Shown here: piece after piece, positions 1 through 62,575 of the stretch
How the letters are laid out: each line of letters opens with the position of its first letter
How positions within the stretch are numbered: the first letter of the stretch is position 1
NCBI GenBank assembly: GCA_043818015.1
Contig: JBDRGH010000003.1
Coordinates: forward strand, 1-62,575
DNA length: 62,575 bases
Source: Pseudomonadota bacterium
Lineage (GTDB): Bacteria; Desulfobacterota; UBA8473
Reading direction: 5' to 3'
The notes under the pieces: model-generated
Seen by the model: the letters and a program-made list of their open reading frames with translations, nothing else
The model's database searches: none
Told to the model about the DNA's origin: nothing
Made by a program: the position numbers and the translations under genes

Positions 1-399
1 TTCCAAAAAATCTATTCGTCTTCTTTTGCAAGCAGGGCATCTAAAATCATATTCCTTGCCTTGTATTATGCAATAGTATTCTCCGCTATTATAGAAAGAT
101 TCTACTTGTCTGTACTGGTCGTGATTGAAGAATTCAAAGAGGTTTTCCTCTCTCTTTCCACAAAAAATACAGGGAATGTAGCCGGTGATAGGGGTAATAT
201 ATCTTACTACGAAATCTGTTAATTCCCTCGGAGAAATGGAAAGCTCTTTTCTTAAAAAGAAGAAAAAGCCAGACTCATCATTCCAGTATAGCTTCTGTAA
301 GAAATTGTCCTTTCTTATTTTTTCAATTATTTCCTCCTTGTTTGTCGCATTCTTCAATAAACTATAAAGATCAATCAACTTTCTTTTTTCATCTTCCAT
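1..399 (-). CDS. hypothetical Zn-ribbon protein (3' end runs off the left edge)
   Basis: ATG at 399-397 with AAGGAGG 8 nt upstream. My hand translation of the minus strand gives 133 codons with no stop down to base 1 (MEDEKRKLIDLYSLL...CIFCGK...CPACKRRR). It is absent from the ORF track because no stop lies in the window. Confidence 0.5.
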   Translation of the reverse strand, partial: MEDEKRKLIDLYSLLKNATNKEEIIEKIRKDNFLQKLYWNDESGFFFFLRKELSISPRELTDFVVRYITPITGYIPCIFCGKREENLFEFFNHDQYRQVESFYNSGEYYCIIQGKEYDFRCPACKRRRIDFLE

Positions 400-402
400 T
401 CT

Positions 403-600
403 TTATACCTCCTTCTTTTCCGCTATATTGGCAATGGCCCTCAGCCAGTTCGCCAGCCCTCTGGTTCCGATCAGGGACCGGTATTCCTTCTCCACCTCAT
501 CATTGCAGTCCTTGCAGAACACAAAGCCGGTGGCAAGGTCCTTGACCAGTTTGGTCCATTCACCCTGATTGCACATCATGCATTTCTGTGCTGTTGACAC
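403..600 (-). CDS. small CxxC/CxxC zinc-ribbon protein
   Basis: 65-aa ORF with CMMC...CKDC cysteine pairs. The track start is GTG; in-frame ATGs at codons 8-9 are alternative starts. Co-directional and tightly packed with its neighbours. Confidence 0.45.
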   Translation of the reverse strand: MSTAQKCMMCNQGEWTKLVKDLATGFVFCKDCNDEVEKEYRSLIGTRGLANWLRAIANIAEKKEV

Positions 601-823
601 GTTTCTTCCCCCTCTTTGTGATTCTTTCTATGTAGTGGTTATCTTTGGTGGGATCGGAGAAATAGGTTTGCATTGCTGTTAAGGAGACGCCTGCTTCTTC
701 CGCGAGCTGTTTCATGAACAGCCACTTGGAGTGCTTTCTGCTGTAGGCATACTTATACAGCTCGAACATCTGCCCCTGATAGTTGAAGTTGCCCTTCCAA
801 AGGTCTTTTTTGTATTCTACCAT
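560..823 (-). CDS. putative helix-turn-helix DNA-binding protein
   Basis: 87-aa ORF; ATG at 823 with GGAGG a few nt upstream. The segment MKQLAEEAGVSLTAMQTYF looks like an HTH. Confidence 0.45.
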   Translation of the reverse strand: MVEYKKDLWKGNFNYQGQMFELYKYAYSRKHSKWLFMKQLAEEAGVSLTAMQTYFSDPTKDNHYIERITKRGKKRVNSTEMHDVQSG

Positions 824-1041
824 TCTGCCTCCAAATAAAAAGCCTGCTTAAACCGACTCCCTGGCCTCTCTGGATTTATTATTATCTTCGCCGCCCCCAC
901 GGTACTTGATAATATCCAAGGAGCCTGCTCAAACAGGCTTTGTTTACCAGAGAGGATCTAAGTTTATTTGTTATGGGGGATTTTATTTTCTTATACCTTA
1001 TATTTTCTCGAAAGCAAACTAGATTTTTAAAATTAAATTTT

Positions 1042-1146
1042 GGCTGGCAGGGAGAAAGGAGATGACTGATTTTTCCACGGTGCATGCAGCCCTCATTCTC
1101 CCAGGCAAGCAAGAGAAGGGAAGAACCAGCCAAAGCCCTGCCAGCC
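1042..1146. repeat. perfect 11-bp inverted repeat closing an 83-nt interior
   Basis: GGCTGGCAGGG at 1042-1052 and its exact reverse complement CCCTGCCAGCC at 1136-1146. It lies in the 444-nt gap between the WecA-like gene and the HTH gene. Confidence 0.6.
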
Positions 1147-1267
1147 TAGGCAACTTGTATCCAAGGTCTGTTACTTTTTCATTTGAGCCTCCTCATTGAA
1201 ATTCATTCTCTCTTATATTTATATTATAACTTATTTTTTAAGTTTTTTAAAATTATTTTTAAAAAGA

Positions 1268-2068
1268 TCAGATCCACAGAGCCAAAAGACCTCCCAGCAG
1301 TCCAACTGTCCACAGCGTCCCCATTGCTGCAAGTTGTGAGTGCGTTATTTTTACCAGCTCATGGCTCAGATGATCAAGACCTCCTTTGGCCGGAGATTTC
1401 TTTTTCAGCAGTCTCCTGACCGTCACGAACGTGGTGTCTGCCAATGGCACCACCAATATCAATAAGGCCAGAAGACCGACTCTGGCATCCATGCTCATGC
1501 AAGCGACGTTGAGTCCAATGAACAAGGCTCCGCAGTCACCCATGAACACCTTGGCAGGCGGAAAGTTGAACACGAGAAAGCCGCAACAGATGCCCAGCAG
1601 AACCATAGTCTGTAGAGGATTGCCTGTCAGCAGTCCTATGAATACAAGAGCTATGATGGAGACTCCCGTGGACAGACCGTCCATGTTGTCGATCAGATTG
1701 AAGGCATTCGTCAGACCCACGATCCAGAAAACGCTCAAGACAAGAGTGAGAACGGGATGGACAAACCAATGTAGCTGCCATCCAAAAAATACCAGAAATA
1801 GAGCCGCCGCTGTTTCCGTCAACAGCTTGACTCTGGGACTCAAAGGTTTCACGTCATCAACCAGTCCCATAAACCAGATGATGAGAGAAGCCACAAACAA
1901 AGGAGATATTAAAGAATAAAAGGCAAACACAGGAAGGAATGTAATTCCTCCAGCCGTTGGGATCTTCTCCGCGTTCCACCTGTCGTCTGAAGGATAGCGA
2001 ATGGGCAACTTTGGCAAAAAAAACCTCAGCAAGAGAGCAGTAACAGCACAGGCAACCAGAGAAGTCAT
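1268..2068 (-). CDS. GT4-family polyprenyl-phosphate sugar-1-phosphate transferase (WecA/MraY-like)
   Basis: 266-aa multi-TM ORF with the family motifs GLVDDVKPLSPRVK, NAFNLIDNMDGLS and FMGDCGALFIG. It is shorter than typical family members. It starts 4 nt after the epimerase stop. Confidence 0.8.
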   Translation of the reverse strand: MTSLVACAVTALLLRFFLPKLPIRYPSDDRWNAEKIPTAGGITFLPVFAFYSLISPLFVASLIIWFMGLVDDVKPLSPRVKLLTETAAALFLVFFGWQLHWFVHPVLTLVLSVFWIVGLTNAFNLIDNMDGLSTGVSIIALVFIGLLTGNPLQTMVLLGICCGFLVFNFPPAKVFMGDCGALFIGLNVACMSMDARVGLLALLILVVPLADTTFVTVRRLLKKKSPAKGGLDHLSHELVKITHSQLAAMGTLWTVGLLGGLLALWI

Positions 2069-2071
2069 GAT

Positions 2072-3028
2072 TTACTCCTCCTTTATCGTTCTTAAGACAA
2101 TATCTTCTACTGTTTCCTTCGGACTCCATCCCAGCAAGGATTCAAGCAGACTAACATCTGCGCTTCTCTTCAAAGCATCCTCAAACAGCTCCGTCCCGTA
2201 TGCCTCTTCGTAAGGGATGAAAGTTATGGGAGACTTACTCTTTGTTGCCAGCTTAACAATCTCTGCTAATCCCAAGATGGAGACTTCTTCCTTGCCTGCT
2301 ATATTTATCACCCTGCCATTCGCCTTTTGGCAATCCATCAGCTCATACAGGATTTTGACAAATGTCTTGACATATGTAAAGGAACGAGTCTGCTCTCCAT
2401 TCCCGAAGACAGTAATAGACTCATTGGCAAATGCCTGCTTTATGAATCTTGGCAGCACCATTCCGTAAAATCCTGTCTGTCTTGGTCCAACAATGTTGAA
2501 TGGCCTAACTATCACCAAAGGCACTCTGAAGTGCTCGTGGTAGGAGAGAGCGAAAAACTCATCCACAGACTTGCTCAATCCATATCCCCAGCGGAGACTC
2601 TTGACAGGAGATCCTATAGTGCCAGGATCAGTTTCCTTCAGATCGCTCCCACCATATCCATAGACCTCTGAAGAGGATATAATGAGGGCTTTTTTCCCAT
2701 GTTGTCTGGTACTTTCTAATACGTTCTCTGTTCCTTCTATATTGGTCTTCAATGTTTTCAATGGATGCTTGAGATACTCCATTACTCCGACTACGGCAGC
2801 AAGATGGTATGTCTCGTCGTTGTTTCTGACGAGAGTATCCAGGAGACTCTTGTCAAGAACAGAGCCTTCCCACACAGACAGACTTCTATTTTTTTTGATC
2901 TGCTTTAAATTATTCCGAGATCCAGTTGAAAAGTCATCTAATATCGTCACCAGACGGCCTTGGCTCAACAGAAAGTCCGTCAGGTGCGAGCCGATGAAGC
3001 CTGCGCCACCCGTTATCAACGTCTTCAT
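2072..3028 (-). CDS. NAD-dependent sugar epimerase/dehydratase (extended SDR)
   Basis: Rossmann motif TGGAGFIGSH at the N-terminus, then SSSEVYG and YGLSK (YxxxK). Confidence 0.85.
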   Translation of the reverse strand: MKTLITGGAGFIGSHLTDFLLSQGRLVTILDDFSTGSRNNLKQIKKNRSLSVWEGSVLDKSLLDTLVRNNDETYHLAAVVGVMEYLKHPLKTLKTNIEGTENVLESTRQHGKKALIISSSEVYGYGGSDLKETDPGTIGSPVKSLRWGYGLSKSVDEFFALSYHEHFRVPLVIVRPFNIVGPRQTGFYGMVLPRFIKQAFANESITVFGNGEQTRSFTYVKTFVKILYELMDCQKANGRVINIAGKEEVSILGLAEIVKLATKSKSPITFIPYEEAYGTELFEDALKRSADVSLLESLLGWSPKETVEDIVLRTIKEE

Positions 3029-3239
3029 TCTTTTTCCCTTTCCAGAACCAAATCCTCCACGGTTCCTTTGAATTTTATTTTTGTCGGGGATAAGTGCAGG
3101 ATCACTTTCGGCACTATGCGGGCAGCGTCGTGCACAACTTCATACCCTATGCAATTCAGAACCCTTCTCCCGTTTATCATGATCAGGCATTCTTCACTCC
3201 CTATCCCATCTTTGATTTCTAGCATCATTTTTAATCCAC

Positions 3240-3878
3240 TTAAGATATTCTCTTGCCTATCTCTGAAGCTGCCTTCAACAATTTGCTCGGAACGATCCCT
3301 TCTGCCGTCTTTTTGTCTGTGGTTCTGGCCACGGTATATCCGGTATACGAAGCGGTAAAAGCACTCCATAGAGTGGCTCCCTGCCATAGGACCAACTCGA
3401 CTACCAGCCCCAAAAGCTCTGAACTCACTTCTGCGATCGTCAGGATAGCTATTAAAACTGGGGTCCCTATGGTGTACCCGATCGAAGTCTTTCCCAACAG
3501 TAGCATCATCTTCGGCCTTGCCTGCCTCACCAAAGGATCGTCTGAAAGCAGTGCAGCTTTAATGACGTCCCGACCACCTGCCTGGTCGTCATATTCAAGT
3601 TTCTTATCCTCGTAGGCTATTCTTGCCATCTCGACTTCTTTATTGTTTTTATCTTCCGCCATTTTAGCTTGAATATCCGGAGGCAGTGGCGTTTGTCCTA
3701 CCTGCTGCAAACCGCTGGTTATGCTCTGGAGTCCACTCTGAATCTTGCTTCCAGCCTCGCCACCTACAGCATCTGCAATTTCTCCTATGCCTTCCAGACC
3801 AAGAGTCAACACTTTTCCAAAAGGCAGCATCTCGACCACACCTTTTCCGATCGTTCCTAGTAACGCTTTCCAGTCCAT
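3240..3878 (-). CDS. holin-like membrane protein (resembles 3-TM GTA-type holins)
   Basis: 212-aa ORF immediately downstream of the endolysin. Hydrophobic segments IGYTIGTPVLIAILTIA and LLGLVVELVLW follow an RQARPKMM motif. Confidence 0.45.
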   Translation of the reverse strand: MDWKALLGTIGKGVVEMLPFGKVLTLGLEGIGEIADAVGGEAGSKIQSGLQSITSGLQQVGQTPLPPDIQAKMAEDKNNKEVEMARIAYEDKKLEYDDQAGGRDVIKAALLSDDPLVRQARPKMMLLLGKTSIGYTIGTPVLIAILTIAEVSSELLGLVVELVLWQGATLWSAFTASYTGYTVARTTDKKTAEGIVPSKLLKAASEIGKRIS

Positions 3879-3891
3879 AATTTACCTCCTC

Positions 3892-4323
3892 TCAAGGTTT
3901 TACTATGAGTAATCCCTTATAATTTCTTACATCAAAGTGAAGCCAGCCAACGCCATCCTCAATGCAAGTAATGTATTGAAAAATGGAGCCATCACTTCCG
4001 GTCTTACCTGCTTTAATATCCCGCCTGATCTCTTCGGCTGTAGTTTCTACAGAGACAAGATCAAGAGCCCTGCCAAATCTATGCTGGGAATAGTCTGCTC
4101 CTATTCGACAGTCAGGCGGCCTCCATCCTCTATACTGATGCTCTCCTTTCCAATACCAAGTATTAGCAATCATTTTTCCGTAACGCTGTCGTATTTTGTC
4201 TCCAGTATAGAGTGTTCGTGAGTCAAAAAGCTGCCAGATTACCCAGGGCCTATCCTTAAGAAGTCCATAGGCGACTTTAGGAATCAGTTCGTAAGACTGG
4301 AAAAACTTAGGTATATAATCCAT
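3892..4323 (-). CDS. peptidase M15 family endolysin
   Basis: Zn-ligand pattern SQHRFGRALD (H-x6-D) plus WLHFD, as in M15 D-Ala-D-Ala / L-Ala-D-Glu peptidases. 143 aa. Confidence 0.75.
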   Translation of the reverse strand: MDYIPKFFQSYELIPKVAYGLLKDRPWVIWQLFDSRTLYTGDKIRQRYGKMIANTWYWKGEHQYRGWRPPDCRIGADYSQHRFGRALDLVSVETTAEEIRRDIKAGKTGSDGSIFQYITCIEDGVGWLHFDVRNYKGLLIVKP

Positions 4324-4561
4324 ATTACTTCCTCCTAAATAATTTTTTGAGGATTTCTCTAGCTTCCCTTTCGATCATCTTCCTTCCTCTCTGATCTGTG
4401 GGCATTCTCTATCTTGTTGGCCACCTTGTGGAATATCTTAGCATCATCTCTGTTAAACATCTTCTTCAGTTCTTTGCTTGGAGTCAGAAGAAGGACTCTG
4501 CACACTTCAAACGACAGATTATTCCCTAACTTTATCATCTTTGTCCGCTTTTTAAATTTTT

Positions 4562-5434
4562 TTATGCTGTCACATAGGTAAGACTTAGATACAGCTCTGA
4601 AGTTGCCACTATATGGTCGGAGACATCGTTACTATATCCAGTCGTAATCATTTCAAGTATTGTGGCATATGTAGCTCCCCCAGAATTTACTATTCCCAAA
4701 GCTCCGCCTGAGCCAATGGCATTTATATTTGAAGGTATGATAGCCCCTGAAAAAACATTCAGACCTTCCGAAAGGGTTGCCGCTGCAAAAGGTAAATTCA
4801 CCCTAAGCGGCCCTACTGGAGCAGTGACAGAGCTGACAATTATTTGACCATGAACATGCACTACTCTTCCAATTTTTGTATAGCCCAATGAATCAAAAGC
4901 AGACCTTAGTGTGATGTTTCCACTTGTCCCACAGGTCAAAGCTGTTATATATGAACCTTCTTCATAATCGTCTAGAGTATTGGGATCAGCACTTGCCACC
5001 TGAGAAGCAGGAAAACCTATTTGTCCATTCGTTATGGTCGTTCCGCTGGGAGAAGTCACATAGGTAACAGCACTAGCTTCAGTAAAAGTAGGATTCTGCA
5101 TTTCAGTATCGATCTTGTCAATCACTTGCTCTCTAAGAAGGTCAGCTAGATCTGCATCTCCTTGATAAGGTCTTGCAAGATTTTTATTGACAGAAAAAGA
5201 CCTCTGGATCATGTACTTCTTGTACGTGATGGTGGTGCCCGCCCAGTTGCTGGCCAACGTGAGTTGGGTGTTGCTGTCGACGGAGCCTATGACTGCCGTC
5301 GGCTGGGCATCGATGTCCGGCTTGTAGACGTCAGCCGCCAGCACAGACGAGCTCCAAAGCGTGCCATATCCAGAAACGATGGCCGCTCCCGGAGTGACGC
5401 TGCTGTAGCCTACTCGGTATTGTTCTGAGGACAT
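4562..5434 (-). CDS. tail fibre-like protein
   Basis: 290-aa Gly/Ser/Thr/Ala-rich ORF downstream of the J-like gene. The N-terminal segment VTPGAAIVSGYGTLW...TQLTLASNWAGTT resembles fibre N-termini. Confidence 0.4.
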   Translation of the reverse strand: MSSEQYRVGYSSVTPGAAIVSGYGTLWSSSVLAADVYKPDIDAQPTAVIGSVDSNTQLTLASNWAGTTITYKKYMIQRSFSVNKNLARPYQGDADLADLLREQVIDKIDTEMQNPTFTEASAVTYVTSPSGTTITNGQIGFPASQVASADPNTLDDYEEGSYITALTCGTSGNITLRSAFDSLGYTKIGRVVHVHGQIIVSSVTAPVGPLRVNLPFAAATLSEGLNVFSGAIIPSNINAIGSGGALGIVNSGGATYATILEMITTGYSNDVSDHIVATSELYLSLTYVTA

Positions 5435-5610
5435 TTTGTTTTCATCTCCTTTTCTAGTTCGCTTATCTTCTTTGCCTTCTCTTCTATGTCTTTGTCCATG
5501 CTCCTAATCAGAGATCTGAGCTGGAGGATTATCATCTCTTTCTCTCCGAGCGTGTTCTGGAGATCCTCCAGATTGATCACCGCTTTTTGTGTTTCCATAT
5601 AATACTCCAT
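5410..5610 (-). CDS. small coiled-coil protein
   Basis: 66-aa charged, heptad-like ORF lying between two fibre-like genes. Confidence 0.3.
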   Translation of the reverse strand: MEYYMETQKAVINLEDLQNTLGEKEMIILQLRSLIRSMDKDIEEKAKKISELEKEMKTKCPQNNTE

Positions 5611-5681
5611 TAAAACCTAAATCTTAATTTAATTCCTTTTTCCCTATCAGAAATGATGAATTCCCAGCAGGTTCAATTTGT

Positions 5682-6515
5682 TCATTTCAGTTTAAGTTTC
5701 TTGCATAATATATAATTCGCCTTTGGAATTACTTTTTTTATAGGTTGTACCGGTATTCTGGATAACCATGCTTCATCCCAATCAGGAGGCAGGCCGACCG
5801 TCACTTCTTTTGTCGGCCATTGAGGGTTTGACATTTCATCAATTTCATAATCTTCTGCTATCACGTCAAGTAAATCTTTATCAGGCTTATTTTCTGACTG
5901 AATAGTCTTGACTCTCATTTCCTGCAATTCATCATTCGTGGGATTAATAACAATAATTTCATGTTTATCAGCTTCATAACTTAAAAATGGATGAGATCTT
6001 AATAATGGTTTGCCACCATTCCCAAAACAAGGATGATCGGGAGCTTGATACATAGAAATAATTTGTTTTGTTATTTTATCCCGTAAAATGAAAATCCAAA
6101 AAATTTCACCGGATGCTGTGACATATCGTTGTTGAACATATAGAGTTCGGGCAGCATCATGAGGATGAAGACAAATTGATGTAACATATGATGTGGTTGT
6201 CCCAGCTCCAACAATTAAATCAGCAATTTCTCCGGTTTGATAAATAGCATTAGCTTTTATTTGTCGATAAAATCCATATTCCCCACCAGGCAATGTTTGA
6301 ACTGACAAGCTATCACCAGCATGATTTACACTTCCCTGGCTCGTTTTTAATTTTGCCTGGGCAACGGCAGAGGCGGCCAGCATTCCTTCGGTTATGCCTA
6401 AAGCTGCAACTCCTTCTACTATATCATCTTCTTTTAATGCTCTAAAATTCTCCCTCATATCAGCAGCCACAAGGCTACCACCAGTTACGGGTTTAGTTGA
6501 ATCATATGCACACAT
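5682..6515 (-). CDS. tail tip/fibre-associated hypothetical protein
   Basis: 277-aa ORF directly after the J-like gene. The N-terminus (KPVTGGSLVAADMRENFRALKED) resembles fibre/baseplate protein N-termini. Confidence 0.4.
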   Translation of the reverse strand: MCAYDSTKPVTGGSLVAADMRENFRALKEDDIVEGVAALGITEGMLAASAVAQAKLKTSQGSVNHAGDSLSVQTLPGGEYGFYRQIKANAIYQTGEIADLIVGAGTTTSYVTSICLHPHDAARTLYVQQRYVTASGEIFWIFILRDKITKQIISMYQAPDHPCFGNGGKPLLRSHPFLSYEADKHEIIVINPTNDELQEMRVKTIQSENKPDKDLLDVIAEDYEIDEMSNPQWPTKEVTVGLPPDWDEAWLSRIPVQPIKKVIPKANYILCKKLKLK

Positions 6516-6544
6516 TTTATTTACCTCCTAAATATTTTAATATA

Positions 6545-9500
6545 TTACGCCCCTATCACTACGATATTGCACTGACCCCCAACATCATCACCAGCTAAAT
6601 TATATAATTCTACCGTTACACTGCTTGATGACTGCGCTGTTATTAAAGGTACAAGCGGAGTAGCCCCAACTGGTGTTACAGTTATTGCAGGAGTGGTATT
6701 GAAACCACTTAGTGATATACTTGTGCCTCCTATAGCAATGGTTTCATTTACCTCCATCCCAAATAAATTTACAATATTGCCTAAGTAAGTCAGCCCATAT
6801 AAAATTATTCTATCTGAGGTATCTGATGTATTGAGCGTTACTCTGATTTTGAAATATTGAAAAGTAAATAAATTACCAGTAGCTCTATAGGTGTCTCCAA
6901 TAGTATTTCTTATTGTTAGATTTTCCCAATTATCATCATCTAAATCAGGGTCATTTGTCCCCCAACTTATATCATCTATTGAATAAATAGCCTCAAAACT
7001 TGGCGTAGTCGATGCTGGCGTATCTTCTACAAGATTATACTGTAACGCTATTTGTAATGTTTTAAGAGCGCTTAAATCCATTGAAGCAGATGTCCAATTA
7101 CCCGAAGAGTCTGTTGGAGTGTCCCATATCCCCGTATCCCAAACAGCACCACCATCATCCCATTCTGTGGCTGTAGATATTCTGATAGAAACACCATAAT
7201 CTGAGTGAGTATCGGCATCTATATCTGTTTCTGAACCATTAGATAAGTCTATATCTGTTAAATCATGCTCATATTCATCTCCTGCTCCAAGGACTTTCTT
7301 GATATAGTCCATTGCCTGACTTAAATCACCATATAGCGTTGAAATAAATTTATCAGCGGTAATAGTGCCTGCTGCTATCTGTGCGGCGGTGATGGTGTTG
7401 GTATAGATATTCCCCCCATCAATCAGGGTTCTGTTACTTGCAGAAGACCATGACCAGGCGAGCCCATCCACCCGCTTGAGATAGACATTGTCCAAGGCGG
7501 TCCAGCCATCGGCAGTAAGGGCTCTGACAAAAACGGAAAGGAATTTTGTGCCAGCAGGGACAATTAAAGTGCCAGATCTTGCTGTCCAAACATTGTCCGT
7601 ACCAGTAAGTTCTGAGTGTGTTATCCAGACTAAATCCTTATCCCATCTGCCTAAAGCTATGCCATAAGTACAAGTTCCATCACTCTTTGCTGATCCACCG
7701 AACTCATAAACTTCACCTTCGTTAACCTCAAAATAACGATATGTATTATCAGGATTTATCTGGAAAACATTCTTATCGATACCAGCCCTCGTAACTTCCA
7801 GATATTTATTGCTGTCATCCCCTCCCGCTACCTCTGTTGAAATCCCGACTCCACTATCCCAATAATAAGCATTCGTGCCGTCCGTCTCCTCAAATCCGCC
7901 ATTCATGAGCATGTTCTGGAGGCCGGGATCGCCGATGATCCCTATATACATCATTTCTGCGGCAATGACAGCGGCAGTGACTGAGGAAACTGCAAGACAA
8001 TCTCCTGTGATTGTTCTTGCTGCAATCTGATTTGCCGTGATTGTGTTGGCCAATATCTTAGATGCTGTCACGCAGTTGGCCGTCAGTTTAGGAGTGCTAA
8101 TGGCATTGTTGCTGATGTGCGTTGTTGTGACTGCTGAAGACTGGACGGAGGTGCTGTTGACGGAACTCTCGTTGTTATAAAGATCCGCGGACTTGACGTC
8201 GAAATATATCGTGGCTGTGGGTCCGTGGGTTTCTATTTCTGTGCTACTCATGAAATAGGTGTATTTAGTGTTATAGATCACCTTCCATGCGCTTGAAGCG
8301 TCTCCCTCAACTCCCGTTCGTATAGAATAGTGATTCCAATCTGCCTCATTGGCAGAAGTCCAGGCAAATTCTCCTATCGTCAAAGATCCGACAGAGGACA
8401 GACCGATTGGAGCGGCAGGATTCTGGTTGTATATCGTTATCTGGGCGGGATTCTCACTGCGAAGGTTGTAGATGTTCCAGCGATAGACCTTGAAGGTGAT
8501 TGCTCCGTTGCTGGCTACGACATAATGGTCGAGGAAGTCGTCCTGCCCATCTCCATAAATATATGTGTACTTCAGATCCTTTGTATAGACTGTGTGCCTT
8601 AATGCTCCACCGACGAAGATCTGGACCTCATCATATTTCCAATATGAGTCTATAGAAGTGCCGCCAGCTCCAGTAGTTTCCTGTCCGGCTGCTTCACGTC
8701 CAGCCCCTCCTTCGCCGCTGCCACCTCTCCAAACAATGGTGACATTCAATCCGTCCCAAGTGTAATCATAATACTTGTTCTCTATTCTCAAGCCTTTTAC
8801 TATGCCCGGTCTCAACTGTACCCCATCGATCACTTCCGAATCAGTTGGAGCAGAATAAAACGGAGCGGCGACGTTGTTATCATTGACGGATTGAACTTTG
8901 ACCCATACGGTATTTCCTACCGTGAAGTTGGCTTTTACTCCATCAATGGAGTATCCCAACCCTCCGCTGTAATCATCTCCGTAAAAGTTCCATGCGCCAT
9001 TTCCCGAATCTGTATCAACCTTGACAGAGATTCTTGCATGGTCCCAAAAGACCATTTTGGTGGGCTTTGTATAAGTAAGGTTGACTGTAGGAACATATGT
9101 TCCATCTGTGTTCGTGTAGGCATCTTCAACTAAGGTGACGCCAGTCACATGATCCGGAGGTTCATAAGGATTAGGTGGCGTAGAATAATAACTGGGTTGT
9201 ACTTCCGCAGCTCTGTCGTCGTGAATTCCACTGTGATAAGCTTCCAATTGAAAAGTGCAGCGACCGTACTTGTCCTGCCCTTTCTCTATAATCCTGAACT
9301 TTTTACCAGACCATCCAGGATTGGGATGTGTGACTGTGACTATGTCGTATATTTCCAGCTTGGAAGACTCAGGAAATACCGTCAAGCTGCAAGTATAGTC
9401 TGTGTATTTGAACTTGTTGTACCAGAAGTGAACTCTCCTTCTGGCAATCTCCTCATCCGTAATGAAATAAGTAGATTCCTCATAAAGAACTTCTCCTTTA

Positions 9501-10934
9501 TTGGAGATGGAGGTCTCATCCCTCAATTCTACATAGTCCTTCTTATTATTGTTGTCGCCGTTGATATAGTGGATCCTGATAACATTTGGCCTCTCTGGCT
9601 GCGCCCAACTGAAAGAGCCTCCCACGATGTTTTCTTTGGTGAAGGCAAACACGGCACTTCCGCTTTGCTGCCACACCGGTTTGATCTTTCCCTGGGACCG
9701 GACGGAAGATCCGTGAAAAGATCTCCAGACAATTTTTTTCATGTCATTGACGGTCATCTCTGTGTCAAAAATGTAATCGAATCGATATCTTGGCTCGTTT
9801 CCTCCTGTTGGGACAGCATCACAGTATGTCTCAAGAGCCTGGAATGCCGTTGTGTTTAGCTCTGCCGACGTGATGCCCTCTAGATCGGTATAGATGTGAT
9901 ATAGAATGACTGCCGGATTACGTGTAAAGGCAGGTGCTCCTCCATCTATCGTAGCAAGCTTCTTTGCCTCTATGACAGAAGTGATCGTCGGAGTTCCACC
10001 GATCTGGGAATCAGCCGCTTCAAGAGTCAGAGCGAGATATGCAAGCCCTCTATATGCTTGAGCCTGATCAGCAAAACGTGAGTCTGCAGTCTGCGTCAGC
10101 GTCCCTGTGTATTCAGATTTTGATTTTATGGAAGAAGTAGCCTGAACCTTCACAGTATCAAAAAGCATCGTGCCAGCTGTAGAAGAATCCTTTCTTAGTC
10201 TGACAAGTGTCCTGCTGCTCGTGGCTGTAAAATCGACGGTAGCTCCTGACCATGCCGCCCCAGCAGCCACGGTGTCAGTTCCGATAATCACAGAAGATTC
10301 CGCATCCATGGCTTCAAGTTTGCCATTTTCTGCTCCGGAGGTCCCCTGTTTGATGTAGCACGTAGCCTGATAGGTCTTTCCAACTTCCGTCGTAAGCATC
10401 TGGCAGGCTACTTGATGAGTGAAAATTACGTTTAAGTTAGTCATCTCTAAACAATTTCCGGATTGTCCTCCAGCAATGCTATCGATACTGCAACTTATTT
10501 GGTTGCCATAATTTGGATAACAACCTGCACTGCTCCAGTTCTCAACATCGGAAGAAAAACCGCCGTTGGTGACAATGTCATTCTCGTAAAGACTCATCCA
10601 ATCAATATCATTGACGTAGACTGCAGAAAAAGGTGCTGATTTCCCCTTCACAGAGTCCCACCAAGAATGCTCTCGTGGTCTCACTTTCTAAAGATCTGAT
10701 GATGTTCCCGCCGACCTTTACTTTTCCGAATGCAAGAGCAATGGGAATGCCGGCAGAAACTGTATTTTGTATTGTCTCTTGGGAATAGGTAGGAGAGGAT
10801 ATTTTTGGCAAAGAAGGTGTCTCAGGAGTAAACCAGCTTATAACCTTTTCGTACAGCCATCCCATTGGTCCTATCAAAGGGTGTTTAAACGTGTATTTGA
10901 TAGGAGCCAATAAAGTTGTTATGAGACCGCCCAT
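6545..10934 (-). CDS. host-specificity protein J-like central tail fibre; reading frame broken at a homopolymer
   Basis: The 108-aa ORF 10608..10934 carries the conserved J N-terminus (GKVKVGGNIIRS...GLCEGEIS). The 1379-aa ORF 6545..10684 continues with VYVNDIDW and a Phage-tail_3-like core (RYRFDYIFD...KFRIIEKGQDKYGRCTFQLEAY). The two are +1 apart, and the break sits at the A5 run at 10627-10631 (T5 on the coding strand). Confidence 0.8.
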
Positions 10935-11342
10935 TTATTCCACCTTTAATTCAACTACATCAGCTATTTTTACGAATCCATACTTCATAAGTTCTTCTGC
11001 CAGCTTAGTCGTGGCTGTGATTCTTTTAACGCCTAATGATTTTGCCCACTCCTTTACTCTTTGCAATACTTCTGAGTTCTGTTCTTCTCCAAGAACAGAA
11101 AAAGCATAAGAGATAAAAAGATAATCACTCAAAGGAAGATTTACTAGGTCAAATACCACGATATAGCTATCGATCCTGTTCTCCTCAAAGTTGGCCCACA
11201 CGGCCACTTTCGGATTGTCTGCTTGAGATACCAGCCATTGCACCCATTCTGAATGCGTACAAGGCTGATACTCTTCAATATCATCTTTTACAGCCAGCAA
11301 TCCAGCCATCTCTTCAGCAGTCTCCAGTCTTTTTACTGTCAT
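10935..11342 (-). CDS. hypothetical protein with GNAT-like secondary-structure pattern
   Basis: 135-aa ORF occupying the lambda gpK position in the tip cluster. The beta/alpha order and the ...YLFISYAFSV...VLQRVKEWAKSLGVKRI...MKYGF pattern resemble the acetyltransferase fold, but no canonical CoA motif is present. Confidence 0.35.
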   Translation of the reverse strand: MTVKRLETAEEMAGLLAVKDDIEEYQPCTHSEWVQWLVSQADNPKVAVWANFEENRIDSYIVVFDLVNLPLSDYLFISYAFSVLGEEQNSEVLQRVKEWAKSLGVKRITATTKLAEELMKYGFVKIADVVELKVE

Positions 11343-12202
11343 TAATAATCCTGTTTCACTCTTACATGGAGGAAGCCTCCATAATTATTCCTGTTGTCGG
11401 CAGTTGGTCCCCAGGCACTTACTCCACTGCAGGCAACCCAAGTCTTAGGACAACCGGCCTTGAGACTGTATTGTGTGCCTCCACTGATGTTGGTGGAAAA
11501 AGCGATGTCGAATTCCACTGTGCCTCCAGAAAAAAAATCCACAACGATCCTTTCTTCGGAAGAGCCGCTCACAAGACAAGTCAATCGACCGTAATTCCAA
11601 AAATCGGCAGCTTGGTCCAAAGCGTTGTCGTAAAGGACGGTGACCCCTCCTCTGTCGCTTGCTCCCGTAACGTATAAAGGAGCTCCGGTCAGAGTGGCAT
11701 TGCCATCAATGTTACATTTTGTACCGCCGAAAGGCAGAGCGCAGGAACGTCCATATGCTCTCTCTGGATACTTCTTTTCCAGAGCTATGCCAGCTGTTGT
11801 CGGAATACTTATCCAGTTATAGTCGAAGTTTGGTTCTTCCATGATTCCAGCAAAGACTTCTTCATAGTCAGTCACGCCAGAAGTTCCACGATATATCTTC
11901 CAAATGGTCAATTTTCTGCCTTTAAATGGGGTAATGGCAGCGTATGTAAACATATCTTTCGCTGTATTATCCAACTGGACTGTCATCCTTCCTATCTGGC
12001 CTTCTGCAGAAGTACTGATGTCTCCATAAGTCAGAGCCTTTGCAACGTAAGTATTGCCGGCTACCGGAAAAGTCACGTTCGTTTTAGAAGAAGCATAACG
12101 CAGAGTGCCGGTATCCAGTTCCAAGATAACAAGATTGACTGGTCTTTTTTCTTGCGCCGCCTGTTGAATTTGAACTGCTGTTGAAAGTGTTTTTGCCATC
12201 AC
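11342..12202 (-). CDS. minor tail protein L-like (DUF2163/BR0599-like)
   Basis: 286 aa, positioned between the M-like and J-like genes. Cys-containing segments RSCALPFGGTKCNIDG and AGCPKTWVAC match lambda-L/GTA g13-type proteins. Confidence 0.5.
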   Translation of the reverse strand: MMAKTLSTAVQIQQAAQEKRPVNLVILELDTGTLRYASSKTNVTFPVAGNTYVAKALTYGDISTSAEGQIGRMTVQLDNTAKDMFTYAAITPFKGRKLTIWKIYRGTSGVTDYEEVFAGIMEEPNFDYNWISIPTTAGIALEKKYPERAYGRSCALPFGGTKCNIDGNATLTGAPLYVTGASDRGGVTVLYDNALDQAADFWNYGRLTCLVSGSSEERIVVDFFSGGTVEFDIAFSTNISGGTQYSLKAGCPKTWVACSGVSAWGPTADNRNNYGGFLHVRVKQDY

Positions 12203-12549
12203 ACATCCTTCTCGAAGGCAAAGTTAATTTCCCAAGATCTTGCTCTCGGCTCTTCGTTATAGCTGCCTCTCACATAGCGTACCGTCATCGTTGTTCCTGC
12301 GTTAAGATAGCTTGGGACAGAGGTCCAGACAAAGTTATCGTATCCACCACTGACCCCAGCCCTGTGGGCAGCGATCGTATTACGGACAGCATCTGATATC
12401 CCGTCAAAATGAAGATCGTATATGTCTTGAGAATTATCGTCTAACAGCTGATAGTCTTTCTTGAAATTTTCCGATGCTGTGATAATGACAGGATAAACCG
12501 GCTCTCTCGGATAAACCCACGTTGGAGTCACGCCGAATGCAGCTCCCAT
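12199..12549 (-). CDS. minor tail protein M-like (distal tail)
   Basis: 116 aa directly after the tape measure. The C-terminal pattern FVWTSVP...RSWEINFAFEKDV resembles lambda gpM. Confidence 0.5.
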   Translation of the reverse strand: MGAAFGVTPTWVYPREPVYPVIITASENFKKDYQLLDDNSQDIYDLHFDGISDAVRNTIAAHRAGVSGGYDNFVWTSVPSYLNAGTTMTVRYVRGSYNEEPRARSWEINFAFEKDV

Positions 12550-12550
12550 A

Positions 12551-14989
12551 TCAGTCTCTGCTCCTTATTAAAGATCTCATTTGTCCATCGTTCTGATAGT
12601 CTCTCCTCACCGCCCTCACTGCGATGGCGTCCAATGTTTCAGCCAGAACTTGCTGGTCCATGAAAGTAGATCCCTCCAGATGATAATGATTTTCCTGCAC
12701 AGGTCTCACAGAAGCATTCCCTTCTCTGTCGGAAAAGACGACAGGGATGCTGCCACCTCTGAGCGGAACGACAGCTTCGTCACCGCCCTCTCCGGCCCTG
12801 ATGAGCTGTCCCTGTCCATTCCCTGCTCCTCTGACGATGCCACCATATTCATAGGCTGGCGGTTTCTGGGCTGATATTTGCGCAATTTGAACAGCTCCCA
12901 TGGCCGCTGTTATGCCTGCCAAAACATAAGATATCGGAGGAGGCCAATTCCCTATAGCTTGTAAAATGCCAGCAGCAGTGTTGATGACAGCTTCCGCTAT
13001 CTTTGCCATTTTCATCACTCTGAACATCTTGTTGGCATTCTTGCTTCCTTCTACATAAAGCATCTCTGCGATGTTTGTCAGCATTGCAGCTCCTTGCTGC
13101 GCTGCCGAAATCTTCTCCTGCCATACGGCAAGAGAACTCTGTCTTTCTTTCTTAGCAATAGCTTGCGATTTTAATAAAGCTAACTTTTCCAATTGCTCCT
13201 TTGTGGCCCCGTGCTGCTTCATAAGGTCCACCTGCTTGGTATAAAAAGAGGTGATCTCTTCGATCTCCGAATCGTATTGCATCTTGATCTGCTCAAACCT
13301 GTTTGCGGAGGTCTTGAGCCTAAATTCTTCAAGCAGTTTTTGGATTTCTTTATAAGCTTCTAATTCCTTCATTCCTTGGCTTCTGAAATCCATGGCAGGG
13401 AGCATCGGCGTCTCCCAGGTGGCTGGTTTTGTTGGTTCTGCTCCTGCTGGCTTTGGACCATAGCCACCTTTTGGCATATTGGCTTTTGTAGTTATAGCCC
13501 ATTCAAGGATCTTATTTTTCCATTTCTCTATTCCCTCTGCTGCTTTTGAATAGGATATAGCAGCAGCATCCACTTTTACAATTTGACTTTCTAAGGAATT
13601 ATCAAGCACATCACTAAAGGTACGAAACTCTTCCGAAGCTCCTTTTAATTTTCGACCAGTCTCTTCTAAAAACTCTCCTGGAAATTTTTCTGCAAGCCAT
13701 GCGCCCTTTTCTAAAATCCAAGCCAATTTATCTGCAACGACTTTCATGACAGCTAAGACGGCAAACTTTACTGCTTGCCAAGCAAATTTTAAAGCCAAAA
13801 TGGGCTTGACAGCTGCAGCAGCTAGTAAGGTCATCATCACAAGAGTGTCCACCACAGCCTTCTGGATATTATCTCTGTTTTGACGGATGTAACTGGTTAA
13901 ATTCCTTAGCCCTTCTGACAGAAAATCAAAGATCCATTTTCCAGCTCCTTCGAATGCATAATAAATCTCAATGCCCGCCTCTTTCACATTACTTATGAAG
14001 ATCTTCCACCTTCCTTGGAAGGTGTCCATCATGCGTTCGTACATCTTGGCGGCTCTACCTGTTCCTTCTTGAGCCTCTATAAGCTTTTTGACAAAGCCGT
14101 CGAAATCAAGGGCTCCATCTCTGGCATATTCCGCCAGCTTCTTCATGTTGAGGCCGGCCCGTGTGCCGAACATGTCGACCGCTTGAGTGACTGTGATCCC
14201 AGCATCTCCTACCGTCTTCAATATCTCGCCAAAGGTATGAGTTTGTGGATTGACATCTTCAAACACCAGATTCATCTCTTTGAGAGCCTTCGTCACGGAA
14301 TCACCTTGCTTGGAGAGCTGTACCATGGACATACGCAGGTTAGTGCCGGCCATCGTCCCTTGCAAGCCAAGATTGACGAATTGAGCAACCGCTGCCGTAG
14401 TTTCCTCAAGCGACCAGCCAAGGGCTGCTCCTGATGTGCCGGCATATTTCATGGCCTCCGACAGTTTGTCCATCGTCAACAGGGAACTGGTGATGGCCTG
14501 AGCGTAGGTGTCCACAACCCTTTGAGATTCTTCTGCTCGTAAATTGAACTGCCTCAAGGTCGATGCCAATAGATAAGTGGCCTGCGCCATCTCTGTCGAA
14601 GTCGCACCGGCCAGCACCATGGCACTTCCGGTTGCTGCAAGAATTTGCTTGGTGTTCATGCCGGCGGAGGCAAGATCATACATGCCTTTGGCGGCCTCAG
14701 CAGCTGTGAAGGCAGTGGTCCTACCCAGTTCTCTTGCCTTGTCCCTCAGCAGATCGAGATCCCTTCCAAAAGCCTGTGCCACCGTGGCTGTCTTCATCAG
14801 CTCAAACTCAAACTTGCTTCCGACCAAGGCAGCAGCCGTGCCAATTCCAGCAATGGCAATTGCAGCCCGCTTGGCATATGTAGCTATGTCCTTAGCCCCT
14901 TGCTGGGCAATGCTCCCAACCTTGGACATGCCGCTTTTATAGCCTGAAATGTCCGCGCCGATTCTTGCAGTTAAGTGCTCAGTCGTCAT
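12551..14989 (-). CDS. tail tape measure protein
   Basis: 812 aa. TP901-type core (ELGRTTAFTAAEAAKGMYDLASAGMNTKQIL...LRQFNL), long helical and hydrophobic stretches, and a position after the G/GT chaperones. Confidence 0.9.
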   Translation of the reverse strand: MTTEHLTARIGADISGYKSGMSKVGSIAQQGAKDIATYAKRAAIAIAGIGTAAALVGSKFEFELMKTATVAQAFGRDLDLLRDKARELGRTTAFTAAEAAKGMYDLASAGMNTKQILAATGSAMVLAGATSTEMAQATYLLASTLRQFNLRAEESQRVVDTYAQAITSSLLTMDKLSEAMKYAGTSGAALGWSLEETTAAVAQFVNLGLQGTMAGTNLRMSMVQLSKQGDSVTKALKEMNLVFEDVNPQTHTFGEILKTVGDAGITVTQAVDMFGTRAGLNMKKLAEYARDGALDFDGFVKKLIEAQEGTGRAAKMYERMMDTFQGRWKIFISNVKEAGIEIYYAFEGAGKWIFDFLSEGLRNLTSYIRQNRDNIQKAVVDTLVMMTLLAAAAVKPILALKFAWQAVKFAVLAVMKVVADKLAWILEKGAWLAEKFPGEFLEETGRKLKGASEEFRTFSDVLDNSLESQIVKVDAAAISYSKAAEGIEKWKNKILEWAITTKANMPKGGYGPKPAGAEPTKPATWETPMLPAMDFRSQGMKELEAYKEIQKLLEEFRLKTSANRFEQIKMQYDSEIEEITSFYTKQVDLMKQHGATKEQLEKLALLKSQAIAKKERQSSLAVWQEKISAAQQGAAMLTNIAEMLYVEGSKNANKMFRVMKMAKIAEAVINTAAGILQAIGNWPPPISYVLAGITAAMGAVQIAQISAQKPPAYEYGGIVRGAGNGQGQLIRAGEGGDEAVVPLRGGSIPVVFSDREGNASVRPVQENHYHLEGSTFMDQQVLAETLDAIAVRAVRRDYQNDGQMRSLIRSRD

Positions 14990-15734
14990 TATGCATAGCC
15001 CTTATTGGCAAGCTTTCTGTTCTCCTCATCAGCCTTCAATTGGTTGTACTCCTCTTTGCTGCCCCTGATGTCAAAATAAATCTTATACATCCTACGCTCC
15101 CAGGAAGGAAGGCCAAGATATTTGCTATAAGGAAGGTGGAGCTCCTTGAGGCAGAACTCCAGTTCTCGATAAAACCTAGTGCAAGATTCAGGTCCGAGCT
15201 TCTCGCCTAGGATACGTCTAAAAAAGAGTCCTCCTGATCCTCCTTCCACTTGGTGAGGTCCTGGATGTCTTCAACGATTTGCATGAACTGATCCCCGGTC
15301 ATCCCCAGACCCTTCAGCACTGCAAGCTTCTGTCCTTTGTCAGCTATCTCCTCTCCCTTCTTGTTTTTGATGGGAACATCCAAGCCCTGCAGCATAATGG
15401 CGAGTCCCAGATCCTGATCATGCTTTTCTTTCGCCTCCAGATAGGCAGGATCTGAAAAATCCAAGGTTTTCACGTGCTGCCTCCTACTCAACTTCAACTG
15501 CTTTCCAACGTCACTGTTGGGCTCGACCACCTGGTTTATCACCGGCGGCTGCGGAGCCTTGCTTGTGTAAGTGTCTATCAGCTCTGAGACTCCCGTGGAG
15601 CAGATAGGAAAGACCAAAGCCTGAATCTTGCCCGCTTTGGTCACCTTGACCTTGGAAATTCCATTGGATTCAAAGATGGGACTTCCCTCCGTCAACTCTG
15701 TGATCTTTATCTCTTTCGTACCTTCTTCCTTCAT
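14989..15734 (-). CDS. tail assembly chaperone GT-like fusion (-1 frameshift product)
   Basis: ORF 14989..15249 lies in the -1 frame relative to ORF 15207..15734 and overlaps its 3' end. The slippery heptamer sits in the overlap. The stop overlaps the tape-measure ATG (TAATG). Confidence 0.65.
15207..15734 (-). CDS. tail assembly chaperone G-like
   Basis: 175-aa acidic ORF between the tail-tube and tape-measure genes. Confidence 0.65.
   Translation of the reverse strand: MKEEGTKEIKITELTEGSPIFESNGISKVKVTKAGKIQALVFPICSTGVSELIDTYTSKAPQPPVINQVVEPNSDVGKQLKLSRRQHVKTLDFSDPAYLEAKEKHDQDLGLAIMLQGLDVPIKNKKGEEIADKGQKLAVLKGLGMTGDQFMQIVEDIQDLTKWKEDQEDSFLDVS
15219..15225 (-). promoter_or_regulatory. -1 programmed frameshift slippery heptamer T TTT TTA
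   Basis: Checked codon by codon. The zero frame reads tct ttt tta gac (S F L D). The -1 frame reads ctc ttt ttt aga cgt (L F F R R), which matches ORF 14989..15249. Confidence 0.7.
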
Positions 15735-15749
15735 CTTAACTCCTCTCGT

Positions 15750-16364
15750 TTAATTAGTTCCTATTTCAGTGCAGCTACCTGTGAATGCGAAGATCTTCGT
15801 TACGCCTCCATAGACCTGCCCATTCAGACCGAGAGTCACAGCTTCCTCGCTCTCGGTTATGGTCTGCTCGTTGGGCGGAAAATACACCTCGTCCCACCTG
15901 TAGCCTAGATAGCTTGTTCCCGACCTCGACCAGAGGACCTCCACCATGAAAGCGACCTTGCCGCTGTCCGCAAAATTAGGGAGTCCGGCTGTCCACGTAC
16001 CGAGCTGCGGTATCGATGTCGTGTACGTCGCTCCCTGCCCCCTGCGGGTGTGCAGCGTGTGAGTCCTCACTATGGTGGCCCCAGAAAACCAGGTTGCCAT
16101 GGCCTCCGAACGGTCCGTGTCGGCTGTCCTTACACTAAAAGTCAACGGCAACGGCTCAAGCCTGCTGATCGACGGAGACTCTCTGTATCCTGCGTGATCG
16201 TCCGCCTTTCCTCTGTCTGAATAAAGGATCTCTTCCGTCCTCTGTCTTGCTATGGGACCAGAGAGATTGGCTTCTGTGAACAAGACCTCCAGATAATAGG
16301 TAGTGCCAGCATTGCCATGCTCTATGATCCTCAATTCTCCATCACGTGCCTGCCAAATAGTCAT
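15750..16364 (-). CDS. major tail (tube) protein, paralogue 2
   Basis: 204 aa; paralogous to 16389..16976 (YYLEVLFTEANLSGP, EPLPLTF, GYRWDEVYFPPNEQTITESEEAVTLGLNGQVYG). Positioned just upstream of the chaperones. Confidence 0.5.
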   Translation of the reverse strand: MTIWQARDGELRIIEHGNAGTTYYLEVLFTEANLSGPIARQRTEEILYSDRGKADDHAGYRESPSISRLEPLPLTFSVRTADTDRSEAMATWFSGATIVRTHTLHTRRGQGATYTTSIPQLGTWTAGLPNFADSGKVAFMVEVLWSRSGTSYLGYRWDEVYFPPNEQTITESEEAVTLGLNGQVYGGVTKIFAFTGSCTEIGTN

Positions 16365-16388
16365 TGTGATTCACCTCCTCCTATTGGA

Positions 16389-16976
16389 TTATGCCAACAC
16401 ATTCTTCACCTTGGCACCAGTAGTAACCCCTGATATCCTTATTATTGTCCCATAGACCTGCCCATTCAGACTGAGAGTGATTCCGTCCTCAGCCTCTGTT
16501 ATCGTCTGCTCTCCTGGCGGAAAATACACCTCATGCCATCTATATCCCAGATCTGTTGATCCGTCCCAGACACACTCGACGTTATAGCACTTTTTGGTCG
16601 TGTCTATAAAAGGTGGATTGCTTACCCCAGACACGTTACTGGTGTCCCCTTTCGTGGTTCCCAAGGGATGCAGATTCACCTTGCCACTTCTAAACCACTC
16701 GTCGAGATAGCTGACCCCGCTCACAGTATCGTTTATCTTGCAGGACACAGTCAGCGGCAGAGGCTCCATGACCGGATCGTCCCCTCCCTGGGCATAGTGG
16801 CCGTGCGCATCCTGCACACCCCTGTCCATGACTAACCTCTCTTCCGTCTTCTTCCTCTGCACGGGAGCGCTAAAATTCGCATCCGTGAACAGTAGCTCCA
16901 GATAATAGGCTATTTCAGAAGTTGTCCCAGATCCCGAAAGCAGACGAAGAATCCCATCCTTGTGCGTTAAAAGCAT
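16389..16976 (-). CDS. major tail (tube) protein, paralogue 1
   Basis: 195 aa; shares YYLELLFTDANFSAP, EPLPLTV and GYRWHEVYFPPGEQTITEAEDGITLSLNGQVYG with the downstream copy. Confidence 0.5.
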   Translation of the reverse strand: MLLTHKDGILRLLSGSGTTSEIAYYLELLFTDANFSAPVQRKKTEERLVMDRGVQDAHGHYAQGGDDPVMEPLPLTVSCKINDTVSGVSYLDEWFRSGKVNLHPLGTTKGDTSNVSGVSNPPFIDTTKKCYNVECVWDGSTDLGYRWHEVYFPPGEQTITEAEDGITLSLNGQVYGTIIRISGVTTGAKVKNVLA

Positions 16977-16988
16977 AATACTCCTCCT

Positions 16989-17210
16989 TTATCCCGAAGC
17001 TATCACTTCGGAAATATTTTTGGTCTTTATGTTCTTCCTCGAACCGACTTCCTCTTTTCCCTTCTCAGCATCTTCTTCCACTCCGACCACCTCGACCTTT
17101 TCAGCCACTTCTTCCTTCAGCACACCGGCCTGTCGAAGTTCATACTCAATCTCTTCTGCCATCCTGCGAGAATGTCCAAGAGAAATGACAACGTCTTTAA
17201 CCTTTCCCAT
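16989..17210 (-). CDS. small acidic hypothetical protein
   Basis: 73-aa Glu/Val-rich ORF with AAGGAGG upstream of its ATG. Confidence 0.4.
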   Translation of the reverse strand: MGKVKDVVISLGHSRRMAEEIEYELRQAGVLKEEVAEKVEVVGVEEDAEKGKEEVGSRKNIKTKNISEVIASG

Positions 17211-17304
17211 CTCTTACCTCCTTATATTGACAAAAGTATCTTAATAATAAACAGCGTGCTTCCTATAATCAACAGCCACTTAAGCCAAGGAAACAGATTG
17301 AATC

Positions 17305-17550
17305 TCATGTTTTCTTTGTTCTCTCTTCCATAAGAGTTTCCAGCTTAGTTATTCTGTCAGTGTTTGCATCAGCCTTGTCTTCAATCCTATTAAATCGACC
17401 AACCCCAAGGGATAGACGATCTTTAGTATTTTCCTTATTCTCATCGAACTGATCTTTCGACACGGCTTTATTGATCTTGTAATTAAGCATCCCAAAAATG
17501 AAAACTAACAGGATGCCAATAACTGATAGGATTATGTTTTCTACCGTCAT
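17305..17550 (-). CDS. small single-pass membrane protein with coiled-coil tail
   Basis: I prefer the start at codon 10 of the track ORF: its ATG (17550-17548) overlaps the cyclase TGA (ATGA at 17547-17550, checked). One TM helix (IILSVIGILLVFIFGML), then a charged helical tail. Confidence 0.55.
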   Translation of the reverse strand: MTVENIILSVIGILLVFIFGMLNYKINKAVSKDQFDENKENTKDRLSLGVGRFNRIEDKADANTDRITKLETLMEERTKKT

Positions 17551-18134
17551 AATTCCTTTACCCGCATCGATACGCAATGAAAAGGAGAATCTAAAATATT
17601 TTTCAGAGTTCTTATGACAGATTTAGCTGGATAGCCTTTGATGTATGGTTCAAGATCCTTATATACGGACTTTGTCATGAGCAATTTGTATTGTGGAGTC
17701 TTGTCTCCATTACGAGCTTTTACCAGCCTTGCTGACACATTAAGAGCCCAACCACTGTATTCTTTAGGATCGTTATTTATTTTGATCAATGGACTTTTGT
17801 CTACTCCAAAAGTAATCCCAACGATTTTCGGCTCGACTTCTAAATAATCCGTTATCAAGTTCTGCATTTTTTCGGCAAAATGATTTGAGAACTCTTTTGC
17901 AAAATGAAACAACCTTCTGGCTGGATCAAAATCAAATAGCAATACCCAGCCATCCCCCATAAACTTATAAGGGATAAAATCATAGACAACAGACGTCTTG
18001 ATCAGATATTCCTTTATCCACATCAAAAGATTCACCCATGCCTGTACATTTGAAGACAGAATCAGACTTTTCATGATTGTAGAAGAAGAACAAATATCAA
18101 ATTGCATTACCGTATAGTTTTCTACATGTTCCAT
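17547..18134 (-). CDS. class III nucleotidyl cyclase-like protein (bare catalytic domain)
   Basis: 195 aa. YTVMQFDICSSS, YKFMGDGWVLLF, VGITFGV and GWALNVSARL fall at the positions of the class III cyclase motifs FxDIxGFT, KxxGD, RIGIHxG and GxxVNxAxR. ATG at 18134 with GGAAGGA upstream. Confidence 0.6.
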   Translation of the reverse strand: MEHVENYTVMQFDICSSSTIMKSLILSSNVQAWVNLLMWIKEYLIKTSVVYDFIPYKFMGDGWVLLFDFDPARRLFHFAKEFSNHFAEKMQNLITDYLEVEPKIVGITFGVDKSPLIKINNDPKEYSGWALNVSARLVKARNGDKTPQYKLLMTKSVYKDLEPYIKGYPAKSVIRTLKNILDSPFHCVSMRVKEL

Positions 18135-18138
18135 ATTA

Positions 18139-18630
18139 TTAATCCTTCCATTCTCGTAGCCATTCCAATTTTACTGTATAGTTATATTGAAGCCAATTCT
18201 CATTCGGTATCGCTGTATCAGTGGTTATGCCTGCAACTACCATGAGGCATGCCCAAGGTCTCGTTGTGCCGCCCACATAATCCCTCAAGGGGATGGAAAC
18301 TCCGCTGTAGAGATGCTTGTTTACTGTGTCTCTTAAGACATAATGTCTGTTACTGGCCGTTATATTCTCTTTGTTGACAAAACAGTTTGTGTTCAGCAGC
18401 ACAGAGGCTGTATTGCCTCTTGTGTTAGACGACGCCTTTGGCTGCCAGGACGGGTCGTTGAATCCCAACAACCGTGGCTGTATCCATTCATACGCAGCAG
18501 TGGCTCCGCTCTCGAAGGGATATCCTTCCCAGGAGATCTTCAGAGACTCCGCCGTCTCCAGATTGTCCCTCAAAAACTTCTCTACCGACCTCTTCACGTT
18601 GTCCAAAACTGAAGTTGCATTCTGTGTCAT
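18139..18630 (-). CDS. tail terminator/tail completion-like protein
   Basis: 163-aa ORF after the gp10-like gene. Its pattern (ISWEGYPFESG...EWIQPRLLG...GNTASVLLNTNCFV) resembles gpU/DUF4128-type proteins. Confidence 0.4.
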   Translation of the reverse strand: MTQNATSVLDNVKRSVEKFLRDNLETAESLKISWEGYPFESGATAAYEWIQPRLLGFNDPSWQPKASSNTRGNTASVLLNTNCFVNKENITASNRHYVLRDTVNKHLYSGVSIPLRDYVGGTTRPWACLMVVAGITTDTAIPNENWLQYNYTVKLEWLREWKD

Positions 18631-18769
18631 TTACCTTTTCTTTCCACCTCCTGCTCCTTCAGACGGGTGGCTTTTAGGTATCTCCCCGAACTCCACTTCG
18701 CCATCGGATACAGATATTCTCTGTAATAGCCATTGCCGGTGACGTTATCACAGCCTAAGCAGCTCTCTG

Positions 18770-19254
18770 TTATATGTGAAACTTTTTCCATCCCTGTTGC
18801 ATCTCCTTTCCCAACTGGCGAGGTAGCTTATCTCCTGTCAATTTTCTCATGTTTATACGAAGTACTCCAAAAGGAGCTTGTAAACTGCTCCCATATTCAA
18901 TGAACAATATATAGTGCACTGCATTGATAAGGTCTATATACCTATTTAATCCCGTCAGATGCTCCTTATAATCTCCTTGTCCTTTCCCTTCTGATATGGC
19001 AACATTGTCATTTCCTTCTTCCGACCAAGGCATGGACAGTCCTCTTGCGCTGGCATACCAGCCACTCCGTGCGCGACCTGTGGCAACTAAACGGGATGGC
19101 GATAATCGCTGGTGTTGGAAACTATCAATCTCAGCAAGTCAAAGGCAAACTTCTTAAGAACTAAGTTAGCTTTCTCTGGATACTGCTTTATCATTTTCTG
19201 GACATGATCATTGAATTTCTTAGTCTCCATCCTTATCGTAAACTCTTTCGCCAT
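18770..19254 (-). CDS. HK97 gp10-family neck/tail-completion protein; reading frame broken
   Basis: The upstream part (ATG 19254 with AAAGGAGGTG before it) ends ...SNTSDYRHPV*, with the TAG at 19089-19087. The -1 frame continues ATGRARSGWYASARGLSMPWSEEGN...NAVHYILFIEYGSS, which is the conserved TGRxRSGW and xxEYG part of the family. Confidence 0.6.
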
Positions 19255-19276
19255 CCCTAAACCACCTCCTTTCCCA

Positions 19277-19687
19277 TTAGCCTCTCCTGCAGTGAAAGAC
19301 AAAGCTGAGGTCCAAGGGATCAGTCCACACGTTTATCACACCATAAGTGACCCCGCTTTCGACCAAGACGTCTTTGTTCCTCGGAATTCCTGAGACCAAC
19401 TCCTTATAGACCAAGAACCTAACATCGCCGATCTCAAGGTCACCTCCACCTAAAAAAACTTCTCTGTCGCTGAAGTTACCTTTTAAAGCGTCGACTTCTC
19501 CGTAATCGGTATATACCGAAGAAATGGACTGGCTCTCCGGATCAAAATCGTCCAATTTGCTCTCGTCGAACTTCCTGTATTTGACGGTGACGTGGTTGCT
19601 GATCGATGAATCTCTGGTCAGGTCTCCAACTATGTTTTTGATTCGCGTGAGGGATCTCGTGCTCAATAGCTGCCTTGGCTGTGCCAT
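19277..19687 (-). CDS. head-tail joining (head closure-like) hypothetical protein
   Basis: 136-aa ORF between the adaptor-like and gp10-like genes. The call rests on position only. Confidence 0.35.
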   Translation of the reverse strand: MAQPRQLLSTRSLTRIKNIVGDLTRDSSISNHVTVKYRKFDESKLDDFDPESQSISSVYTDYGEVDALKGNFSDREVFLGGGDLEIGDVRFLVYKELVSGIPRNKDVLVESGVTYGVINVWTDPLDLSFVFHCRRG

Positions 19688-20082
19688 CAGACAGGATCTC
19701 CCATGTATTCGGAGTCATCTTCCCCGAATTCGCTGATCTCATAGGCAAAGGAGTCGATGAACTCGACCACGGCCCCTTCCTTGGCCTTCTTCTCATACTT
19801 CTCTGCCAGCTTGTTCCAGTATTCGGGCACCTTGGTTCTGTCAATCTCGAATCCAGACAGTTTCAGCCGCAATGCTCCCAGGATCTCATCGGCCGCCAAG
19901 GCATTGCAGCCATCTGCCGCAGCTGCCCAGACGTCTTCCGAGTTCAACTCAAGAAAGGCATCTACCTCCGCATCGCTGAACACATAGTGCTCGCCCTTGA
20001 TCGGCACGACTTCATCAGTCGTGTCCCTTATGAGGAGCCTTACTTTCCCTCTGCTCGTCGACAGAGAATATGAATATGACAA
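19687..20082 (-). CDS. head-tail adaptor-like protein
   Basis: 131 aa. VRLLIRDTTDE...FSDAEVDAFLELN resembles the N-terminal motif common in phage head-tail connector proteins. Confidence 0.4.
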   Translation of the reverse strand: MSYSYSLSTSRGKVRLLIRDTTDEVVPIKGEHYVFSDAEVDAFLELNSEDVWAAAADGCNALAADEILGALRLKLSGFEIDRTKVPEYWNKLAEKYEKKAKEGAVVEFIDSFAYEISEFGEDDSEYMGDPV

Positions 20083-20091
20083 AATTCCCTC

Positions 20092-20430
20092 CTATGTCTG
20101 GTCGGCCACCCGCATGTGCACGTCAGCCTCGAAACGAGGATTGGTGGCATCGGGCAACGTCTGGTCGCTTGTGACTTTGGAAGTGATGGTGTATATCATC
20201 CCGCTCGTGCCTCCCTTGACCCCGACAGTCACCACTCCCGCACTCTCAGAATATCCTGCCAGCACGGTCGTGTCCACGGAAGTGCCGGAGCTATCTGTGG
20301 CATTCACTGCATAAGTCAACACGGAACCAGCTCCAAGGTCCTCGGTGAAATCAACGGTTATGCTGAGCTTCTCCCAAGGCTGCTTCTCAAAGTGGTTCTT
20401 CTCAACATTATCGACCAAAATCTTGCTCAT
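20092..20430 (-). CDS. hypothetical beta-rich (Ig-like?) virion protein
   Basis: 112-aa ORF, Thr/Ser/Val/Gly-rich. Confidence 0.4.
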   Translation of the reverse strand: MSKILVDNVEKNHFEKQPWEKLSITVDFTEDLGAGSVLTYAVNATDSSGTSVDTTVLAGYSESAGVVTVGVKGGTSGMIYTITSKVTSDQTLPDATNPRFEADVHMRVADQT

Positions 20431-20534
20431 TTTACACCTACAACCTTTTTATAAAAGTATATTCCATAGATTATGTCTTGATAAAATTTCTGCCAATAAA
20501 GCAGCTATTGTAACTAACCTATTGATACTATTAA

Positions 20535-21071
20535 TTAAATGCCATCGTCATCAAGGAATTGAGAATAAGTAACCTCAACCGTGTCTCCACTGGCCACGCC
20601 CCTTGAGACGCCGCTGAATTCTGCCACGCAGGCCAGGGTCGCCGTCACGCAACTCTTTTGCGAACAGCCACAGATGAACCCGCCCCAGATCGTGCTAGTG
20701 CCACTCATCACAAACTGCGCCTTGTTGGCAGAGTTCGTAATGCTCCTTCCAGTAGCCGAAGCAGTAGTCCATATCTTCCTGTCACCATTGTAACAGTTGC
20801 ATATATTCCATCCAGCATGACTTGCAAGAGTATCTGCTGTGGTCACCGCTCCCGTCAGCTCCATCAATCCGACATACCAGATAGCCGTCGCTCCAGAGCT
20901 GTTGTAGAGTATGTTCAATGCAGAAGTCATCATCGTGTTGGTGACTACGTTGTGAGCATTCTCCTTCCATTTTGGCTGCCGAAGGTCATCGACAGGAATT
21001 GAGCCATCATAGCAGACAAAGTCAAAAATACCTCCCATCCTCATTTTTTCCTCCATCTCCACTACCTCCAT
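20535..21071 (-). CDS. hypothetical protein
   Basis: 178-aa ORF, co-directional. The start is uncertain because there are several in-frame Met codons near the N-terminus. Confidence 0.4.
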   Translation of the reverse strand: MEVVEMEEKMRMGGIFDFVCYDGSIPVDDLRQPKWKENAHNVVTNTMMTSALNILYNSSGATAIWYVGLMELTGAVTTADTLASHAGWNICNCYNGDRKIWTTASATGRSITNSANKAQFVMSGTSTIWGGFICGCSQKSCVTATLACVAEFSGVSRGVASGDTVEVTYSQFLDDDGI

Positions 21072-21119
21072 TTTTTATGATATAAATATTATAATAAATC
21101 TGGCTGGCATTAAAAAATC

Positions 21120-22877
21120 TTAATGCAAGGTAAATCCCTTTTTCTCAGCTTTCTTTCTGAAGTCCAATAACCTTCTATCTATAATAAAATCTATCTTTTC
21201 GGCCTTCTTCTTAAAATCCAAAATCCTTCCTTTCCCCACAAACTCAGTCTTCCTTCCCTTTAGGACAAATCTCACTGATATCTGATATCCAGCAGTAGCC
21301 AAATAAGTGTAAGCCACAGTGTCCTCAAACTTACCGCTATCTGAGATGATGGTGCTAAACTTTACCAGAGCAGAAGTGATATCTCCTATCTTAGAAATAT
21401 TACTTATATTCATCTCGAATGTCGTTACTGCATTTATTGTGTCTCCAGCCTTTATGCCATCAAGAACAGAGAAGAAGATAGCTGCCAATTGCTGATCAAC
21501 TGCATCCACAGCTTTCGATCCATCTGCAATCTGAGCTAACATCTGGCAGGCCGCATCAATCGTATCTTCAAATGCCAAGCCCTCCGTTATCTCGGCAAGG
21601 ATCTGCAGCTTGGATGAGAGAGATTCCTTTGTCTTGAAGCCATCTGTCATCTCAGCAAGGACTTGCAGGACAGCCAAAAGGGTATCTTTTGTCCTTAAGT
21701 TATCAGTTAATGCCTCTCTGAATTGGGCAAAAGCAGTGAGCGAATCCACAAATTTCAGGCCCTCTGCTATCGCCACTTCAACTAGTATGCCGGCAACTAT
21801 TTCAACAGCTGCCAGATCTCCTGCCTTTAAGGCATCCAACAGTTGCTCTACGATTTGCAATATAGCCGATACCGAGTCCTTTAAACTAGAACCGTCGGAG
21901 ACGCTTTCCAGGATCTGCAATGTGGTTGATATCGAATCTTCTAGATCTATCGAATCTAAAACAGAAGTCTGGATCTGGACTAAGGAATGTAAAGATTCTG
22001 CAAATTCCAGACCCTCTGAGATCACCAAGGCCAGATTTTTCACAAAGGAAGAAGCATCTTTCAAGTCAGAACCGTCGGAGATGCTTTCCAAGACCTGTAA
22101 TATGGCTGAGGAAGCATCTTTCAAGTCAGAGCCATCAGAAATGCTTTCCAAGACCTGTAATATGGCTGAGGAAGCATCTTTCAAGTCAGAACCGTCCAGT
22201 ACAGACGCAGCAATCTTTACTCTCCCTGGAGAAGAATCCATCTCTTGAAGACCATCAGCTATGGAAGTGCTGAATTGTGCTGCCGCATTCAGAGCTTCTC
22301 CAGAGTTCCAGCCCTCTGTGACTGCAACCTGATAGGTCTCGCCGCCTACCAAATCTGCTGCTGACCAATCATTAAAACTTGCCCTATTCCAATAACCAAA
22401 TATACCAGCATAATTTCCTTCTGTTATATCTGCATCAGTATCCGCACATTCTGTAATACCACCAACTTCCATTAATTGAGTTGCACCATCAACTGTCAAT
22501 TTAACAGTTTGTTCACCCGCACCAGAAGGATCGGTATCTAAATTTGTCCAAGAATTATCCACCAATTTACAAAGTCTGTAGCCTTCCGCATCTGAATGAT
22601 TAACATACTGGGCAAAGTAAAAAGTCGTAGTACTGCTTGCCTGACGAGCAGTAACAGCACCGTCAGGCGTATCACCAGCTCCTTGGGCTTGTATATCTGC
22701 CTGAACCCAATGGTCAGGCCCATCCAAAACTAATGCTGTATAACGAGCGTTATTTCTATTTTGCGCTGTTTGGACTTCAGCTCTATTGCTTACTATATCA
22801 ATATCGCCAGTATCTTCAGTCCAATTAGCTCCTATCTCGCCATCATCTCTATCAAAATTGTCTGATACAGAGGCCAT
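21120..22877 (-). CDS. repeat-rich fibre-like protein (lectin-like N-domain plus about 17 copies of a 20-aa repeat)
   Basis: 585 aa. The N-terminal domain is roughly 200 aa. It is followed by a periodic x-D/E-G-x3-K/E-D-x5-LQ-I/V-L-x-E/S-I/V unit repeated through most of the protein. Confidence 0.65.
   Translation of the reverse strand: MASVSDNFDRDDGEIGANWTEDTGDIDIVSNRAEVQTAQNRNNARYTALVLDGPDHWVQADIQAQGAGDTPDGAVTARQASSTTTFYFAQYVNHSDAEGYRLCKLVDNSWTNLDTDPSGAGEQTVKLTVDGATQLMEVGGITECADTDADITEGNYAGIFGYWNRASFNDWSAADLVGGETYQVAVTEGWNSGEALNAAAQFSTSIADGLQEMDSSPGRVKIAASVLDGSDLKDASSAILQVLESISDGSDLKDASSAILQVLESISDGSDLKDASSFVKNLALVISEGLEFAESLHSLVQIQTSVLDSIDLEDSISTTLQILESVSDGSSLKDSVSAILQIVEQLLDALKAGDLAAVEIVAGILVEVAIAEGLKFVDSLTAFAQFREALTDNLRTKDTLLAVLQVLAEMTDGFKTKESLSSKLQILAEITEGLAFEDTIDAACQMLAQIADGSKAVDAVDQQLAAIFFSVLDGIKAGDTINAVTTFEMNISNISKIGDITSALVKFSTIISDSGKFEDTVAYTYLATAGYQISVRFVLKGRKTEFVGKGRILDFKKKAEKIDFIIDRRLLDFRKKAEKKGFTLH
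22051..22197. repeat. 60-bp tandem repeat, 2.4 copies
   Basis: Copies begin at 22051, 22111 and 22171. Copies 1 and 2 differ at 4 positions, all synonymous; both encode SDGSDLKDASSAILQVLESI. Confidence 0.9.
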
Positions 22878-23518
22878 TATTCACTATCCTCATCATGCCA
22901 GAACCATTGTTTTCTCTTGATTGTGCCAAAGAGCCTCTTTGTGGTTTCATCGTCATGGAACATGATCTTTTTTATCACCTGCCAAATCGGAGTTGAAGGC
23001 GTTATCCATCCAGTTGGAATGTCTAAATCCTGCAAATGGTGATTTACTTTTTGCCTCTTTTCTGCTGGAATATCTCCGACAGTTGAATACATATCAAAGT
23101 TTTGGTTCTCTATCTTGTGCATTGCCCACGATGCAAGCTGTGTAGAATGAATGACATAAGCCAATATATCCCTGATAGTATTGTCCAAAGTTGCCCAACC
23201 GAAATTGAAGCCAACACTTTCTAATTTGGTCCTTATTGCTTGCCTTCTGGTAGAATCGATTTCACTCAACTGCCTATCTAATGCACCTTCAGGAAAAGCA
23301 AAAATCTGTGGTACATTTGCCATTACATCTGCATGAGCAGTATCGGACAGATCATATTTCATTATGCACCACATCAGGGCATTGGGATGTATAGCCTGAT
23401 AAATGAAGTGGGGTTCATTGGGCCAATTCTCGACAATATACCGCCTTAGTTCTGAACTATAGGGATTGTCATGAGTTCCGTCTCCAATCACTTTGCAAAT
23501 GTAATATCGTTTTGTCAT
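22877..23518 (-). CDS. hypothetical protein
   Basis: 213-aa ORF. Its stop abuts the start of the repeat protein. Confidence 0.5.
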   Translation of the reverse strand: MTKRYYICKVIGDGTHDNPYSSELRRYIVENWPNEPHFIYQAIHPNALMWCIMKYDLSDTAHADVMANVPQIFAFPEGALDRQLSEIDSTRRQAIRTKLESVGFNFGWATLDNTIRDILAYVIHSTQLASWAMHKIENQNFDMYSTVGDIPAEKRQKVNHHLQDLDIPTGWITPSTPIWQVIKKIMFHDDETTKRLFGTIKRKQWFWHDEDSE

Positions 23519-23549
23519 AATATCCCTATATTATTCTCTATGTCTGCAT

Positions 23550-24164
23550 CTATACAATTCTGACAGATGAAAACAAATTCATTATCCAGGCGATGATCTT
23601 CTTGATCAGGCTCACCAGAAAGTTTTGTGGTGGCGCCGGGGCCTGGGTATCTATCTTCCTTGTTAATTCGACACTCGGAAGACTTTCATTCCCTTCTGTA
23701 TCGTAAGCCGTCGCTACCCAGAACCATGTGCCATCTTCTACTTGGATCATTACTTCTTCTGTACCCCCAGGATTCGGCCCTCGTGCAAGATCTGCTTTTA
23801 AGTTTGGTGACCCTGAACCATAAACATAAACCCCTGACTGATTGGATTGATATAGTCTATATCCTGCCAAGTCTGCCTCTGAATTACCGTCCCACTTAAA
23901 TGTAACTTCAGCAGCAGCAAAGACCAGCGACGGAACCAATAGAAACAAACCTAAAAACAGCATAGGCAGTTTTCCTGGAGTGGTCGAAAATACTGCGGTA
24001 ATTATTTGCTTTACACAAGATACAATCCATTTGAGAAACCTCCAGATGAAAGTCAAGATGTCGGAATTGCCCTTTATCTTTTCTATCTTCTGGATGATAA
24101 GGTTCAAGAGAAGAAACCCTATCACAATTACTTCCCACCACTTGATTAAAAATTCGGTTATCAT
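23550..24164 (-). CDS. membrane-anchored fibronectin type III-like protein
   Basis: Two N-terminal hydrophobic segments, then AAEVTFKWDGNSEADLAGYRLYQS...WFWVATAYDTEGNES, typical of an Fn3 domain. Confidence 0.5.
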   Translation of the reverse strand: MITEFLIKWWEVIVIGFLLLNLIIQKIEKIKGNSDILTFIWRFLKWIVSCVKQIITAVFSTTPGKLPMLFLGLFLLVPSLVFAAAEVTFKWDGNSEADLAGYRLYQSNQSGVYVYGSGSPNLKADLARGPNPGGTEEVMIQVEDGTWFWVATAYDTEGNESLPSVELTRKIDTQAPAPPQNFLVSLIKKIIAWIMNLFSSVRIV

Positions 24165-24177
24165 AATTCATTCCTCC

Positions 24178-24489
24178 TTATAGTTTTATTTTCTTTCTTT
24201 CCTTCTTGTCTTCGCCCATTAGTTCGACCAGCTTGCTGAGCTTCTCCGAGATGTCCATCAGCAAGAAGGTCTGCAACTGCCAATGGGCATCGTGCCTCGT
24301 CTCCACGTCCTTGGCAAGGTTGTAGGCAAACCAGCTCACTCCCGCCTTGTACGGTGGCCTCAGAAGCAGATGCTTCTGCACCAGTTCCGGAAAAATCTCC
24401 GGGTGGTCTTGGAAATATCGCCTTCTGTCTGTCAAGCTGGTAAAATCATACTCCGTGATCTCTTCTTTCGTCTCTTTGTCCATCGTCAC
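24178..24489 (-). CDS. hypothetical protein
   Basis: 103-aa ORF. Its start overlaps the upstream stop by 4 nt. Confidence 0.4.
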   Translation of the reverse strand: MTMDKETKEEITEYDFTSLTDRRRYFQDHPEIFPELVQKHLLLRPPYKAGVSWFAYNLAKDVETRHDAHWQLQTFLLMDISEKLSKLVELMGEDKKERKKIKL

Positions 24490-26438
24490 TCTCCTTTCGG
24501 TTCTTCTTTTGTTTCGTTTTCGGTTACGGGCGGTTGCTGTTCTACCGTCGCTGTCTGCTGCTTCTGAAGCAGCTCCTCTGGGCTCAGAAACTCTCCCGTC
24601 GGGATGTCATAGTGCCACCCTTCCGGAATGTTCAGCCTTCCAGCCTCCTGGAGGATGACGTTCTGAATTCCCACCTGTAGGTTTTGCTTTTGGAGATCCA
24701 GATTCTGGAGTCTCTCGTGGAAAAGTTGAATGTTGAGTTTTGCTTCTTCCTTCACTTTCTTCATGATCTCTCCTCTCCTTGGAAATGGTATGTATGGTTC
24801 TAAAAAATTCAGCTTCTGTATTGCTGGCACGAATGTGGGCAGCAGCCTGTATGAGGTGGCATAGTGCCTGTAAGCCAACTCCTTGTTTCCGACGACCTCT
24901 GCTGCCGTGGCCATGTTGAGATACACCACCCATCCCGGGCTCATGCCGTCATAGTTGTGCCACATCTCCTCTGCATACTTATAGGCTGTTTGAGGAGAGA
25001 CGTTGAGATGGCCGATCAGCAGATAAGTATTGTACATGGTCTCTTTTGGAGCCCATTTCACCGTGCTGTTGCAGTCCAGTTCTTTCTGCCTCAGATTCTT
25101 TCCCTTCTGAAACCTCATGAAATAATAAGATGCTATGACGTCCTTCGCCACCATCTCCCACAAGAACAGGGCGAAGAAGGCGGCCAGCATCGGAAGAAAG
25201 ACGAAGGGCAACGTTACCGTCTGGAATGCGGGAGAAGCCAACAGGACGATGAAGCCTCCCAGGGCCCAGAAGACCATCCCGGTGGACGGTATCCTCAAGC
25301 TGAAAAAGAAAAGGCCATGGATGGCGATGGACAGGAAAGCGGTCAGCAAGAACAGCATCAAGAGGCTCCCCTCCAACACCATGGCACCAAAATAAAAGAT
25401 GCTTCCCACGAGACCCCAGCGGATTGCAGAGCCCAGAAGTCCAAGCTCCACCAGATCCTCAAGCCAATCGTTGTGGCACTCCCTCGGCTGCGGGGTGATA
25501 TACCTGTTTGGATCCAAGAACTCTGGATCCTTGTCGTTTAAAGCTGCCTGGGCAAAGTAGACCAGCTTTCTGTAAGACCTGAGCCCGTGTCCCTGCCAGA
25601 TCTTCTGCTTGAACAGATGCCATCCGGCTTTCCAATAGCAGATCCTGTAACGCAGAGTGGCCAATTTGGTGGTCTTGCTCCCGTTTATCCTCTCCTTGTT
25701 TATCCTCTCCCAATTCTTCCACAGCCAGGCAGCCACGACAACTCCAGTCAAGACGGTAAAGGGGATCAACGCCTTCAGCCAGTTTATGCTTATAAAATTT
25801 CCAAAGGAGAGGAAGAGAAAAAAGCCATAGACGGAGCCTATCAGGCCGAGCAATGCTCCTCTGCACTTGGTCTTCCAGAGCAGGAAGCAGGTCAACGAGA
25901 CTCCGAAGAGGAAAAAGAATGACACGGACAGGGACAGGTAGATCCCCAGCCAGAACATGGGAAGGATGTAGCTGGCGAAGAAATTCATGTTCCCTATGGT
26001 GCTGATCGGCCTCTTGTCCTTGGAATCCATCTTGAGCCTGGTGGGAAAGACAAAGTCGATCCCAAATGTCTGCCCAAAGGCATATAGCTGAACCAGGGAG
26101 CCTGCGCCATACATTACGATCAAAACAGAGAAGAGGGAAGAGGGATCCAGATGGACGGCAAGGATGAAGACCAAGAGCAAAGGAAGCTGGACGGCAAACT
26201 CCTTCCTGGCTCCGTCGAGGACCTCGGTCCAAAAGGTATTGACCGCCATGTATCCAATCAGCGAAAGAGAGAGCAATACCGGAAGATCAAGAAGGATCTC
26301 TCCTGTCCCCAGCAGGATCATCCCGATGCCGGAAAGCAAACAGAGGAGAGCCGTCTGCGGAAGACTGAAGATGTCGAAGAGCACCATTGGAGCGAAAATC
26401 ATAGGAGCAATTACTATCAGATAAAAAACCCATTCCAT
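24486..26438 (-). CDS. O-antigen ligase/polymerase family (Wzy_C) membrane protein with TPR-like C-terminal domain
   Basis: 650 aa with about 10 or more hydrophobic helices. Wzy_C-type signature WQGHGLRSYRK...ECHNDWLEDLVELGLLG. The soluble C-terminal region is helical-repeat-like. Confidence 0.75.
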   Translation of the reverse strand: MEWVFYLIVIAPMIFAPMVLFDIFSLPQTALLCLLSGIGMILLGTGEILLDLPVLLSLSLIGYMAVNTFWTEVLDGARKEFAVQLPLLLVFILAVHLDPSSLFSVLIVMYGAGSLVQLYAFGQTFGIDFVFPTRLKMDSKDKRPISTIGNMNFFASYILPMFWLGIYLSLSVSFFFLFGVSLTCFLLWKTKCRGALLGLIGSVYGFFLFLSFGNFISINWLKALIPFTVLTGVVVAAWLWKNWERINKERINGSKTTKLATLRYRICYWKAGWHLFKQKIWQGHGLRSYRKLVYFAQAALNDKDPEFLDPNRYITPQPRECHNDWLEDLVELGLLGSAIRWGLVGSIFYFGAMVLEGSLLMLFLLTAFLSIAIHGLFFFSLRIPSTGMVFWALGGFIVLLASPAFQTVTLPFVFLPMLAAFFALFLWEMVAKDVIASYYFMRFQKGKNLRQKELDCNSTVKWAPKETMYNTYLLIGHLNVSPQTAYKYAEEMWHNYDGMSPGWVVYLNMATAAEVVGNKELAYRHYATSYRLLPTFVPAIQKLNFLEPYIPFPRRGEIMKKVKEEAKLNIQLFHERLQNLDLQKQNLQVGIQNVILQEAGRLNIPEGWHYDIPTGEFLSPEELLQKQQTATVEQQPPVTENETKEEPKGE

Positions 26439-26567
26439 TTATATTCCTTTCTGTTTAGAATATAAGTAATTTTTCTTGTTTATTGTTTATCGGAAACAGC
26501 TTTTATTTTTCCAAGCACTTCTACGGAAATGGAGATAAGCACAGTGTCATAAGTATAATATATCGTT

Positions 26568-28166
26568 TCATAGAGCCTCCTTTGACTTTACTAATCTATC
26601 CTTAATCCACTTCGGAGCTTCAAAAGCAAACCCTGCCTGCGCTGCTATTTCTGCCTGTGCAACCGTGGGAATATTCTTTGTGTAGACTTTGCCATCAGTT
26701 TCGTTAAATTCCACACCTTTTTTAAATTGTGGTTTTTGTACCTTCTTCATCTCCCACACAATCTCAATCTTTGGCTTTACCTCACCGTCAACAAGCTCAT
26801 AGCCTGTGATAGTTTCACCGAGCTTTTTGCCTTGTTTAGTTACCTTGCCGGTTTTCGGATTGACCACTTCATACAGCACTCGTTCATCAACCTCCACCAT
26901 CTCAAAGGCTTCTTCTTTCGTAACTTCAACTTCAGTGGTATTCTCTTTTATCCACTCTTTCTTCCATTGCTCTTTGTATGCAGCTTCAAGGTCAACGGAC
27001 TTGGGTATATCTGCATAATAGATAAAGGTTTTTCCTGTGAGTTCCTCAATCGCTCTTATTGCACCTGCCATATCTACGTTAATCTTTTTCCCAAGTGCCT
27101 TATTTTCTGCATAGTAAGACCAGGGATATGCTTCATTTGGGTCTGGCTGAAAAAGACCAAAATTATGCGGGGTTAATTGAGGATTGTTGCCAGACTCATC
27201 TAAGGCAAATAATTCAGAACTTCCGGTCACATCTTTTGCGTGTATCATACAGCCATTAGCCGGATTCCCCGCTGGGTCTGTATCAGCATTATGTATATAG
27301 AGTAAATTACCAATAGCAACATCCTCACTGCCCACATTTGCTGTAGCTTTCAATACATCTCCACCAATCTGCAAAGGTTTGTCTTGTGCAGAGTAGTTCA
27401 TAATCCTCTGACCGTTGGTTCCGTCAGTCGAAAAGACTCCGATTACATCACCGTAAAAGCAGACACTTAGATCAGTCTGTGACCCTGTTAATGCTCTGTC
27501 TAACACAACAGACGTTCCATCATCAGAGATTATACGATACCACCCCTCATCTGCCGCTGTAACAGTATTGGATATATGGACAGCCATGCCTGCCGAAAGT
27601 GAAAGACCATGAGCAACACCTCCAACATCAGTGATAGTTGAGGTTCCATTGGACACTCCATTACCTTCCCAACGACCTACCCTTGTGTTTTTGCCAAGCA
27701 AAAAACCATCATTCTTATCGTCCAGTGTAACGATAGTATGCCCATCGTCCCAAGGGGTTGTTATTTGGAGGTCTACATTTGGACCATAGGTTCGCAAAAT
27801 GGAAGTCCATGCTTCTGTACTCTGCAAAAGACCAGAAGCAGTCCAAAAATTGCTTGCATCACCACAAACCCAGTAATCCGCTGCCCCACTCAACCCACTA
27901 CTCGACAAGTCAATCCCCTTCGTAGCTGTGCCGAGAGAGCCAAAGACTATGCCATCATCATTAGTATCCCCACCCATAGTAACACGAGTGGTTGCACCTA
28001 CAGTAAAATCTCCACTTGCATCAAGGTCGGTAAACGAGCCTGCTGCTGGCGTAGTGCCGCCGATTGCTCCTGGCTCTTTTGGATCAAATCTTTGTCCCTT
28101 CCAAGCAATTAGGAGTAAAAAAGAGAGTAAAACCAAAGTTATAGAGATCCTTTTAAATTTATACAT
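26568..28166 (-). CDS. signal-anchored/secreted hypothetical protein
   Basis: I prefer the start at MYKFKRISITLVLLSFLLLIAW (codon 14 of the track ORF, just past the upstream stop at 28180). The central part is beta-rich and the C-terminus is Lys/Glu-rich. Confidence 0.55.
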   Translation of the reverse strand: MYKFKRISITLVLLSFLLLIAWKGQRFDPKEPGAIGGTTPAAGSFTDLDASGDFTVGATTRVTMGGDTNDDGIVFGSLGTATKGIDLSSSGLSGAADYWVCGDASNFWTASGLLQSTEAWTSILRTYGPNVDLQITTPWDDGHTIVTLDDKNDGFLLGKNTRVGRWEGNGVSNGTSTITDVGGVAHGLSLSAGMAVHISNTVTAADEGWYRIISDDGTSVVLDRALTGSQTDLSVCFYGDVIGVFSTDGTNGQRIMNYSAQDKPLQIGGDVLKATANVGSEDVAIGNLLYIHNADTDPAGNPANGCMIHAKDVTGSSELFALDESGNNPQLTPHNFGLFQPDPNEAYPWSYYAENKALGKKINVDMAGAIRAIEELTGKTFIYYADIPKSVDLEAAYKEQWKKEWIKENTTEVEVTKEEAFEMVEVDERVLYEVVNPKTGKVTKQGKKLGETITGYELVDGEVKPKIEIVWEMKKVQKPQFKKGVEFNETDGKVYTKNIPTVAQAEIAAQAGFAFEAPKWIKDRLVKSKEAL

Positions 28167-28179
28167 CGTTAATCCCCCA

Positions 28180-28395
28180 TTAGTCTTTTTTATACTTTTC
28201 AGCAAATTTTGAACCTATTTTGCCACCAAATAGAAGACTTATAAGCGTGGCATCACCAACTGTAAAATTGAACAGTTCCCCTTTCATAAAACACAGACCA
28301 GACCAAGTTCCTATAATTGTAAAAATAGTAATAGCCCACACAATTCTTGTGATGGATAAATTACCATCATCATCCTGAAATGCTTTCGCTGCCAT
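28180..28395 (-). CDS. small two-TM membrane protein
   Basis: 71 aa. Hydrophobic segments IVWAITIFTIIGTWSGLCF and ATLISLLFGG, with a basic C-terminus. Confidence 0.45.
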   Translation of the reverse strand: MAAKAFQDDDGNLSITRIVWAITIFTIIGTWSGLCFMKGELFNFTVGDATLISLLFGGKIGSKFAEKYKKD

Positions 28396-28407
28396 CTTAA
28401 ACCCCCT

Positions 28408-28782
28408 TTATCTCGCTAATATTAACCAAGCATTAAGAGCAGTAGCTTGACTTGTATACTCAACTGCTCCAATTTTCATAAATGGGCAAGCTTCTGGATC
28501 AAAATATGCAGCATCTGTACCAGCAGCAGCTTCTCCAGTAATACTTGTCCCGCTTGTGGCGATCTTTGATGCTCCAGTAGGAATAACATAGTCCCCTGCA
28601 TACTGCTCAGAAATTGAATATACCCATGTGATTCTGCCTCCTCCAGTGATAGCCCACTTTAGAGTGAAAGCATTATATCCGGCTGGTATCCTTATCGGAT
28701 CTGACCACGTGGTCGTGCCAGAAGCAGCTGTGGTGAAAGATATCGGTATCACATGGGGTGCTGGATTTTGTAACCATCCCAT
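28408..28782 (-). CDS. hypothetical beta-rich protein
   Basis: 124-aa ORF with GGGAGG upstream of its ATG. First gene after the terminator-like hairpin. Confidence 0.45.
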   Translation of the reverse strand: MGWLQNPAPHVIPISFTTAASGTTTWSDPIRIPAGYNAFTLKWAITGGGRITWVYSISEQYAGDYVIPTGASKIATSGTSITGEAAAGTDAAYFDPEACPFMKIGAVEYTSQATALNAWLILAR

Positions 28783-28801
28783 AATCTTACCTCCCTATTT
28801 T

Positions 28802-28830
28802 AAAAAGGACATCCCAATCGCGAGATGCCC
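28802..28830 (-). terminator. intrinsic terminator-like hairpin
   Basis: The minus strand reads GGGCATCTC-GCGATT-GGGATGTCC (9-bp stem including 2 G-U pairs) followed by TTTTT. It begins 13 nt after the stop of 28843..29388. Confidence 0.5.
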
Positions 28831-28842
28831 TTCTCTCCTTGA

Positions 28843-29388
28843 TCATACTCCCACTGCTATCCAGTGGATTGTACAGCCTGTCCATCCCGTCACGCCTGAT
28901 CTTCCAGGAGTACAAGTTGCACAGAGGCCAGCCGAATCCATGGTATTGAGACGCAGGGTAACGCCACCACCAGTACCAAGGGCATTCCTCTGAAAGTGTC
29001 TTCCATGAGGATAATCTGCCCGTCCCGTGGTAACTGAACTGCTCTCGTAAGAAAAGACAAATGCATGGATAGTAGTCAGTCCGGTAGTAATCTGCACAGT
29101 GCCATCAGAAAGTGTCGTACCGCTAGGATTCAGTGCTCCTGATACCAGGCTAAAAGCTCCTCTATAGATCTTATATGCTGCCTGGCCGAAATCCACACTT
29201 CCATGAAGTGTCGCAGTTGCGGCAGCAGTTATATCTTGAGATGTAGTTCCAACCAAAGCGCCAACAAAATCCGTGGCTATTATTTCAGCGTTTGGACCGT
29301 CGATTGTTACTCCAGAAGGTTTTGTGGTAAGGTAATGGGTTTCTACCGTATTTCCAGATCTTGTTAATCTTGTCTTTTTACGTGCCAT
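28843..29388 (-). CDS. tandem paralogue 3 of a 180-aa family (function unknown)
   Basis: MARKKTRLTRSGNT...HGSVDFGQAAYKIY...CTIHWIAVGV; AAGGAGG upstream of the ATG. Confidence 0.65.
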   Translation of the reverse strand: MARKKTRLTRSGNTVETHYLTTKPSGVTIDGPNAEIIATDFVGALVGTTSQDITAAATATLHGSVDFGQAAYKIYRGAFSLVSGALNPSGTTLSDGTVQITTGLTTIHAFVFSYESSSVTTGRADYPHGRHFQRNALGTGGGVTLRLNTMDSAGLCATCTPGRSGVTGWTGCTIHWIAVGV

Positions 29389-29402
29389 ATCTATTTACCT
29401 CC

Positions 29403-29951
29403 TTAAACTCCCACTGCTATCCAGTGGATTGTACAGCCCGAGTATGAGTCAGCGCCAGGAAAACCGAGAGGTGTGCAGGCTGAAACAACGCCGGCAGCAC
29501 TGATGGCATTGAGGAACACGGTAACTCCGCCGGCAGTCTTATATCCAACCGCATGATGTATCAGTCTTGGGAAAGTTGGATTACCTTGCGAAGCTGCGCT
29601 GTGCTCTAGAGATATCTGAATCGCATGAATGGTGGTCAATCCTGTAGTAAACTGTATGGTGCCGGCAGAAAGAGGAGTCCCTCCAGCAATTCCTGATCCT
29701 GATGTCAGATGCTCCGCTCCCATGTAGACCTTGTATGCTGCCTGGCCGAAATCCACACTTCCATGAAGGGTTCCAGTCACATCACCACCAACCACTGTTC
29801 CAGTCAGAGTTCCAACTAAGTTGCCAGTAAATGTGTCAGCAGTCGCTGTTGCATTTGGCCCGTCGATTGTCACTCCAGAGGGTTTTGTAACAAGGTAATA
29901 AGCTTCTATCGTATTTCCAGATCTTGTCCATCTTGTCTTTTTACGTGCCAT
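29403..29951 (-). CDS. tandem paralogue 2 of a 180-aa family (function unknown)
   Basis: MARKKTRWTRSGNT...HGSVDFGQAAYKVY...CTIHWIAVGV; AAGGAGG upstream of the ATG. Confidence 0.65.
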   Translation of the reverse strand: MARKKTRWTRSGNTIEAYYLVTKPSGVTIDGPNATATADTFTGNLVGTLTGTVVGGDVTGTLHGSVDFGQAAYKVYMGAEHLTSGSGIAGGTPLSAGTIQFTTGLTTIHAIQISLEHSAASQGNPTFPRLIHHAVGYKTAGGVTVFLNAISAAGVVSACTPLGFPGADSYSGCTIHWIAVGV

Positions 29952-29965
29952 ATCTATTTACCTCC

Positions 29966-30508
29966 TTAAACTCCCACTGCCATCCAGTGGATTGTGGCTC
30001 CCGTCCAGTCTAGAAGACCAGGTGTGCAAGGTACACATACATTGGCAGCACTAATAGTATTAAGAAATACGGTGACGCCACTGGCAGTCTTATATCCAGT
30101 CATATAGTGCATACCCCTTGGAAAGAGAGAATGGCCTTGCGAGGTTGCGCTGCTTTCCAGAGATACAGAGAGTGAATGAATAGCAGTTAATCCTGTAAGG
30201 AACTGGATAGTGCCAGCAGAAAGGGTCGTTCCTCCGGCAGCTGTCACTCCCGCGTTGTCTCCTAATCCGTGTGCTCCCATGTAGACCTTGTATGCTGCCT
30301 GGCCGAAATCCACGCTACCGTGAAAAGTGCCAGTCACATTACCAGTCAAAGTACCAGTTAAATCACCAGTTAAATCACCAGTTAAAGTTATGGCTCCCAA
30401 TGTCGCATTTGGACCGTCGATTGTTACTCCGGAACCAGGCAAGGTAGTAAGGTAGTAAAGTTCTGCTGTACCCCCCGAACGGGTAAGTCTTGTTTTTCGT
30501 CTTCCCAT
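29966..30508 (-). CDS. tandem paralogue 1 of a 180-aa family (function unknown)
   Basis: I prefer the start at MGRRKTRLTRSGGT (codon 12 of the track ORF), which has AAAGGAGGA 8 nt upstream. Ends ATIHWMAVGV. Confidence 0.65.
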   Translation of the reverse strand: MGRRKTRLTRSGGTAELYYLTTLPGSGVTIDGPNATLGAITLTGDLTGDLTGTLTGNVTGTFHGSVDFGQAAYKVYMGAHGLGDNAGVTAAGGTTLSAGTIQFLTGLTAIHSLSVSLESSATSQGHSLFPRGMHYMTGYKTASGVTVFLNTISAANVCVPCTPGLLDWTGATIHWMAVGV

Positions 30509-30531
30509 AATTACGATTCCTCCTTTTTTAT

Positions 30532-30768
30532 TTAAAGCCAAGTTGGAGAGGAATATCGCGAACTCATCTCTGCTTGGCTTTCGTGAAAGGCTGATAGCCT
30601 TTCTTGCACTTCTTCTCGATCGTCCAGAAAGTCCTTCTCCCAGACGACCAACGTGCTAAATCCATACTGCTTAAAGTGGTCGATCCTGCACTGAGGACCG
30701 TCCCCTTCATGCCAATAGTTGCCGAACAATTCTATCAGCTTCTTCTGGCCGTCGACGTTCGCAATGGG
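30532..30768 (-). pseudogene. C-terminal remnant of a Vsr/DUF559-like (PD-(D/E)XK) endonuclease
   Basis: The open frame has no ATG and reads ANVDGQKKLIELFGNYWHEGDGPQCRIDHFKQYGFSTLVVWEKDF. This matches only the xxGxYWH...G(F/W)xVxxxWE tail of such nucleases; the N-terminal part is absent. Confidence 0.35.
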
Positions 30769-30811
30769 TTAGCCAGATGAGAACATCAGCTAACCCATTG
30801 ATTTTATTAGA

Positions 30812-31978
30812 TTAAGTACTCTTAAAAACGAATCTGAAATCGCGGGCACCAACCCCTCCATAAAATCTTACTTTATGCCGAGATTTGATGTCAGCTTCAA
30901 ATTCCCTGTAGTGGCCAGGCTTGGCGTCCATCGTCTGCAGCGGCCATACATTTATCCACAAGAAGCACCTTTTAAAGTCACCCCAGTACCAGTATGAACT
31001 CGAATTGGCAGTGATCCACGGCGACGTGTAAGGCACGAACTTTCCGCGCCAGTATGACGGTGCCCTTTCAGCAGTCTCCGGGTGCGTCGGCGAACTGGAC
31101 AGCTCCCAGGCCTCCTCCATGAGGTCGACGGGGAACAGGGCCGGCTTGCCGATGATGCTGGCAAGCATGTAGTTCGTCTCTGGACTGTCGTCCGTCATTT
31201 GGTGCGCCAGCTTCTCCACTGCCGCAAGTCCTGCCGCCCCGAAGGGGTTGCTGGCCGCCAGGTTGTCCCCCGTGTGCGCAGTCGTGGTGCTCGCGTTGCC
31301 GTAGATGGCGACGGCGCTGTCGCCAGGCATCCACACATTGCTGTTGGCGTCGATGCAGCCCTGCACGATCAACTGTTCTTTCTTGGCCGCACAGCCTTCT
31401 CCTATTCCTTTGGCTTTAAGGAGTATTTGGCCCGTCTGATCCATCATGATCAACTCTTCCGTGACGTCGATGATCCTCCCCCACTTTGTCGTCTTGATGG
31501 TCACATACTTCTCCTCGAAGCCGGTTCCCTCATAATCCTTGCCTTCCGGAACTTCCAGAGGAAGGACATGGGCGGTCGTTCCCGTGATCGTCTCCTTCTT
31601 CAGCTTACCAGGCATCTCCGTGACCAAGTACTGCCCGATCGTGTCGACGCTGTTGTAGCCCTCGATCATCGTCTTGCTGATCAAGGCTCCGGTGATCTTC
31701 TCGAACGAGCCGGTCCCGACGGCCTCTCTCTTTGTCCTACCCCACAGACCAACGTCGGGATAGAAATTATGTCCCGTGTCCACATAGAGTGCCCCCCTCG
31801 GGGTCCTCATGAGCGGAGCATTGTCGGTAAAGGCATCCCAAAGCTCCCTGATGGATATCTCTTCGGGCTTGATCTCATCCTTTTGGATTGCCTCCATGAT
31901 GATGTCCACGACAGCTATGGCTCCCAGACTCTCGTAAAGCTCCTTTAAGTTTCCTCTCCCTTTTTCGTTAAAAGCCAT
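30812..31978 (-). CDS. major capsid protein (probable)
   Basis: 388-aa ORF with a strong AAGGAGG site. It follows the scaffold and decoration-like genes. GC-rich backbone composition. Confidence 0.6.
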   Translation of the reverse strand: MAFNEKGRGNLKELYESLGAIAVVDIIMEAIQKDEIKPEEISIRELWDAFTDNAPLMRTPRGALYVDTGHNFYPDVGLWGRTKREAVGTGSFEKITGALISKTMIEGYNSVDTIGQYLVTEMPGKLKKETITGTTAHVLPLEVPEGKDYEGTGFEEKYVTIKTTKWGRIIDVTEELIMMDQTGQILLKAKGIGEGCAAKKEQLIVQGCIDANSNVWMPGDSAVAIYGNASTTTAHTGDNLAASNPFGAAGLAAVEKLAHQMTDDSPETNYMLASIIGKPALFPVDLMEEAWELSSSPTHPETAERAPSYWRGKFVPYTSPWITANSSSYWYWGDFKRCFLWINVWPLQTMDAKPGHYREFEADIKSRHKVRFYGGVGARDFRFVFKST

Positions 31979-31995
31979 GATTCATGACCTCCTTC

Positions 31996-32499
31996 TCATT
32001 GAATTTTCCCTCCGGGGCCGATGATCGACCTCAAAAGGAATGTAATGCTTGCACCCCTCACCACATCTCTCCTGGCATAACCAAGAGGATAGGTGGATCC
32101 GGACTCCCACAGCACAACCTTCTGGCTGTAGAGCGAGGTGCCAGATCCTGCCGGCATGGCCACTTGGCCGACCTTGTAAGTCTTCGGCGACCTCAGCGGA
32201 AATTTGAAATATCCGCTCGTGGCGACCGCGATGTTCTCGGTCGTGCCAGAATCAGAACTACCTGACGCCACCCCGAGAAAGTTATCGGCAGCCAGCTTCT
32301 GGTTGCTTGCCAACGTCTTGGTCGCCCCACCGATCATACTGAACGGATATGCTGAATTGTTGGCGGTGGAAGTCCCGTTGTTTCTGAGTCCATCCATCCT
32401 GTCGAGGAAGATCAGATCTCCCTTCTCAATCTCGGTCGAGCCCCTCGCCTCCACTGCCACCGACAACGTTGGCCATTTTATGTGCCGATTGGTATCCAC
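31996..32499 (-). CDS. head decoration-like protein (DUF2190-like), paralogue B
   Basis: 167 aa. Shares SAYPF, FLGVA...G.T..IAVATSGYFKFPL with the upstream paralogue. Confidence 0.4.
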   Translation of the reverse strand: MDTNRHIKWPTLSVAVEARGSTEIEKGDLIFLDRMDGLRNNGTSTANNSAYPFSMIGGATKTLASNQKLAADNFLGVASGSSDSGTTENIAVATSGYFKFPLRSPKTYKVGQVAMPAGSGTSLYSQKVVLWESGSTYPLGYARRDVVRGASITFLLRSIIGPGGKIQ

Positions 32500-32510
32500 A
32501 CACCAGCCTT

Positions 32511-33038
32511 TTAAGTCATGCCTCCTGTCACAATAGCTCCACGACCATATTTTGTACAGATGGCGATCCTGGCCGTCTTTGCTGAAACTTTCGTTTCACA
32601 CACCCAACCAATGGAAACTCCAGCGGCATTCAGATGCACGGTGTATGAAGCCGTGGTGCCCGACGTTGCTGAAAAGCCAGTTGGATGAGCCAATGCAAGA
32701 GCGCCAACAGTGATGCCTGACGTCGCCTTAAGCGGAAATTCAAACACTCCAGCGGTGGCACAGGCGATTGTGTCTGTGCTGCCGTGAGGACTGTCGTCCA
32801 AGGCAACCCCACAGAAAGAAAAGTTGAGGCGTGTCGTTCCAGATGCCGACGTTGCCACAGTAGATGCAGATGCAAACGGATAGGCATAATTGGTGCCTCC
32901 AGATTTGGCTCTCAAAGCCGTGTTAAGATCAATCCAGCCGCTCTTGGCGACGATCATCAGGTCTCCAGGCTTGACGGTAACGCAGTCAGGCACTGTGACG
33001 TTGATGGGCAGCATATCTCCGTATAAATGTCTGTTCAT
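32511..33038 (-). CDS. head decoration-like protein (DUF2190-like), paralogue A
   Basis: 175 aa. KPGDLMIV, YAYPF, FCGVALDDSPHGSTDTIACATAGVFEFPL. Confidence 0.4.
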   Translation of the reverse strand: MNRHLYGDMLPINVTVPDCVTVKPGDLMIVAKSGWIDLNTALRAKSGGTNYAYPFASASTVATSASGTTRLNFSFCGVALDDSPHGSTDTIACATAGVFEFPLKATSGITVGALALAHPTGFSATSGTTASYTVHLNAAGVSIGWVCETKVSAKTARIAICTKYGRGAIVTGGMT

Positions 33039-33068
33039 AGTTCATTTCCTCCTTCATTTTTCTTATTT

Positions 33069-33578
33069 TTAGGCTCGAATGGATTCGACAACTTCTTTCT
33101 TCTTTGCATCAGTCACCTTGGCACCGCCCTCTAGTACAAACTCCTCACCAGACTCCGTGACCTTGCCCTTTGTGGCCTCGGCAATGTGTTGTCGCTCTTC
33201 GATGGCCTTTTTAATCTCTTCATCATCAAGCTTGAGCAGACTCTCCATGAAAAATTCAGTCTTGAGCTCCTTTGGGAGTTTGGCCTCCTCAACAAGCTTG
33301 TTGACTGCTATTTTCTTCTCAGACAGGCTCTTCTCAGCCTTGAATGTGTCGTTTTCGCCTTTGAGTTGATCATTTTCCTTTTTGAGGTCCTCATTTTCCT
33401 TCTTGAGGTCCTCATTGTCCCTTGACAGCTCCTGGTTGGTCGTGGCCTCTGCTTCCACCTTGTCCGTAAGAGTCTTGATCTCCTCGTTGGGATCGGTGCT
33501 CTCTTGGATGGCCTTGAACAGCACAGGATTATACTGCTTGATATTCTCTATCGTTAATTTATCGATTCCTATTTCCAT
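33069..33578 (-). CDS. scaffolding-like coiled-coil protein
   Basis: 169-aa highly charged ORF with heptad-like repeats (NEDLKKENEDLKKENDQLKGEND), upstream of the capsid genes. Confidence 0.5.
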   Translation of the reverse strand: MEIGIDKLTIENIKQYNPVLFKAIQESTDPNEEIKTLTDKVEAEATTNQELSRDNEDLKKENEDLKKENDQLKGENDTFKAEKSLSEKKIAVNKLVEEAKLPKELKTEFFMESLLKLDDEEIKKAIEERQHIAEATKGKVTESGEEFVLEGGAKVTDAKKKEVVESIRA

Positions 33579-33605
33579 CTTTTGGTTCCTCCTATTGATT
33601 TTGAT

Positions 33606-34850
33606 TTAGTCTGGCAAAACAACAGATGGAAAGACTACCACCGGTTGGTCTGCCAGTTGCGCCAGTTCAGGCTTTTCGCCTTCTTCTGGCTTAACTTTCG
33701 GCAAAATTTTTCCAAGTTCCTTCTCCAAATCGTCAAGAACATTGTTGATCTGCTTCCGCTTTTCAGAAAAGGTCTTAAATTCACCATTCTTGTCTCTCAT
33801 GAGATCGTAGATCATGTCGTTGGCCTTCCACATCAGCGAACTGGCCTTACTACGGATCTCGTCCTGTTTGATTTTGTCTGATAAGATACCCTCTTTAATA
33901 TCTCCTATCAGCCGAGGAAAGTATTCTTCAAGGATGGAAGACAGCTGCTCTGCAAGCTCCACATCTTCCTCATCAAGCTTCTCATCTGTGCTCTCCCAAA
34001 GATTATCTATCGTGGCTCCGGAAGCGACAAGGTCGACCGAATGAAGCTTGTCTACATCGACTATGGACTCCTTTCCCTTGTCATCAACGAACACCCTCAC
34101 ACGACTGTTGACACTGTTTCCGACCTTGGCGGGTTGCATCAAAGCTATGTCCTGCACAAGATCCCAATAAGCCTCCCTCACGAAAAGGTCTGCATGGATT
34201 TTGTCTCCGTTTTTTCTTGGCGAATCATAGACTCCGACCCAGTCCTTCAGGTCCCTCACGCCATCCCTGTCCTTCGTTTCACTTTTCGAGGGATGGTTCA
34301 AAAAGCACTTCACTCCCTGAGAAAGCCTGACGAGAGAGTCGATGGCCTTGTCCGTGTAGACATAGCCGTTATCACTTTCTCTCTTCCCAAAAATACAGAC
34401 GTTCTTGATCATGTAGTTTTCAGGGTCTATGTTCTCTTCCTTGACATCTGCCATCGGATTCGACAGCTGCTCTGATATCTCCCTGTAACGCATGCCCAAT
34501 CCGAAAGGTCTGAACAAATGGAGTTTCTGCTTCTTCGCATATTGGCCTATTTTGTGCTTCTTCAAAAGATCGTCTATCTTCTTCCTCACATCAGCAGGGA
34601 TGCTCATCGGCTTGCCTGTTCTGGCACCAGCTATTGCTGCTGCTATTGCCCTCAAGGCTCCGAGATTGACATTGCCAGCTTCGTCCTTGTAAGGCAAATG
34701 CCAAAGATCCTTAGTTTTCCCGTCTCCCTCTATCCACAAGAATGCTGATTTTGGAAGCTTGCTTTTGTCCACGTCTGCCCAGCTTTTATCCGAAACTCCC
34801 TCCTCTATCTGAAGGGTGAGCAAATGTTCTATAGTATCTCTTTCGTCCAT
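33606..34850 (-). CDS. putative prohead protease/scaffold-type head maturation protein
   Basis: 414 aa, between the head morphogenesis and scaffold genes. N-terminal motif KSKLPKSAFLWIEGDGK...WHLPYKD...LRAIAAAIAGARTG, as seen in phage head-processing proteins. The assignment is tentative. Confidence 0.35.
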   Translation of the reverse strand: MDERDTIEHLLTLQIEEGVSDKSWADVDKSKLPKSAFLWIEGDGKTKDLWHLPYKDEAGNVNLGALRAIAAAIAGARTGKPMSIPADVRKKIDDLLKKHKIGQYAKKQKLHLFRPFGLGMRYREISEQLSNPMADVKEENIDPENYMIKNVCIFGKRESDNGYVYTDKAIDSLVRLSQGVKCFLNHPSKSETKDRDGVRDLKDWVGVYDSPRKNGDKIHADLFVREAYWDLVQDIALMQPAKVGNSVNSRVRVFVDDKGKESIVDVDKLHSVDLVASGATIDNLWESTDEKLDEEDVELAEQLSSILEEYFPRLIGDIKEGILSDKIKQDEIRSKASSLMWKANDMIYDLMRDKNGEFKTFSEKRKQINNVLDDLEKELGKILPKVKPEEGEKPELAQLADQPVVVFPSVVLPD

Positions 34851-34861
34851 AGAAAGTTCTC

Positions 34862-35254
34862 CTACTTTTTAGGAGTCAGCTTCGAGCCCACAGTTCCGAC
34901 TCCTGTCAAAGGTGTGCCGCAGACAGAGCATTTGATCTTGTTGCAAGGAACGCCTCTCTCGTGAGAAACGGCCTTCTTATACTCGGAGCACTTCGCATTC
35001 GGACAGGCACATCCATCAGTGCCACCGGCCCCTGCCGGTGCCTTGCCTTGCCCTTTCTGCTCTTTCTTGGCAGCCGGTTCAAAAGTGCCTCCCTTGCCAT
35101 CGCAATGCTTCTTGGCAGTAGCCTCCGTCCATTTGCCGACTGGATAACGGAAAGCCTGGGCCTCCGAACCCCCACCTTTCTTGAAGCCAATCACGATGTT
35201 GGGATTGACCTTTGCATTATATACGAAACGTGTGTATCCTTTCGGATCATGCAC
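34862..35254 (-). CDS. hypothetical Cys-rich protein
   Basis: 130-aa ORF with a GTG start in the track. C-terminal cysteines CACPNAKC...CNKIKCSVC. Confidence 0.35.
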   Translation of the reverse strand: MHDPKGYTRFVYNAKVNPNIVIGFKKGGGSEAQAFRYPVGKWTEATAKKHCDGKGGTFEPAAKKEQKGQGKAPAGAGGTDGCACPNAKCSEYKKAVSHERGVPCNKIKCSVCGTPLTGVGTVGSKLTPKK

Positions 35255-35344
35255 ACGACAGCTATGGAAATTTTCGTAAGGCGACTTCTTTCTCCTTCTA
35301 TTTTACGATTCCAGCAATCTGTTCTGAACTATGGAAATTGGTAA

Positions 35345-35540
35345 AATTCTTCATTTCTTCTGATTATAATAAATAACTTTAAAGTTAAAAAATAATTCAA
35401 CCGCTTTCTAACTAAATATTTCTCATTTTTCTTCACCAAATAAGAAAAATCCTTTAATTACTAATAGTTAGATAGCTATTTTTCTTTTTCCCTTACCAAG
35501 CAGATATATAATTTCCCCTAAAACTTCCTATTTCCATTAA
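35345..35540 (-). promoter_or_regulatory. AT-rich intergenic region, candidate promoter for the head operon
   Basis: Long AT-rich gap between GC-rich genes. There is a perfect minus-strand TATAAT at 35367-35362, but I found no good -35 element. Confidence 0.25.
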
Positions 35541-36614
35541 TCATCTTTTCTTTTTAGCTTTCACCTTCAGCTTCTCAACAGTCAGTAGCCTATTGTCCTT
35601 CACCATCTCGCTGAACTGGATCTTCCCGTCCTTCCACAGACTATAGCGACTCTTGCCCATGATGCCCTCTACAAAGCCCGGGGACTCAAGCTCCTGCGCC
35701 TTGAGCCAGTCATGGTAGGTGACTGTCGACGGAATCTGGCCGCCCATGTTATCTATCGTCTCCTTCGGGAACTCTTCCCTGTTTATCCCAAGTTCCTTCC
35801 AAGATCTGGTGCAGGGAGAATAACAACATCGGCAGAAGGGGTGTTTTGGCAAAATAGGAGCGTCGGCAATGTTGCTATCATACAAAAATATTCTCCCATC
35901 ATCACTCCCGCATACCAAACATGTCCTTCTATCAAGGGTAGACGTATATTGTATACCCTTCAGCACGTCCTGATTTGCATCGTACACCGCCTTGCTGACA
36001 CTGTTGCTCACCCTCTGGATCTCCGTCCTGGCTATCATCGCTGACCTGTCGACGAGGATCCGTCCCAATTTTCCGCCCATCTGTCTGCCCAGTCCGATCA
36101 GCTCCCTGCGAGCAGTGGCCATGTCCTCGCCGGTGATCACTGCCTGGGCCAACCGACCTCTGATGGCCCTTACTGCCTCTGCGTTGTGCCACAGCATCCG
36201 ATCTCCAAACAGCTCTCCCAGCATCGGCTGCTCCACCAGCGCAAAGATCTGTTCAGCAAGCAGCCTATTCAGGACGATCCCCACTCTGCCCAGAACGTCG
36301 GCCAACGGTCCCTCTGCCAGACCGGCCTGTACCGCAGCAAACTCGTTCAACTGGCCTATCAAGTTTGCAACGGAGCTGGAAGTGGCAGCATCCAACACCA
36401 CATTGATCTCGTCCACCATGTTCTGAAGTCTCTGCATACGCCATTCGCGGGTGAAGCCAGACCATAGTTCCGCCTGTGCCATCCTGGCATGGAGAATCGC
36501 CTTGGCCTCCATGAATGGCTGAACGACCTGCTGGATGGCATTGTTCTCGAACCTACGAATGTAGTGAGCCTGCCTCAAGATCTGGTTTCTCAGTTGGGTG
36601 TTTATGTCCGTCAT
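35541..36614 (-). CDS. head morphogenesis protein, SPP1 gp7 / Mu F family
   Basis: ARTEIQRVSNS...TSTLDRRTCLVCGSDDGRIF motif. Positioned after the portal. Confidence 0.8.
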   Translation of the reverse strand: MTDINTQLRNQILRQAHYIRRFENNAIQQVVQPFMEAKAILHARMAQAELWSGFTREWRMQRLQNMVDEINVVLDAATSSSVANLIGQLNEFAAVQAGLAEGPLADVLGRVGIVLNRLLAEQIFALVEQPMLGELFGDRMLWHNAEAVRAIRGRLAQAVITGEDMATARRELIGLGRQMGGKLGRILVDRSAMIARTEIQRVSNSVSKAVYDANQDVLKGIQYTSTLDRRTCLVCGSDDGRIFLYDSNIADAPILPKHPFCRCCYSPCTRSWKELGINREEFPKETIDNMGGQIPSTVTYHDWLKAQELESPGFVEGIMGKSRYSLWKDGKIQFSEMVKDNRLLTVEKLKVKAKKKR

Positions 36615-37546
36615 CTATCTTCCTTCTGCAAAATCCATTGGTAAGACTTTTTTATTCCCTCTTCAATCGACACTTTCGGCTCCCACTTGAGAACCTTTCT
36701 TGCCAGGGAGATGTCCAAGACATTCACAGGAACGTCTATTCTCCTTTCTTCTTTATACCTTATCTCGATCTCTTTCTCTGCAATCGGTGCCATCACTTTG
36801 ATCAGATCGTTCAGAGAGGACCCGTTTCCACTTCCGACATTGAATATATGGTGCTTTGTCTGTTTTGAGTCCATCGCTCTTAGGCATGCATTGATAAGAT
36901 CCTTAACATAGATGTAATCCCGAACGACACTGCCATCTCCCCAAATGACCAGAGGATCTCCTCTCACGATCTTCTTCAGAAAAACGGCAACGGCTCCCTG
37001 AGACCTGTCCGGGTCCTGCCTCTCTCCGTATGGATTCGAGAAACGAAGACTGACGTAGTCCAAGCCGTAAAGCTGATGATACAGATGAAGGTGTTTTTCG
37101 ATCATCAGTTTTGAGATGCCATACGCACAGATCGGATCGGTCGGATGGTCTTCGGTAATCGGGATCTCATCAGGAACTCCATAAACCGTTCCGCCAGACG
37201 ATGCAAAGATGATCCTCTTTACGCTGGTGGACTTTGCCATCTCAAGCAGATTCATGGTAGGGACCACGTTGGTCTCAACGTCATAAATCGGGTCTTGGGT
37301 CGAAGACTGTGGGTCGGTCGTGCTGATGAAATGGAAAACGTAGTCCATCCCTCTGATGGCCTTTCGGAGATGGCTCTTGTTGGTGAAGTCGCCTCCGAAC
37401 AGACCTATCCTGTCCAGGTTGTGGCTGACGTTTTTCGTGTCCCTGTCAACTTTGTCGAACACCGTGACTCGATGTCCCTCATCCAGCAATCCATCCACGA
37501 GATGCGAGCCGAGAAAGCCGCATCCGCCCAGGACCAAGCACTTCAT
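36611..37546 (-). CDS. NAD-dependent sugar epimerase (GalE-like SDR)
   Basis: MKCLVLGGCGFLGSHLVDGL, ASSGGTVYG and YGISK (YxxxK). I prefer the ATG at 37546, which has GAGGA upstream. The stop overlaps the gp7-like ATG (ATGA at 36611-36614, checked). Confidence 0.85.
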   Translation of the reverse strand: MKCLVLGGCGFLGSHLVDGLLDEGHRVTVFDKVDRDTKNVSHNLDRIGLFGGDFTNKSHLRKAIRGMDYVFHFISTTDPQSSTQDPIYDVETNVVPTMNLLEMAKSTSVKRIIFASSGGTVYGVPDEIPITEDHPTDPICAYGISKLMIEKHLHLYHQLYGLDYVSLRFSNPYGERQDPDRSQGAVAVFLKKIVRGDPLVIWGDGSVVRDYIYVKDLINACLRAMDSKQTKHHIFNVGSGNGSSLNDLIKVMAPIAEKEIEIRYKEERRIDVPVNVLDISLARKVLKWEPKVSIEEGIKKSYQWILQKEDR

Positions 37547-37559
37547 CTCGTCCTCACTT

Positions 37560-38996
37560 TCAGCCTTCATTTGCCATAGGATTGTATGCATCATCCCCCT
37601 GCTCATCTTGCATGTGGACCTTCTCCGTCTCCGGATCGAGGCCCCGCTTCAGCTGCCAGGTCTTCCTGCTCACAACCTTGTTCCTGTACTCGATCTCCAT
37701 GGCCTCGTCTTCCTGCTTGATGTCCTGATGGATCAAGGGCTGAAACTCTACGTCGACTTCCGTGGAAGTGTTTTTGGGGAGTGGGCCGTGATCTATGGCA
37801 TTCTGTATCACGGCTCCGAAGATGTCGCTGTAGATGGTCTCCGCAAAATCCTGCCAATCCTCGATCTCCCTCACGAAGGGATTCTGGGCTATCATCGTCG
37901 AACTGTAATTTGCATTCGAGTAATCCGCGGTAAGGATCATCTCCGGAAAGCCGACTCCGGCTGCCACGGAAAGGAGCATGTTCCTTCCGTCCTCTGCCAC
38001 GTCGCTCGCATTGATGTTGGGAGAGAGTAGCTCATATTTGACGTTTGGTCCGGTGGTGATGACCGTCCCCCTCTCCAGCATCTTCGTCTTCTTGCGGTCA
38101 GACTCCTTCGTCTCAGACTCCAGGTTGTCTCGAAGCGCCTGTATCTGAGCGGTGGGAGCATCAACGTGCTTCACCAGAGCTATCGCCGTCCTGACCTTGT
38201 TGAGGACGATGCGGTCTTCCATCCAGTCCTTGTACTTCTTCAGCATCGGAGCGCAGACTTCAAGAAGGCTGATGCCCCTCTTCATGTCCGCATCCGCAAA
38301 GAGCTTATAGTGCAGGATCTCCTCCGCCGGAATCCTGGATTGAAGCTCCCCGTGATCGTCGCAAATGTAATAATGCTTGTAGTCTTCCACGTCATCCGGA
38401 TTGTGCCCTATCCCAAACGAGACCTTCTCTCCCTTGTGCAGATCCTTGTCGTCGACCTTCAGGCCTGTGGGCGTCCTGACCTTGCCCGGACGGATGAATC
38501 GAATCTTCACCAAGCCATCTTCATTTGTACCACCCTTGAACAGCCTCATAATGACCTCACCGTCCCGAAAGAAGCGGACGAAGATCTCCTTCTCCTTGAG
38601 GTTCCATTTCCTCTTCTTCGCCATGTTCTCTTTGGAGGAGCTCTCTCTCTTGAAGTTCACTATGATCTCCTTGACCTTTTCGTTCTTGTCCTTGGGCATG
38701 ATGTTGGCACCCTTGCCCACAACGAACTTGACCATCGTGCGCACGATGGCACGGGCATGGAGATTGGTGCGCCACAGCCTGTAGGCCTGCTCAAGCATCT
38801 CCCTGTGCTCCTCTTCCGTGGGCCGATATCCGGCCTCAGAGCCGTGCAGTATCCAATCAGAGTCCTCTTCCTTTTGCACTATGTTGCTTGCCTCCGCAAG
38901 CTGCTGCATGTTTTGATTGATGTAGCCAAAGAGGCTCTTCCGTTGCTCCAGCTCCAGCATGCCTATCTCTCGCTTCAATCTGTATCTCTTAAACAT
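37560..38996 (-). CDS. portal protein
   Basis: 478 aa, downstream of terL with only the radical SAM gene between them. TAGGAGG lies before the ATG. Size and composition fit phage portals. Confidence 0.7.
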   Translation of the reverse strand: MFKRYRLKREIGMLELEQRKSLFGYINQNMQQLAEASNIVQKEEDSDWILHGSEAGYRPTEEEHREMLEQAYRLWRTNLHARAIVRTMVKFVVGKGANIMPKDKNEKVKEIIVNFKRESSSKENMAKKRKWNLKEKEIFVRFFRDGEVIMRLFKGGTNEDGLVKIRFIRPGKVRTPTGLKVDDKDLHKGEKVSFGIGHNPDDVEDYKHYYICDDHGELQSRIPAEEILHYKLFADADMKRGISLLEVCAPMLKKYKDWMEDRIVLNKVRTAIALVKHVDAPTAQIQALRDNLESETKESDRKKTKMLERGTVITTGPNVKYELLSPNINASDVAEDGRNMLLSVAAGVGFPEMILTADYSNANYSSTMIAQNPFVREIEDWQDFAETIYSDIFGAVIQNAIDHGPLPKNTSTEVDVEFQPLIHQDIKQEDEAMEIEYRNKVVSRKTWQLKRGLDPETEKVHMQDEQGDDAYNPMANEG

Positions 38997-39031
38997 CCTG
39001 AGTCCTCCTATACGAAATCTAAAAAGCTTTT

Positions 39032-40438
39032 TTAAAAAGCTTTCTGCACCAAATTTTTATCTGTAATCCTTTTCCACTCAACACTCCTGATCTCTTCCAA
39101 CCATTCCGGAGTAAAATCCTTAGTTCTTATCACTCCTTTGGAAAATCTATATTTAAGGTAGGGAGCATTTTTTACAAGAAGACCTTTTCTTTGGCACTCT
39201 TTTAACAGGCGAGTACCTGGATATGGAGTGGCTATGAAAAAACCCAAATTATCCAAAGCTAGGGTCTCTGCAAAATCAATGGTCTGCCAGATCATCTCCT
39301 TGGTCTCTCCAGGCAACCCTATGATAAAAAAGCCATTGACTGCTATTCCTATCTTTCTTGCAAAGTCCACCAGGGAAGGAACTCTGTCAAGTTTTAATGG
39401 CTTGCGAATGATCTTGTCAAGGACATATTGACTACCTGACTCTATCGCCAGTGAAATATTGTAGCACCCACTATTTTTCATTTTTTTAAGTAGTTCTTCA
39501 TCAAGGTGATCCACAGAAATACCATTTGGAGTGGACCAAACCAAATCCAGCTTTCTATCAATTATGCCATCAAAAATACCCAAAGCCCTTTGCCTATCCG
39601 CTAGCAGACTGTCGTCTTCAAAGTAAATTTCTCTAATTCCCTGTCCGTTCACCAACTCTGTCAACTCCTGCAAAATACTGCTTACAGACCTTGTTCGAAA
39701 TTTTTGTCCCTGTATAAGACTAACAGAACAAAAAATGCAATTCCAAGGGCACCCTCTAGAAGTCACTACAGAAGTATAAGGTTTCCTTATTAGAGTTCCA
39801 TGTGCCACTCCAATATCCTGATACTTTTCCATGGGCAGTAAATCTCTGGCAGAAAACGGTAACAGATCCAAATCTTTAATCCAGCACCTATCCTTCAAAT
39901 TTATATGAGTCTTCTTTCTTGCCTTAAACCCAAGGCCTCCTATACCATTCAGATCTCCGCCTGTCTGTAATGCCTCCAACAGTCTAAGGAAAACCTCTTC
40001 TCCCTCTCCTAAAACTACAAAATCTATGCTTCTATCCGCCAATATCTTTTCAGGAAGTGCGGTAGGATGAGCGCCTCCTACCACTGTATGTACCTCTGGA
40101 TCAACTTCTTTTGCCAATCTACAAACATTGTACATGCTCTCCTCTAAAAAAGAAAACAGGCAGGACACTCCAACCACATCCGGCTGAATATCCCTTATGC
40201 GCTCTTTTATGGAAGCTTCGTTCAAGCCATAGCGAAGGCATCCCTCCGGCAAAAGCTCCTCAGTGTTAAACCCCTCTGCAACAGTATCCAATATCGTCAC
40301 CGAATAACCATTCTCCCTTAAATATGCAGCAATATAGGCAAGTCCTAAAGGAGGGCAAGATTTTTTAAGCTCCCTACCTTTGAATATGGTCATTGGTGGA
40401 AAAATAAGCAGTGCTTTTAATTTATTCATCTTCCTCAT
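39032..40438 (-). CDS. B12-binding domain radical SAM protein
   Basis: LLIFPP...[23 protein letters not shown] (B12-binding-type N-domain) and [13 protein letters not shown] (CX3CX2C). I prefer the start at codon 68 of the track ORF, whose ATG overlaps the terL TGA (ATGA at 40435-40438, checked). Confidence 0.85.
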
Positions 40439-42216
40439 CCATGTTCCACCTTCTCGAACCAGTATCCCTCTTGCTCCACCTCGTCGAGCACGGGGACAAG
40501 GTACTGCAGAAGGAACGGCGGAGCGCTCTTCACCACGTATCGGGCCGTGTCCATGCCGTGGTCGTTGATCTTCAGCGGTTGTCTCCTGACGACCTTTCCC
40601 TCCAGAGAGCGGGGATACTTGTAGTTGTTGAACTCCCAATCGGTGCCCTTCAGCTCCGGATTGTCCCAGTCCTCGTAACCCTTGACGATGTAATAATGGG
40701 CCTCGCCCCCCTCCCTCCTCAGATGCAGACGCATCATGTCAATGCCGTCCTCGACGGCGTTGTCGGCAGGGAGCGTCGCGATGTTGTAGAGCTGCTCCAG
40801 GTCGATCCTAGCCTGCTTCGCGGACGGGTCGGCAAAGATCAGCTCCCCCTCCACGTATCCCGGACTCCTGCGGATCTTCTCCGCATGGTCCGCCATGGTG
40901 TCCCCGGCAGACCTGTACTCGTAGAAAAGATAGAACGTGATCAGAGCCATGTTCAGGATGCCCCCCTGCAGGACCTCGGGGTCGTATGCTCCGTGGCTGT
41001 CGTTTACGGCGCGCTGCAGAGCCGCGACGTCCGCACGATACTTGCTGTAGACGAAGGGGTGTCCCGGAGAGGAGCCGAAGTCGATGCCGCTCACGATGAG
41101 CAGGCCGTCGCCGGACGGTCCGATCCGTTCGATCCTGTGAAAGTCCTCGTCGTACTCCTTCCCGTACACCTGGACCTCCCTGCTCGGCCTCTTGTTGAGC
41201 CACTGCGTCTCGAACGTGTCCTCGCTCATCGTCTCGTACTTCCTGACCACGTCCGAGACCTTGTAGAAGCCATCGGCATTGTGGGCAAGGCCCTTGCAGT
41301 ATTTCCACAGCGGGCAGTCCCCGTGCTTCGGGTCCCCCTTGCACTTCCTATCACACCTCTCGATCACCTCCCAGATGCACCAGGCATAGACGGAGGTATT
41401 GTTCTCCCTGGACTCGTCCAAGAGCCTCTGGAAGGTCCCGACGTCGTACTTCCTTGTTGAAAGGAACACCTGCTGGGCGGTGATGTCCTCCTTGCTCATC
41501 GTCATGGAAAAGCTCTCCTGCAGGACCTCCCAGTCCATCAGCTCCACCTCATCGATGCGCGCCTTGTTGGGATGGGGGCTGTTCAGGCCCTTGACGCTCC
41601 CGGTGATGACGCTCAGCATGGACTCGTTCCCGTACGTGCTGGCGGACCGCGTCGGGTCCTTCCGCAGGAGGGCCTTCAGCTCCCTGGTCCTGTGGAGCTT
41701 GGTGAAGTAGGCGTACATCCTGTCCGCCTGGTCCCTGGTCGCCCCTGCGGAAGCGATCTCGCAGTCCTCCTTGAACAGCATGTCGAGATGGTTCAGTATG
41801 GCGGTGTTGAGCGTCTTGCCCCCCGTCCTGTTGGCGAAGACGATGCAGTCCCCGACCCTCTCGAAGAACATGTCGGCAACGTAGTCGAACGGCGACCTGC
41901 AGCCGTGTCCGGGCCCGTGGTCCCCGCAGAGCCTCTTCCTCGGGATCTTCCATCCGAGATACTCCCATATGTACCACCACAGGACTTCCTCGTTATGGAT
42001 GCCGACGTCGACGAGCCTCACGAACAGGCCGTAGTCGATCTTCTCCGCCTCAATCTTGTGGTTTTTCTTGTAGGCATCCCACAAAGTTATGAGGTTGTGG
42101 AATTCGTCCTCATCGATCTGCTGCTGGTTTTCGATGCAATGGGTGAAAGCCTTCGAGAAGCAATCCTCGGGCCGCAGGCTTTCGTCGAATGATGCCGGCA
42201 GGCTGCCCACGTTCAT
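40435..42216 (-). CDS. terL: terminase large subunit
   Basis: 593 aa. Walker A-like [11 protein letters not shown] in the N-terminal ATPase region and a C-terminal nuclease-like region. ATG at 42216 with GGAGG upstream. Confidence 0.85.
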
Positions 42217-42239
42217 CCGTTCGGGTTGACCTCCGTTTT

Positions 42240-42285
42240 TATATAATTCATTCTGTGAATTATATAACTTTTTGTGCTTTGTTAA
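42240..42285 (-). promoter_or_regulatory. candidate promoter overlapped by a perfect palindrome, upstream of terL
   Basis: TATATAATTCA (42240-42250) and TGAATTATATA (42256-42266) are exact inverted repeats with a 5-nt spacer. The minus strand reads TTAACA (42285-42280)-N15-TATAAT (42264-42259), ending about 40 nt before the terL ATG. Confidence 0.35.
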
Positions 42286-43119
42286 AAAACTGTCGGTTCC
42301 TGATGCTTGCCACTGCTGTAAATATTTTGCTATAATTTTCTGGAATTGCCGTATAGGAGCTGTAAATCAGAAAACAGGAATTTTGGTTCCCCCCTACCCC
42401 CATCTCTCGATCTCAAAAAATTCAAATGTAGCCGGCCCTTTGCATGCCCCCACAGGCTGATGCTTTTGGAATCTGCCAAGCAGCCCCGCAAAGCTTCCAG
42501 CAGCTCCCCCTTCTTCCTCTTGCCGAACTCTGCGCCTGCCGAAGTCCCCCGCCAGCCGTCCTTGGATCCCAGCTCCTCAAGATCAATGCCTTTTAATGCC
42601 TTTCCGACAACCCCTCCCATCTTATCCATCCTCGCACCTCCTTCCTGCTGCATTTCAACAGGCACCAGGTCTTCAGCCAACGCCACCGTCTAAGATGCCA
42701 TGGGGCTGCGCCCATCTTCCAACCGTCGGTGAACCTTATCTCTTCTTCTCCGATGAGCGTCCTTGCCTCCTTTCCCTTGATCCTTTCCACCTCCCGTCGC
42801 ACCTTCTCGCGTCGTATGCAGGCAAGCAGAACAGGCCCCAAGCCATGCGGTCGGTCTCCGACAAGGGCACGGCCGCTCTTTCCGATGCAAGTCTGTGACT
42901 GGATGATGCAACCAACCAAAGATGGGCGTAAGAGACCATTCAGCGTAAACCTTTGGTGGCAGACAGCAGTATGGCAATGGCAGCCCCTCTCTTTGGTTGA
43001 ATATCCTTAGTGTTGTCAATGTGTTAGGCAGGTGTCATGGCAGCCTGGCAGTCGCAACTCCTCATGGTCCCACCATCCCATGGACACAGAGTCCGCTGCC
43101 TCATTGACGCCGTTTTTAG

Positions 43120-43196
43120 TACTTCCCTCCATCGGATCTTTACTTCCCCCATACTTCCCTCCATCGAATCTTCACTCCCCCCATACTTCCCTCACC
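43120..43196. repeat. phased direct repeats (iterons)
   Basis: A roughly 32-nt unit repeated 2.4 times. The core TACTTCCC (one copy degenerate, CACTCCCC) starts at 43120, 43141, 43152, 43173 and 43184, giving spacings of 21/11/21/11 nt. Confidence 0.75.
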
Positions 43197-43426
43197 GCCT
43201 CAACTTCTTTTCTCGTTGTCTTGCTCTGTGGCTGAGCATGGTCTTCTTGTGCCTTTTTCATCTTCTCTCTGTGTCTTTCTTCCCGCTCTTTGAACCCCTC
43301 TCTGCTCCCAGTCCTTTTGAATTCGGCCAAAGCTTTCAGAGCCTCCTTCGTCGCTCGGCGTTTCCGTATCTCCACAACCTTTGTCGTCGGCTCTGCCATG
43401 ACCTTTTTCACGTCAGCCACTTCCAC
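43172..43426 (-). CDS. small basic hypothetical protein
   Basis: 84-aa Lys/Arg/Glu-rich ORF. Its 3' end overlaps the iterons. Confidence 0.3.
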   Translation of the reverse strand: MEVADVKKVMAEPTTKVVEIRKRRATKEALKALAEFKRTGSREGFKEREERHREKMKKAQEDHAQPQSKTTRKEVEAVREVWGE

Positions 43427-43620
43427 GACGTTCCGTTTCCGATCCTACTGACCGTGTTCTGGCTCACGCCGAACACCTCTGCTATCGTTCTCTGAAGGTT
43501 TCCAAACCTCAACAGCGTCCTGATCAATCTCACTTCATCTTCCGTCAGCTTCGCGTTCCTGTTCCTATCTCCGCACCTGTACGTCCCATAATCTGTCTCC
43601 GGGGTCAGCCGTCTCGTCAT
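43408..43620 (-). CDS. HTH DNA-binding protein
   Basis: 70 aa. NAKLTEDEVRLIRTLLRFGNLQRTIAEVFGVSQNTVSRIGNGTSW is a typical phage HTH motif. Confidence 0.5.
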   Translation of the reverse strand: MTRRLTPETDYGTYRCGDRNRNAKLTEDEVRLIRTLLRFGNLQRTIAEVFGVSQNTVSRIGNGTSWKWLT

Positions 43621-43645
43621 CTCAAAGCCGCTCCCTCCCAGACGC

Positions 43646-44137
43646 TCATTTCTTCTTCCCTTCTTCCTCCGCCTGCTTCCTCAGCCAATCGCCCATCGTG
43701 CTCCCGCCTTTCTTTCCCGCCTCTTCAGGCGGGCGCTCTTCCTTGGGTTTCAAACCGAGCTTCGTCTGCAGCCTCTCTATCATGCCCCTGCGTATCGCAG
43801 CATCGACGTCTCCGGTCTTTGCCTTCTTTATCGCGTCTATCAGGACCTCCTTCTCAAGAGCCGTGTAGAGCGCCTGGTTCTCGCCGGACTGATCGAACCG
43901 CCCCTTCTGCAGGATGTACCCCTTGATCGCCTCGTTCTCCAGCCACCTGTCGACCTGCTGCTCGCCGGCCAAAGGGTCCATCAACCTGCCGGCATCATAC
44001 TTGGGTATCCCGCCGCAGACGTAATCGCAAAACTCCTTCTGCCTGGTGGTCAACTGGTCCGGGTCCGTGTAAGAATCGAGCGACGGACTGCCCCTTCCCT
44101 TCACCGGCTTTTTGATTTCTAAAGACCTTCTTTCCAT
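43646..44137 (-). CDS. putative terminase small subunit
   Basis: 163 aa. LTTRQKEFCDYV resembles the N-terminal motif of Terminase_2-type small subunits. Upstream of terL on the same strand. Tentative. Confidence 0.4.
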   Translation of the reverse strand: MERRSLEIKKPVKGRGSPSLDSYTDPDQLTTRQKEFCDYVCGGIPKYDAGRLMDPLAGEQQVDRWLENEAIKGYILQKGRFDQSGENQALYTALEKEVLIDAIKKAKTGDVDAAIRRGMIERLQTKLGLKPKEERPPEEAGKKGGSTMGDWLRKQAEEEGKKK

Positions 44138-44193
44138 ATTACAATCCTGGCATGATTTTGTTGCATCTCATTTGCGGATCATTTTTGAACCGT

Positions 44194-44589
44194 TTACGGC
44201 AGATCGAGATCCCCGTCGTCGCGGATCTGGGAGAGCCTTATCAGCTCCTCTATGCTGCTGTCGTGCAGATAGCCCGTCTTCCGCCCTCTCGGATCCCTTT
44301 CCTGCTCCTCCCTGCCCTTGTCCTTCAGCCTCTGGAGCAAGAACCTGAACTTGTCCCTGTGGATGTTGAAGGCCTTCGACACCAGGTAGAAGCTGATCAC
44401 GTCCTCCCGCATCTTCCTCTCCTCTTCTTCCATGAACAGCCAGTCGGCTGCCTGCCTGTGCCTTCCGTGCCCCTCATCGAACTGCATATAGTCGTTCACC
44501 GTCTCCCGGAGCAGCATCCACCACAGCTGAGGAAAAAGGCGGACGTCCATCTCAAGGAAGATCTGCTTGCCTTCGAGTTCATCCGCCAT
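44194..44589 (-). CDS. hypothetical protein
   Basis: 131-aa GC-rich ORF, co-directional. Confidence 0.4.
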   Translation of the reverse strand: MADELEGKQIFLEMDVRLFPQLWWMLLRETVNDYMQFDEGHGRHRQAADWLFMEEEERKMREDVISFYLVSKAFNIHRDKFRFLLQRLKDKGREEQERDPRGRKTGYLHDSSIEELIRLSQIRDDGDLDLP

Positions 44590-44631
44590 CTATCGTGCCG
44601 TCCCGTCGACCATTTGTTCCGTCCTCTCTTT

Positions 44632-45330
44632 CTACAAGAATCCCTTGACGTATCCGATCTCGAACGCCTCTGCCGCACTGAAGCCTATGCAGCTCCCCCT
44701 ATAGCCGGCCAGATCCAGCATCCCTTTGACTGACCTGGGATGCGGAGGCCCTTTGGCTTCCCCTTCATAACATTCGAAGGCTTGCAACTTCATCGGCAGG
44801 GTGTCCTCGATGTCCACGTACATCGTCGGATGGAAGAGGCGCTCGGAGCAGAACCTGTCCGTGGAGGACGGCATCTCGAAGAAGAACAGGCCCTTGCAGT
44901 CGGGAAATGCCTCCGGCCTGAAGACGGTCTGCACAGCTTGGGAAGTCATCTGGTGGTCTACGTTGAGGTCCCTTTGGAAGTGGGTGAAGACGTAGTCAGG
45001 AGGCCCCAAAGCTCCCACCCATCGCTCGATGGCTTTGACGATGGAGAGCATGGGTCCGGAATCGAAGCTGTTGTCGGGAAAGTCCTTAAAAGACAGGTTC
45101 TTGATCCCGAGTATCCTTGCCGCTTTCCTGCTCTGACGTTTCAGATCGGCCACCACGTCGTAACTGGCGCCATCCCGACTCATCTCTCCCTCTCCAAGGA
45201 TGAGGCAAGAGATTTCGTATTCCTCGGAATACTTCGCCATCGTCCCTCCGCAGCCGATCTCGTCGTCCGGATGGGCGACTATCACGAACATCTTGAACAT
45301 CGAATCTAACTCCTTCATACCTTTTGACAA
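44632..45330 (-). CDS. PIG-L/LmbE family deacetylase
   Basis: VIVAHPDDEIGCGG and NVDHQ motifs. Confidence 0.8.
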   Translation of the reverse strand: MSKGMKELDSMFKMFVIVAHPDDEIGCGGTMAKYSEEYEISCLILGEGEMSRDGASYDVVADLKRQSRKAARILGIKNLSFKDFPDNSFDSGPMLSIVKAIERWVGALGPPDYVFTHFQRDLNVDHQMTSQAVQTVFRPEAFPDCKGLFFFEMPSSTDRFCSERLFHPTMYVDIEDTLPMKLQAFECYEGEAKGPPHPRSVKGMLDLAGYRGSCIGFSAAEAFEIGYVKGFL

Positions 45331-45537
45331 AAACTTGAGTGCTTCCTTACCTTTTTCGGCTTATCAAAAATTTTTTTCTTGCAGTCCTTACAGATTACCA
45401 TATAATAAGAATACAAGCTGACCTTGTACTGACAATTCTTACTCTCGTCATTAACAGCAAGCTTTATCTTATAAACACCAGATTTAATCCTTTTATACTT
45501 CTGGCATGCAGGACAGTAAATGACTTCCGCATCAGAG

Positions 45538-46308
45538 TTAAGATTGATTCTTTCCGCTCTTCATCTCTTTTTTACCCACATTGTTTTCCGTCAGAATCTC
45601 CAGGCTTCTCGGCCCGTGGTTCAAGGCCAGATCCACCACGCTCATGTGCGCATGAAATTCTCCAGAAGTCTTCAACTGATGCTGTCCATATGCTGGATGC
45701 TGGTAATCCTGATACGCGATCTTTATTCCCGCCTTCTCAAACTTCTTTTCCTCCAGATAGCCTTTCCCTAACGTTCCACTGAAATAGATGTCCGCCTTCT
45801 CTCTCTGACAGATCTCCAAAACCAGATCGCTCTTCGTCCCGATGAGAGGCGGATCATAAGCGGAGCTCTTCTTGATCTCAGAATCTATCCCAAGCATCTT
45901 GCCCAGATAAACGGAAGAGAACTCCAGATTGGCGTCCAAGTCCTTCCAATCGAACACACGCATCAATCTGAACATCTCCCTCATCGCATGCCCGTGTTCG
46001 GGCTTGTCCCAGTAAGGAGACTTGGAATAGCACAGGCTAATCGAGCGGAGATGCTTATCCAGCCAGTTCACCCTTTCATCCACCAGAACCTTGCTGATCT
46101 GCTGCTTGGAATCGGCTTTGGTCAAGGCAGGAATCGTCAGCCACATCTCCCTTCCGTCAGGCTGGAGGATCCTGTTGCGATTAATGAAGCTGTTCTTTTC
46201 AAACTGGACCGTATTCAGTATGACAAAAATATCTGCAACAGACATCTTATGAAAATATCCAAGCCAAGGAATATAGGCTGGCTGGTGTATGGATATTATC
46301 TTAGTCAT
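45538..46308 (-). CDS. WbqC-like family protein
   Basis: IHQPAYIPWLGYFHKM...NTVQFEKNSFINRNRI N-terminal signature. Confidence 0.75.
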   Translation of the reverse strand: MTKIISIHQPAYIPWLGYFHKMSVADIFVILNTVQFEKNSFINRNRILQPDGREMWLTIPALTKADSKQQISKVLVDERVNWLDKHLRSISLCYSKSPYWDKPEHGHAMREMFRLMRVFDWKDLDANLEFSSVYLGKMLGIDSEIKKSSAYDPPLIGTKSDLVLEICQREKADIYFSGTLGKGYLEEKKFEKAGIKIAYQDYQHPAYGQHQLKTSGEFHAHMSVVDLALNHGPRSLEILTENNVGKKEMKSGKNQS

Positions 46309-46456
46309 TTTTTATTCCTCTTTTGAATATGAACCAATTCTCCAGTTCCAAAGTCTTCAACAAAGGCCTCCTGTTTTTAGGACAGCAGCCATACTTCTTC
46401 TGATATGTGATTATTGAGTTTATCCTTCTCACTCAATTTAAAGACAATCTTTTCCG

Positions 46457-46894
46457 TCATTTAAGCAGCCCAAAGACTCTTCTTTTGGTCTGCTTTATCT
46501 CAAACCGTCCCTTTTTCTCATCGAATAACATGTCCAGCAATCCAAGATCCAAGCTCTCTGATTGGAACATGCTAACTGTTTTGTTGAAGGCCTCTTGACA
46601 CAGTTCAGGAGACATGCCCATCCAATTTATGCAGTGCAGAGCACTCAATGCTTCATAATCATGAGCATCTGGCACAAAGGAAGTCAACTTCAAGCACTTG
46701 TCTATAGTACAGATGCTGAAATAAGTGCTTTTGAACATGTTCTTCAAAGCAGTTATCACCACTTCCTTAGTAAACTCGTCCATCTTTGTTCTTCCTTCTT
46801 TTCCCCAGACACTTCGTTTGCAGAAATAATAGCAGAACAGTTGGTGTGAAAGAGGCCAGCTATAGTACAAATTCTTGCTGTCTTTATCAGCCAA
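46457..46894 (-). CDS. hypothetical protein
   Basis: 145-aa track ORF. A later in-frame start (MDEFTKEV, ATG at 46783) is equally plausible. Confidence 0.35.
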   Translation of the reverse strand: MADKDSKNLYYSWPLSHQLFCYYFCKRSVWGKEGRTKMDEFTKEVVITALKNMFKSTYFSICTIDKCLKLTSFVPDAHDYEALSALHCINWMGMSPELCQEAFNKTVSMFQSESLDLGLLDMLFDEKKGRFEIKQTKRRVFGLLK

Positions 46895-46996
46895 AATACA
46901 TCATGAGATGCCATCACTTTTACATAGGCTAAATATGCCTTTTTTATTTGCTTTCTTATGGCTTTTTTCTTTCTTTGTTTTAACCATCTGGATTTT

Positions 46997-47599
46997 TTAT
47001 CTTCTGTTTTCTTTTCCATTTCTATATAGATGCATCATAAAAAAGTTTTTAGAAGTATCGTGTCTCAGACAAATGTATGGCGTCAACAGAAAGACAAAAG
47101 ACAGTATCTTACCAGCATCGAAATGATATTCACCCTTGCCGTCAGGAATAAGGGACTCTGCACTCAGGCAGTCGAATATCAGAAGTTCTCGCGTAACCAG
47201 CCAGGCTTCTTCTATCAGTTTCAAAGCCTCTCGGAAAGGATAAAGGTATAAGACGCCATTCATGATGATAATGTCGTGCATTGCAATAGGCATAGGCCAA
47301 GTACCTTGCAGGACATTTATTTCCATCTTCTCTTTTTCGACTTTTTCAACCACTTTTTCGGAGACATCCACCCCTAGATAATCGATGCTGGCAAAATAAT
47401 CATCCAGATAATCCTTCAGATCGCAGAAGCCACAACCTATGTCAAGCACGGATTTATAGTTAAAGTCTGTGGCCTCGGAGATCATCTTGAACTTCAACTC
47501 CTGCGATTCCTTGGAGCCATAGTCCAAGGCTTGGATCGAATGGCCATGCTTATCTATTAAGTAGTCGAAAAAACACCCAACATTTTTCATATTCCGCAT
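46997..47599 (-). CDS. class I SAM-dependent methyltransferase
   Basis: Motif I VLDIGCGFCD, then YLGVDVS, and IIMNGVLYLY. Confidence 0.7.
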   Translation of the reverse strand: MRNMKNVGCFFDYLIDKHGHSIQALDYGSKESQELKFKMISEATDFNYKSVLDIGCGFCDLKDYLDDYFASIDYLGVDVSEKVVEKVEKEKMEINVLQGTWPMPIAMHDIIIMNGVLYLYPFREALKLIEEAWLVTRELLIFDCLSAESLIPDGKGEYHFDAGKILSFVFLLTPYICLRHDTSKNFFMMHLYRNGKENRR

Positions 47600-48017
47600 T
47601 CTCTGCTAAAAAGTTATGCTCCATAAAAAAATTTGCCCCTTCATAGCTATCCTCTTGTACACAAGCTTTGATTCTAACAATGCCTGGCCAAACTTTTTTT
47701 ACTTCTTCAATTCCTTGTTCTAATGCTTCAGAACCAAGCTTTCTATCTCTGTATTTCCCAAGTAAATAAATATGAACTTCGCAGAGAGCATCGTTTCTTT
47801 TCTCAAATCTGATATGGCCTATTAACTTTCTTTTATAGACGATTATGAATGGCAAACAAGAGAAGAACATTTCAGACAAACATTTTGAAAACCAATGATC
47901 ATGCTCCTCCCAAGACACTCCTTTTTGAGACAAAGAGTTCTCGATGATCTCCGGCAGGTTCCGCCACCCAAAAAGTAGCTCCCTATCTTCTTCTATTATC
48001 AGTCTGAGCTTGATCAT
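47550..48017 (-). CDS. GNAT N-acetyltransferase (PseH-like)
   Basis: LRLIIEEDRELLFGWRNLPEI...EEHDHWF N-terminus, as in PseH-type acetyltransferases. KYRDRKLGSEAL lies at the CoA-binding loop position. Confidence 0.65.
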   Translation of the reverse strand: MIKLRLIIEEDRELLFGWRNLPEIIENSLSQKGVSWEEHDHWFSKCLSEMFFSCLPFIIVYKRKLIGHIRFEKRNDALCEVHIYLLGKYRDRKLGSEALEQGIEEVKKVWPGIVRIKACVQEDSYEGANFFMEHNFLAENAEYEKCWVFFRLLNR

Positions 48018-48289
48018 CCTAACTTTACCTCTACTGGTATTGTGAAGACCATCTGCTTTCCCTGTTCTGTGAACTCTTCGGTGACTTGCGGCTTTTCCAG
48101 ACCCTCGTTAGCTGCTTTTAATATCACGGCACATTCATCGAGATTCCATCCCCTGCGATAATTCTTGACACTAAATCGATTTTCTTCTCCGACTTTTCTT
48201 GTTATCAAGATGAGAAAAGTACCTTCTTCAAGACACAACACAACATCTTTCTTTATCTCTTCCAGGATCTGGGAATTAAGCTTGTTCAT
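48014..48289 (-). CDS. hypothetical protein
   Basis: 91-aa ORF with 4-nt overlaps on both sides. Confidence 0.4.
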   Translation of the reverse strand: MNKLNSQILEEIKKDVVLCLEEGTFLILITRKVGEENRFSVKNYRRGWNLDECAVILKAANEGLEKPQVTEEFTEQGKQMVFTIPVEVKLG

Positions 48290-49209
48290 GCTGACTCCTT
48301 GTCCTTCTTGTAGAGAATCTCTTCAATATCATCTCTCATTTTACATAATTGTTTCAACTCCTCTGGATCAATACTGCATACTTGATCTGGTCCAGGAAGA
48401 GTTTTATCTAAGGTGAAATGTTTCTCAATGATTCTGGCGCCAAGAGACATAGCCACCACTGCCGCTGTTATCCCGATCGTGTGATCGGAGAAGCCTATAT
48501 ATGAATTCTCAAATATACTTTTAATCGGAGAAATTTCTAATTCTTCATACTCCCCTCCAATATTAACCTCTACTGAAGTTTTACTCTCTTTTATTTCACG
48601 CTTTGTCAAATTGATCCCTTTAAAAGTTTGTATACACTCAAAGAAATGCAATTTAGATGGTTTTACAGGATATTCGGAAATACAATATAACCAACTAATT
48701 TCCTCTTTATTAAATAAATCAATTCCTTTCTTAAAATGTAAATAATCTGGTTTGAAGTCAAATGAATATATATATCCATCACTAACAATTATAGGCTTTC
48801 CTTTAGTTATTATAGCTTTACAAAGCTCTTCATTTAAAGCATCGTCACTGGCTATCTTGTACCTGTCCACCCCAACGTCATCGAGCCAGCCCAGCCTCTC
48901 AAGATCACTCACCGATGCAAGGAAGTCAATGCCAGCCCTCTCGCATTCAGACTTTATCCAGAACACCTGCCTCCTGCCTAGCCTTGCGGCATATATGGCC
49001 TCCCATTCCAGCTTTGAAAACTTTTCAGGCTCTATAGGAGGGTCCCCGAAAACAGTCTTCGGATCGTACAGCTGGATCTTCACCGTGTCGGCCTTGCATT
49101 CCGCAGCCTTGTGGATCATGTCTCGAAGTAAGGAAGCATCACCACAGTGATTGATTCCTAATTCTGCAATTATTTCTATATGATGTTTCCTTTCCATATC
49201 CCACCTCAC
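48286..49209 (-). CDS. NeuB-family nonulosonic acid synthase (PseI/NeuB-like), no SAF domain
   Basis: IIAELGINHCGD...ADTVKIQ, KIASDD, and GFSDHTIG...GARIIEKHFTLDK motifs. There is an extra segment of about 40 aa before GFSDHT. The protein ends without the usual C-terminal SAF domain. Confidence 0.8.
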   Translation of the reverse strand: MRWDMERKHHIEIIAELGINHCGDASLLRDMIHKAAECKADTVKIQLYDPKTVFGDPPIEPEKFSKLEWEAIYAARLGRRQVFWIKSECERAGIDFLASVSDLERLGWLDDVGVDRYKIASDDALNEELCKAIITKGKPIIVSDGYIYSFDFKPDYLHFKKGIDLFNKEEISWLYCISEYPVKPSKLHFFECIQTFKGINLTKREIKESKTSVEVNIGGEYEELEISPIKSIFENSYIGFSDHTIGITAAVVAMSLGARIIEKHFTLDKTLPGPDQVCSIDPEELKQLCKMRDDIEEILYKKDKESA

Positions 49210-49556
49210 CTTACCATACCCTAATCTCGCCTATACCCTTTCAAAAGGGCCTTCTTTTTGCCATGAACACAAGCATAAATAATGTGTAAAGGAATCGTTA
49301 TAAACAGCAAGATAAAACCAAATGCAATAGCCATTATATGCATTACAATAAATAAAAAATGTCCCATCTTTATCCTTTTATTTTTTCTTTATCGGTCTGC
49401 TTAAAATTGAATCACTCCTCTTCACCTTATCGACAAGAAATTTCCTTTTCCTTATTAAGCTCTCGTGCATCTCAAAGGTAATTTCTTTTAAAGTTGCAAG
49501 TTTCTCCAAGTATCCTAAGCTAATCTTTGCTGTTTTAACCTACTCTCCCAAAAGCA

Positions 49557-49853
49557 TCAGTGCTGCTCATGGATTGAAAACACAGAATACCAGTCTCCCA
49601 GCGTACCAACAAGTAGACGCATAAGGCTATCTTTAACGTGAAGATACCCCCCAAATGCCTCTGGAGATATATGAACAAACCAGCATTGCACAGGGGTTGT
49701 TTGTGGTTCTTCCCATTGAATAAACTCTACAAGAAAAGCAAAACCCCTACGCATTTTTACAATGCCCTCACTTGCCCGACCTAATTTACCATCATAATAC
49801 ACCAACACTTTATCATTCTTTTGTGTGTCAAAATCCACCTTACTCTCCCTCAA
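49557..49853 (-). CDS. hypothetical protein
   Basis: 98-aa ORF with a 4-nt overlap with the GT2 stop. Confidence 0.4.
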   Translation of the reverse strand: MRESKVDFDTQKNDKVLVYYDGKLGRASEGIVKMRRGFAFLVEFIQWEEPQTTPVQCWFVHISPEAFGGYLHVKDSLMRLLVGTLGDWYSVFSIHEQH

Positions 49854-50626
49854 TAGATAATATCATATGTTTCAACCAGATAATACCTAAAAAGACAGAT
49901 CAGATACCAGTACAGAGGCACCTGATCCTTCCATCTCCTTACGACCTCTCTGCTCTCCTTTCTCCTTCGTCTAACCTTAGAGATGACACTCCCCTCATGC
50001 ATTCTCAGAAAGCCCAAAGGGAAAGGAATATAGCCCACTTCTGTTTCATGGGCCAGCTTGAGTAGCAGATCCCAGTCATGTGAGATAGTGAGGCGAGCAT
50101 CATATCTATACTTCTTGATCAGATCAGTCCTCACCATAACGGAGCTATTTGGAATAAAGTTCTTGAAGAGCAAAAGTCGAAAGCAGTTGCCGTTGAAAGG
50201 TTTTGACAACTGAGACCACTTTTCCTTCCTGCCATTTATCAATAATAGATCATGATAACTTATCCCGACACCCAACCACTCCATAAATTTAACCTGTCTT
50301 TCCAGCTTCTCCCTTGACCAAAAATCATCAGAGTCCAGAAAAGCAGTATATTTCCCTTTTACCAGACCAAGACCTGCATTCCTCGGAGCAACTGGAGAGC
50401 CACTATTCTTTCGCAAAGACCACAAGATCAGATTGCTGTCAAACTGTTTGCTATTTATCCATTTCTCCCAGCTTTTTATGATGTCCGGAGTCTCATCAGT
50501 AGAGGCATCGTCTATGACGATCAGCTCCCAATGCTCATATGTCTGCTTCACCACGGAATCGATAGCATCTCCTATGTATTTGGCTCCATTATATACCGGC
50601 ATTATGATACTAACTTTTGGTTTCAT
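49850..50626 (-). CDS. family 2 glycosyltransferase
   Basis: VSIIMPVYNGAKYIGDAIDSVVKQTY..WELIVIDDASTD, followed by a DSDD motif. Confidence 0.85.
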   Translation of the reverse strand: MKPKVSIIMPVYNGAKYIGDAIDSVVKQTYEHWELIVIDDASTDETPDIIKSWEKWINSKQFDSNLILWSLRKNSGSPVAPRNAGLGLVKGKYTAFLDSDDFWSREKLERQVKFMEWLGVGISYHDLLLINGRKEKWSQLSKPFNGNCFRLLLFKNFIPNSSVMVRTDLIKKYRYDARLTISHDWDLLLKLAHETEVGYIPFPLGFLRMHEGSVISKVRRRRKESREVVRRWKDQVPLYWYLICLFRYYLVETYDIIY

Positions 50627-51804
50627 TCCAACAGCTCCTTGTAGAATTTCACATACCTTTTCATTGTTCTGTCGTAGGAATAATGCTCCTCAAAGATCCG
50701 CTGGGAGTTCATGCCCATCCTCTGCCTAGATGCCTTTTTCTCGATCAGATAGTCAATGCAGTCTCTCAACTGCTTCACCTCTCCTGGCTCGACAAGAAGG
50801 CCATTCATCCAATCCACAATCTGTTCAGCCATCCCAGCCACTTTGGTCCCGACGATAGGCTTGCCGAGACTCATCGCCTGCAAGACAAGGATCGGGAAGT
50901 CCTCGTGAGCGATGGATGGCTGAACATAGATGTCGCAGGCATTGATGTAGGAATAGCCGTCCTTGACGTTCTTTCTGAAAAAGACCGGCCTTATATCAAT
51001 AGACTCCACCATGAGAGCCAGCTCTTCTTTCCCTTCTCCCACCAGCAGCAAAACCACACCATTCCCGTGCTTCTGGACCAACTCTCTGAACGCTTTCAAT
51101 AAGTAGGTCTGTCCCTTTCTCTTTTCAAACACGCCCACACAGACAATCAAGACGTCCTCTGGAAGCACTCCCAAACTTTTCCTGACTTTCTCCCTGTCCA
51201 CCAGAAGCTGGCTGTGAATGGTGTTTGGCATGACTCTGAATGCAGGAGCACGATGCCAAAAAAGCTCTTTGATTTCGCGGCTCACCGCATGAGAAGCCGA
51301 CAGCATCACATCCACCTCCTGGCTCACGAAATTGTCCATCGGCTTCTCGATCAGCCTCTGGATGAAGTTCCTCTTTTTCGGGAGATTGTTGATGAAGTAA
51401 ACCACCTTTTTCACCTTTGCCATCCTGCCTGCCAGCACAGCTGCTTGACAGCTTATCGGCCCTGGATATCCTCCGCTATTTATCACAAGAATCTCTGGTC
51501 TTATCTGCTTCAGCAGTTTATAGATCTTTATTGCATCAAAAGGCACACAAACATATTTAACCATGCGAAAAAGCTTATTCCCATAAAATCTAGAACTGAG
51601 CAATTTTAACGGAAAATAAGGGCACTCAGCACCGGCTATATTCCACCACCAAAGCATGACACGCTCAAACTCCTCTCGATAGGCAAAACTAAAAGAAATC
51701 TGAAAATTCTCCTTTATAAGAGCACTCGCAAATAGGCAAGTGAGCATTTGCTCAGAGCCACCACAGCGAAGATTGTCTGTATAATAGTGAATTTTATTTT
51801 TCAT
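50623..51804 (-). CDS. GT-B glycosyltransferase (Glycos_transf_1, GT4-type)
   Basis: C-terminal EDFPILVLQAMSLGKPIVGTKVAGMAEQIVDWMNGLLVEPGE (E-x7-E region). Confidence 0.85.
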   Translation of the reverse strand: MKNKIHYYTDNLRCGGSEQMLTCLFASALIKENFQISFSFAYREEFERVMLWWWNIAGAECPYFPLKLLSSRFYGNKLFRMVKYVCVPFDAIKIYKLLKQIRPEILVINSGGYPGPISCQAAVLAGRMAKVKKVVYFINNLPKKRNFIQRLIEKPMDNFVSQEVDVMLSASHAVSREIKELFWHRAPAFRVMPNTIHSQLLVDREKVRKSLGVLPEDVLIVCVGVFEKRKGQTYLLKAFRELVQKHGNGVVLLLVGEGKEELALMVESIDIRPVFFRKNVKDGYSYINACDIYVQPSIAHEDFPILVLQAMSLGKPIVGTKVAGMAEQIVDWMNGLLVEPGEVKQLRDCIDYLIEKKASRQRMGMNSQRIFEEHYSYDRTMKRYVKFYKELLE

Positions 51805-51891
51805 CCTTTATATAATCCCTGCCTTGCCTTGCCTTATCCAGCCAAGCTCACACTTTATTCTAGCAGTAAGCCCAATTTAGCCAATGGATAC

Positions 51892-54231
51892 TCAATGGTT
51901 GATCTTATTCCAAGCATTCAAATCCTCCACCATCTCTTTCTTTAAACCTATAAGTTCCTCATCTGAAAAATCAGTGAAGTTAACAAGCAAGCTTTCGCCC
52001 TGCTCGTTGTCAGACAGCCTTAAACAGAGGTCCTCCTCTTCATCCAGCCTCCTTTCAGAAGAGCCGAAATAACCTTGCATCCTCATCCACTTCCACAAAG
52101 GAGTGCCTGGGTATGGCGTCAGAAAGAAGATGGCATGGGGAGGCAGATTGTGCTGCTTGCAGAAGGCAACTGTCTCTTGAAGCGTCTCTCGGGTCTCTCC
52201 TGGAGTTCCTATGATAAACGTTGCCTCACAATCTCCAAATATGTCCTGGGACATCTCAACTGCTTCGTGACACTTTTCCACAGTTGTCCTCTTATTCAAT
52301 CTGTCAAGTATCTTTTGACTTCCTGATTCAACTCCATACCCGACAAGAACGCAACCAGCATCTTTACAAAGTCCTAATATCTTTCTGCCCACAGTATCAA
52401 CCCTAGCACCACATTCCCAGCTAACTATCTTGTTCATTCCGGAGAACACCATCAACTCACAAAACTCTTTCACATTCTTTTTATTGGTTATGAAAATGTC
52501 GTCCCCCATCAGAATGTGCTCAACTCTATAATTTTCATACAGATAGACAATCTCATTAAACAGCGACTGAGCATCCCTATATCTATACTTAGTTCCCATA
52601 TAGTCGTGATAGCAGAAAAAACAATTATGGACAAGAATATCATTAGCAAAAAACCAATCATACCCAGGAATTGACATGCAATAAACATCCTCTTTCTCCG
52701 AAAGTTTTTCAATTGATTTAACCTTATGATTACTTTGCTTAATCTGCCCTTGCTTTCTTTTTATCCAGCCAGCTCTATAGTTTGCTTTATGCTCCTCAGT
52801 ACGTTTCTTTCCTAAATTACTTTTTCCTACTTTTTCAGCCCATTCTTTAGTTATTATTCTGCCTTTAAGTTTATTTGAGATCTTCTTTTTAACCTCTACA
52901 GAACGTTCTATTCCATATAAAGGACTCTCCTCTCCTCTTTTACCATAGTTAGGATTGCTCTCTCCTAATTTACTAAGTCTATAATTTTCTTTTTGTTCAG
53001 GAGTTCTTTTTTTACCCAAATTCCTCTCTTTAGCTCTTTCAGCCCTTTCCTGTGGAGATAGCTTAAAGACAGGATTTTTCTCTCCTTTCCACTTCTCACT
53101 AAACCCAGAATGCTGTAGTATATGCTCTTTATGGTTTGAACACAGCTTTAAATTAGTAGGGAGGTAGTTCTTCTTATTTTCATCAATATGATGAATTTCT
53201 TCTCCCTTCCTAAGCTCTCTCCCAAGAAGCCTTTCCATCATAGTTCTGGCTCCTCGTAATTGGCCTGGGTATTTGCAAGCCACCACACTCTGGCCTGGCT
53301 GAAGATTTTGAGCTTCAACTTCCCATTCTTTCCTTGGCTGAAATTGGTTTTTATATTGCAAAACCATAAATCTATGGTCTGAAGTGCAATCAATATGACT
53401 CCCATCAGTAAAATGAACTCTTACTAGCTCTGCATCTTTTCTTGTTTTAAAAATAGCTTTAGGCTTAATATAAACTATTCTCTTTGTTTTTGGATTACGA
53501 GTAAGGATCAAAGGAGTCTGCCCTACCAAATCTTCTATTTTCTTCTTCCCATCTGGAGTATCAAGAAGAGTATCTCCTCTCAAACAATTGAAAGGACAGC
53601 CCCTGCTACTGAGTATGTTCATGGACTTTGGCACTTTTTCTGCCTTTCCATCAGTCCACTTTGCCTTGTTGATTGTGCTTCCCACCGGATTGTTGGCATA
53701 GATCTCTGTCGGAAAGAGATCATATGCCGGCAATGGCAGTTTGTTGATATCTTTAATTGGGTATCTTTTGTCTGTTGAAATAATTTCTTCGCCCCTTCTA
53801 TAGACAATCCCCGGAGTCATGAACCTTGTTTTCTTTTGTTCCAATTCGTAAAATAAATCTAAAGCAGTCACCTCTCCCTCTCCAATGACACAAACGTCAG
53901 CTCCTGCCTTTCGGAGCATGATCTCAGGAATACTGCTCCCAAGGACGCCGCCAACTATGATAGGAATGTCCGTATTATATCCTTTAATCTCCTTAATAAG
54001 CCATTTCACATAAGCATAGTTTGTAATCAGTCCTGTGACGCCCACAGCATCATATTCCAGAGAATAGAGCTTAGAAATTACTTGATCCTCTGAATATCTA
54101 TGAGCATTGATATCCAATATTTCGACATCATGATCCTTCTCCAGTACCTGGGCTATGTATCCCAGGCCCTGCGGAAAGCAGTTGGGAGGAGCCCATGTCC
54201 TAACCGGAGGATTAATGAGTAGTATTTTCAT
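51892..54231 (-). CDS. B12-binding domain radical SAM protein interrupted by an intein
   Basis: N-terminal LLINPP...GLGYIAQVLEKDHDVEILD and IIVGG. The cluster motif is split as GCPFN|C...VHN|CFFC. The extein is 458 aa and the intein is 321 aa. Confidence 0.85.
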   Translation of the reverse strand: MKILLINPPVRTWAPPNCFPQGLGYIAQVLEKDHDVEILDINAHRYSEDQVISKLYSLEYDAVGVTGLITNYAYVKWLIKEIKGYNTDIPIIVGGVLGSSIPEIMLRKAGADVCVIGEGEVTALDLFYELEQKKTRFMTPGIVYRRGEEIISTDKRYPIKDINKLPLPAYDLFPTEIYANNPVGSTINKAKWTDGKAEKVPKSMNILSSRGCPFNCLRGDTLLDTPDGKKKIEDLVGQTPLILTRNPKTKRIVYIKPKAIFKTRKDAELVRVHFTDGSHIDCTSDHRFMVLQYKNQFQPRKEWEVEAQNLQPGQSVVACKYPGQLRGARTMMERLLGRELRKGEEIHHIDENKKNYLPTNLKLCSNHKEHILQHSGFSEKWKGEKNPVFKLSPQERAERAKERNLGKKRTPEQKENYRLSKLGESNPNYGKRGEESPLYGIERSVEVKKKISNKLKGRIITKEWAEKVGKSNLGKKRTEEHKANYRAGWIKRKQGQIKQSNHKVKSIEKLSEKEDVYCMSIPGYDWFFANDILVHNCFFCYHDYMGTKYRYRDAQSLFNEIVYLYENYRVEHILMGDDIFITNKKNVKEFCELMVFSGMNKIVSWECGARVDTVGRKILGLCKDAGCVLVGYGVESGSQKILDRLNKRTTVEKCHEAVEMSQDIFGDCEATFIIGTPGETRETLQETVAFCKQHNLPPHAIFFLTPYPGTPLWKWMRMQGYFGSSERRLDEEEDLCLRLSDNEQGESLLVNFTDFSDEELIGLKKEMVEDLNAWNKINH
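52624..53586 (-). mobile_element. intein with HNH homing-endonuclease and NUMOD3-like repeats
   Basis: Residues 216-536. Cys1 (TGT 53586-53584), block B TSDH, terminal VHN (AAT 52626-52624) and a +1 Cys. HNH motif EEIHHIDENKKNYLPTNLKLCSNHKEHILQH. Repeated GKKRTxEQK-type motifs. Confidence 0.8.
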
Positions 54232-54644
54232 CCTATAAATGGCCTATTTTTAACCCATTGCCTATTAGCTTCCTTTTGAACAATTAAACAGACTTGCTTC
54301 TTCCCTTCTTCACTTTCTAGATATTCCTTTGTGATCCTTTTTATATCTTTCGCTCCTTGCTTACTAAAGTCCGTTTTTATTATTACATCGCTCTTTGCGT
54401 TTTCTAGTTGCTTTTCAGCCCTCTCATACACCTCCTCAGAGACATACGGAAGCTCCGAGAATCCACTGAGGGAATAGCCGATGAGCATGGCAAACTGCTC
54501 CCGATCCTCATCCGAAAAAGGCATATTTACAATTTGGTTCAAGTCATATGAACCGGCATTCAGCAAAAATCTGACAATTGCGTTCTCCTTAAAACGTGCA
54601 ATTCCCTCATCATCAGTAAAAACAGGTTGTATTGGTCTCATCAC
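54228..54644 (-). CDS. hypothetical protein
   Basis: 138-aa ORF with 4-nt overlaps on both sides (ATGA at 54228-54231, checked). Confidence 0.45.
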   Translation of the reverse strand: MMRPIQPVFTDDEGIARFKENAIVRFLLNAGSYDLNQIVNMPFSDEDREQFAMLIGYSLSGFSELPYVSEEVYERAEKQLENAKSDVIIKTDFSKQGAKDIKRITKEYLESEEGKKQVCLIVQKEANRQWVKNRPFIG

Positions 54645-54922
54645 AGATCTCCCATCTTGTTTTTGCCATCAATGTAGAGCATCTCGGGCCTCTCCACCGC
54701 TGGCAGCCTCATTGTAATCTTCAGCCGCTTCATCATCTTCCAGACTCCCATCTGGGTGATTCCCACCAGATTGGCTATGTCATAGACGCTACGGCCGCCA
54801 TCGTACAGGTCTTGGAACATTCCGGTCACCGTGCTGTATCCCATCTTGTCCGCCTTCTCCTTCCACCTGAGATAGACCTTAGGATACTTGAAAAGCCTTG
54901 CTTCTTGCTCTGACGTCATCAT
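54641..54922 (-). CDS. HTH DNA-binding protein
   Basis: 93 aa. SVYDIANLVGITQMGVWKMMKRL is HTH-like. Confidence 0.45.
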   Translation of the reverse strand: MMTSEQEARLFKYPKVYLRWKEKADKMGYSTVTGMFQDLYDGGRSVYDIANLVGITQMGVWKMMKRLKITMRLPAVERPEMLYIDGKNKMGDL

Positions 54923-54971
54923 CTCCTCTTATTTAGATTATAACTTATTTTTATCGATTTTTAAAACATTT

Positions 54972-55748
54972 TTACTTCTTTGCCTGCCTCCTCAGCAAGG
55001 ACTGAAAATCAGAAGAGCCGAAGTCTGGCAGCAAAGTGGTCCTACACGGCTGATAGCTGATAAATGTCTCTGCGTACTCAAAGCCATACTGCCTGCCCCA
55101 CTCTTTCTCCATGGAATTGAGCCGCGACCACACCACGTCCTTGGTGTTGTACTGACTCGGCATCGATATGAACGCCACTGCCTTCTTCTCTATCACTTTC
55201 GTAATGTCCACGACCACGTCTGGAGGCACCACGTTCCTACCCAACTTCACCATGTTCGGATGGAACTGGTAGCCATAGAAGAACACGTTCGAGACTCGAC
55301 AAGGCTCAAAACCCTCCATCTCGACATACCTTCCAGCAGCCACCGAAGCCTCCATGCTCTGCTGTCCTATGTAGGAATGGTCTGGATGATGGCTTTCTGC
55401 CGGATGATGGGTGACAAGAACGTCTGGTCGAACCTTGCTGATGATTTCTGCTATTGGCTTTCTGTGCAGGATTCCAGGATCAAAAAAGATTCCATCATCA
55501 AAGCCGAGAAAAGATCTGTTCTCTTTTTTCACATCGAGGACGTCCAATGCATCCTGGCACTCATCTATTTTAGCTCTCTCAAACTCACCTATGTTTGACA
55601 TCTGCTCTTTTGATAATGGATGAGAAAAAACACCTAAAGTCACTGCCATAATAAAGACTTCATCTCCAGCTTCGATGTGGTTGGCTATGGTGCCAGCAGC
55701 CAGGTCGATCAAATCAGCCGGATGTGCACCCACAAATAAAAGTTTCAT
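54972..55748 (-). CDS. PIG-L/LmbE family deacetylase
   Basis: LFVGAHPADLIDLAAG and VTHHPAESHHPDH motifs. Confidence 0.8.
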   Translation of the reverse strand: MKLLFVGAHPADLIDLAAGTIANHIEAGDEVFIMAVTLGVFSHPLSKEQMSNIGEFERAKIDECQDALDVLDVKKENRSFLGFDDGIFFDPGILHRKPIAEIISKVRPDVLVTHHPAESHHPDHSYIGQQSMEASVAAGRYVEMEGFEPCRVSNVFFYGYQFHPNMVKLGRNVVPPDVVVDITKVIEKKAVAFISMPSQYNTKDVVWSRLNSMEKEWGRQYGFEYAETFISYQPCRTTLLPDFGSSDFQSLLRRQAKK

Positions 55749-55825
55749 TCTATCTCTCCTCTATTAAAAATTATTATTAATTTATGTCTCCTTTTTGAAT
55801 TTCATTTTCATCATGGTTTATTTCT

Positions 55826-56521
55826 TTATTTTATCCCTCCTTTTTCTAAAAGTTTCCTCGCAAAAAATTCTGCCAATTCAAAATCAACCTCTGTGTTTAT
55901 GTCGATTGATCGTTCATATGGCATCTGTAAGACTCCCAATTCATTGAGATACCAGGTCTTCTGCTCCAGAAAAGCACCCACCTTCGCCCAGTACATAGAG
56001 CCATTTCCGACAACTCTCAGGCCTACAGCCTCTATCAGCTGCTCTTCCCTAAGATCGAATAACTTCATACTCTCTGGCTTCCACATATTCATTTTGTTCT
56101 TATAGAGAGCCTGCCACCATGGCTGTACGAATTTGGTAACTCCCATCACCCCTTCAAACCCCATCCTCAGCATGTGCCTGTATGCCATCTCGATGTCCGC
56201 AGCCGTCCTCATGGGAGCGGTCACATACAAGCAGCAAAAGTTGTCGAACTTTCCCAAAACTTCTTTACCCAAGATGTGCTCACATACCTGAACAAGGGTG
56301 CATCTGTTCTTTGCCATAGAGTTGTGCCACCAAAGGACATTGCTCTCTGTATACATTTCCCATTCTTCGATATTAGAATAAAGCAAGATGACATCGAAGC
56401 AGCCGCTCTGTTTGGCAGCCTCGATGGTCCATTCCACGATCGGCCTGCCCAAAAAATCCCTCGTGTTCTTATTTAGACACCTGCTGCTGTATCTCTTGGC
56501 CGGTATGATCGCCAGGTTCAT
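55826..56521 (-). CDS. acylneuraminate cytidylyltransferase family (CMP-nonulosonic acid synthetase, PseF/NeuA-like)
   Basis: N-terminal LAIIPAKRYSSRCLNKNTRDFLGRPIVEWTIEAA signature. Confidence 0.85.
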   Translation of the reverse strand: MNLAIIPAKRYSSRCLNKNTRDFLGRPIVEWTIEAAKQSGCFDVILLYSNIEEWEMYTESNVLWWHNSMAKNRCTLVQVCEHILGKEVLGKFDNFCCLYVTAPMRTAADIEMAYRHMLRMGFEGVMGVTKFVQPWWQALYKNKMNMWKPESMKLFDLREEQLIEAVGLRVVGNGSMYWAKVGAFLEQKTWYLNELGVLQMPYERSIDINTEVDFELAEFFARKLLEKGGIK

Positions 56522-56552
56522 AATTACCCTCCTCTAATGGATAGAATGTTAA

Positions 56553-56915
56553 CTATTGAATTGACTGTAATCGCTTAAGCTCTGCCTCAGCTTTCCCGAT
56601 CTCTAAAAGCGTTTTATTGAGTTTCTCCAGCAGACCTGGATCGTCCGGATATTTAGCCAGCATCAGCCTGATCTCCATCTCCATCTTTTGCCAATAATAA
56701 AGCTTGTCGTAGGTCCTCTGAATCTGCGTCTGCTTCTGGATACCCTGGATCGCTTTGGTTGTCTTGTCCATGCACAGCTCGTGGTACTCCTTAGTTACAA
56801 AGTGAGCATCTACCGCCCAGATGCCAGCCAGCAAAGCAAGGACAATAATCATTCCACTCATAACTTTCTTCATCAAATTATTTTTTTGCCCCTTTGTCAT
56901 CTCTTTTCCTCCCAA
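56553..56915 (-). CDS. membrane-anchored coiled-coil protein
   Basis: 120 aa with one TM helix (MSGMIIVLALLAGIWAV), then helical charged sequence. Confidence 0.4.
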   Translation of the reverse strand: MGGKEMTKGQKNNLMKKVMSGMIIVLALLAGIWAVDAHFVTKEYHELCMDKTTKAIQGIQKQTQIQRTYDKLYYWQKMEMEIRLMLAKYPDDPGLLEKLNKTLLEIGKAEAELKRLQSIQ

Positions 56916-57946
56916 ATTAAAGACTCGTTTGGATTCTCAAGCTCCTGAGCAAGAAAATCATGAGGTGTATAATCTTCAAAAAGCCGTCCACTCTGTAAAA
57001 AGCATTTCAGCTTAAGCACTCCCTCTTCGACTGTAGAAAAAGATTGCAGACAGTTGCCAAAAAGATCCTTGACTCCCACCTTCAGAGGGATGCTCTTCTC
57101 ATGATACAGGCACAAGACCGGCTTTCCTGCTCCTATTGCCTCAAAGAAGGCTGTCGATCCGACATCGACCACTATCGCATCAGCCTCTCTAAAATATTTC
57201 TGCTTACTTCTCTTCACCCATCTCATCCTCTTCATGTCCGACGTTTCCGATTCAAAATGCCTCACCATCAGATTTGGCTTCTCTCGATCCAGCCGTGGAT
57301 CATGGCACCAGGTAACTCTGCATCCGGAGGAGACGAACGTCTCCCAAAATGCCAAATTGTACACATGCCTCTCCTCGTTGCTGAGCAAGCATCCAGAAAC
57401 GTGCACACGGTCAGAAGGATGGTTGAACATCGGAATATACAAGAGCTTCTTAATCCTCTGTCCAGGAGAAAACGTGGTTTTTTTTGGCAGATGTCTGTTG
57501 AACTTCCTTATCTCTGCCCTCCCTCCAAATTCACGGAAATACCTCCTGTTGAATTCATTGGGGATATATAAATACTCATAATCATCGACGAGCCCTTTGC
57601 GATCCGAATGATGGAAAATGTCGCAGCCGTGCATGACATAGCTCACTGGAATGCCAAACTTTTGAGCAGCCAGGACAGCGGCATTTATCTCTATATTCGA
57701 TTCCCTTTCTATCACCAGAAAATCAATCCTCTTTTTCTCTCTAAAATATCTCACCCACTTCCCATAATGTCCATAAAAGCGAGGCCAATACTCCTTCTCC
57801 ATCTTGACAAGGTCTTCGAAGTCGAGCATCTGCCAGCCGTCCTTAAGATCCACCAGCTTGAAGATGGACCAATGCCCCCTCAGAAAAGCTCTCTTAGCAT
57901 AGAATCGTAAGTGCCTACTTGCGGGAAGGAAGAGTATCCTGTTCAT
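56897..57946 (-). CDS. GT-B-like glycosyltransferase/hydrolase-like protein, function unknown
   Basis: I prefer the start at MNRILFLP, whose ATG overlaps the PseB-like TGA (ATGA at 57943-57946, checked). C-terminal ADAIVVDVGSTAFFEAIGAGKPVLCL resembles GT-B nucleotide-sugar-binding regions (PseG-, capsule- or Maf-type). Confidence 0.45.
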   Translation of the reverse strand: MNRILFLPASRHLRFYAKRAFLRGHWSIFKLVDLKDGWQMLDFEDLVKMEKEYWPRFYGHYGKWVRYFREKKRIDFLVIERESNIEINAAVLAAQKFGIPVSYVMHGCDIFHHSDRKGLVDDYEYLYIPNEFNRRYFREFGGRAEIRKFNRHLPKKTTFSPGQRIKKLLYIPMFNHPSDRVHVSGCLLSNEERHVYNLAFWETFVSSGCRVTWCHDPRLDREKPNLMVRHFESETSDMKRMRWVKRSKQKYFREADAIVVDVGSTAFFEAIGAGKPVLCLYHEKSIPLKVGVKDLFGNCLQSFSTVEEGVLKLKCFLQSGRLFEDYTPHDFLAQELENPNESLIWEEKR

Positions 57947-58929
57947 ATCAGCTTCCTTATCATCTTTCTCAATTCTCCAGCTGTCACTTGCCATTCATTG
58001 GTCTGCGAAGTGTAAGACTGTCCAATCGTCACTCCAGAAGGTTTAAACCTATCTCCGTCAAAAAATTTCAGGCCTGGCAAGATCATGAAGAAATCTCCCA
58101 TGTCAAAAGCCCTTTCGACTTCACTGGGAGAGACAAGAACTTCATGCAACTTTTCTCCAGGCCTGATCCCTGTGTAATCGATCCGATAACCCTTTGTTTC
58201 GTCACTAGTTGCAAGTGCCAAAGAGAGAACCGGACTGCTGGACATCTTCGGGACAAAGATCTCTCCTCCTTCCATCTCCTCGGCATGATTCAGAACAAAC
58301 TTAACTGCATCTGTAATAGTTATCCAGAACCGTGTCATCCTACTGTCCGTCACTCTGAAATAACCCTCTTCTTTCTGTTTCAGAAATATCGGCAACACAC
58401 TCCCTCTGCTGCCCAACACATTCCCGTATCTTACTACGGAAAACTTTGGCCCCAAAGTATTGGCAGCGACGAACAACTTTTCGGCAGTCAGTTTAGTGGC
58501 TCCATAAAGATTAATGGGATCAACAGCCTTATCCGAAGAAAGAGCAATCACCCTTTCAATCTTTCTTTCAACGGCCACTTCGATAATGTTCTGTGCTCCA
58601 AGTACATTTGTCTTCACCGCTTCACTTGGATTATACTCGCAAATTGGAATCTGCTTCATGGCTGCCGCATGAATGACGAGGTCCATACCTTTAAAAGCCA
58701 GAGACAACTTCGATTTATCCCTGACGTCGCCGATGAAATATCGCATTATTGACTTCTCTTCATGGGTATCCGGCCATCGTTTCTGCATCTCATACTGTTT
58801 ATCCTCACCCCTACTCAAGATGGCTATCCTTCTCGGCCCCATGGTCTGCAAGACTTTGGCACACTCCTGGCCAAAAGTACCAGTGCCTCCCGTAATCAAG
58901 ATACTCTTGTCCTTGTAAAAGCTATCCAT
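57943..58929 (-). CDS. pseB: UDP-N-acetylglucosamine 4,6-dehydratase (PseB/FlaA1/CapD-like)
   Basis: ILITGGTGTFGQ, FIGDVRD, IHAAAMKQIPICEYNPSEAVKTNVLGAQN, LSSDKAVDPINLYGATKL and RYGNVLGSRGSV give a near-canonical Polysacc_synt_2 signature. Confidence 0.9.
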   Translation of the reverse strand: MDSFYKDKSILITGGTGTFGQECAKVLQTMGPRRIAILSRGEDKQYEMQKRWPDTHEEKSIMRYFIGDVRDKSKLSLAFKGMDLVIHAAAMKQIPICEYNPSEAVKTNVLGAQNIIEVAVERKIERVIALSSDKAVDPINLYGATKLTAEKLFVAANTLGPKFSVVRYGNVLGSRGSVLPIFLKQKEEGYFRVTDSRMTRFWITITDAVKFVLNHAEEMEGGEIFVPKMSSSPVLSLALATSDETKGYRIDYTGIRPGEKLHEVLVSPSEVERAFDMGDFFMILPGLKFFDGDRFKPSGVTIGQSYTSQTNEWQVTAGELRKMIRKLI

Positions 58930-59459
58930 CTTTCTCCCTTCCTTTTCTTATAACATCATTCGGCTCTTTATACTCCAGAATATTAAGATGTCCGTTATGG
59001 AATCTTTCAGAACTTTCCAAAAATTTAATTTGATCCTCAAAATAGAATATTCTATTTCTTATCAGCATTACATAGTCTATCTCATGAGACTTAAATAGCA
59101 GCAATCTAATACTGCATATATACTAGAGTAGCAATTAGAGATATCAGAAAGCAAATAGCAAAAACGAGGATAAAAACTAAAAAACTTTCTTCTTTTATTT
59201 TTATTTCAAATTTTCTTTCCTGATAGCCTTTTTCTACGTCCAAGTATTTGAATAAGATCAGCTCCTAATAGTTCAATATTATATGATATTACTACTCTTT
59301 CAATATCAGAAATAGAAAAAGACATTTTCTCAAGCACCTCTAAAATTTTTCCATTTGCTTGCATAAACACAATATCTTTAACTCATTCCGCTATCTCATC
59401 GGCTACAACTTTTTTCTCCGAAAAAGTAAGTGGCTGCCAATTAAATGCCCCCAAAAAAA

Positions 59460-60308
59460 CTACCTCCTTTCGCACACAACCATATACCCAGCCCATCTGT
59501 TTAGAGGACTGAATAAGGTCAGAACCTTCCGCAAGCCCATCCAGAAAGCCATGGTAAAAGGGAGAAGTGCTTTCTCGATCCTTGCCTTCTCTCCTTCCCA
59601 ATCCGACGTCCTGTGGTTGTACCATCTGCCCTTTCTCTGGGCAACAAAAGCCGCCAGGTTCCATCTGCTCTTAATCCAATAAAGCTCCTTGATCTCAAAG
59701 CCATATCTTCTCAACAGCTCTCGCATATTGAATGGATCGATCCAGCACACATGATCCGGATTCACAAGCTCATCAGACATCAGCCAGGCATAGACGAAAT
59801 TGTCCATGTAAAACGGGGTGGGTGTTGTCAGGATCAATTTTCCTTTTACCTTCAATAAATAAATACAATTGCATAAAAAGAATCTAATACTATCTAAATG
59901 TTCGATCAGATCAGCTGCTATAATCAGATCAAAAGACTCCCTTTCAACAGACTTTTTCGATCCATACCACAAAGGATATGTCAGATCTCCTCTAAAGCAA
60001 TTTGGAAGATTCGTGCTTTCCTTATAATTCAAATCTATCCCAATAAGCTTCTTTGAAACTTTTGCCAATTCCTCATGCAGAGGACTCTTCCCATATCCTT
60101 CCAACGTGTGGTTCAAGAAGCCAGCATCCAGCACCGCCTTTCCCTCCGCAAGAGCAACGATGGCATCCACCTTGTCGACTGCTTTCGCCTTCCTGATCTG
60201 CCTTAAAAAATCCTGCCTGTCCTGAGATAGCTCCATTTCCTCATCCGTCCTTTCATGTTTCTGATAAGTGAAAACCAAAGATTCGACCAGAGCCTTCCCA
60301 CGAACCAC
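59460..60308 (-). CDS. SAM-dependent methyltransferase-like protein
   Basis: VLDAGF..., LIGIDL, FDLIIAADLIEHLD and LKVKGKLILTTP patterns. The start is uncertain (alternative ATG at 60236). Confidence 0.6.
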   Translation of the reverse strand: MVRGKALVESLVFTYQKHERTDEEMELSQDRQDFLRQIRKAKAVDKVDAIVALAEGKAVLDAGFLNHTLEGYGKSPLHEELAKVSKKLIGIDLNYKESTNLPNCFRGDLTYPLWYGSKKSVERESFDLIIAADLIEHLDSIRFFLCNCIYLLKVKGKLILTTPTPFYMDNFVYAWLMSDELVNPDHVCWIDPFNMRELLRRYGFEIKELYWIKSRWNLAAFVAQRKGRWYNHRTSDWEGEKARIEKALLPFTMAFWMGLRKVLTLFSPLNRWAGYMVVCERR

Positions 60309-61702
60309 AGAATTGACTGGTTCTCTGCTCCAAGCAGATTGATCTTCGCTCTATAATACAGCTTGGTCTTGTTCGGCTGAACTGGCCTTTCAACGTCTCC
60401 AAAAAGATTCTTGATCCCGAGCCTTCTTGCCTCTCTGACGAATCGAAGAAAACGACTTTCTCTTATAGAATAGTTATTGTCTCTGGTGCTCCACAGCAGC
60501 GGGGTCTCTCCCAACTCAATCCCATACTTCTCTGGATGGCTGTATCCTTCACTCCCAGGAAAAAATCCACACAGGTTGAGCGCCGGATTGATCTGATAGA
60601 TGAAGTCCCTGTTGTCTCTTAGGAACTGCAAGGTCTCTTCAAAATCCTGTTCAGTCTCTCCCGGCAGACCAAACATGAAGTTGAGATTGACCTTGATTCC
60701 AGCAGCCCAAGCTTCTTTCACAATATCTGGAATATCCGTTCCATCGGCACTGTTCTTGCCTATGCTCTTCAGCAGCCTTAGTACGGGTGTTTCCAGTCCA
60801 TAGCCTATAAATGTGCAACCGGCATCCCTCATCTTGTTATACAAGGGATAGTGCATCTCCTTCCTGATCGTGGCATTGCCCATACTCCATTTCACCCTAC
60901 TACCCAGACCACTTTTTATCATCAGATCGCAAAAGTTGTTCAGCTCCTTAATGTTGCCATTGCTCACTGAGTCGTGAAAATGGAAGAAAAACACCTTTGA
61001 ATGCTGTGATAATTGATAAACCACTTCACCAAAAACTCTGGCTCCAGATCTATTTCTATAGAATCCTTCGTGCAATCCCCTCTCAGAGCAGAAGATGCAC
61101 TTGTTGATGCAACCTCTACTAAACCACAATGGCAGAGAGCCCGAATAATCGTACTTCCGTAAATCGAAATCGGAATAGTCTGGAAATGGAAGCTTGTCAA
61201 GCTTGACAAGATCATATTTAGAAGAAAGAAGGGACTCTCCTTCAGCACTATAGAAACCCTTTATTTCAGAAAAACTCTTTTTAACCTCAATGCCTTCCTG
61301 CTCAAACTCCCATATCTGTGGACCACCCAGGTAGATATCAGCGACTCCCTTCAGTTCCTTCACCAGCAAAGAGGTGAACAGAGAAGACGAGTTCTGGACG
61401 GTGATCCAGATCTCTTTTGGCTTCCACTCTGCAATCCTCTTCCTGTACGTCATTATGAAAAAATAAAAATCCCTGTAAAAATCCAGGACGTCTTTCTGAT
61501 TCTCGCAATGATTGTATCCCTCAGCAAGCCGCCAATACTTCCTGTATCTCCTACCTGCAAACTGATACAGCTCAATATTAAGGTCAAGACATTTTGTCTC
61601 CAGACCTACCTCGTTGGCTACTGCCTTCAGAGAAGCCAGTCCCAGAGGAGGAGTAGTTGTGCCCCAGAATGGCGGCTGTATAAATAAAACATCTAAAGGC
61701 AT
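60203..61702 (-). CDS. B12-binding domain radical SAM protein
   Basis: VLFIQPP...PPLGLASLKAVANEVG N-domain and FSRGCINKCIFCSE (CX3CX2C). Confidence 0.85.
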   Translation of the reverse strand: MPLDVLFIQPPFWGTTTPPLGLASLKAVANEVGLETKCLDLNIELYQFAGRRYRKYWRLAEGYNHCENQKDVLDFYRDFYFFIMTYRKRIAEWKPKEIWITVQNSSSLFTSLLVKELKGVADIYLGGPQIWEFEQEGIEVKKSFSEIKGFYSAEGESLLSSKYDLVKLDKLPFPDYSDFDLRKYDYSGSLPLWFSRGCINKCIFCSERGLHEGFYRNRSGARVFGEVVYQLSQHSKVFFFHFHDSVSNGNIKELNNFCDLMIKSGLGSRVKWSMGNATIRKEMHYPLYNKMRDAGCTFIGYGLETPVLRLLKSIGKNSADGTDIPDIVKEAWAAGIKVNLNFMFGLPGETEQDFEETLQFLRDNRDFIYQINPALNLCGFFPGSEGYSHPEKYGIELGETPLLWSTRDNNYSIRESRFLRFVREARRLGIKNLFGDVERPVQPNKTKLYYRAKINLLGAENQSILWFVGRLWSNLWFSLIRNMKGRMRKWSYLRTGRIF

Positions 61703-61812
61703 GGTAACCCCCTAATATTTTCCTCACTTTCTACCATATTAAGAAGACTTTTCTATGAAACTACATCCCTACCTTACCACACCAAACCTGACCGTACCGC
61801 ACCGGACCATAA

Positions 61813-62575
61813 TTAGAATCTATGTCTCCAATAAGACAGAAATGTCTTCGGTAGGTCGACGATCCATGCCAATGCATAGGCAAATTTGTGCCCAGAGCAT
61901 GCGACCGTCTTCCAGTACAAGGGATTGGCTGTCCACATCCTCTCAAACATAGGGAGCACCTTAAACTTCCTTCCGAGCCTGTTCCTCAGCTTGCGCAGAG
62001 CCAGACCATGAGCCGCCATCCGAAATCCTGCCTGTCCCTTCATGCTGGCGTCCTGCAGCAGATGATATTCTTCCTTCCGTAATCTTGGCATGACATATTC
62101 GTCGTAAATTTGGGTCCCTGGATACGGGGTGCAAACGGAGACGGCCACTCCGCAAGGTCTGATCTCTTTCAGAAAGGATTTCGTCTTCCCAATACTCCCT
62201 TCGGTCTCTCCCGGCATGTTGACCATCAAGGTGCCAAAAGCCCGTAGTCTGTATTTCCTGCACCATTCGAACGTTTGCCTTATCTGCTGGATGGAGATTT
62301 TTTTATTAACTTTATCCAGAACCTCTTGATCGCCACTCTCCACTCCCACGTCAAGCTGGATGCAGCCACTTTCCTTTAAATTTCCTATCAGATCCTCCGT
62401 AGCTACGTCCGCCCTCGTCTGACAACCATATGGGATCCTTCCTAAATCTTTATCAAGCATTCGCTTACTCTTGAACCATTCTTCCATCCATCTCTTATTC
62501 AACCCGAACATGTCGTCCGAGAAGTAGAAAAAGTCAATCCCATACCTTTCTTTGAGCTCTGCAATCTCTTTTATG
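61813..62575 (-). CDS. radical SAM protein, C-terminal part (5' end beyond the right edge)
   Basis: The frame stays open upstream of the track start to the window edge (IKEIAELKERYGIDFFYFSDDMFGLN...). GCIQLDVGVESGDQEVLD and MVNMPGET are typical radical SAM core strands. Confidence 0.75.
   Translation of the reverse strand, partial: IKEIAELKERYGIDFFYFSDDMFGLNKRWMEEWFKSKRMLDKDLGRIPYGCQTRADVATEDLIGNLKESGCIQLDVGVESGDQEVLDKVNKKISIQQIRQTFEWCRKYRLRAFGTLMVNMPGETEGSIGKTKSFLKEIRPCGVAVSVCTPYPGTQIYDEYVMPRLRKEEYHLLQDASMKGQAGFRMAAHGLALRKLRNRLGRKFKVLPMFERMWTANPLYWKTVACSGHKFAYALAWIVDLPKTFLSYWRHRF

Follow-up and report, generated by a model that had tools for sequence, protein, structure and literature searches.

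A predicted class III nucleotidyl cyclase linked to two miniature membrane proteins in a mobile phage cassette

Cyclic-nucleotide signalling in the conflict between phages and bacteria has been described mainly as bacterial defence, the systems being Pycsar, CBASS, type III CRISPR and Panoptes. Phages have so far been described mainly as degraders or sponges of the cyclic-nucleotide signal. They also encode miniature membrane proteins, which are known from lysis cassettes and as exclusion proteins (holin/antiholin, spanins, T4 Imm/Sp). Among the defence systems, Pycsar consists of the pyrimidine cyclase PycC and an effector, PycTM or PycTIR (PMC11224242, PMC13069673). In this effector a cNMP-binding domain is fused to a TM or TIR part (PMC11224242). 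Panoptes combines a minimal Cas10-type polymerase, mCpol, with a 2TM effector (PMC12657218, PMC12657230). A further membrane effector, Csx23 of type III CRISPR, binds cA4. The TM helix of this small protein is N-terminal; its cytoplasmic part, also helical, binds the cyclic nucleotide via a non-classical fold when oligomerised (PMC11014256). Here, we describe a locus in which the phage itself carries a complete-looking cNMP synthase that is hard-wired to two miniature membrane proteins.

The DNA analysed, referred to as the window, is an entire NCBI MAG contig of 62,575 bp, labelled Pseudomonadota. In the region from about 3 to 30 kb, structural and lysis genes of a phage run in the same direction, among them those for tape measure, portal, capsid, Mu-F-like and central fibre proteins. 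A preliminary description, made from the sequence alone, had proposed a two-gene cassette within this region. Both genes are real and located on the minus strand: the first (17547..18134) encodes a protein of 195 residues, the second (17305..17550) one of 81 residues when counted from its ATG (a TTG-initiated version of 90 residues is also in the ORF list). The cassette is larger than proposed, as a third gene on the same strand (17222..17308) had been missed. It encodes a hydrophobic peptide of 28 residues, MRFNLFPWLKWLLIIGSTLFIIKILLSI. The assignments are based on ORF, profile, AlphaFold2 (AF2) model and Foldseek for the cyclase gene, on ORF, homologues and AF2 for the membrane-helix gene, and on sequence, homologues and codon comparison for the micropeptide gene.

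The three genes are tightly packed. The stop codon of the cyclase gene overlaps the start codon of the 81-aa gene in an ATGA at 17547-17550 (TCAT on the plus strand), as had been pointed out before, and a second ATGA (17305-17308) joins the end of the 81-aa gene to the start of the 28-aa gene. The stop codon of the latter falls within the Shine-Dalgarno sequence of the following gene, and the upstream gene is separated from the cassette by a gap of 4 nt. Judged from the ATGA overlap, the 81-aa gene is translationally coupled to the cyclase gene. The three genes coincide with a low-G+C island (17222..18134, without strand), the G+C content of which is 35.9%, compared with 48–51% in the flanks and a mean of 46.0% (sd 5.1%) for the window. 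This places the cassette in the lowest 0.2% among windows of the same size. The AT-richness relative to the flanks was correctly recognised in the preliminary description, and its hand counts of G+C (22/60 inside the cassette and 40/60 outside) are exact. A search for a promoter or terminator belonging to the cassette gave matches whose frequency did not exceed that in shuffled sequence, and no terminator was found on the coding strand after the cassette.

The 195-aa protein had been interpreted by eye as a class III cyclase. Searches with the single sequence revealed no match in Pfam (E ≤ 1, PF00211 included), none to the cyclase models of PADLOC, among them PycC (E ≤ 1), no match in the PDB by phmmer and, as for the 81-aa protein, nothing significant in PHROGs. 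PF00211, the model named in the preliminary description, thus fails to recognise the protein, which does not attain its gathering score; nor did 11 relatives show any cyclase match in Pfam at E ≤ 10. When a profile of 63 family members was compared with the PDB, class III cyclases were the only matches: CyaB (3R5G) with E = 6e-5, and the photoactivated cyclases bPAC and OaPAC with about 7e-4 to 3e-3. The AF2 model, which was built with the family alignment, has a pLDDT of 94.6 and a pTM of 0.90. It shows the palm fold (beta-alpha-beta-beta-alpha-beta, seven-stranded sheet). In the Foldseek search of this model against the PDB, the best 50 matches were all class III cyclases (E between 1.4e-9 and 1e-7), with Cas10 and GGDEF absent from these 50. 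CyaC (1WC1/2BW7) matched with E about 1.5e-9 and TM 0.74–0.77, and the list includes minimal Ma1120 structures as well as the Pycsar uridylate cyclase 8JSZ (E = 3e-8). According to profile and structural model, the protein consists solely of the catalytic domain of a class III nucleotidyl cyclase and has no sensor domain, as had been proposed. On the sequence comparisons, it belongs to a new, divergent cyclase family outside the curated Pfam model.

The motifs quoted in the preliminary description are all present, and profile alignments with PDB entries put them on the class III motifs as suggested there. FDICSS aligns to the first metal-Asp motif, YKFxGDGW to KxxGD, GITFG to the (R)xGIxxG strand and G(R/W)xLNVAxRL to GxxVNxAxR. 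The residues at the catalytic positions are D13, K57, D61, E125, N132, R136 and K178. At the level of the alignment, D13 and D61 line up with the metal-binding Asp residues of CyaB and OaPAC, and N132 and R136 with NxAxR. Conservation was measured on 265 aligned relatives and is 98% for D13, 97% for K57, 100% for D61, 99% for E125, 89% for N132, 100% for R136 and 90% for K/R178, so that the two Asp, the Asn and the Arg which had been assigned to catalysis are conserved at 89–100%. K/R178 is part of an LKNI motif, and we infer that it may be the counterpart of the phosphate-binding residue of LKGK. The reading of E125 as the second base-specifying residue is ambiguous in the alignments. From what is known of class III cyclases, the Lys retained in KxxGD suggests a purine-type pocket and a cAMP-like product. 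Judged by these residues, the protein looks catalytically competent.

The family also has invariant residues which are absent from canonical cyclases, namely C15 (in FDICSS), W63 (in GDGW) and E125; S16/S17 and G110 are likewise family-specific and invariant. A segment inserted before beta-6 (RNGDKTPQYK) is particular to this cyclase family, and the phage clade alters residues which are otherwise conserved (R129W, Q138V/E, G114S). The unusual invariants C15, W63 and E125, the insert, the phage-clade changes and the position of the family below PF00211 detection would be compatible with a cyclase fold which performs other chemistry or none, as a nucleotidyltransferase, an NTP-consuming enzyme or an inactive scaffold. 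The membrane proteins would then be ordinary lysis or exclusion proteins (holin/antiholin-like or Imm/Sp-like) merely travelling along. We consider this very improbable, as the metal-binding, transition-state and phosphate-binding positions are kept at 89–100%, which is unexpected for a scaffold.

Ten close homologues of the 195-aa protein were found, and a profile search identified at least 218 homologues in a database clustered at 90%. An exhaustive scan revealed 524 family clusters at 50% identity, which are mostly bacterial. Most members have about 205 residues. They are annotated as ‘hypothetical protein’ by NCBI, and many of them as ‘class 3 adenylate cyclase’ by JGI. A family of class III cyclases of about 200 residues, uncharacterised and invisible to Pfam, is thereby defined. 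Homologues are carried by 79 bacterial loci across many phyla, including Acidobacteriota, Desulfobacterota, Planctomycetota, Omnitrophota, Verrucomicrobiota and Betaproteobacteria. Clustering and Pfam/PADLOC analysis of the 145 immediate neighbours at these loci revealed no recurrent partner, and neither PycTM nor CNBD or TIR was found among them. As the bacterial relatives have no conserved partner, the enzyme is evidently able to work alone.

Some of the cellular relatives occur among defence genes. Single loci adjoin scattered genes of this kind (pAgo, AbiU, ThsB, viperin, AIPR, Abi_alpha), and one distant homologue (P0007, at locus L003) is found 2–3 kb from a PycTM gene, with an HNH gene and AAA_15/DUF4435 also near. 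Another homologue (L005) lies in an accessory region between tail fibre and integrase. Of 269 members, 36 have C-terminal extensions which vary greatly, as is often seen in conflict systems; they include zinc ribbons, winged-helix-like segments, one 6-TM domain and an SH3-like module. Further, 31 of the 63 family members match the PADLOC PycC model PDLC02367, although weakly (best E-value 8.3e-7), and 8JSZ is a good fold match. Together with the layout of a cyclase beside a TM protein, these observations favour an anti-phage module which a temperate phage carries and which is either Pycsar-like or of the guard type (Panoptes-like). The nucleotide made by the cyclase would either open the membrane effector on infection or constitutively hold it shut until a nuclease or sponge of a competitor removes the signal; the infected lysogen would be killed or depolarised and the competing phage excluded. 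That a sensor domain is missing agrees with constitutive synthesis of the kind known from Panoptes (PMC12657218, PMC12657230).

We regard such an anti-phage module as rather unlikely for several reasons. The window protein, in contrast to the 31 members, does not match PDLC02367 or any other PycC model at E ≤ 1. Its partner has no match to CNBD, PycTM or TIR, and no effector recurs beside the 79 cellular homologues. In the window, no promoter or terminator particular to the cassette was detected, and its genes are located inside a late operon. No integrase or other lysogeny gene was found in the window; the Pfam matches (E ≤ 1e-8) of the 51 larger ORFs, to which the scan was confined, do not include Phage_integrase. 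P0007 was considered as the cyclase of the nearby PycTM and was rejected. This PycTM has its own BcPycC-like cyclase (7R65, E = 2.4e-60), so P0007 is merely a defence-island neighbour and the association one of neighbourhood only. Profile–profile comparison with this PycC, of clade B, gave a probability of 1.6%, which is negligible similarity. Judged by the weak matches of its members to PDLC02367, the family would be at most a distant relative of PycC.

Phage-encoded class III cyclases are rare. In BFVD, six models of such proteins match at E ≤ 0.001; the strongest are multidomain proteins, and none of the six resembles the arrangement of a bare domain with a small partner. An exact-phrase search (‘phage-encoded adenylate cyclase’ and similar) found no paper in the library that was searched. 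The small cassette is rare, too. A tblastn search of 50,697 GenBank phages with the 195-aa and 81-aa proteins gave no match. Scanning of IMG/VR with the cyclase revealed one distant locus, which does not have the partner, and a scan of IMG/VR with the 81-aa protein found none. A JGI metagenome scan with the 81-aa protein returned just two contigs, both already known.

The 81-aa protein had been described as having one N-terminal TM helix and a charged tail. It has a single N-terminal hydrophobic segment (residues ~1–22), and the remainder is charged (14 K+R, 12 D+E), which agrees with that description; AF2 models the protein as one long helix from residue 3 to 80 (pLDDT 83.5). A cluster of K/R follows directly after the TM segment and none precedes it, and the predicted topology is N-out/C-in. 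With this topology, the conserved helix would face the cytoplasm, where the cyclase is. Searches of Pfam, PADLOC and PHROGs revealed no significant match to the 81-aa protein and no CNBD, PycTM or TIR. In PHROGs, an Rz-like spanin (E = 0.05) and a pilot protein (E = 0.005) are weakly similar, both below threshold. The single helix has no recognisable nucleotide-binding fold, which counts against the explanation favoured below. The 81-aa family amounts to six clusters among 5.8 billion sequences. In six homologues with 42–79% identity, 24 of the 81 positions are invariant, forming the motif RL..G..RF..IE.K.D.N..IT..E.

The cyclases of the phage clade are 52–58% identical to that of the window, and their partners are single-helix membrane proteins of 78–87 residues. 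Wherever the contig suffices, the homologue of the 81-aa protein directly follows the cyclase of this clade (L001/L002, L085/L090 and L086), with an overlap of 4 nt in L001/L002 and L085/L090 and of 10 nt in L086. At L087-89, a gene for a putative lipoprotein of 181 residues is inserted between the two. The co-occurrence of both genes, on which the preliminary description had made its proposal depend, thus extends to at least four other phage lineages. When all family members and all ORFs of the loci were searched with the 81-aa profile (Rosetta-stone test), no match outside the phage clade was obtained, and the C-terminal extensions of longer cyclase-family members did not match either. As far as these comparisons indicate, the 81-aa protein is an obligate, phage-specific membrane-helix partner of the cyclase.

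Homologues of the 28-aa peptide occupy the corresponding place in L087-89 as well as in L085/L090, where the identity is 79% and an ATGA overlap recurs; the peptide is absent in L001/L002. Comparison of the 28-aa gene between the window and L090 revealed nine synonymous and six non-synonymous codon differences, with 14 of the 22 base changes at third positions. This bias indicates that the frame is under purifying selection. The other frames over this gene contain stop codons.

The strictness of the pairing bears on the possibility that the phage takes over host signalling. The cyclase would raise cAMP (or cGMP) and thus reprogramme CRP/Vfr-type regulons (metabolism, receptors, defence genes), and the small membrane proteins would merely localise the enzyme or be functionally separate. 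This agrees with the bare catalytic domain, with the purine-type Lys57 kept in 97% of the family and with the stand-alone cellular homologues, which need no dedicated receptor. Some class III cyclases reduced to a single domain are known to be active by themselves, and Ma1120, a minimal enzyme, is among the fold matches. However, translational coupling to a partner which exists nowhere else argues for a dedicated partner, and 24 invariant positions out of 81 represent far more conservation of the cytoplasmic helix than a passive anchor needs. Host takeover therefore appears distinctly unlikely to us.

In the window, the cassette has the neck genes on one side and, on the other, two tube-like paralogues, which are 43% identical to each other. 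The flanking genes had been labelled tail terminator and tail tube. These labels rest on position only, as comparison with profiles, the PDB, GenBank phages and IMG/VR did not identify the genes; what holds is their location between the homologue of a head-closure protein (phrog_161, 19277-19687) on one side and the chaperone and tape-measure genes on the other. One distant syntenic relative was found (L093), with tube pair, chaperone and tape measure. It has no cassette upstream of the tube genes. The structural proteins of the window match none in the other cassette-bearing contigs, and hence the cassette sits in unrelated phage backbones at differing positions. Its G+C content departs from that of the carrier contig in both directions across contigs. 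The unrelated backbones, the relative without a cassette and the G+C deviation support a mobile ‘moron’, and the horizontal acquisition postulated from the G+C trough gains further weight from the varied insertion sites. The cassette differs from a classical moron in having no detectable promoter or terminator and in being packed seamlessly into the late operon.

The cassette moves between unrelated phages and often lands beside lysis genes. Adjacency to an endolysin gene is seen in L001/2 and L085/90. In L001/2, the cassette is immediately upstream of genes for a small soluble protein and Phage_lysozyme; in L090, it is immediately upstream of those for a small soluble protein, Amidase_3, a 2-TM protein of 54 residues and a lipoprotein. 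The small proteins before the endolysins (60 and 65 residues in L002 and L090) show no mutual similarity. The partner of 82 residues is the sole small TM protein beside the endolysin in L001/2, and a run of small TM proteins follows the cassette in L087-89. The window phage has an endolysin gene (3892-4323) and a holin-like gene (3240-3878) of its own. As these lysis genes (3240-4323) are 13 kb away from the cassette, the 81-aa partner is not the essential holin there. Junctions of tail-fibre and lysis modules are common insertion sites of morons, and the adjacency of cassette and endolysin may be purely positional.

We consider it highly probable that a real cyclase-fold enzyme and obligate membrane partners are united here in a mobile unit. 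The identification as a cyclase is solid, and its arrangement with miniature membrane proteins is undescribed so far. What the cassette does can be proposed with less certainty. Since it is seamlessly embedded in a co-oriented late structural operon, it would be expressed late in the lytic cycle. The cyclase, like its relatives, would act as a head-to-tail dimer and form a 3',5'-cyclic mononucleotide. Its dedicated partner in the inner membrane would be formed by the two miniature proteins, which would either respond to the nucleotide as an effector or anchor and regulate the enzyme. In keeping with such a pairing, the cellular member P0084 has a generic 6-TM domain fused to its C-terminus, in the order in which the TM gene follows that of the cyclase. 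The output would be a changed state of the inner membrane, which times lysis or excludes competing phages. As possible functions, the preliminary description had put forward abortive infection, manipulation of host cNMP signalling, exclusion and lysis timing. The context speaks somewhat more for a late, lysis-adjacent role than for that of a classical defence island. The best explanation overall is a cNMP module linked to the membrane and expressed late, which would act on lysis timing or exclusion; we hold it with slightly less than even confidence. Control of the membrane or of lysis by the cNMP as the specific output is more tentative. It is unlikely, though conceivable, that the 81-aa helix and the 28-aa peptide form a new cNMP receptor or effector without a classical cNMP-binding domain and, together with the sensor-less cyclase, a phage-borne nucleotide-gated membrane switch. 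Such a switch might serve as an intracellular lysis clock or, alternatively, as a guard which fires once the nuclease or sponge of a competitor removes the signal. If the enzyme is active, phages would use a cNMP signal of their own on the host membrane, on lysis timing or on competitors, and a minimal nucleotide receptor could be revealed as well.

Of the known systems, the phage proteins for lysis and exclusion, which are encoded beside endolysins and expressed late, resemble those of the cassette in being miniature membrane proteins; the cassette adjoins endolysin genes in L001/2 and L085/90 but not in the window, and its late expression is predicted. An i-spanin differs from the 81-aa protein, for which the opposite, C-in topology is predicted and which has no lipobox. 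Matches in PHROGs are all below threshold, and in the window the phage has a holin-like gene and an endolysin gene elsewhere.

With Pycsar, the cassette shares a class III-type cyclase which adjoins a membrane protein, and the structure of a clade D PycC is a fold match. The partner, however, has neither a cNMP-binding domain nor a match to PycTM, a third gene encodes a micropeptide, and the locus is a phage structural operon instead of a defence island. As no PycC model recognises the cyclase and a cNMP-binding domain is missing from the partner, the cassette is, by sequence criteria, not a member of Pycsar. Nor is it CBASS, because the fold is the class III cyclase palm and not that of a CD-NTase (Pol-beta-like); no CD-NTase match was found in PADLOC for the window protein and its relatives. 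The view of the preliminary description that the pair fits neither layout is therefore upheld. Panoptes follows a similar logic, with a minimal nucleotide synthase of the palm type which has no sensor and is accompanied by a small effector in the membrane. By fold search, however, the cyclase matches class III cyclases, another branch of the palm superfamily; the membrane partner is unrelated, and the carrier is a phage, whereas that of Panoptes is a bacterial defence island.

Class III cyclases such as CyaC of Spirulina (1WC1) and CyaB of Pseudomonas aeruginosa (3R5G) have the same fold as the 195-aa protein (Foldseek E from 1e-9 to 1e-8, TM 0.6–0.77) and share its motif order and catalytic residues. 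Ma1120 of Mycobacterium avium (4WP8) is likewise a bare catalytic domain, of about 165–200 residues. Identity to the 195-aa protein is only 13–20%, and the latter differs from these enzymes in that its gene belongs to the late operon of a phage and is coupled to those for two miniature membrane proteins. For the partner, the closest precedent is Csx23, which differs in that its soluble domain is folded and in its response to cA4 made by Cas10. The likeness is one of architecture, with no sequence relationship claimed, and shows how a helix such as that of the 81-aa protein might act as a receptor.

Two tandem tube-like genes, so termed from their position, lie on the minus strand of the window (15750-16364 and 16389-16976). 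They are paralogues sharing 43% identity. The duplication is also present in L093, a distant syntenic relative, where one copy forms the C-terminal half of a 353-residue protein. Two overlapping minus-strand ORFs (15207-15734 and 14989-15249, together spanning 14989-15734) separate the tube-like genes from the tape measure gene. By position, this pair sits where one usually finds the genes for tail assembly chaperones, whose production involves programmed frameshifting. In the head region, ORF 21120-22877 (minus strand), which encodes a 585-residue protein, contains a 60-nt tandem repeat (22051-22196; 2.4 copies, 93% matches). Its translation gives repeated SDGSDLKDASSAILQVLESI units, and many further degenerate copies of this motif are found in the protein.

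On either side of the phage's structural and lysis region lie co-oriented genes of the polysaccharide/O-antigen biosynthesis type (1268-3028 and about 30000-62575). They code for Polysacc_synt_2, epimerases, NeuB, WbqC, glycosyltransferases, Wzy_C and PIG-L, as well as four radical-SAM/B12 proteins and a WecA/MraY-like membrane protein. A scan of 51 ORFs from the window gave no match to Phage_integrase at E<=1e-8, and tRNA genes were not found in the window. The phage region could be a prophage residing within a glycan locus, it could belong to a phage whose genome includes a large glycan-modification cluster, or the contig could be a chimeric assembly. Among the same 51 ORFs, one has an Intein_splicing domain (E=1.7e-19).

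In one phage lineage (L087, L088 and L089), a gene for a putative lipoprotein of 181 residues (L087 1292-1837), with a signal peptide and an LLGC lipobox and with no Pfam match, is interposed between the cyclase gene and the gene for the 81-residue membrane-helix protein. All three loci contain a second, displaced copy of the last 20 codons of the 81-residue protein gene (L087 2761-2820; 80% identical), which lies downstream of the intact gene at a distance of about 650 nt and is preceded by three small genes for transmembrane proteins. The displaced copy has the look of a scar left by recombination or insertion.

In several bacterial members of the cyclase family (P0048, P0050, P0073, P0083, P0085 and P0089), the cyclase domain is fused to a recurring C-terminal module, about 80 residues long, with the pattern YG...DVT....L.V.VSN...G.DP.....K.L...Y. 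Other members (P0014, P0016 and P0026) have double zinc ribbons and a winged-helix-like tail.

A genuine Pycsar pair is encoded in L003/L004 (8730-9972), within a defence island containing HNH, Hypoth_Ymh and AAA_15/DUF4435 genes. The first gene encodes a PycTM protein matching PF18967 (E=3e-12); the second encodes a BcPycC-like cyclase, which was missed by Pfam and identified by its match to 7R65 (E=2.4e-60). The cyclase family member P0007 is located 2-3 kb from this Pycsar pair.

What the first reader, a model, noticed from the sequence alone, without database searches (positions are those of the whole stretch)
28843..30508. Three tandem 180-aa paralogues with conserved ends and a divergent middle, just after the capsid gene
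The three genes share a basic N-terminus (M-A/G-R-K/R-KTR-L/W-TRSG), a central HGSVDFGQAAYK-V/I-Y box, and a C-terminal TIHW-I/M-AVGV. They diverge in between. One copy has a short (L/V)TG-x periodic stretch (LTGDLTGDLTGTLTGNVTGT). At the DNA level the gene junctions are nearly identical: 29371-29435 compared with 29931-29995, covering the RBS, the start codon and the preceding C-terminus. A central segment of about 40 nt recurs near 29171, 29731 and 30281. The array is followed by a terminator-like hairpin (28802-28830). It therefore probably belongs to the highly expressed capsid transcript. Conserved ends with a variable core suggest a recombination-prone set of alternative surface proteins, such as decoration proteins, head fibres or receptor binders. 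I do not recognise the family.
Basis: seen in the sequence. Interest (0 to 1): 0.6.

Follow-up and report, generated by a model that had tools for sequence, protein, structure and literature searches.

The report
Three tandem orphan head-fibre-like phage genes
Right after its capsid gene, an uncultured tailed phage carries three diverged, intact copies of a small protein of a previously undescribed family. Each copy has a basic tail, a short fibre-like repeat and a beta-sandwich knob, and the proteins most likely sit on the outside of the phage head, though this is inferred and not shown.

Summary
Three co-oriented genes on the minus strand (30508-29966, 29951-29403, 29388-28843) encode 180-182-aa paralogues that are 55-68% identical. 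Each has a strong RBS in a 14-nt spacer, and a conserved terminator hairpin follows the array. It is not an assembly artefact: each copy has its own orthologue in independent metagenome contigs (dS about 0.65, dN/dS 0.17-0.28).

The family is an orphan. It has about 30 members, all from metagenomes, and no hit in Pfam, PHROGs, the PDB, BFVD, 50,697 phage genomes, IMG/VR or GTDB genomes. Members always lie after the HK97-type capsid gene of one siphovirus lineage, usually as 2-3 tandem copies produced by repeated independent duplications.

The architecture is modular. An invariant basic RRGxR N-arm is followed by an optional PSGVT/xTGx spacer, whose repeats recur in tail-fibre shafts, and then a roughly 115-aa beta-sandwich (pLDDT 81) with no significant fold match. 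Synonymous-site identity shows that gene conversion homogenises the N-arm, the gene junctions and a central box, while the knob diverges faster than the capsid protein.

The best reading (about 0.5) is short head fibres or decoration proteins with an anchor, a spacer and a knob. This rests on context and architecture only. The family stays linked to a Wzy_C-type membrane protein and a phage glycan toolkit, so a glycan-related role remains open.

The parts
29966..30508 (-). Copy A, 180 aa. Basic N-arm, a PGSGVTIDG segment, (L/V)TGx tetrapeptide repeats and a C-terminal beta-sandwich.
   Evidence: Orthologue P0004 is 82% identical (clade support 99/97). dN/dS is 0.17.
29403..29951 (-). Copy B, 182 aa. 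This is the copy whose structure was modelled.
   Evidence: Orthologue P0002 is 73% identical. dN/dS is 0.28.
28843..29388 (-). Copy C, 181 aa, the most diverged copy.
   Evidence: A partial orthologue lies on L011 (76 aa, dN/dS 0.17).
30330..30386 (-). 12-nt (4-aa) tandem repeat that encodes the LTGD/LTGT/VTGT stretch of copy A.
   Evidence: The same xTGx repeats match long repeat proteins carrying Peptidase_S74 or K1-lyase_C tail-fibre domains.
29288..29432 (-). Gene-conversion tract at the B/C junction: the C-terminus of B, the AAGGAGGT RBS, the ATG and the first ~33 codons of C. Its partner is 29851-29995 at the A/B junction.
   Evidence: 145 nt, 90% identical; for B against C, all synonymous sites are identical in codons 1-20 and in the last 10 codons.
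29156..29227 (-). Central homogenised box (HGSVDFGQAAYKVY). The other copies are at 29716-29787 and 30273-30344.
   Evidence: 82-90% over 72 nt; 93-97% nt identity in codons 66-75 for all three pairs.
28802..28835 (-). Intrinsic-terminator-like hairpin that closes the array.
   Evidence: dG -19.3, z -3.4. It is conserved in L011 with a C-G to U-A compensatory change.
30762..30800 (-). Strong hairpin 12 nt after the capsid stop codon, with no U-tract. It may be an attenuator or an mRNA-stabilising element.
   Evidence: The same hairpin is present in L009 and L010 with a G-C to A-U compensatory change.
30812..31978 (-). Major capsid protein, HK97 type.
   Evidence: Pfam Phage_capsid_4, E 1.7e-15. 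It is 60-62% identical to the capsid proteins of L001 and L010.
30532..30729 (-). Relic C-terminus of a Vsr-like homing endonuclease between the capsid gene and the array.
   Evidence: Intact or longer versions occupy the same slot in L010 (282 aa) and L012.
28408..28782 (-). 124-aa conserved downstream neighbour of unknown function.
   Evidence: Homologues follow the array in L009 and L011. No profile similarity to the paralogues.
24486..26438 (-). 650-aa polytopic Wzy_C (O-antigen-ligase-like) protein that stays linked to the family in all relatives with enough downstream sequence.
   Evidence: Pfam Wzy_C, E 2.7e-14. The linkage is seen in L001, L012, L014 and L015. It is 53% identical to the L012 protein.

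Best explanation
The three genes encode virion accessory proteins of the phage head: short fibre or knob proteins that form a new family.

Proposed parts (all inferred):
- The invariant basic N-arm (RRGxR...TR) docks the protein on the acidic HK97-type capsid shell.
- The optional PSGVT plus xTGx-repeat segment is a short spacer or shaft, probably formed by three chains together.
- The C-terminal ~115-aa beta-sandwich is an outward-facing knob whose loops vary.

Shown: the three genes are translated from closely spaced, near-identical strong ribosome-binding sites, on an operon that starts at or before the capsid gene and ends at the hairpin after copy C.

Shown from synonymous sites: recurrent tandem duplication followed by gene conversion keeps the docking end and the gene junctions alike, while the knobs diverge.

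Inferred: one particle therefore displays two or three different knobs, most plausibly for reversible binding to cell-surface or environmental glycans, as Hoc, pb10, SPP1 gp12 and phi29 or P68 head fibres do.
For: - Position. The array lies in the head module, immediately after the capsid gene in every relative. It is 9 kb upstream of the head-closure gene and 14-24 kb from a complete lambda-like tail module that has its own tape-measure, J-like and fibre genes.
- Expression signals. Each copy has a strong SD sequence, the spacers are 14 nt, and one conserved terminator follows the last copy.
- Modularity. The RRGxR arm is kept even in 127-144-aa members that lack the whole spacer.
- Spacer. 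The xTGx spacer matches repeat shafts of proteins that carry tail-fibre or tail-spike C-terminal domains.
- Knob model. The C-domain model is confident (pLDDT 81.5, pTM 0.75). The full-length model has a disordered arm, a long hairpin and a sandwich. The weak fold neighbours are mostly C-terminal domains of phage fibres or spikes and trimeric lectins.
- Rate of evolution. The family is 37-47% identical where the capsid proteins are 60-62% identical, and about 32% where the Wzy_C proteins are 53% identical.
- Selection. All three copies are under purifying selection.
- L009 pair. The N-terminal 60 codons are 95% aa identical and the rest 62%.
- Duplications recur in separate lineages.
- From the literature: most known decoration proteins are trimers, the beta-tulip families bind the capsid mainly through their N-terminus, and several mediate glycan or cell binding (PMC7602432). 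[quoted passage not shown]
Against: - There is no direct evidence of virion incorporation.
- No Foldseek hit reached E <= 1e-3 against the PDB or BFVD, and there is no Pfam or PHROG hit for any of 20 members.
- Oligomeric state was not modelled.
- Two cement-like genes already exist upstream of the capsid gene.
- A conserved hairpin between the capsid gene and the array may reduce expression.
- The linkage to a membrane Wzy_C protein is not explained by a head-fibre role.
- One relative carries an in-frame TGA in its second copy, and another has a truncated second copy, so extra copies can be dispensable.
Confidence: 0.5

Rival explanations
1. The proteins are partners or substrates of the phage's glycan machinery and not plain structural proteins. 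One version: they are Thr-rich acceptor proteins that the phage's glycosyltransferases or the neighbouring Wzy_C-type enzyme decorate. The other version: they are lectin-like knobs that bind the glycan this machinery makes, acting at the host envelope during infection.
For: - Family members sit next to a 641-665-aa Wzy_C protein in every locus with enough downstream DNA: the window, L001, L012, L014 and L015. This holds down to about 30% family identity. In L012 a glycosyltransferase, a sulfotransferase and a methyltransferase follow.
- The proteins are 14-17% Thr and 13-16% Gly.
- The nearest, non-significant, fold neighbours of the knob include H-type lectins.
- Earlier notes on this genome describe an 18-gene glycan toolkit (not tested here).
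Against: - The proteins have no signal peptide or hydrophobic segment, whereas the active sites of Wzy_C-family enzymes face the periplasm (established knowledge of WaaL, PglL and Wzy).
- All linked loci belong to one phage lineage (capsid proteins 60-62% identical where sequenced), so the linkage may only reflect shared descent.
- A terminator separates the array from the envelope module.
- The lectin resemblance is not significant (E 0.5, TM 0.39-0.45).
Confidence: 0.2
2. They are virion fibres mounted elsewhere than the capsid shell, for example neck whiskers or side fibres on the tail. In that case they merely happen to be encoded next to the capsid gene.
For: - The xTGx repeats and the weak fold neighbours point to tail-fibre or tail-spike proteins.
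- Fibre genes are sometimes displaced into head modules (leads, untested).
Against: - The tail module is complete and has its own J-like protein and fibre genes at 4.5-10.7 kb.
- The array's position directly after the capsid gene is invariant across relatives.
- At 127-211 aa the proteins are very short for tail fibres.
- There is no match to any known tail-attachment N-terminus.
Confidence: 0.12
3. They are plain capsid cement: structural stabilisers at distinct quasi-equivalent sites, with no binding role. The paralogues would then be specialised for different lattice positions.
For: - They are small beta-rich proteins next to the capsid gene, and the copy number is stable in two related phages.
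- Tandem cement paralogues were noted in other phages by earlier AI reports (untested).
Against: - Copy number varies from one and a half to three among relatives whose capsid proteins are 60% identical.
- The knob evolves faster than the capsid protein (against 19).
- The spacer can be deleted entirely.
- DUF2190-type cement candidates are already present.
Confidence: 0.1

Closest known systems
Head fibres of phi29 (gp8.5) and Staphylococcus phage P68 (gp14)
   Same: The proposed layout matches: an N-terminal capsid-binding part, a fibrous spacer and a distal domain. Both are accessory proteins of the head, and the P68 distal domain is a receptor-binding domain (PMC6795507, PMC7602432).
   Different: There is no sequence or fold similarity. 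gp8.5 has a beta-tulip base and a helical supercoil, and gp14 has a 280-residue alpha-helical stalk. Here the anchor is a disordered basic arm, the spacer is a roughly 25-residue xTGx beta segment that can be absent, and the proteins are only 127-211 aa. Those phages have one gene, whereas this lineage has 2-3 paralogues.
Glycan-binding or adhesive decoration proteins: T4 Hoc, T5 pb10 and SPP1 gp12
   Same: They are small, dispensable-type head proteins thought to mediate reversible binding to cell surfaces or carbohydrates. gp12 is a short trimeric repeat-based spike (PMC7602432).
   Different: Hoc and pb10 are Ig-like and gp12 is collagen-like. None matched the models or profiles here.
Phage tail-fibre proteins with xTGx/xVGx repeat shafts ending in K1-lyase_C (PF24146) or Peptidase_S74 domains
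   Same: They share the same tetrapeptide repeat, which HMMER matched at E 1e-13 to 1e-4 over the repeat only. They are also a repeat followed by a small C-terminal beta domain ending in a T-I-x-W-hydrophobic strand, as read by eye in P0020.
   Different: Profile-profile comparison of the knob with 120 K1-lyase_C domains gives E 0.061 and probability 0.9%, which is not significant. No member hits PF24146. Those proteins lack the basic N-arm.
DUF2190 / Phage_cement_2 decoration proteins, which are present in the same head module
   Same: They are small beta-rich head-module genes that are also present as paralogues: two in the window and three in L010.
   Different: They are unrelated by profile comparison (E 0.074 over 11 columns) and are encoded upstream, not downstream, of the capsid gene.
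Bacillus exosporium BclA-type fibres: N-terminal anchor, Thr-rich glycosylated repeat and a trimeric C-terminal knob (from my own knowledge, not tested)
   Same: The three-part logic and a Thr-containing short repeat are analogous. The analogy is relevant only to the glycosylation hypothesis.
   Different: BclA has collagen GXY repeats and a TNF/C1q-like knob. No such fold match was found here, and BclA is not a virus protein.

Membership tests
Phage decoration/cement families in Pfam and PHROGs (Phage_cement_2, gpD, Soc, Hoc-type Ig, Dec) | Significant profile match to the family model | tested here: not met
   There is no Pfam or PHROG hit at E <= 0.1 for the three copies, apart from phrog_32533 (unknown function) at E 0.04 for copy B. 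Across 20 family members at E <= 1 there is no recurrent family. hhalign against the neighbouring cement-like proteins gives E 0.074.
Solved phage head-fibre and decoration folds (beta-tulip, OB, Ig-like, jellyroll cement) | Structural similarity of a confident model to a solved member | tested here: not met
   The C-domain model (pLDDT 81.5) has a best PDB hit at E 0.19 and all TM scores are <= 0.45. The full-length model has a best PDB hit at E 0.35 and a best BFVD hit at E 5e-3 with TM 0.32.
Head fibre / decoration protein (functional class) | Physical presence on the capsid of purified virions | not testable with these tools
   The phage is uncultured and no proteomic or EM data exist.
Head fibre / decoration protein (functional class) | Encoded within the head morphogenesis module and co-oriented with the capsid gene | tested here: met
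   Gene order on the minus strand is portal, Mu-F-like, scaffold-like, two cement-like genes, capsid gene, the array, then a terminator. The same slot is used in L001, L009 and L010.
K1-lyase_C (PF24146) tail-fibre C-terminal domain | Significant sequence-profile similarity of the C-terminal domain | tested here: not met
   hmmscan finds no hit. hhalign against an alignment of 120 PF24146 domains gives probability 0.9% and E 0.061 over 41 columns.
Trimeric fibre with beta-helical shaft | Homotrimer or heterotrimer formation and an intertwined shaft | not testable with these tools
   Only single-chain prediction was available. The monomer model shows a long hairpin at pLDDT 50-70. The repeat similarity to fibre shafts is the only support.
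Secreted or periplasmic substrate of a Wzy_C / O-oligosaccharyltransferase-type enzyme | Export signal (Sec/Tat signal peptide or membrane anchor) | tested here: not met
   Read directly from the sequences, the N-termini are MARKKTR(L/W)TRSGNT... with no hydrophobic stretch in any of about 30 members.

The most novel reading that the evidence does not exclude
The paralogues are short head fibres that the phage's own glycan toolkit modifies, giving a glycosylated capsid on a phage of a Gram-negative-type host. The toolkit comprises a nonulosonic-acid pathway, glycosyltransferases and the always-linked Wzy_C-type enzyme. The Thr-rich xTGx spacer or the knob loops would be the acceptor sites, and several paralogues would provide different display scaffolds. 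Virion glycosylation has so far been documented essentially only for mycobacteriophages.
Probability: 0.12. Interest if true: 0.75.

Novelty: new member of a known kind. Interest (0 to 1): 0.42.

Why it matters
If these are head fibres, they define a new, very compact solution for decorating a capsid: an 8-residue basic anchor, an optional repeat spacer and a small knob with a fold that matches nothing solved. They would also be a clear case of concerted evolution, in which gene conversion keeps the docking end uniform while duplicated knobs diversify. That pattern is known for tail fibres and poorly documented for head proteins.

The family marks an uncultured siphovirus lineage from sediment- or groundwater-type metagenomes, whose host bin is a deep 'deltaproteobacterial'-type lineage. 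This lineage embeds a Wzy_C membrane enzyme and sugar-tailoring genes inside its structural module. Finding out whether the knobs bind or carry that glycan would show whether phage-encoded glycan toolkits act on the particle or on the host.

Practically, the small modular scaffold could be useful for phage display. If the proteins prove not to be in virions, the finding reduces to an orphan accessory gene family.

Tried and rejected
- Known families. Pfam and PHROGs gave nothing for the three copies or for 20 members, and a PDB sequence profile search gave only ribosomal L6 at E 0.87.
- Fold searches. Two AlphaFold models were searched against the PDB and one against BFVD, with no hit at E <= 1e-3. 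The resemblances to pyocin or tailspike C-termini and to H-type lectins are too weak to use.
- K1-lyase_C. By eye the strand pattern aligns and HMMER extended a repeat match into the domain. I collected 120 domains and ran hhalign, which gave probability 0.9%. Rejected as unproven. A search for PF24146 in 301 genomes of the host phylum found nothing.
- Neighbouring genes. Homology to the neighbouring 124-aa / 104-115-aa proteins and to the cement-like proteins was rejected.
- Relatives. There were none in cultured phages, IMG/VR, GTDB genomes or the 13 genomes of the host order. Only metagenome contigs carry relatives.
- Assembly artefact. Rejected because the copies differ by 32-45% in protein and each has its own orthologue. 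The A'-B' contig L004 ends in the same RBS that precedes copy C in the window.
- Stop-codon recoding for the in-frame TGA in the second copy on L010. Rejected as unnecessary, because the TGA aligns with Arg of the sister copy, which fits a point mutation or sequencing error.
- Secreted protein. Rejected because there is no signal sequence.
Full report
**What is there**

The window is a whole 62.6-kb contig (C3) of a fragmented MAG. Nearly all long ORFs are on the minus strand, and the contig is a tailed-phage genome.

In transcription order, the head module reads as follows:
- portal, 37560-38996 (Phage_portal_2);
- Mu-F-like protein, 35541-36614;
- 414-aa and 169-aa scaffold-like proteins;
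- two Phage_cement_2-like proteins, 32511-33038 and 31996-32499;
- the major capsid protein, 30812-31978 (Phage_capsid_4, E 1.7e-15);
- the three genes of the finding.

A head-closure gene lies at 19277-19687. A lambda-like tail module lies far downstream, with the tape measure at 12551-14989, a J-like protein at 6545-10684 and fibre-like genes at 4.5-6.5 kb.

**Check of the observation**

The three ORFs sit at exactly the stated limits and encode 180, 182 and 181 aa. B and C are 68% and 55% identical to A.

The gene junctions read GGAGTTTAAGGAGGTAAATAGATATG twice. Copy A is preceded by AGGAGG 8 nt before its ATG at 30508. All three copies therefore have strong, closely spaced translation signals with 14-nt spacers.

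The hairpin after copy C (28802-28835) has a 14-bp stem with A- and U-tracts, dG -19.3 kcal/mol and z -3.4.

**The array is not an artefact and not recent**

- In a maximum-likelihood tree of 23 family members, A, B and C form one clade together with a two-gene pair from another metagenome (support 99/100). A pairs with P0004 (99/97) and B with P0002.
- L004 carries A' and B' in the same order. It ends 14 nt after the stop codon of B', in the same AAGGAGGTAAATAGAT that precedes copy C in the window.
- L011, from the same metagenome as the A'-B' contig L008, carries the C-terminus of a C orthologue. This is followed by the same hairpin (one C-G to U-A compensatory change) and by a homologue of the window's 124-aa gene.
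- Orthologue pairs have dS of about 0.61-0.66 and dN/dS of 0.17, 0.28 and 0.17.

All three genes are therefore old, distinct and under purifying selection.

**Concerted evolution**

Between B and C, every identical residue in the first 20 and last 10 codons uses the identical codon. In codons 66-75 the three pairs are 93-97% nt identical. Elsewhere only about half of identical residues share a codon, and A against B shows 3 of 7 in the N-arm. That pattern is a signature of gene conversion and cannot be explained by protein-level constraint alone.

A sister phage shows the same logic more plainly. In the two L009 copies the first 60 codons are 88% nt and 95% aa identical, and the rest 64% and 62%.

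**How rare the family is**

- A search of 5.8 billion proteins found only three outside relatives.
- An exhaustive profile search of 1.84 billion representatives found 23 hits. About 17 are true members (98-211 aa), and the rest are long repeat proteins hit only through xTGx repeats.
- A profile search added six more members.
- Nothing was found in 50,697 phage genomes (for the paralogue or the capsid protein), in IMG/VR, in GTDB genomes, or in the 13 genomes of the host's order.
- No source gives a name other than 'hypothetical protein'.

**Genomic context in relatives**

| Locus | Gene order |
|---|---|
| L001 | capsid gene, 168-aa member, 127-aa short member, 115-aa gene, Wzy_C |
| L009 | capsid gene, two members, 124-aa gene, homologue of the window's 545-aa protein |
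| L010 | three cement-like genes, capsid gene, intact 282-aa Vsr-like endonuclease, two members (the second has an in-frame TGA at codon 23), 108-aa gene |
| L012, L013, L014 | two short members (L012, L013) or one at the contig start (L014), each followed by a 104-105-aa gene; then (L012, L014) Wzy_C and a 103-aa gene; L012 continues with a glycosyltransferase, a sulfotransferase and a methyltransferase |
| L015 | one member, Wzy_C |

Three things follow. Copy number ranges from one to three. Duplications arose independently in several branches. The block capsid gene / (endonuclease) / members / small gene / Wzy_C is a conserved feature of this phage lineage.

The family evolves faster than its neighbours. 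It is 37-47% identical where the capsid proteins are 60-62% identical, and about 32% identical where the Wzy_C proteins are 53% identical.

**Architecture**

The family alignment shows three parts:
- an N-terminal M-x-x-R-R-G-x-R-(L-T-R), with R3 and R7 nearly invariant;
- a PSGVT(I)DG segment and a variable spacer, which in the window's copies is xTGx/xVGx repeats;
- a C-terminal domain with invariant G78, G97, T103, G172, W177 and G181.

The short members keep the basic arm and fuse it directly to the C-domain. The arm and the knob are therefore the essential parts, and the spacer is optional.

AlphaFold2 results:
- Copy B full length: pLDDT 70, with a disordered arm (1-34), a long beta-hairpin (37-65) and a beta-sandwich (74-181).
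- The C-domain alone, with 32 sequences in the alignment: pLDDT 81.5 and pTM 0.75, with eight strands.

Neither model has a Foldseek hit at E <= 1e-3 in the PDB or BFVD. The best neighbours are C-terminal parts of a pyocin fibre, tailspikes, K1-lyase_C-bearing phage proteins and H-type lectins, with TM scores of 0.26-0.45.

The xTGx repeats match proteins that end in Peptidase_S74 or K1-lyase_C, which are tail-fibre or tail-spike hallmarks. I tested the tempting idea that the knob is a divergent K1-lyase_C domain, and the comparison was not significant. The knob is also unrelated to the neighbouring small proteins and to the cement-like proteins.

The proteins are 14-17% Thr and 13-16% Gly. 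Five of their eight to thirteen basic residues lie in the first 12 positions. None has a signal peptide.

**Interpretation**

The most economical reading is a head-associated accessory protein built as anchor, spacer and knob. Its supports are:
- the invariant head-module position;
- the operon structure;
- the modular architecture;
- the fibre-type repeat;
- the fast-evolving distal domain with a homogenised proximal end;
- a complete separate tail module.

[quoted passage not shown] It also fits the general finding that decoration proteins are mostly trimers, that the beta-tulip families bind mainly through their N-terminus, and that several (Hoc, pb10, gp12, gp8.5) mediate carbohydrate or cell-surface binding (PMC7602432).

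I put this reading at about 0.5. Nothing here shows virion incorporation or oligomeric state, and no homology supports it.

The main rival (0.2) links the proteins to the glycan machinery. The persistent neighbourhood with a Wzy_C enzyme is striking. However, it may only reflect shared descent, the proteins lack export signals, and a terminator separates them from the envelope module. Fibres mounted on the neck or tail (0.12) and pure cement (0.1) are less likely, for the reasons given under the rival explanations.

**Expression caveat**

A 17-bp hairpin lies 12 nt after the capsid stop codon (30762-30800). It is conserved in L009 and L010 with a compensatory G-C to A-U change and lacks a U-tract. 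It may stabilise the capsid message or attenuate read-through. The array is probably co-transcribed with the capsid gene but need not be expressed at the same level.

**Host**

The N-terminal half of the bin's RpoB is at most 64% identical to Desulfuromonadales, Myxococcota, Binatia and Desulfobacterales MAGs. The bin is therefore a deep, uncultured lineage of the former Deltaproteobacteria type. Whether it is the true host of this contig was not shown.

**Verdict**

The family is new and its fold is unmatched. The functional class (head fibre or decoration) is a reasonable but unproven inference. Interest is moderate, and it would rise if the proteins prove to be glycan-binding or glycosylated capsid fibres.

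Noticed in passing
window 30762-30800 (-); L009 473-517; L010 2805-2836: A strong hairpin lies immediately after the capsid stop codon and is conserved across relatives with a compensatory G-C/A-U change. The window copy has no U-tract. It may be an mRNA-stabilising or attenuating element that sets the ratio of capsid protein to downstream gene products.
   Followed up: partly
window 30532-30729 (-); L010 2847-3695; L012 3-308: The 65-aa open frame between the capsid gene and the array is the C-terminal relic of a Vsr-like homing endonuclease. L010 holds an intact 282-aa version, with repeated NUMOD-like motifs, in the same slot. L009 also carries a remnant.
   Followed up: partly
L010 4302-4814: The second family copy in this relative has an in-frame TGA at codon 23, aligned with Arg of the sister copy. 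A GTG start after it would give a 146-aa protein lacking the basic arm. It could be a pseudogene, a sequencing error or an arm-less variant.
   Followed up: partly
window 24486-26438 (-) and 24178-24489 (-); L012 1630-3910; L014; L015: A 641-665-aa Wzy_C protein with a TPR-like or coiled-coil tail, plus a 103-107-aa partner, are conserved core genes of this phage lineage inside the structural module (53% identity between the window and L012). They are not a sporadic moron.
   Followed up: partly
window 26568-28205 (-) compared with L009 2123-3229 and L011 676-1020: The window's 545-aa protein has an N-terminal membrane anchor. Its homologues in relatives share the central TNDDGI.FGSLGTATKGID.SSSGLSGA region but start with a different, soluble MRG(F/I)GWDV N-terminus that looks fibre-like. 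This suggests an N-terminal module swap.
   Followed up: no
The Pfam E-values are 1e-26 for B12-binding and 2e-21 for Radical_SAM.
   Followed up: no
window 28843-30508; family alignment A2: A Cys in a C-T-P motif is present in most long-type family members, and a second Cys precedes the C-terminal T-I-H-W strand in many. A possible disulfide or metal site in the knob was not examined.
   Followed up: no

Follow-up and report, generated by a model that had tools for sequence, protein, structure and literature searches.

Two enzyme genes in variable slots of a phage head-gene block: probable members of a dispersed toolkit for remodelling host-surface glycans

Extra genes found between the conserved late genes of lambdoid and HK97-like phages are known as morons, after the concept of Hendrix and Juhala, and classical morons are autonomous, with their own promoter and terminator. 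Phages may also encode enzymes that modify the glycans of their hosts. In the known host-surface systems, one to three genes of temperate phages modify a glycan made by the host, by means of sugar-modifying enzymes and a Wzy-family membrane protein acting on a lipid-linked or surface glycan; epaA/epaB illustrate that phage enzymes are able to retailor nonulosonic acid on the host surface. Other viruses glycosylate themselves. The giant viruses (chlorovirus PBCV-1, and mimivirus with its fibril glycans) encode machineries that work in the cytoplasm of eukaryotic hosts on their own capsid or fibrils, and Mycobacterium phages (Freeman et al. 2023) reportedly use a few soluble glycosyltransferases. 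We know of no report of a lipid-carrier phosphotransferase, a Wzy_C protein, a nonulosonate pathway or radical SAM enzymes in these mycobacterial systems. PMC12619734 summarizes glycans on capsid and tail-tube C termini of Mycobacterium phages and cites phage glycosyltransferases acting on DNA.

The window analyzed here, which is the whole stretch of 62,575 nt, comes from an uncultured phage and is an incomplete contig. The phage is siphovirus-like, as recognized by its major capsid protein (30812..31978; PF25209), tape measure (12551-14989) and J-like tail fibre (6545-10684), the last two from PHROG tape-measure and tail-fibre matches. One end of the contig is truncated, the relatives being as long as 105-112 kb. 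All features located in this text are on the minus strand, as is every gene of the region running from the large terminase subunit gene terL to the head morphogenesis gene. The 593-aa TerL (40435..42216) shows weak PHROG terminase matches (E 5e-6 and 1e-4) and is recognized also by the conserved place of its gene before the portal gene: its homologues, 44-69% identical, are encoded beside the portal gene, on its upstream side, in all relatives. The 478-aa portal protein (37560..38996) belongs to the lambda family (PF05136, Phage_portal_2, E 1e-30; PHROG 21, E 6e-37), and the third core gene (35541..36614) encodes a 357-aa Mu-F/SPP1 gp7-like head morphogenesis protein, hereafter MuF (PF04233, E 3e-11; PHROG 241, E 1e-54). 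Profile matches and coordinates confirm what a first, sequence-only reading had claimed, namely that a radical SAM gene lies between terL and portal and a GalE-like epimerase gene between portal and the gp7-like gene. Past the capsid gene lie genes for decoration proteins and for three tandem paralogues, whose products have a high content of Ser, Thr and Gly.

The first of the two enzymes, rSAM1 (39032..40438), is a 468-aa radical SAM protein with a B12-binding domain (PF02310, 94 bits; PF04055, 78 bits), a CX3CX2C motif at residues 230-237 and no transmembrane segments. Its reading frame is intact, the NCBI annotation gives the same start and the same 468-aa product, and the full-length N terminus aligns with homologues, of which there are thousands at 45-52% identity. 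We found no characterized member of this family, and rSAM1 scores under the cut-off of every NCBIfam equivalog. The closest solved structure by sequence is AprD4 (PDB 6fd2; E 1e-25 over residues 189-420), a radical SAM diol-dehydratase of apramycin biosynthesis that acts on a sugar ring and is not known to use cobalamin, but the likeness is distant, the NCBIfam AprD4 model giving 118 bits against a cut-off of 500. As for the second enzyme, it is a 311-aa GalE-like nucleotide-sugar 4-epimerase of the extended SDR type (36611..37546; PF01370, E 1e-57; PHROG 540, E 2e-75), with GxxGxxG and YxxxK motifs in an intact frame and, as judged by a check for transmembrane segments, soluble like rSAM1. 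The longest ORF extends to 37606; the most plausible start is the ATG at 37546, 13 nt past the portal stop, with a GAGGA Shine-Dalgarno sequence. The best solved relative is a UDP-glucose 4-epimerase (4zrm, E 2e-64), and the score against the TIGR01179 GalE model is 202 bits (cut-off 262).

Both genes are tightly packed with their neighbors. The ATGA overlaps described earlier, between the terL stop and the NCBI start of rSAM1 (40435..40438) and between the epimerase stop and the MuF start (36611..36614), are exact on the minus strand. They are present but not special: 4-nt overlaps occur at 11 and 1-nt overlaps at 4 of the 71 same-strand junctions, 15/71 together, so that short overlaps are ordinary packing on this contig. 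The portal gene, 35 nt past the rSAM1 stop, has its own strong Shine-Dalgarno sequence (TAGGAGGA). For rSAM1 and the epimerase we detected neither private promoters or terminators, for which there is no room, nor any enrichment of such signals, and no significant hairpin lies 3' of rSAM1; going by their spacing, the two genes are plausibly and most naturally read as transcribed together with terL, portal and MuF. Upstream of terL, in a 113-nt gap, a candidate sigma-70-like promoter was found by eye (TTAACA, 15-nt spacer, TATAAT; 42259..42285), as a match to a consensus that may not be that of the host; our promoter scanner, which demands a spacer of 16-18 nt, misses it. At the other end, an AT-rich intergenic gap of 286 nt after MuF (35255..35540, GC ~0.31), containing one weak promoter-like match (35328-35300), probably marks the end of the terL-to-MuF transcription unit.

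Base composition distinguishes the two inserts from each other. At the junction between terL and rSAM1, GC3 falls abruptly from 0.86 to 0.38 (GC of rSAM1, 0.41), and earlier hand counts of 26/60 G+C at 39061-39120 and 38/60 at 40801-40860 are exact. The accompanying claim that both inserts are AT-rich is clearly right for rSAM1 only; the epimerase (GC 0.49, GC3 0.59) hardly departs from the portal (0.53, 0.73) and MuF (0.53, 0.67) genes. Moreover, since the contig has a mean GC of 0.46, it is the packaging genes terL and portal that deviate, rather than rSAM1, which is like the rest of the contig; the compositional class of terL includes a PIG-L gene (44632..45330, GC3 0.74).

Comparison with relatives shows that both slots are hypervariable, and that rSAM1 and the epimerase gene are intact cargo in them. 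While terL, portal and gp7 had been taken to be normally contiguous, this is half true in the lineage. Eight distinct relatives have terL beside portal and 9 carry cargo between these two genes; for portal and MuF the corresponding counts are 4 and 10. Between terL and portal, the cargo is a 190-236 aa family without assigned function in 6 relatives, a class I methyltransferase in contigs L004 and L026, DUF5662 in L027 and two small ORFs in L012. Between portal and MuF, others have HNH/NUMOD3 endonucleases, a metallophosphatase, a trypsin-like protease, beta-helix proteins or an Asn-synthase-like protein, and both slots and their surroundings often contain homing endonucleases and inteins. In no relative is rSAM1 or the epimerase in the corresponding slot. 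The closest ones, L004 and L026 (terL 67-69%, portal 70-76% identity) and L027 (61%), have neither gene, portal being directly beside MuF in L004, and nucleotide homology with them ends a few bases before the terL stop and restarts at about the portal start codon. These observations support the view that the two genes are lineage-specific additions, in keeping with the earlier claim of acquisition. Because the slots hold such things as homing endonucleases, a phosphatase and a protease in relatives, they appear to be general cargo sites, with none reserved for capsid-modifying enzymes. Like morons, the two genes interrupt a series of core genes that many relatives have side by side, are missing from the closest relatives and, for rSAM1, differ sharply in composition from the flanks. 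In contrast to classical morons, they overlap or abut their neighbors, leaving no room for signals, and occupy exchangeable cargo sites whose occupants differ per sub-lineage.

Clues to the role of rSAM1 come from the genes with which its homologues associate. In the best homologue, P0002 (52% identity), the rSAM is fused to WbqC, and a methyltransferase gene precedes the fusion gene (contig L025); this Rosetta-stone link suggests a WbqC protein and a methyltransferase as partners of rSAM1. Both are encoded in the window, 5-7 kb upstream on the far side of terL: a WbqC-family protein (45538..46308; PF08889, E 4e-59), which matches the WbqC half of P0002 at 37% identity (E 3e-47), and a class I SAM methyltransferase (46997..47599; PF13649), which resembles the one in L025 (E 1e-14) and, weakly, the slot methyltransferase of L026 (E 5e-5). 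As judged by homology, the rSAM1 family resides in cellular surface-polysaccharide clusters, with members 47-50% identical in L106, L144 and L146 (Omnitrophica-, Woesearchaeota- and Nitrospinae-labelled homologues) and in the unlabelled L145. On the Omnitrophica contig, which shares its sample of origin with phage contig L002, there are three B12-rSAM genes along with GT2 and GT4 genes, Wzy_C and methyltransferases; the other three have glycosyltransferases and methyltransferases beside the rSAM and, variously, Wzx-type flippases, DegT, WbqC and an epimerase. The parts common to clusters and phage are thus GT2, GT4, class I methyltransferases, WbqC, an SDR epimerase and Wzy_C, but the cellular clusters are contiguous and have Wzx-type flippases, whereas the phage genes are scattered, two of them embedded among head genes. 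Among viruses, B12-rSAM genes are paired with SDR epimerases on contigs from elsewhere, and one 66-kb IMG/VR contig encodes PseB, a cytidylyltransferase, NeuB and a 43%-identical rSAM1 homologue inside 8 kb. Of the deposited phages, Streptomyces phage SF3 alone has a B12-rSAM homologue of full length (29% identity), and this adjoins thymidylate kinase and NUDIX hydrolase genes.

At least 16 further glycan genes make up, with rSAM1 and the epimerase, a toolkit of at least 18 that takes up about one-third of the contig. It comprises a pseudaminic-acid-like nonulosonate pathway, two de-N-acetylases, an acetyltransferase, the methyltransferase, WbqC, GT2, GT4, a membrane initiating sugar-phosphate transferase, a Wzy_C protein, two further SDRs and three further radical SAM genes. 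Upstream of terL lie the PIG-L family sugar de-N-acetylase mentioned above (PF02585, E 2e-20), then a PseH-like GNAT (47550-48017), a NeuB/PseI-like nonulosonate synthase (48286-49209) and soluble GT2 (49850-50626) and GT4 (50623-51804) glycosyltransferases, these four named from best matches under equivalog cut-offs. They are followed by a second B12-binding radical SAM gene (51892..54231; PF02310, PF14890, PF13392, PF04055), split by an HNH intein inside its CX3CX2C motif (GCPFN/C...HN/CFFC), a second PIG-L deacetylase (54972-55748), a PseF-like cytidylyltransferase (55826-56521; 103 bits against a cut-off of 206), an ORF for a 365-aa protein without assigned function (56897-57994), a PseB-like UDP-GlcNAc 4,6-dehydratase (57943-58929; 384 bits against 408), and a third (60203-61702) and a fourth (61813-62511) radical SAM gene, both PF04055, the fourth cut by the contig end. 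The 650-aa Wzy_C protein of the O-antigen ligase/polymerase family (24486..26438; PF04932, 53.7 bits against a cut-off of 31.7), with at least 10 hydrophobic segments, is encoded between head and tail genes. After the lysis genes come a LegB/dehydratase-like SDR (2072-3028; PF16363/PF01370) and a WecA/MraY-family polyprenyl-phosphate sugar-1-phosphate transferase (1268-2068; PF00953, E 1.5e-34) with ~7 transmembrane segments. Wzy_C proteins span ligases, polymerases and protein O-oligosaccharyltransferases. Since every pathway enzyme scores under its NCBIfam equivalog cut-off, the identity of the sugar is a best guess, and as neither a flippase of the Wzx or ABC type nor a PseC-type aminotransferase was found on the contig, the pathway is incomplete as seen.

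Relatives with only 45-48% portal identity have homologues of GT2 (44-46%), NeuB (38%), the fourth radical SAM gene (43-47%, in L005 and L014) and the phosphotransferase (38%, in L005), all at most 8 kb upstream of terL, and in L023 a gene for a 30%-identical Wzy_C homologue follows closely behind the major capsid gene. Judged from these homologues, the toolkit is phage-borne and old. It is like the known host-surface systems in its sugar-modifying enzymes and Wzy-family protein, but has at least 18 genes running through the structural region, with a near-complete nonulosonate pathway, an initiating transferase and four radical SAM genes; no integrase is seen on the contig, and lysogenic conversion therefore cannot be invoked. 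With the giant viruses it shares a multi-gene kit for nucleotide-sugar biosynthesis and transfer, but here in a tailed phage with bacterial-type lipid-linked components, and with the Mycobacterium phages it shares phage-encoded glycosyltransferases, though we know the present phage from its genes alone.

On balance, we favor the explanation that rSAM1 and the epimerase are dispersed members of this toolkit, lodged in permissive slots of the head block, and that they probably help to remodel the host surface rather than the virion. Ribosomes would pass across both ATGA overlaps on one terL-portal-MuF message. The epimerase would provide the 4-epimer of a UDP-hexose or UDP-HexNAc as donor, and rSAM1, jointly with WbqC and the methyltransferase, would perform a radical tailoring of a sugar or glycan intermediate, most likely a C-methylation. 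The glycan would be built on a polyprenyl-phosphate carrier, leave the cytoplasm and be attached to lipopolysaccharide, capsule or a surface protein of the host envelope, altering the surface of the infected cell. We infer both the chemistry of rSAM1 and the host envelope as target. The position in the head module would be where the lineage tolerates insertions, implying no role in procapsid assembly.

The placement had instead been thought to suit modification of a virion component during assembly, a reading that overlooked the further glycan genes of the contig. On such a view, the enzymes would sit in the head operon to help glycosylate, for example, capsid, decoration or portal proteins with a glycan made by the rest of the toolkit. 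Such a role would fit the tight packing against terL, portal and MuF, the solubility of GT2 and GT4, which might let them work in the cytoplasm, the Ser/Thr/Gly-rich decoration proteins and paralogues, and the mycobacterial precedent as outlined in PMC12619734. We consider it unlikely, however, because most glycan genes lie outside the head module, because unrelated cargo (endonucleases, phosphatase, protease, methyltransferase) in the slots of relatives makes position no predictor of function, and because the cellular contexts of the rSAM family are surface-polysaccharide clusters with Wzx and Wzy genes. Furthermore, known systems with an initiating polyprenyl-phosphate transferase and Wzy_C deliver their glycan to the outer face of the membrane, outside the cytoplasm in which capsids form. 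In view of the fusion and neighborhood ties to WbqC and the methyltransferase, the lipid-linked membrane enzymes, the further glycan genes and the mixed cargo, position does not support this step of the earlier reading, which overall is partly supported. Action on phage DNA or nucleotides, such as sugar hypermodification of bases before encapsidation by enzymes expressed with the packaging genes, has parallels in the SF3 homologue beside nucleotide-metabolism genes and in the DNA-glycosylating phage enzymes cited in PMC12619734, but seems very improbable: the 62.6 kb contain no hydroxymethylase, thymidylate-synthase homologue, 5mC dioxygenase, kinases or replication genes, the nonulosonate synthase, cytidylyltransferase, lipid-carrier phosphotransferase and Wzy_C form a set typical of surface glycans, and the close family of rSAM1 is found in polysaccharide clusters.

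The two genes might also be opportunistic passengers or generic auxiliary metabolic genes, brought into permissive slots perhaps via homing endonucleases and having little effect or topping up nucleotide-sugar pools. The endonucleases and inteins around the slots, the commonness of nucleotide-sugar epimerases in phages (303 phage records matched), the foreign composition of rSAM1 relative to its neighbors and the absence of both genes from the matching slots of relatives are what this explanation would predict. We regard it as rather improbable given the intact frames and catalytic motifs, the share of the contig devoted to glycan genes, the presence of both rSAM1 partners on the same contig, unlikely for a random passenger, and the 99.8-99.9% identity of the rSAM1-portal-epimerase-MuF block in three other contigs from several samples, which also shows that this block is no one-off assembly artefact. 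The junction between terL and rSAM1 is spanned by the window contig only: exact-pattern scans found the terL 3' end in no other contig, and two contigs of separate sample origin, L002 and L003, start at the same position, 40418, which is 17 nt into rSAM1. Together with the change in GC3 exactly at the junction, this could suggest an assembly chimera of two phage genotypes, an idea we find scarcely credible, since 40418 lies downstream of the ATGA, so that the upstream side already has the terL stop and the first seven rSAM1 codons in frame; rSAM1 is linked to portal in four contigs, terL is always upstream of the slot in relatives, and a random join would not yield a clean start/stop overlap with an N terminus that aligns over its full length.

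The enzyme set therefore more likely remodels the surface of the host than the virus particle. Surface remodelling from a late operon by a lytic phage needs a rationale, and we can only speculate that it may block superinfection or keep progeny from adhering to debris.

The observation of enzyme genes among the head genes is real. All genes of the region, and nearly all of those on the contig, lie on the minus strand, and in the direction of transcription the head-gene block reads terL, a B12-binding radical SAM gene (rSAM1), portal, an epimerase gene and MuF. The terL gene (40435-42216, minus strand) shows weak PHROG terminase matches and lies directly upstream of portal in every relative, any gene lodged between the two aside. 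The other four have strong domain assignments: rSAM1 (39032-40438, minus strand, 468 aa), a lambda-family portal gene (37560-38996, minus strand), an extended-SDR epimerase gene (minus strand, stop at 36611) and the Mu-F/SPP1-gp7-like head morphogenesis gene MuF (35541-36614, minus strand). The longest epimerase ORF extends to 37606, and its most plausible start is the ATG at 37546, which has GAGGA ahead of it and yields the usual MKxLVxGGxGFxG N terminus. As the sequence-only reading had it, rSAM1 lies between terL and portal and shares an ATGA with the terL stop (40438-40435, exact in the sequence), while the epimerase gene lies between portal and MuF and shares an ATGA with the MuF start (36614-36611, also exact). 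The NCBI annotation of the contig likewise takes the overlapping start for rSAM1 (468 aa). The window spans this 62,575-nt NCBI contig from end to end. The Pseudomonadota MAG label of the contig comes from binning, and we found nothing for or against it.

These start/stop overlaps are ordinary packing on this contig, where 4-nt overlaps occur at 11 of the 71 same-strand junctions and 1-nt overlaps at four more. At its opposite end neither gene overlaps its neighbor, there being a 35-nt spacer and a strong TAGGAGGA between rSAM1 and portal, and a 13-nt spacer on the 5' side of the epimerase gene; each enzyme gene thus has an ATGA at one end and a short spacer at the other, without space for signals of its own. 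A scan for promoters and terminators gave no enrichment over shuffles (11 versus 11.3; 13 versus 14.4) and none in the junctions, and a hairpin across the rSAM1 stop was no more stable than shuffles (z = -0.26). A near-consensus TTAACA and TATAAT pair with a 15-nt spacer, a consensus match only, lies in the 113-nt gap ahead of terL, and a 286-nt AT-rich gap follows MuF. This layout suggests a five-gene transcription unit from terL to MuF, in which co-expression of both enzymes with terL, portal and MuF is plausible.

The two inserts had also been described as more AT-rich than their neighbors. The 60-nt counts behind that statement (26 and 38 G+C) are exact, and rSAM1 (GC3 0.38) is indeed far below terL (0.86). 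However, the GC3 of the epimerase gene (0.59) hardly differs from that of portal or MuF (0.67), and rSAM1 is similar to the bulk of the contig, which has a G+C content of 46%. The outliers in GC3 are instead terL, portal (0.73) and the capsid gene (0.71). The terL value recurs in the closest relatives (L004/L026), the lineage-wide range being 0.17 to 0.86. GC3 is strongly uneven between window 40435-45330 and the rest: two small genes upstream of terL reach 0.76-0.83 and a PIG-L gene 0.74, and many tail and glycan genes of the contig have values of 0.23-0.50.

An HK97-type capsid gene (30812-31978), a tape measure gene (12551-14989) and a J-like tail fiber gene (6545-10684), all on the minus strand, mark the contig as that of a siphovirus-like phage. 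Several repeats and paralogues accompany the structural genes. Just after the capsid gene are three tandem Gly/Thr/Ser-rich paralogues of 181, 182 and 191 aa (MARKKTR…HWIAVGV; 28843-30541, minus strand), and ahead of it are two paralogous cement/decoration-like genes (31996-33038, minus strand), relatives having two to three decoration copies. A 60-nt unit present 2.4 times (93% match, window 22051-22196) codes for repeated SDGSDLKDASSAILQVLESI segments within an ORF (21120-22877, minus strand) whose 585-aa product, with no assigned function, consists mostly of similar degenerate repeats. About 0.9 kb upstream of terL, a 32-nt unit is present 2.3 times (92% match, window 43120-43193), just downstream of genes for a 70-aa weak-HTH protein and a small basic protein (ORFs 43408-43620 and 43172-43426, minus strand). 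This repeat may serve in packaging initiation or in regulation. A clear small terminase was not identified.

Both enzyme genes are intact and both proteins soluble. The epimerase has the motifs of its class, namely GGCGFLG near the N terminus (a GxxGxxG NAD site) and YGISK (a YxxxK pair), and matches PF01370 with 195.6 bits. GalE is its best-scoring family, although with 202.2 bits it remains under the TIGR01179 cut-off of 262.3, and its best solved match is 4zrm, a 312-aa UDP-glucose 4-epimerase (E 2e-64). "GalE-like" is therefore a fair label, the substrate being putative. Homologues are common in deposited phages (303 records). As for rSAM1, an N-terminal cobalamin-binding-type Rossmann domain (PF02310, 94 bits versus a cut-off of 32.1, residues 24-153) precedes a radical SAM core (PF04055, 78 bits versus 29.5), and C230, C234 and C237 of its CX3CX2C motif are invariant across 32 homologues. 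It falls under every NCBIfam cut-off tried, the best score being for the Sden_1168 P-methyltransferase (289.5 versus 575), followed by HpnJ (192 versus 578), BchE (147 versus 481) and AprD4 (118 versus 500); ApyD was among the named equivalogs tested, and no curated cut-off was exceeded. Judged by these profiles, rSAM1 has the B12-binding-domain radical SAM architecture and is none of the named equivalogs. The label "Mg-protoporphyrin cyclase" that JGI gives to homologues should not be transferred to it; other NCBI and JGI labels are generic (radical SAM or B12-binding domain protein).

To see how these genes are placed elsewhere, we compared 23 related loci from portal and terL searches, counting slots by distinct phages. 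The slot between terL and portal is empty in 8 (gap of 128 nt or less) and occupied in 9, by an unannotated 190-236 aa family in six, a class I methyltransferase (L004/L026), a DUF5662 protein (L027) and two small ORFs (L012). The slot between portal and MuF is empty in 4 and occupied in 10, where we found HNH/NUMOD3 homing endonucleases, a metallophosphatase, a trypsin-like protease, beta-helix proteins, an Asn-synthase-like protein and small ORFs. No relative has a radical SAM gene or an epimerase gene in either slot. The claim that terL, portal and gp7 are normally contiguous is hence only half right, since the slots are often occupied. Each of the three closest lineages has a gene of its own in the terL/portal slot; nucleotide homology with them ends within a few bases of the terL stop, still inside terL, and restarts around the portal start. 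In the closest relative, L004, portal directly adjoins MuF. By this synteny, both positions are exchangeable cargo slots, with the two enzymes as lineage-specific occupants, which supports the earlier proposal that they were acquired.

The 190-236 aa family (in L006, L010, L013, L019, L021 and L023) is without a Pfam match, and its 36-49% mutual identity indicates that it is probably an older resident of the terL/portal slot, lost or replaced elsewhere. Intein-sized in-frame inserts of ~1.1 kb are found in the terL gene of L006 (4169-7210, 1,013 aa) and the portal gene of L023 (2948-6088, 1,046 aa), and the MuF proteins of L008, L011, L014 and L020 have C-terminal extensions that bring them to 1,161-1,697 aa and recall MuF-associated polymorphic toxins. 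Such putative inteins and extended MuF proteins illustrate the plasticity of the block. In 78 further terL loci (27-34% identity), which are outside the slot counts, a portal HMM gave no match, and a portal-profile scan of 185,579 GTDB genomes returned two Planctomycetota MAG matches only (24-26% identity), with no host or prophage evidence.

The block itself is real, since three other contigs contain the stretch from rSAM1 through portal and the epimerase gene to MuF with 99.8-99.9% identity. With only 0-3 differences per gene, a synonymous versus non-synonymous comparison with these contigs was uninformative. At the DNA level there is no deposited relative, since a blastn search with 35001-43000 gave no match among 50,697 phage records. 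The junction between terL and rSAM1 is spanned by the window contig only: two of the three other contigs, L002 (JGI 3300014656) and L003 (ENA ERZ27247128), come from different samples and both start at window 40418, 17 nt inside rSAM1. An exact 26-nt pattern from the 3' end of terL was absent from JGI metagenome contigs and IMG/VR, and an exact look-up of the terL protein gave no match, probably because another start was called. That the junction is an assembly chimera is nonetheless extremely improbable, because the break lies downstream of the ATGA and the sequence upstream of it already holds the first seven codons of rSAM1. The shared start suggests strain-level heterogeneity or a recombination boundary, or else an assembly fork, at the boundary between terL and rSAM1.

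The two enzyme genes are part of a larger set of 18 assigned glycan genes on the contig, all on the minus strand. Upstream of terL are genes for a PIG-L deacetylase (44632-45330), WbqC (45538-46308), a class I methyltransferase (46997-47599), a PseH-like acetyltransferase (47550-48017; PseH score 41 versus a cut-off of 93), a NeuB/PseI-like synthase (48286-49209; PseI 138 versus 340, NeuB 163 versus 400), a GT2 (49850-50626), a GT4 (50623-51804), a second B12-radical SAM protein (51892-54231), a second PIG-L (54972-55748), a PseF-like cytidylyltransferase (55826-56521; PseF 103 versus 206), a PseB-like dehydratase (57943-58929; PseB 384 versus 408), and a third (60203-61702) and fourth (61813-62511, cut by the contig end) radical SAM protein. 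Between the head and tail genes is a gene for a 650-aa Wzy_C-domain membrane protein (24486-26438; PF04932, 53.7 bits versus 31.7) with at least 10 TM segments and a head-gene-like GC3 of 0.67; it had no NCBIfam match and may be a ligase, a polymerase or an O-oligosaccharyltransferase. After the lysis genes come a further SDR (2072-3028) and a WecA/MraY-family polyprenyl-phosphate sugar-1-phosphate transferase (1268-2068; PF00953, 119.8 bits versus 27, ~7 TM segments). The second B12-radical SAM gene is split by a ~310-aa intein with an HNH endonuclease, exactly within the CX3CX2C motif (…GCPFN|C-intein-HN|CFFC…), and its predicted splicing would restore CPFNCFFC. Between the PseB-like and third radical SAM genes is an AT-rich stretch of ~1.1 kb (59105-60202, GC ~0.37) without any minus-strand ORF of at least 60 aa, which may represent either a gene in decay or regulatory DNA.

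Because all pathway enzymes are below the NCBIfam equivalog cut-offs, and no PseC-type aminotransferase and no flippase was found, the predicted pathway is pseudaminic-acid-like rather than one for pseudaminic acid. A recognizable PseG was not found either. The flippase search (Wzx or ABC transporter) covered part of the ORFs of this incomplete contig, and the host could supply one; relatives reach 105-112 kb (IMGVR_UViG_3300033064_006579 and 3300028840_002691). We considered that 44.6-62.5 kb might be bacterial DNA flanking a prophage, and rejected it since homologues of these glycan genes are found upstream of terL in divergent relatives too. In L005, L007 and L014/L015, whose portal identity is only 45-48%, genes for a GT2 (44-46% identity), NeuB (38%), a protein like the fourth radical SAM protein (43-47%) and the phosphotransferase (38%) lie within 8 kb upstream of terL. 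Further glycan genes are also present inside and beyond the structural genes, and in L023 a Wzy_C homologue (30% identical) is encoded immediately after the capsid gene. The 62.6 kb of this incomplete contig contain neither an integrase gene nor a tRNA gene.

The relatives of rSAM1 connect it to this set. The best homologue (P0002, 52% identity) is a natural WbqC-radical SAM fusion with a class I methyltransferase gene ahead of it. The stand-alone WbqC of the phage is 37% identical to the WbqC domain of this fusion (E 3e-47) and the phage methyltransferase is similar to the gene preceding it (E 1e-14); both phage genes lie 5-7 kb upstream of rSAM1, on the far side of terL. Weak similarity to this phage methyltransferase (E 5e-5) is also seen in the methyltransferase that fills the terL/portal slot of the sister lineage. 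Uncultured bacteria and archaea have thousands of rSAM1 homologues (45-52% identity), and in all four cellular contexts inspected these lie in a polysaccharide cluster: an Omnitrophica contig (L106) whose source sample also yielded phage contig L002, with three B12-radical SAM genes, GT2 and GT4 genes, Wzy_C and methyltransferases; a contig with a Woesearchaeota-labeled homologue, with three radical SAM genes, methyltransferases, GT2, Wzx-type flippases and an epimerase; an unlabeled contig with many GT4 and GT2 genes, methyltransferases and PMT_2; and a contig with a Nitrospinae-labeled homologue in the order radical SAM-GT2-methyltransferase-DegT-WbqC, with an epimerase a little further on. 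The Omnitrophica contig (Ga0180007_10000151, 127 kb) suggests a possible host phylum and proves nothing, since no phage glycan gene is more than 47% identical to its cluster. In IMG/VR, single-protein scans with rSAM1 and with the epimerase gave no match, and viral radical SAM homologues were recovered only by a 32-sequence profile. SDR epimerases accompany B12-radical SAM genes in many IMG/VR contigs, and one 66-kb viral contig combines PseB, a cytidylyltransferase and NeuB with a 43%-identical rSAM1 homologue.

Taken together, these findings lead us to favor, with some reserve, the explanation that the two enzymes are slot cargo belonging to a phage glycan toolkit acting on the host envelope. 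Cargo status and toolkit membership are the likely part; for the host envelope as target the evidence is evenly poised. Transcribed together with terL, portal and MuF, the epimerase would supply a 4-epimerized UDP-sugar, and rSAM1, with WbqC and the methyltransferase, might perform a radical tailoring step on the sugar. C-methylation is the commonest chemistry of B12-binding radical SAM proteins. Another chemistry is possible because the nearest solved relative of rSAM1 is AprD4 (E 1e-25), a sugar diol-dehydratase which, although it has a B12-binding domain, is not known to use B12. The phosphotransferase and the Wzy_C protein would then build the glycan on a lipid carrier and move it outside the cytoplasm, with the LPS, the capsule or a protein on the surface of the infected cell as acceptor. 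Capsid assembly is cytoplasmic, which speaks against the virion as the main target.

The idea in the sequence-only reading that this placement suits modification of the virion during assembly found no support and is unlikely. Soluble GT2 and GT4 enzymes could act on virion proteins, and there is a precedent in Mycobacterium phages (PMC12619734), but the membrane components of the toolkit, the unrelated genes that relatives carry in these slots and the polysaccharide clusters around cellular members of the radical SAM family all point away from it. The case for capsid modification is weak. A bolder version, in which the phage makes its own radical-SAM-tailored nonulosonic-acid glycan and wears it on capsid decoration or tail proteins, part of the pathway being expressed from the head operon for that end, is distinctly unlikely; if true, it would give the first known case of a phage that both synthesizes a complex sialic-acid-like glycan and carries it. 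The slots accept anything and endonucleases abound in them, so the enzymes might be passengers or generic metabolic genes, but chance hardly explains why the contig that encodes rSAM1 also encodes its fusion partners, which makes this quite improbable. A role in DNA or nucleotide modification would have its sole support in Streptomyces phage SF3, the only deposited phage with a full-length B12-radical SAM gene, which lies in a nucleotide-metabolism context; base-modifying and replication genes are absent here, and we consider such a role very improbable.

Lineage-specific cargo between conserved late genes that adjoin in relatives is reminiscent of morons, but the autonomous promoter and terminator that define morons are missing here. 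In scale the toolkit is similar to the glycosylation machineries of giant viruses, while using bacterial lipid-linked components instead. Enzyme genes embedded among head genes, and phage-encoded sugar enzymes in general, are known kinds. The proposed function, modification of a host surface glycan, is similar to that of serotype-converting phages and of the prophage epaA/epaB enzymes, by which the capsular pseudaminic acid of Acinetobacter baumannii is remodeled (PMC12053666); however, the present system exceeds these by far in size, its genes are scattered through the structural region, and the contig gives no sign of lysogeny. In the literature searched, we found no description of a phage with a nonulosonate pathway and B12-radical SAM genes, or with enzymes between terL and portal. 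The case is unusual in four respects. The gene lodged between terL and portal encodes a cobalamin-type radical SAM protein, and the toolkit is notably large and complete, with four radical SAM genes, including one whose iron-sulfur motif is interrupted by an intein. In addition, part of the toolkit is conserved beside terL across a divergent uncultured lineage, and the exchange of cargo slot by slot can be followed clearly.

Should the proposed mechanism hold, an uncultured phage lineage from environmental metagenomes would have one of the largest glycan toolkits seen so far in a siphovirus-like phage, spanning nucleotide-sugar synthesis to membrane transfer and including four radical SAM enzymes of a family for which we found no characterized member. 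It would also show how such a toolkit grows, through fixed terL/portal/MuF slots that are refilled in each sub-lineage with cargo using the operon's own expression signals. The link of the radical SAM protein to WbqC and the methyltransferase, by fusion and neighborhood, would then offer a testable entry into an abundant radical SAM family.
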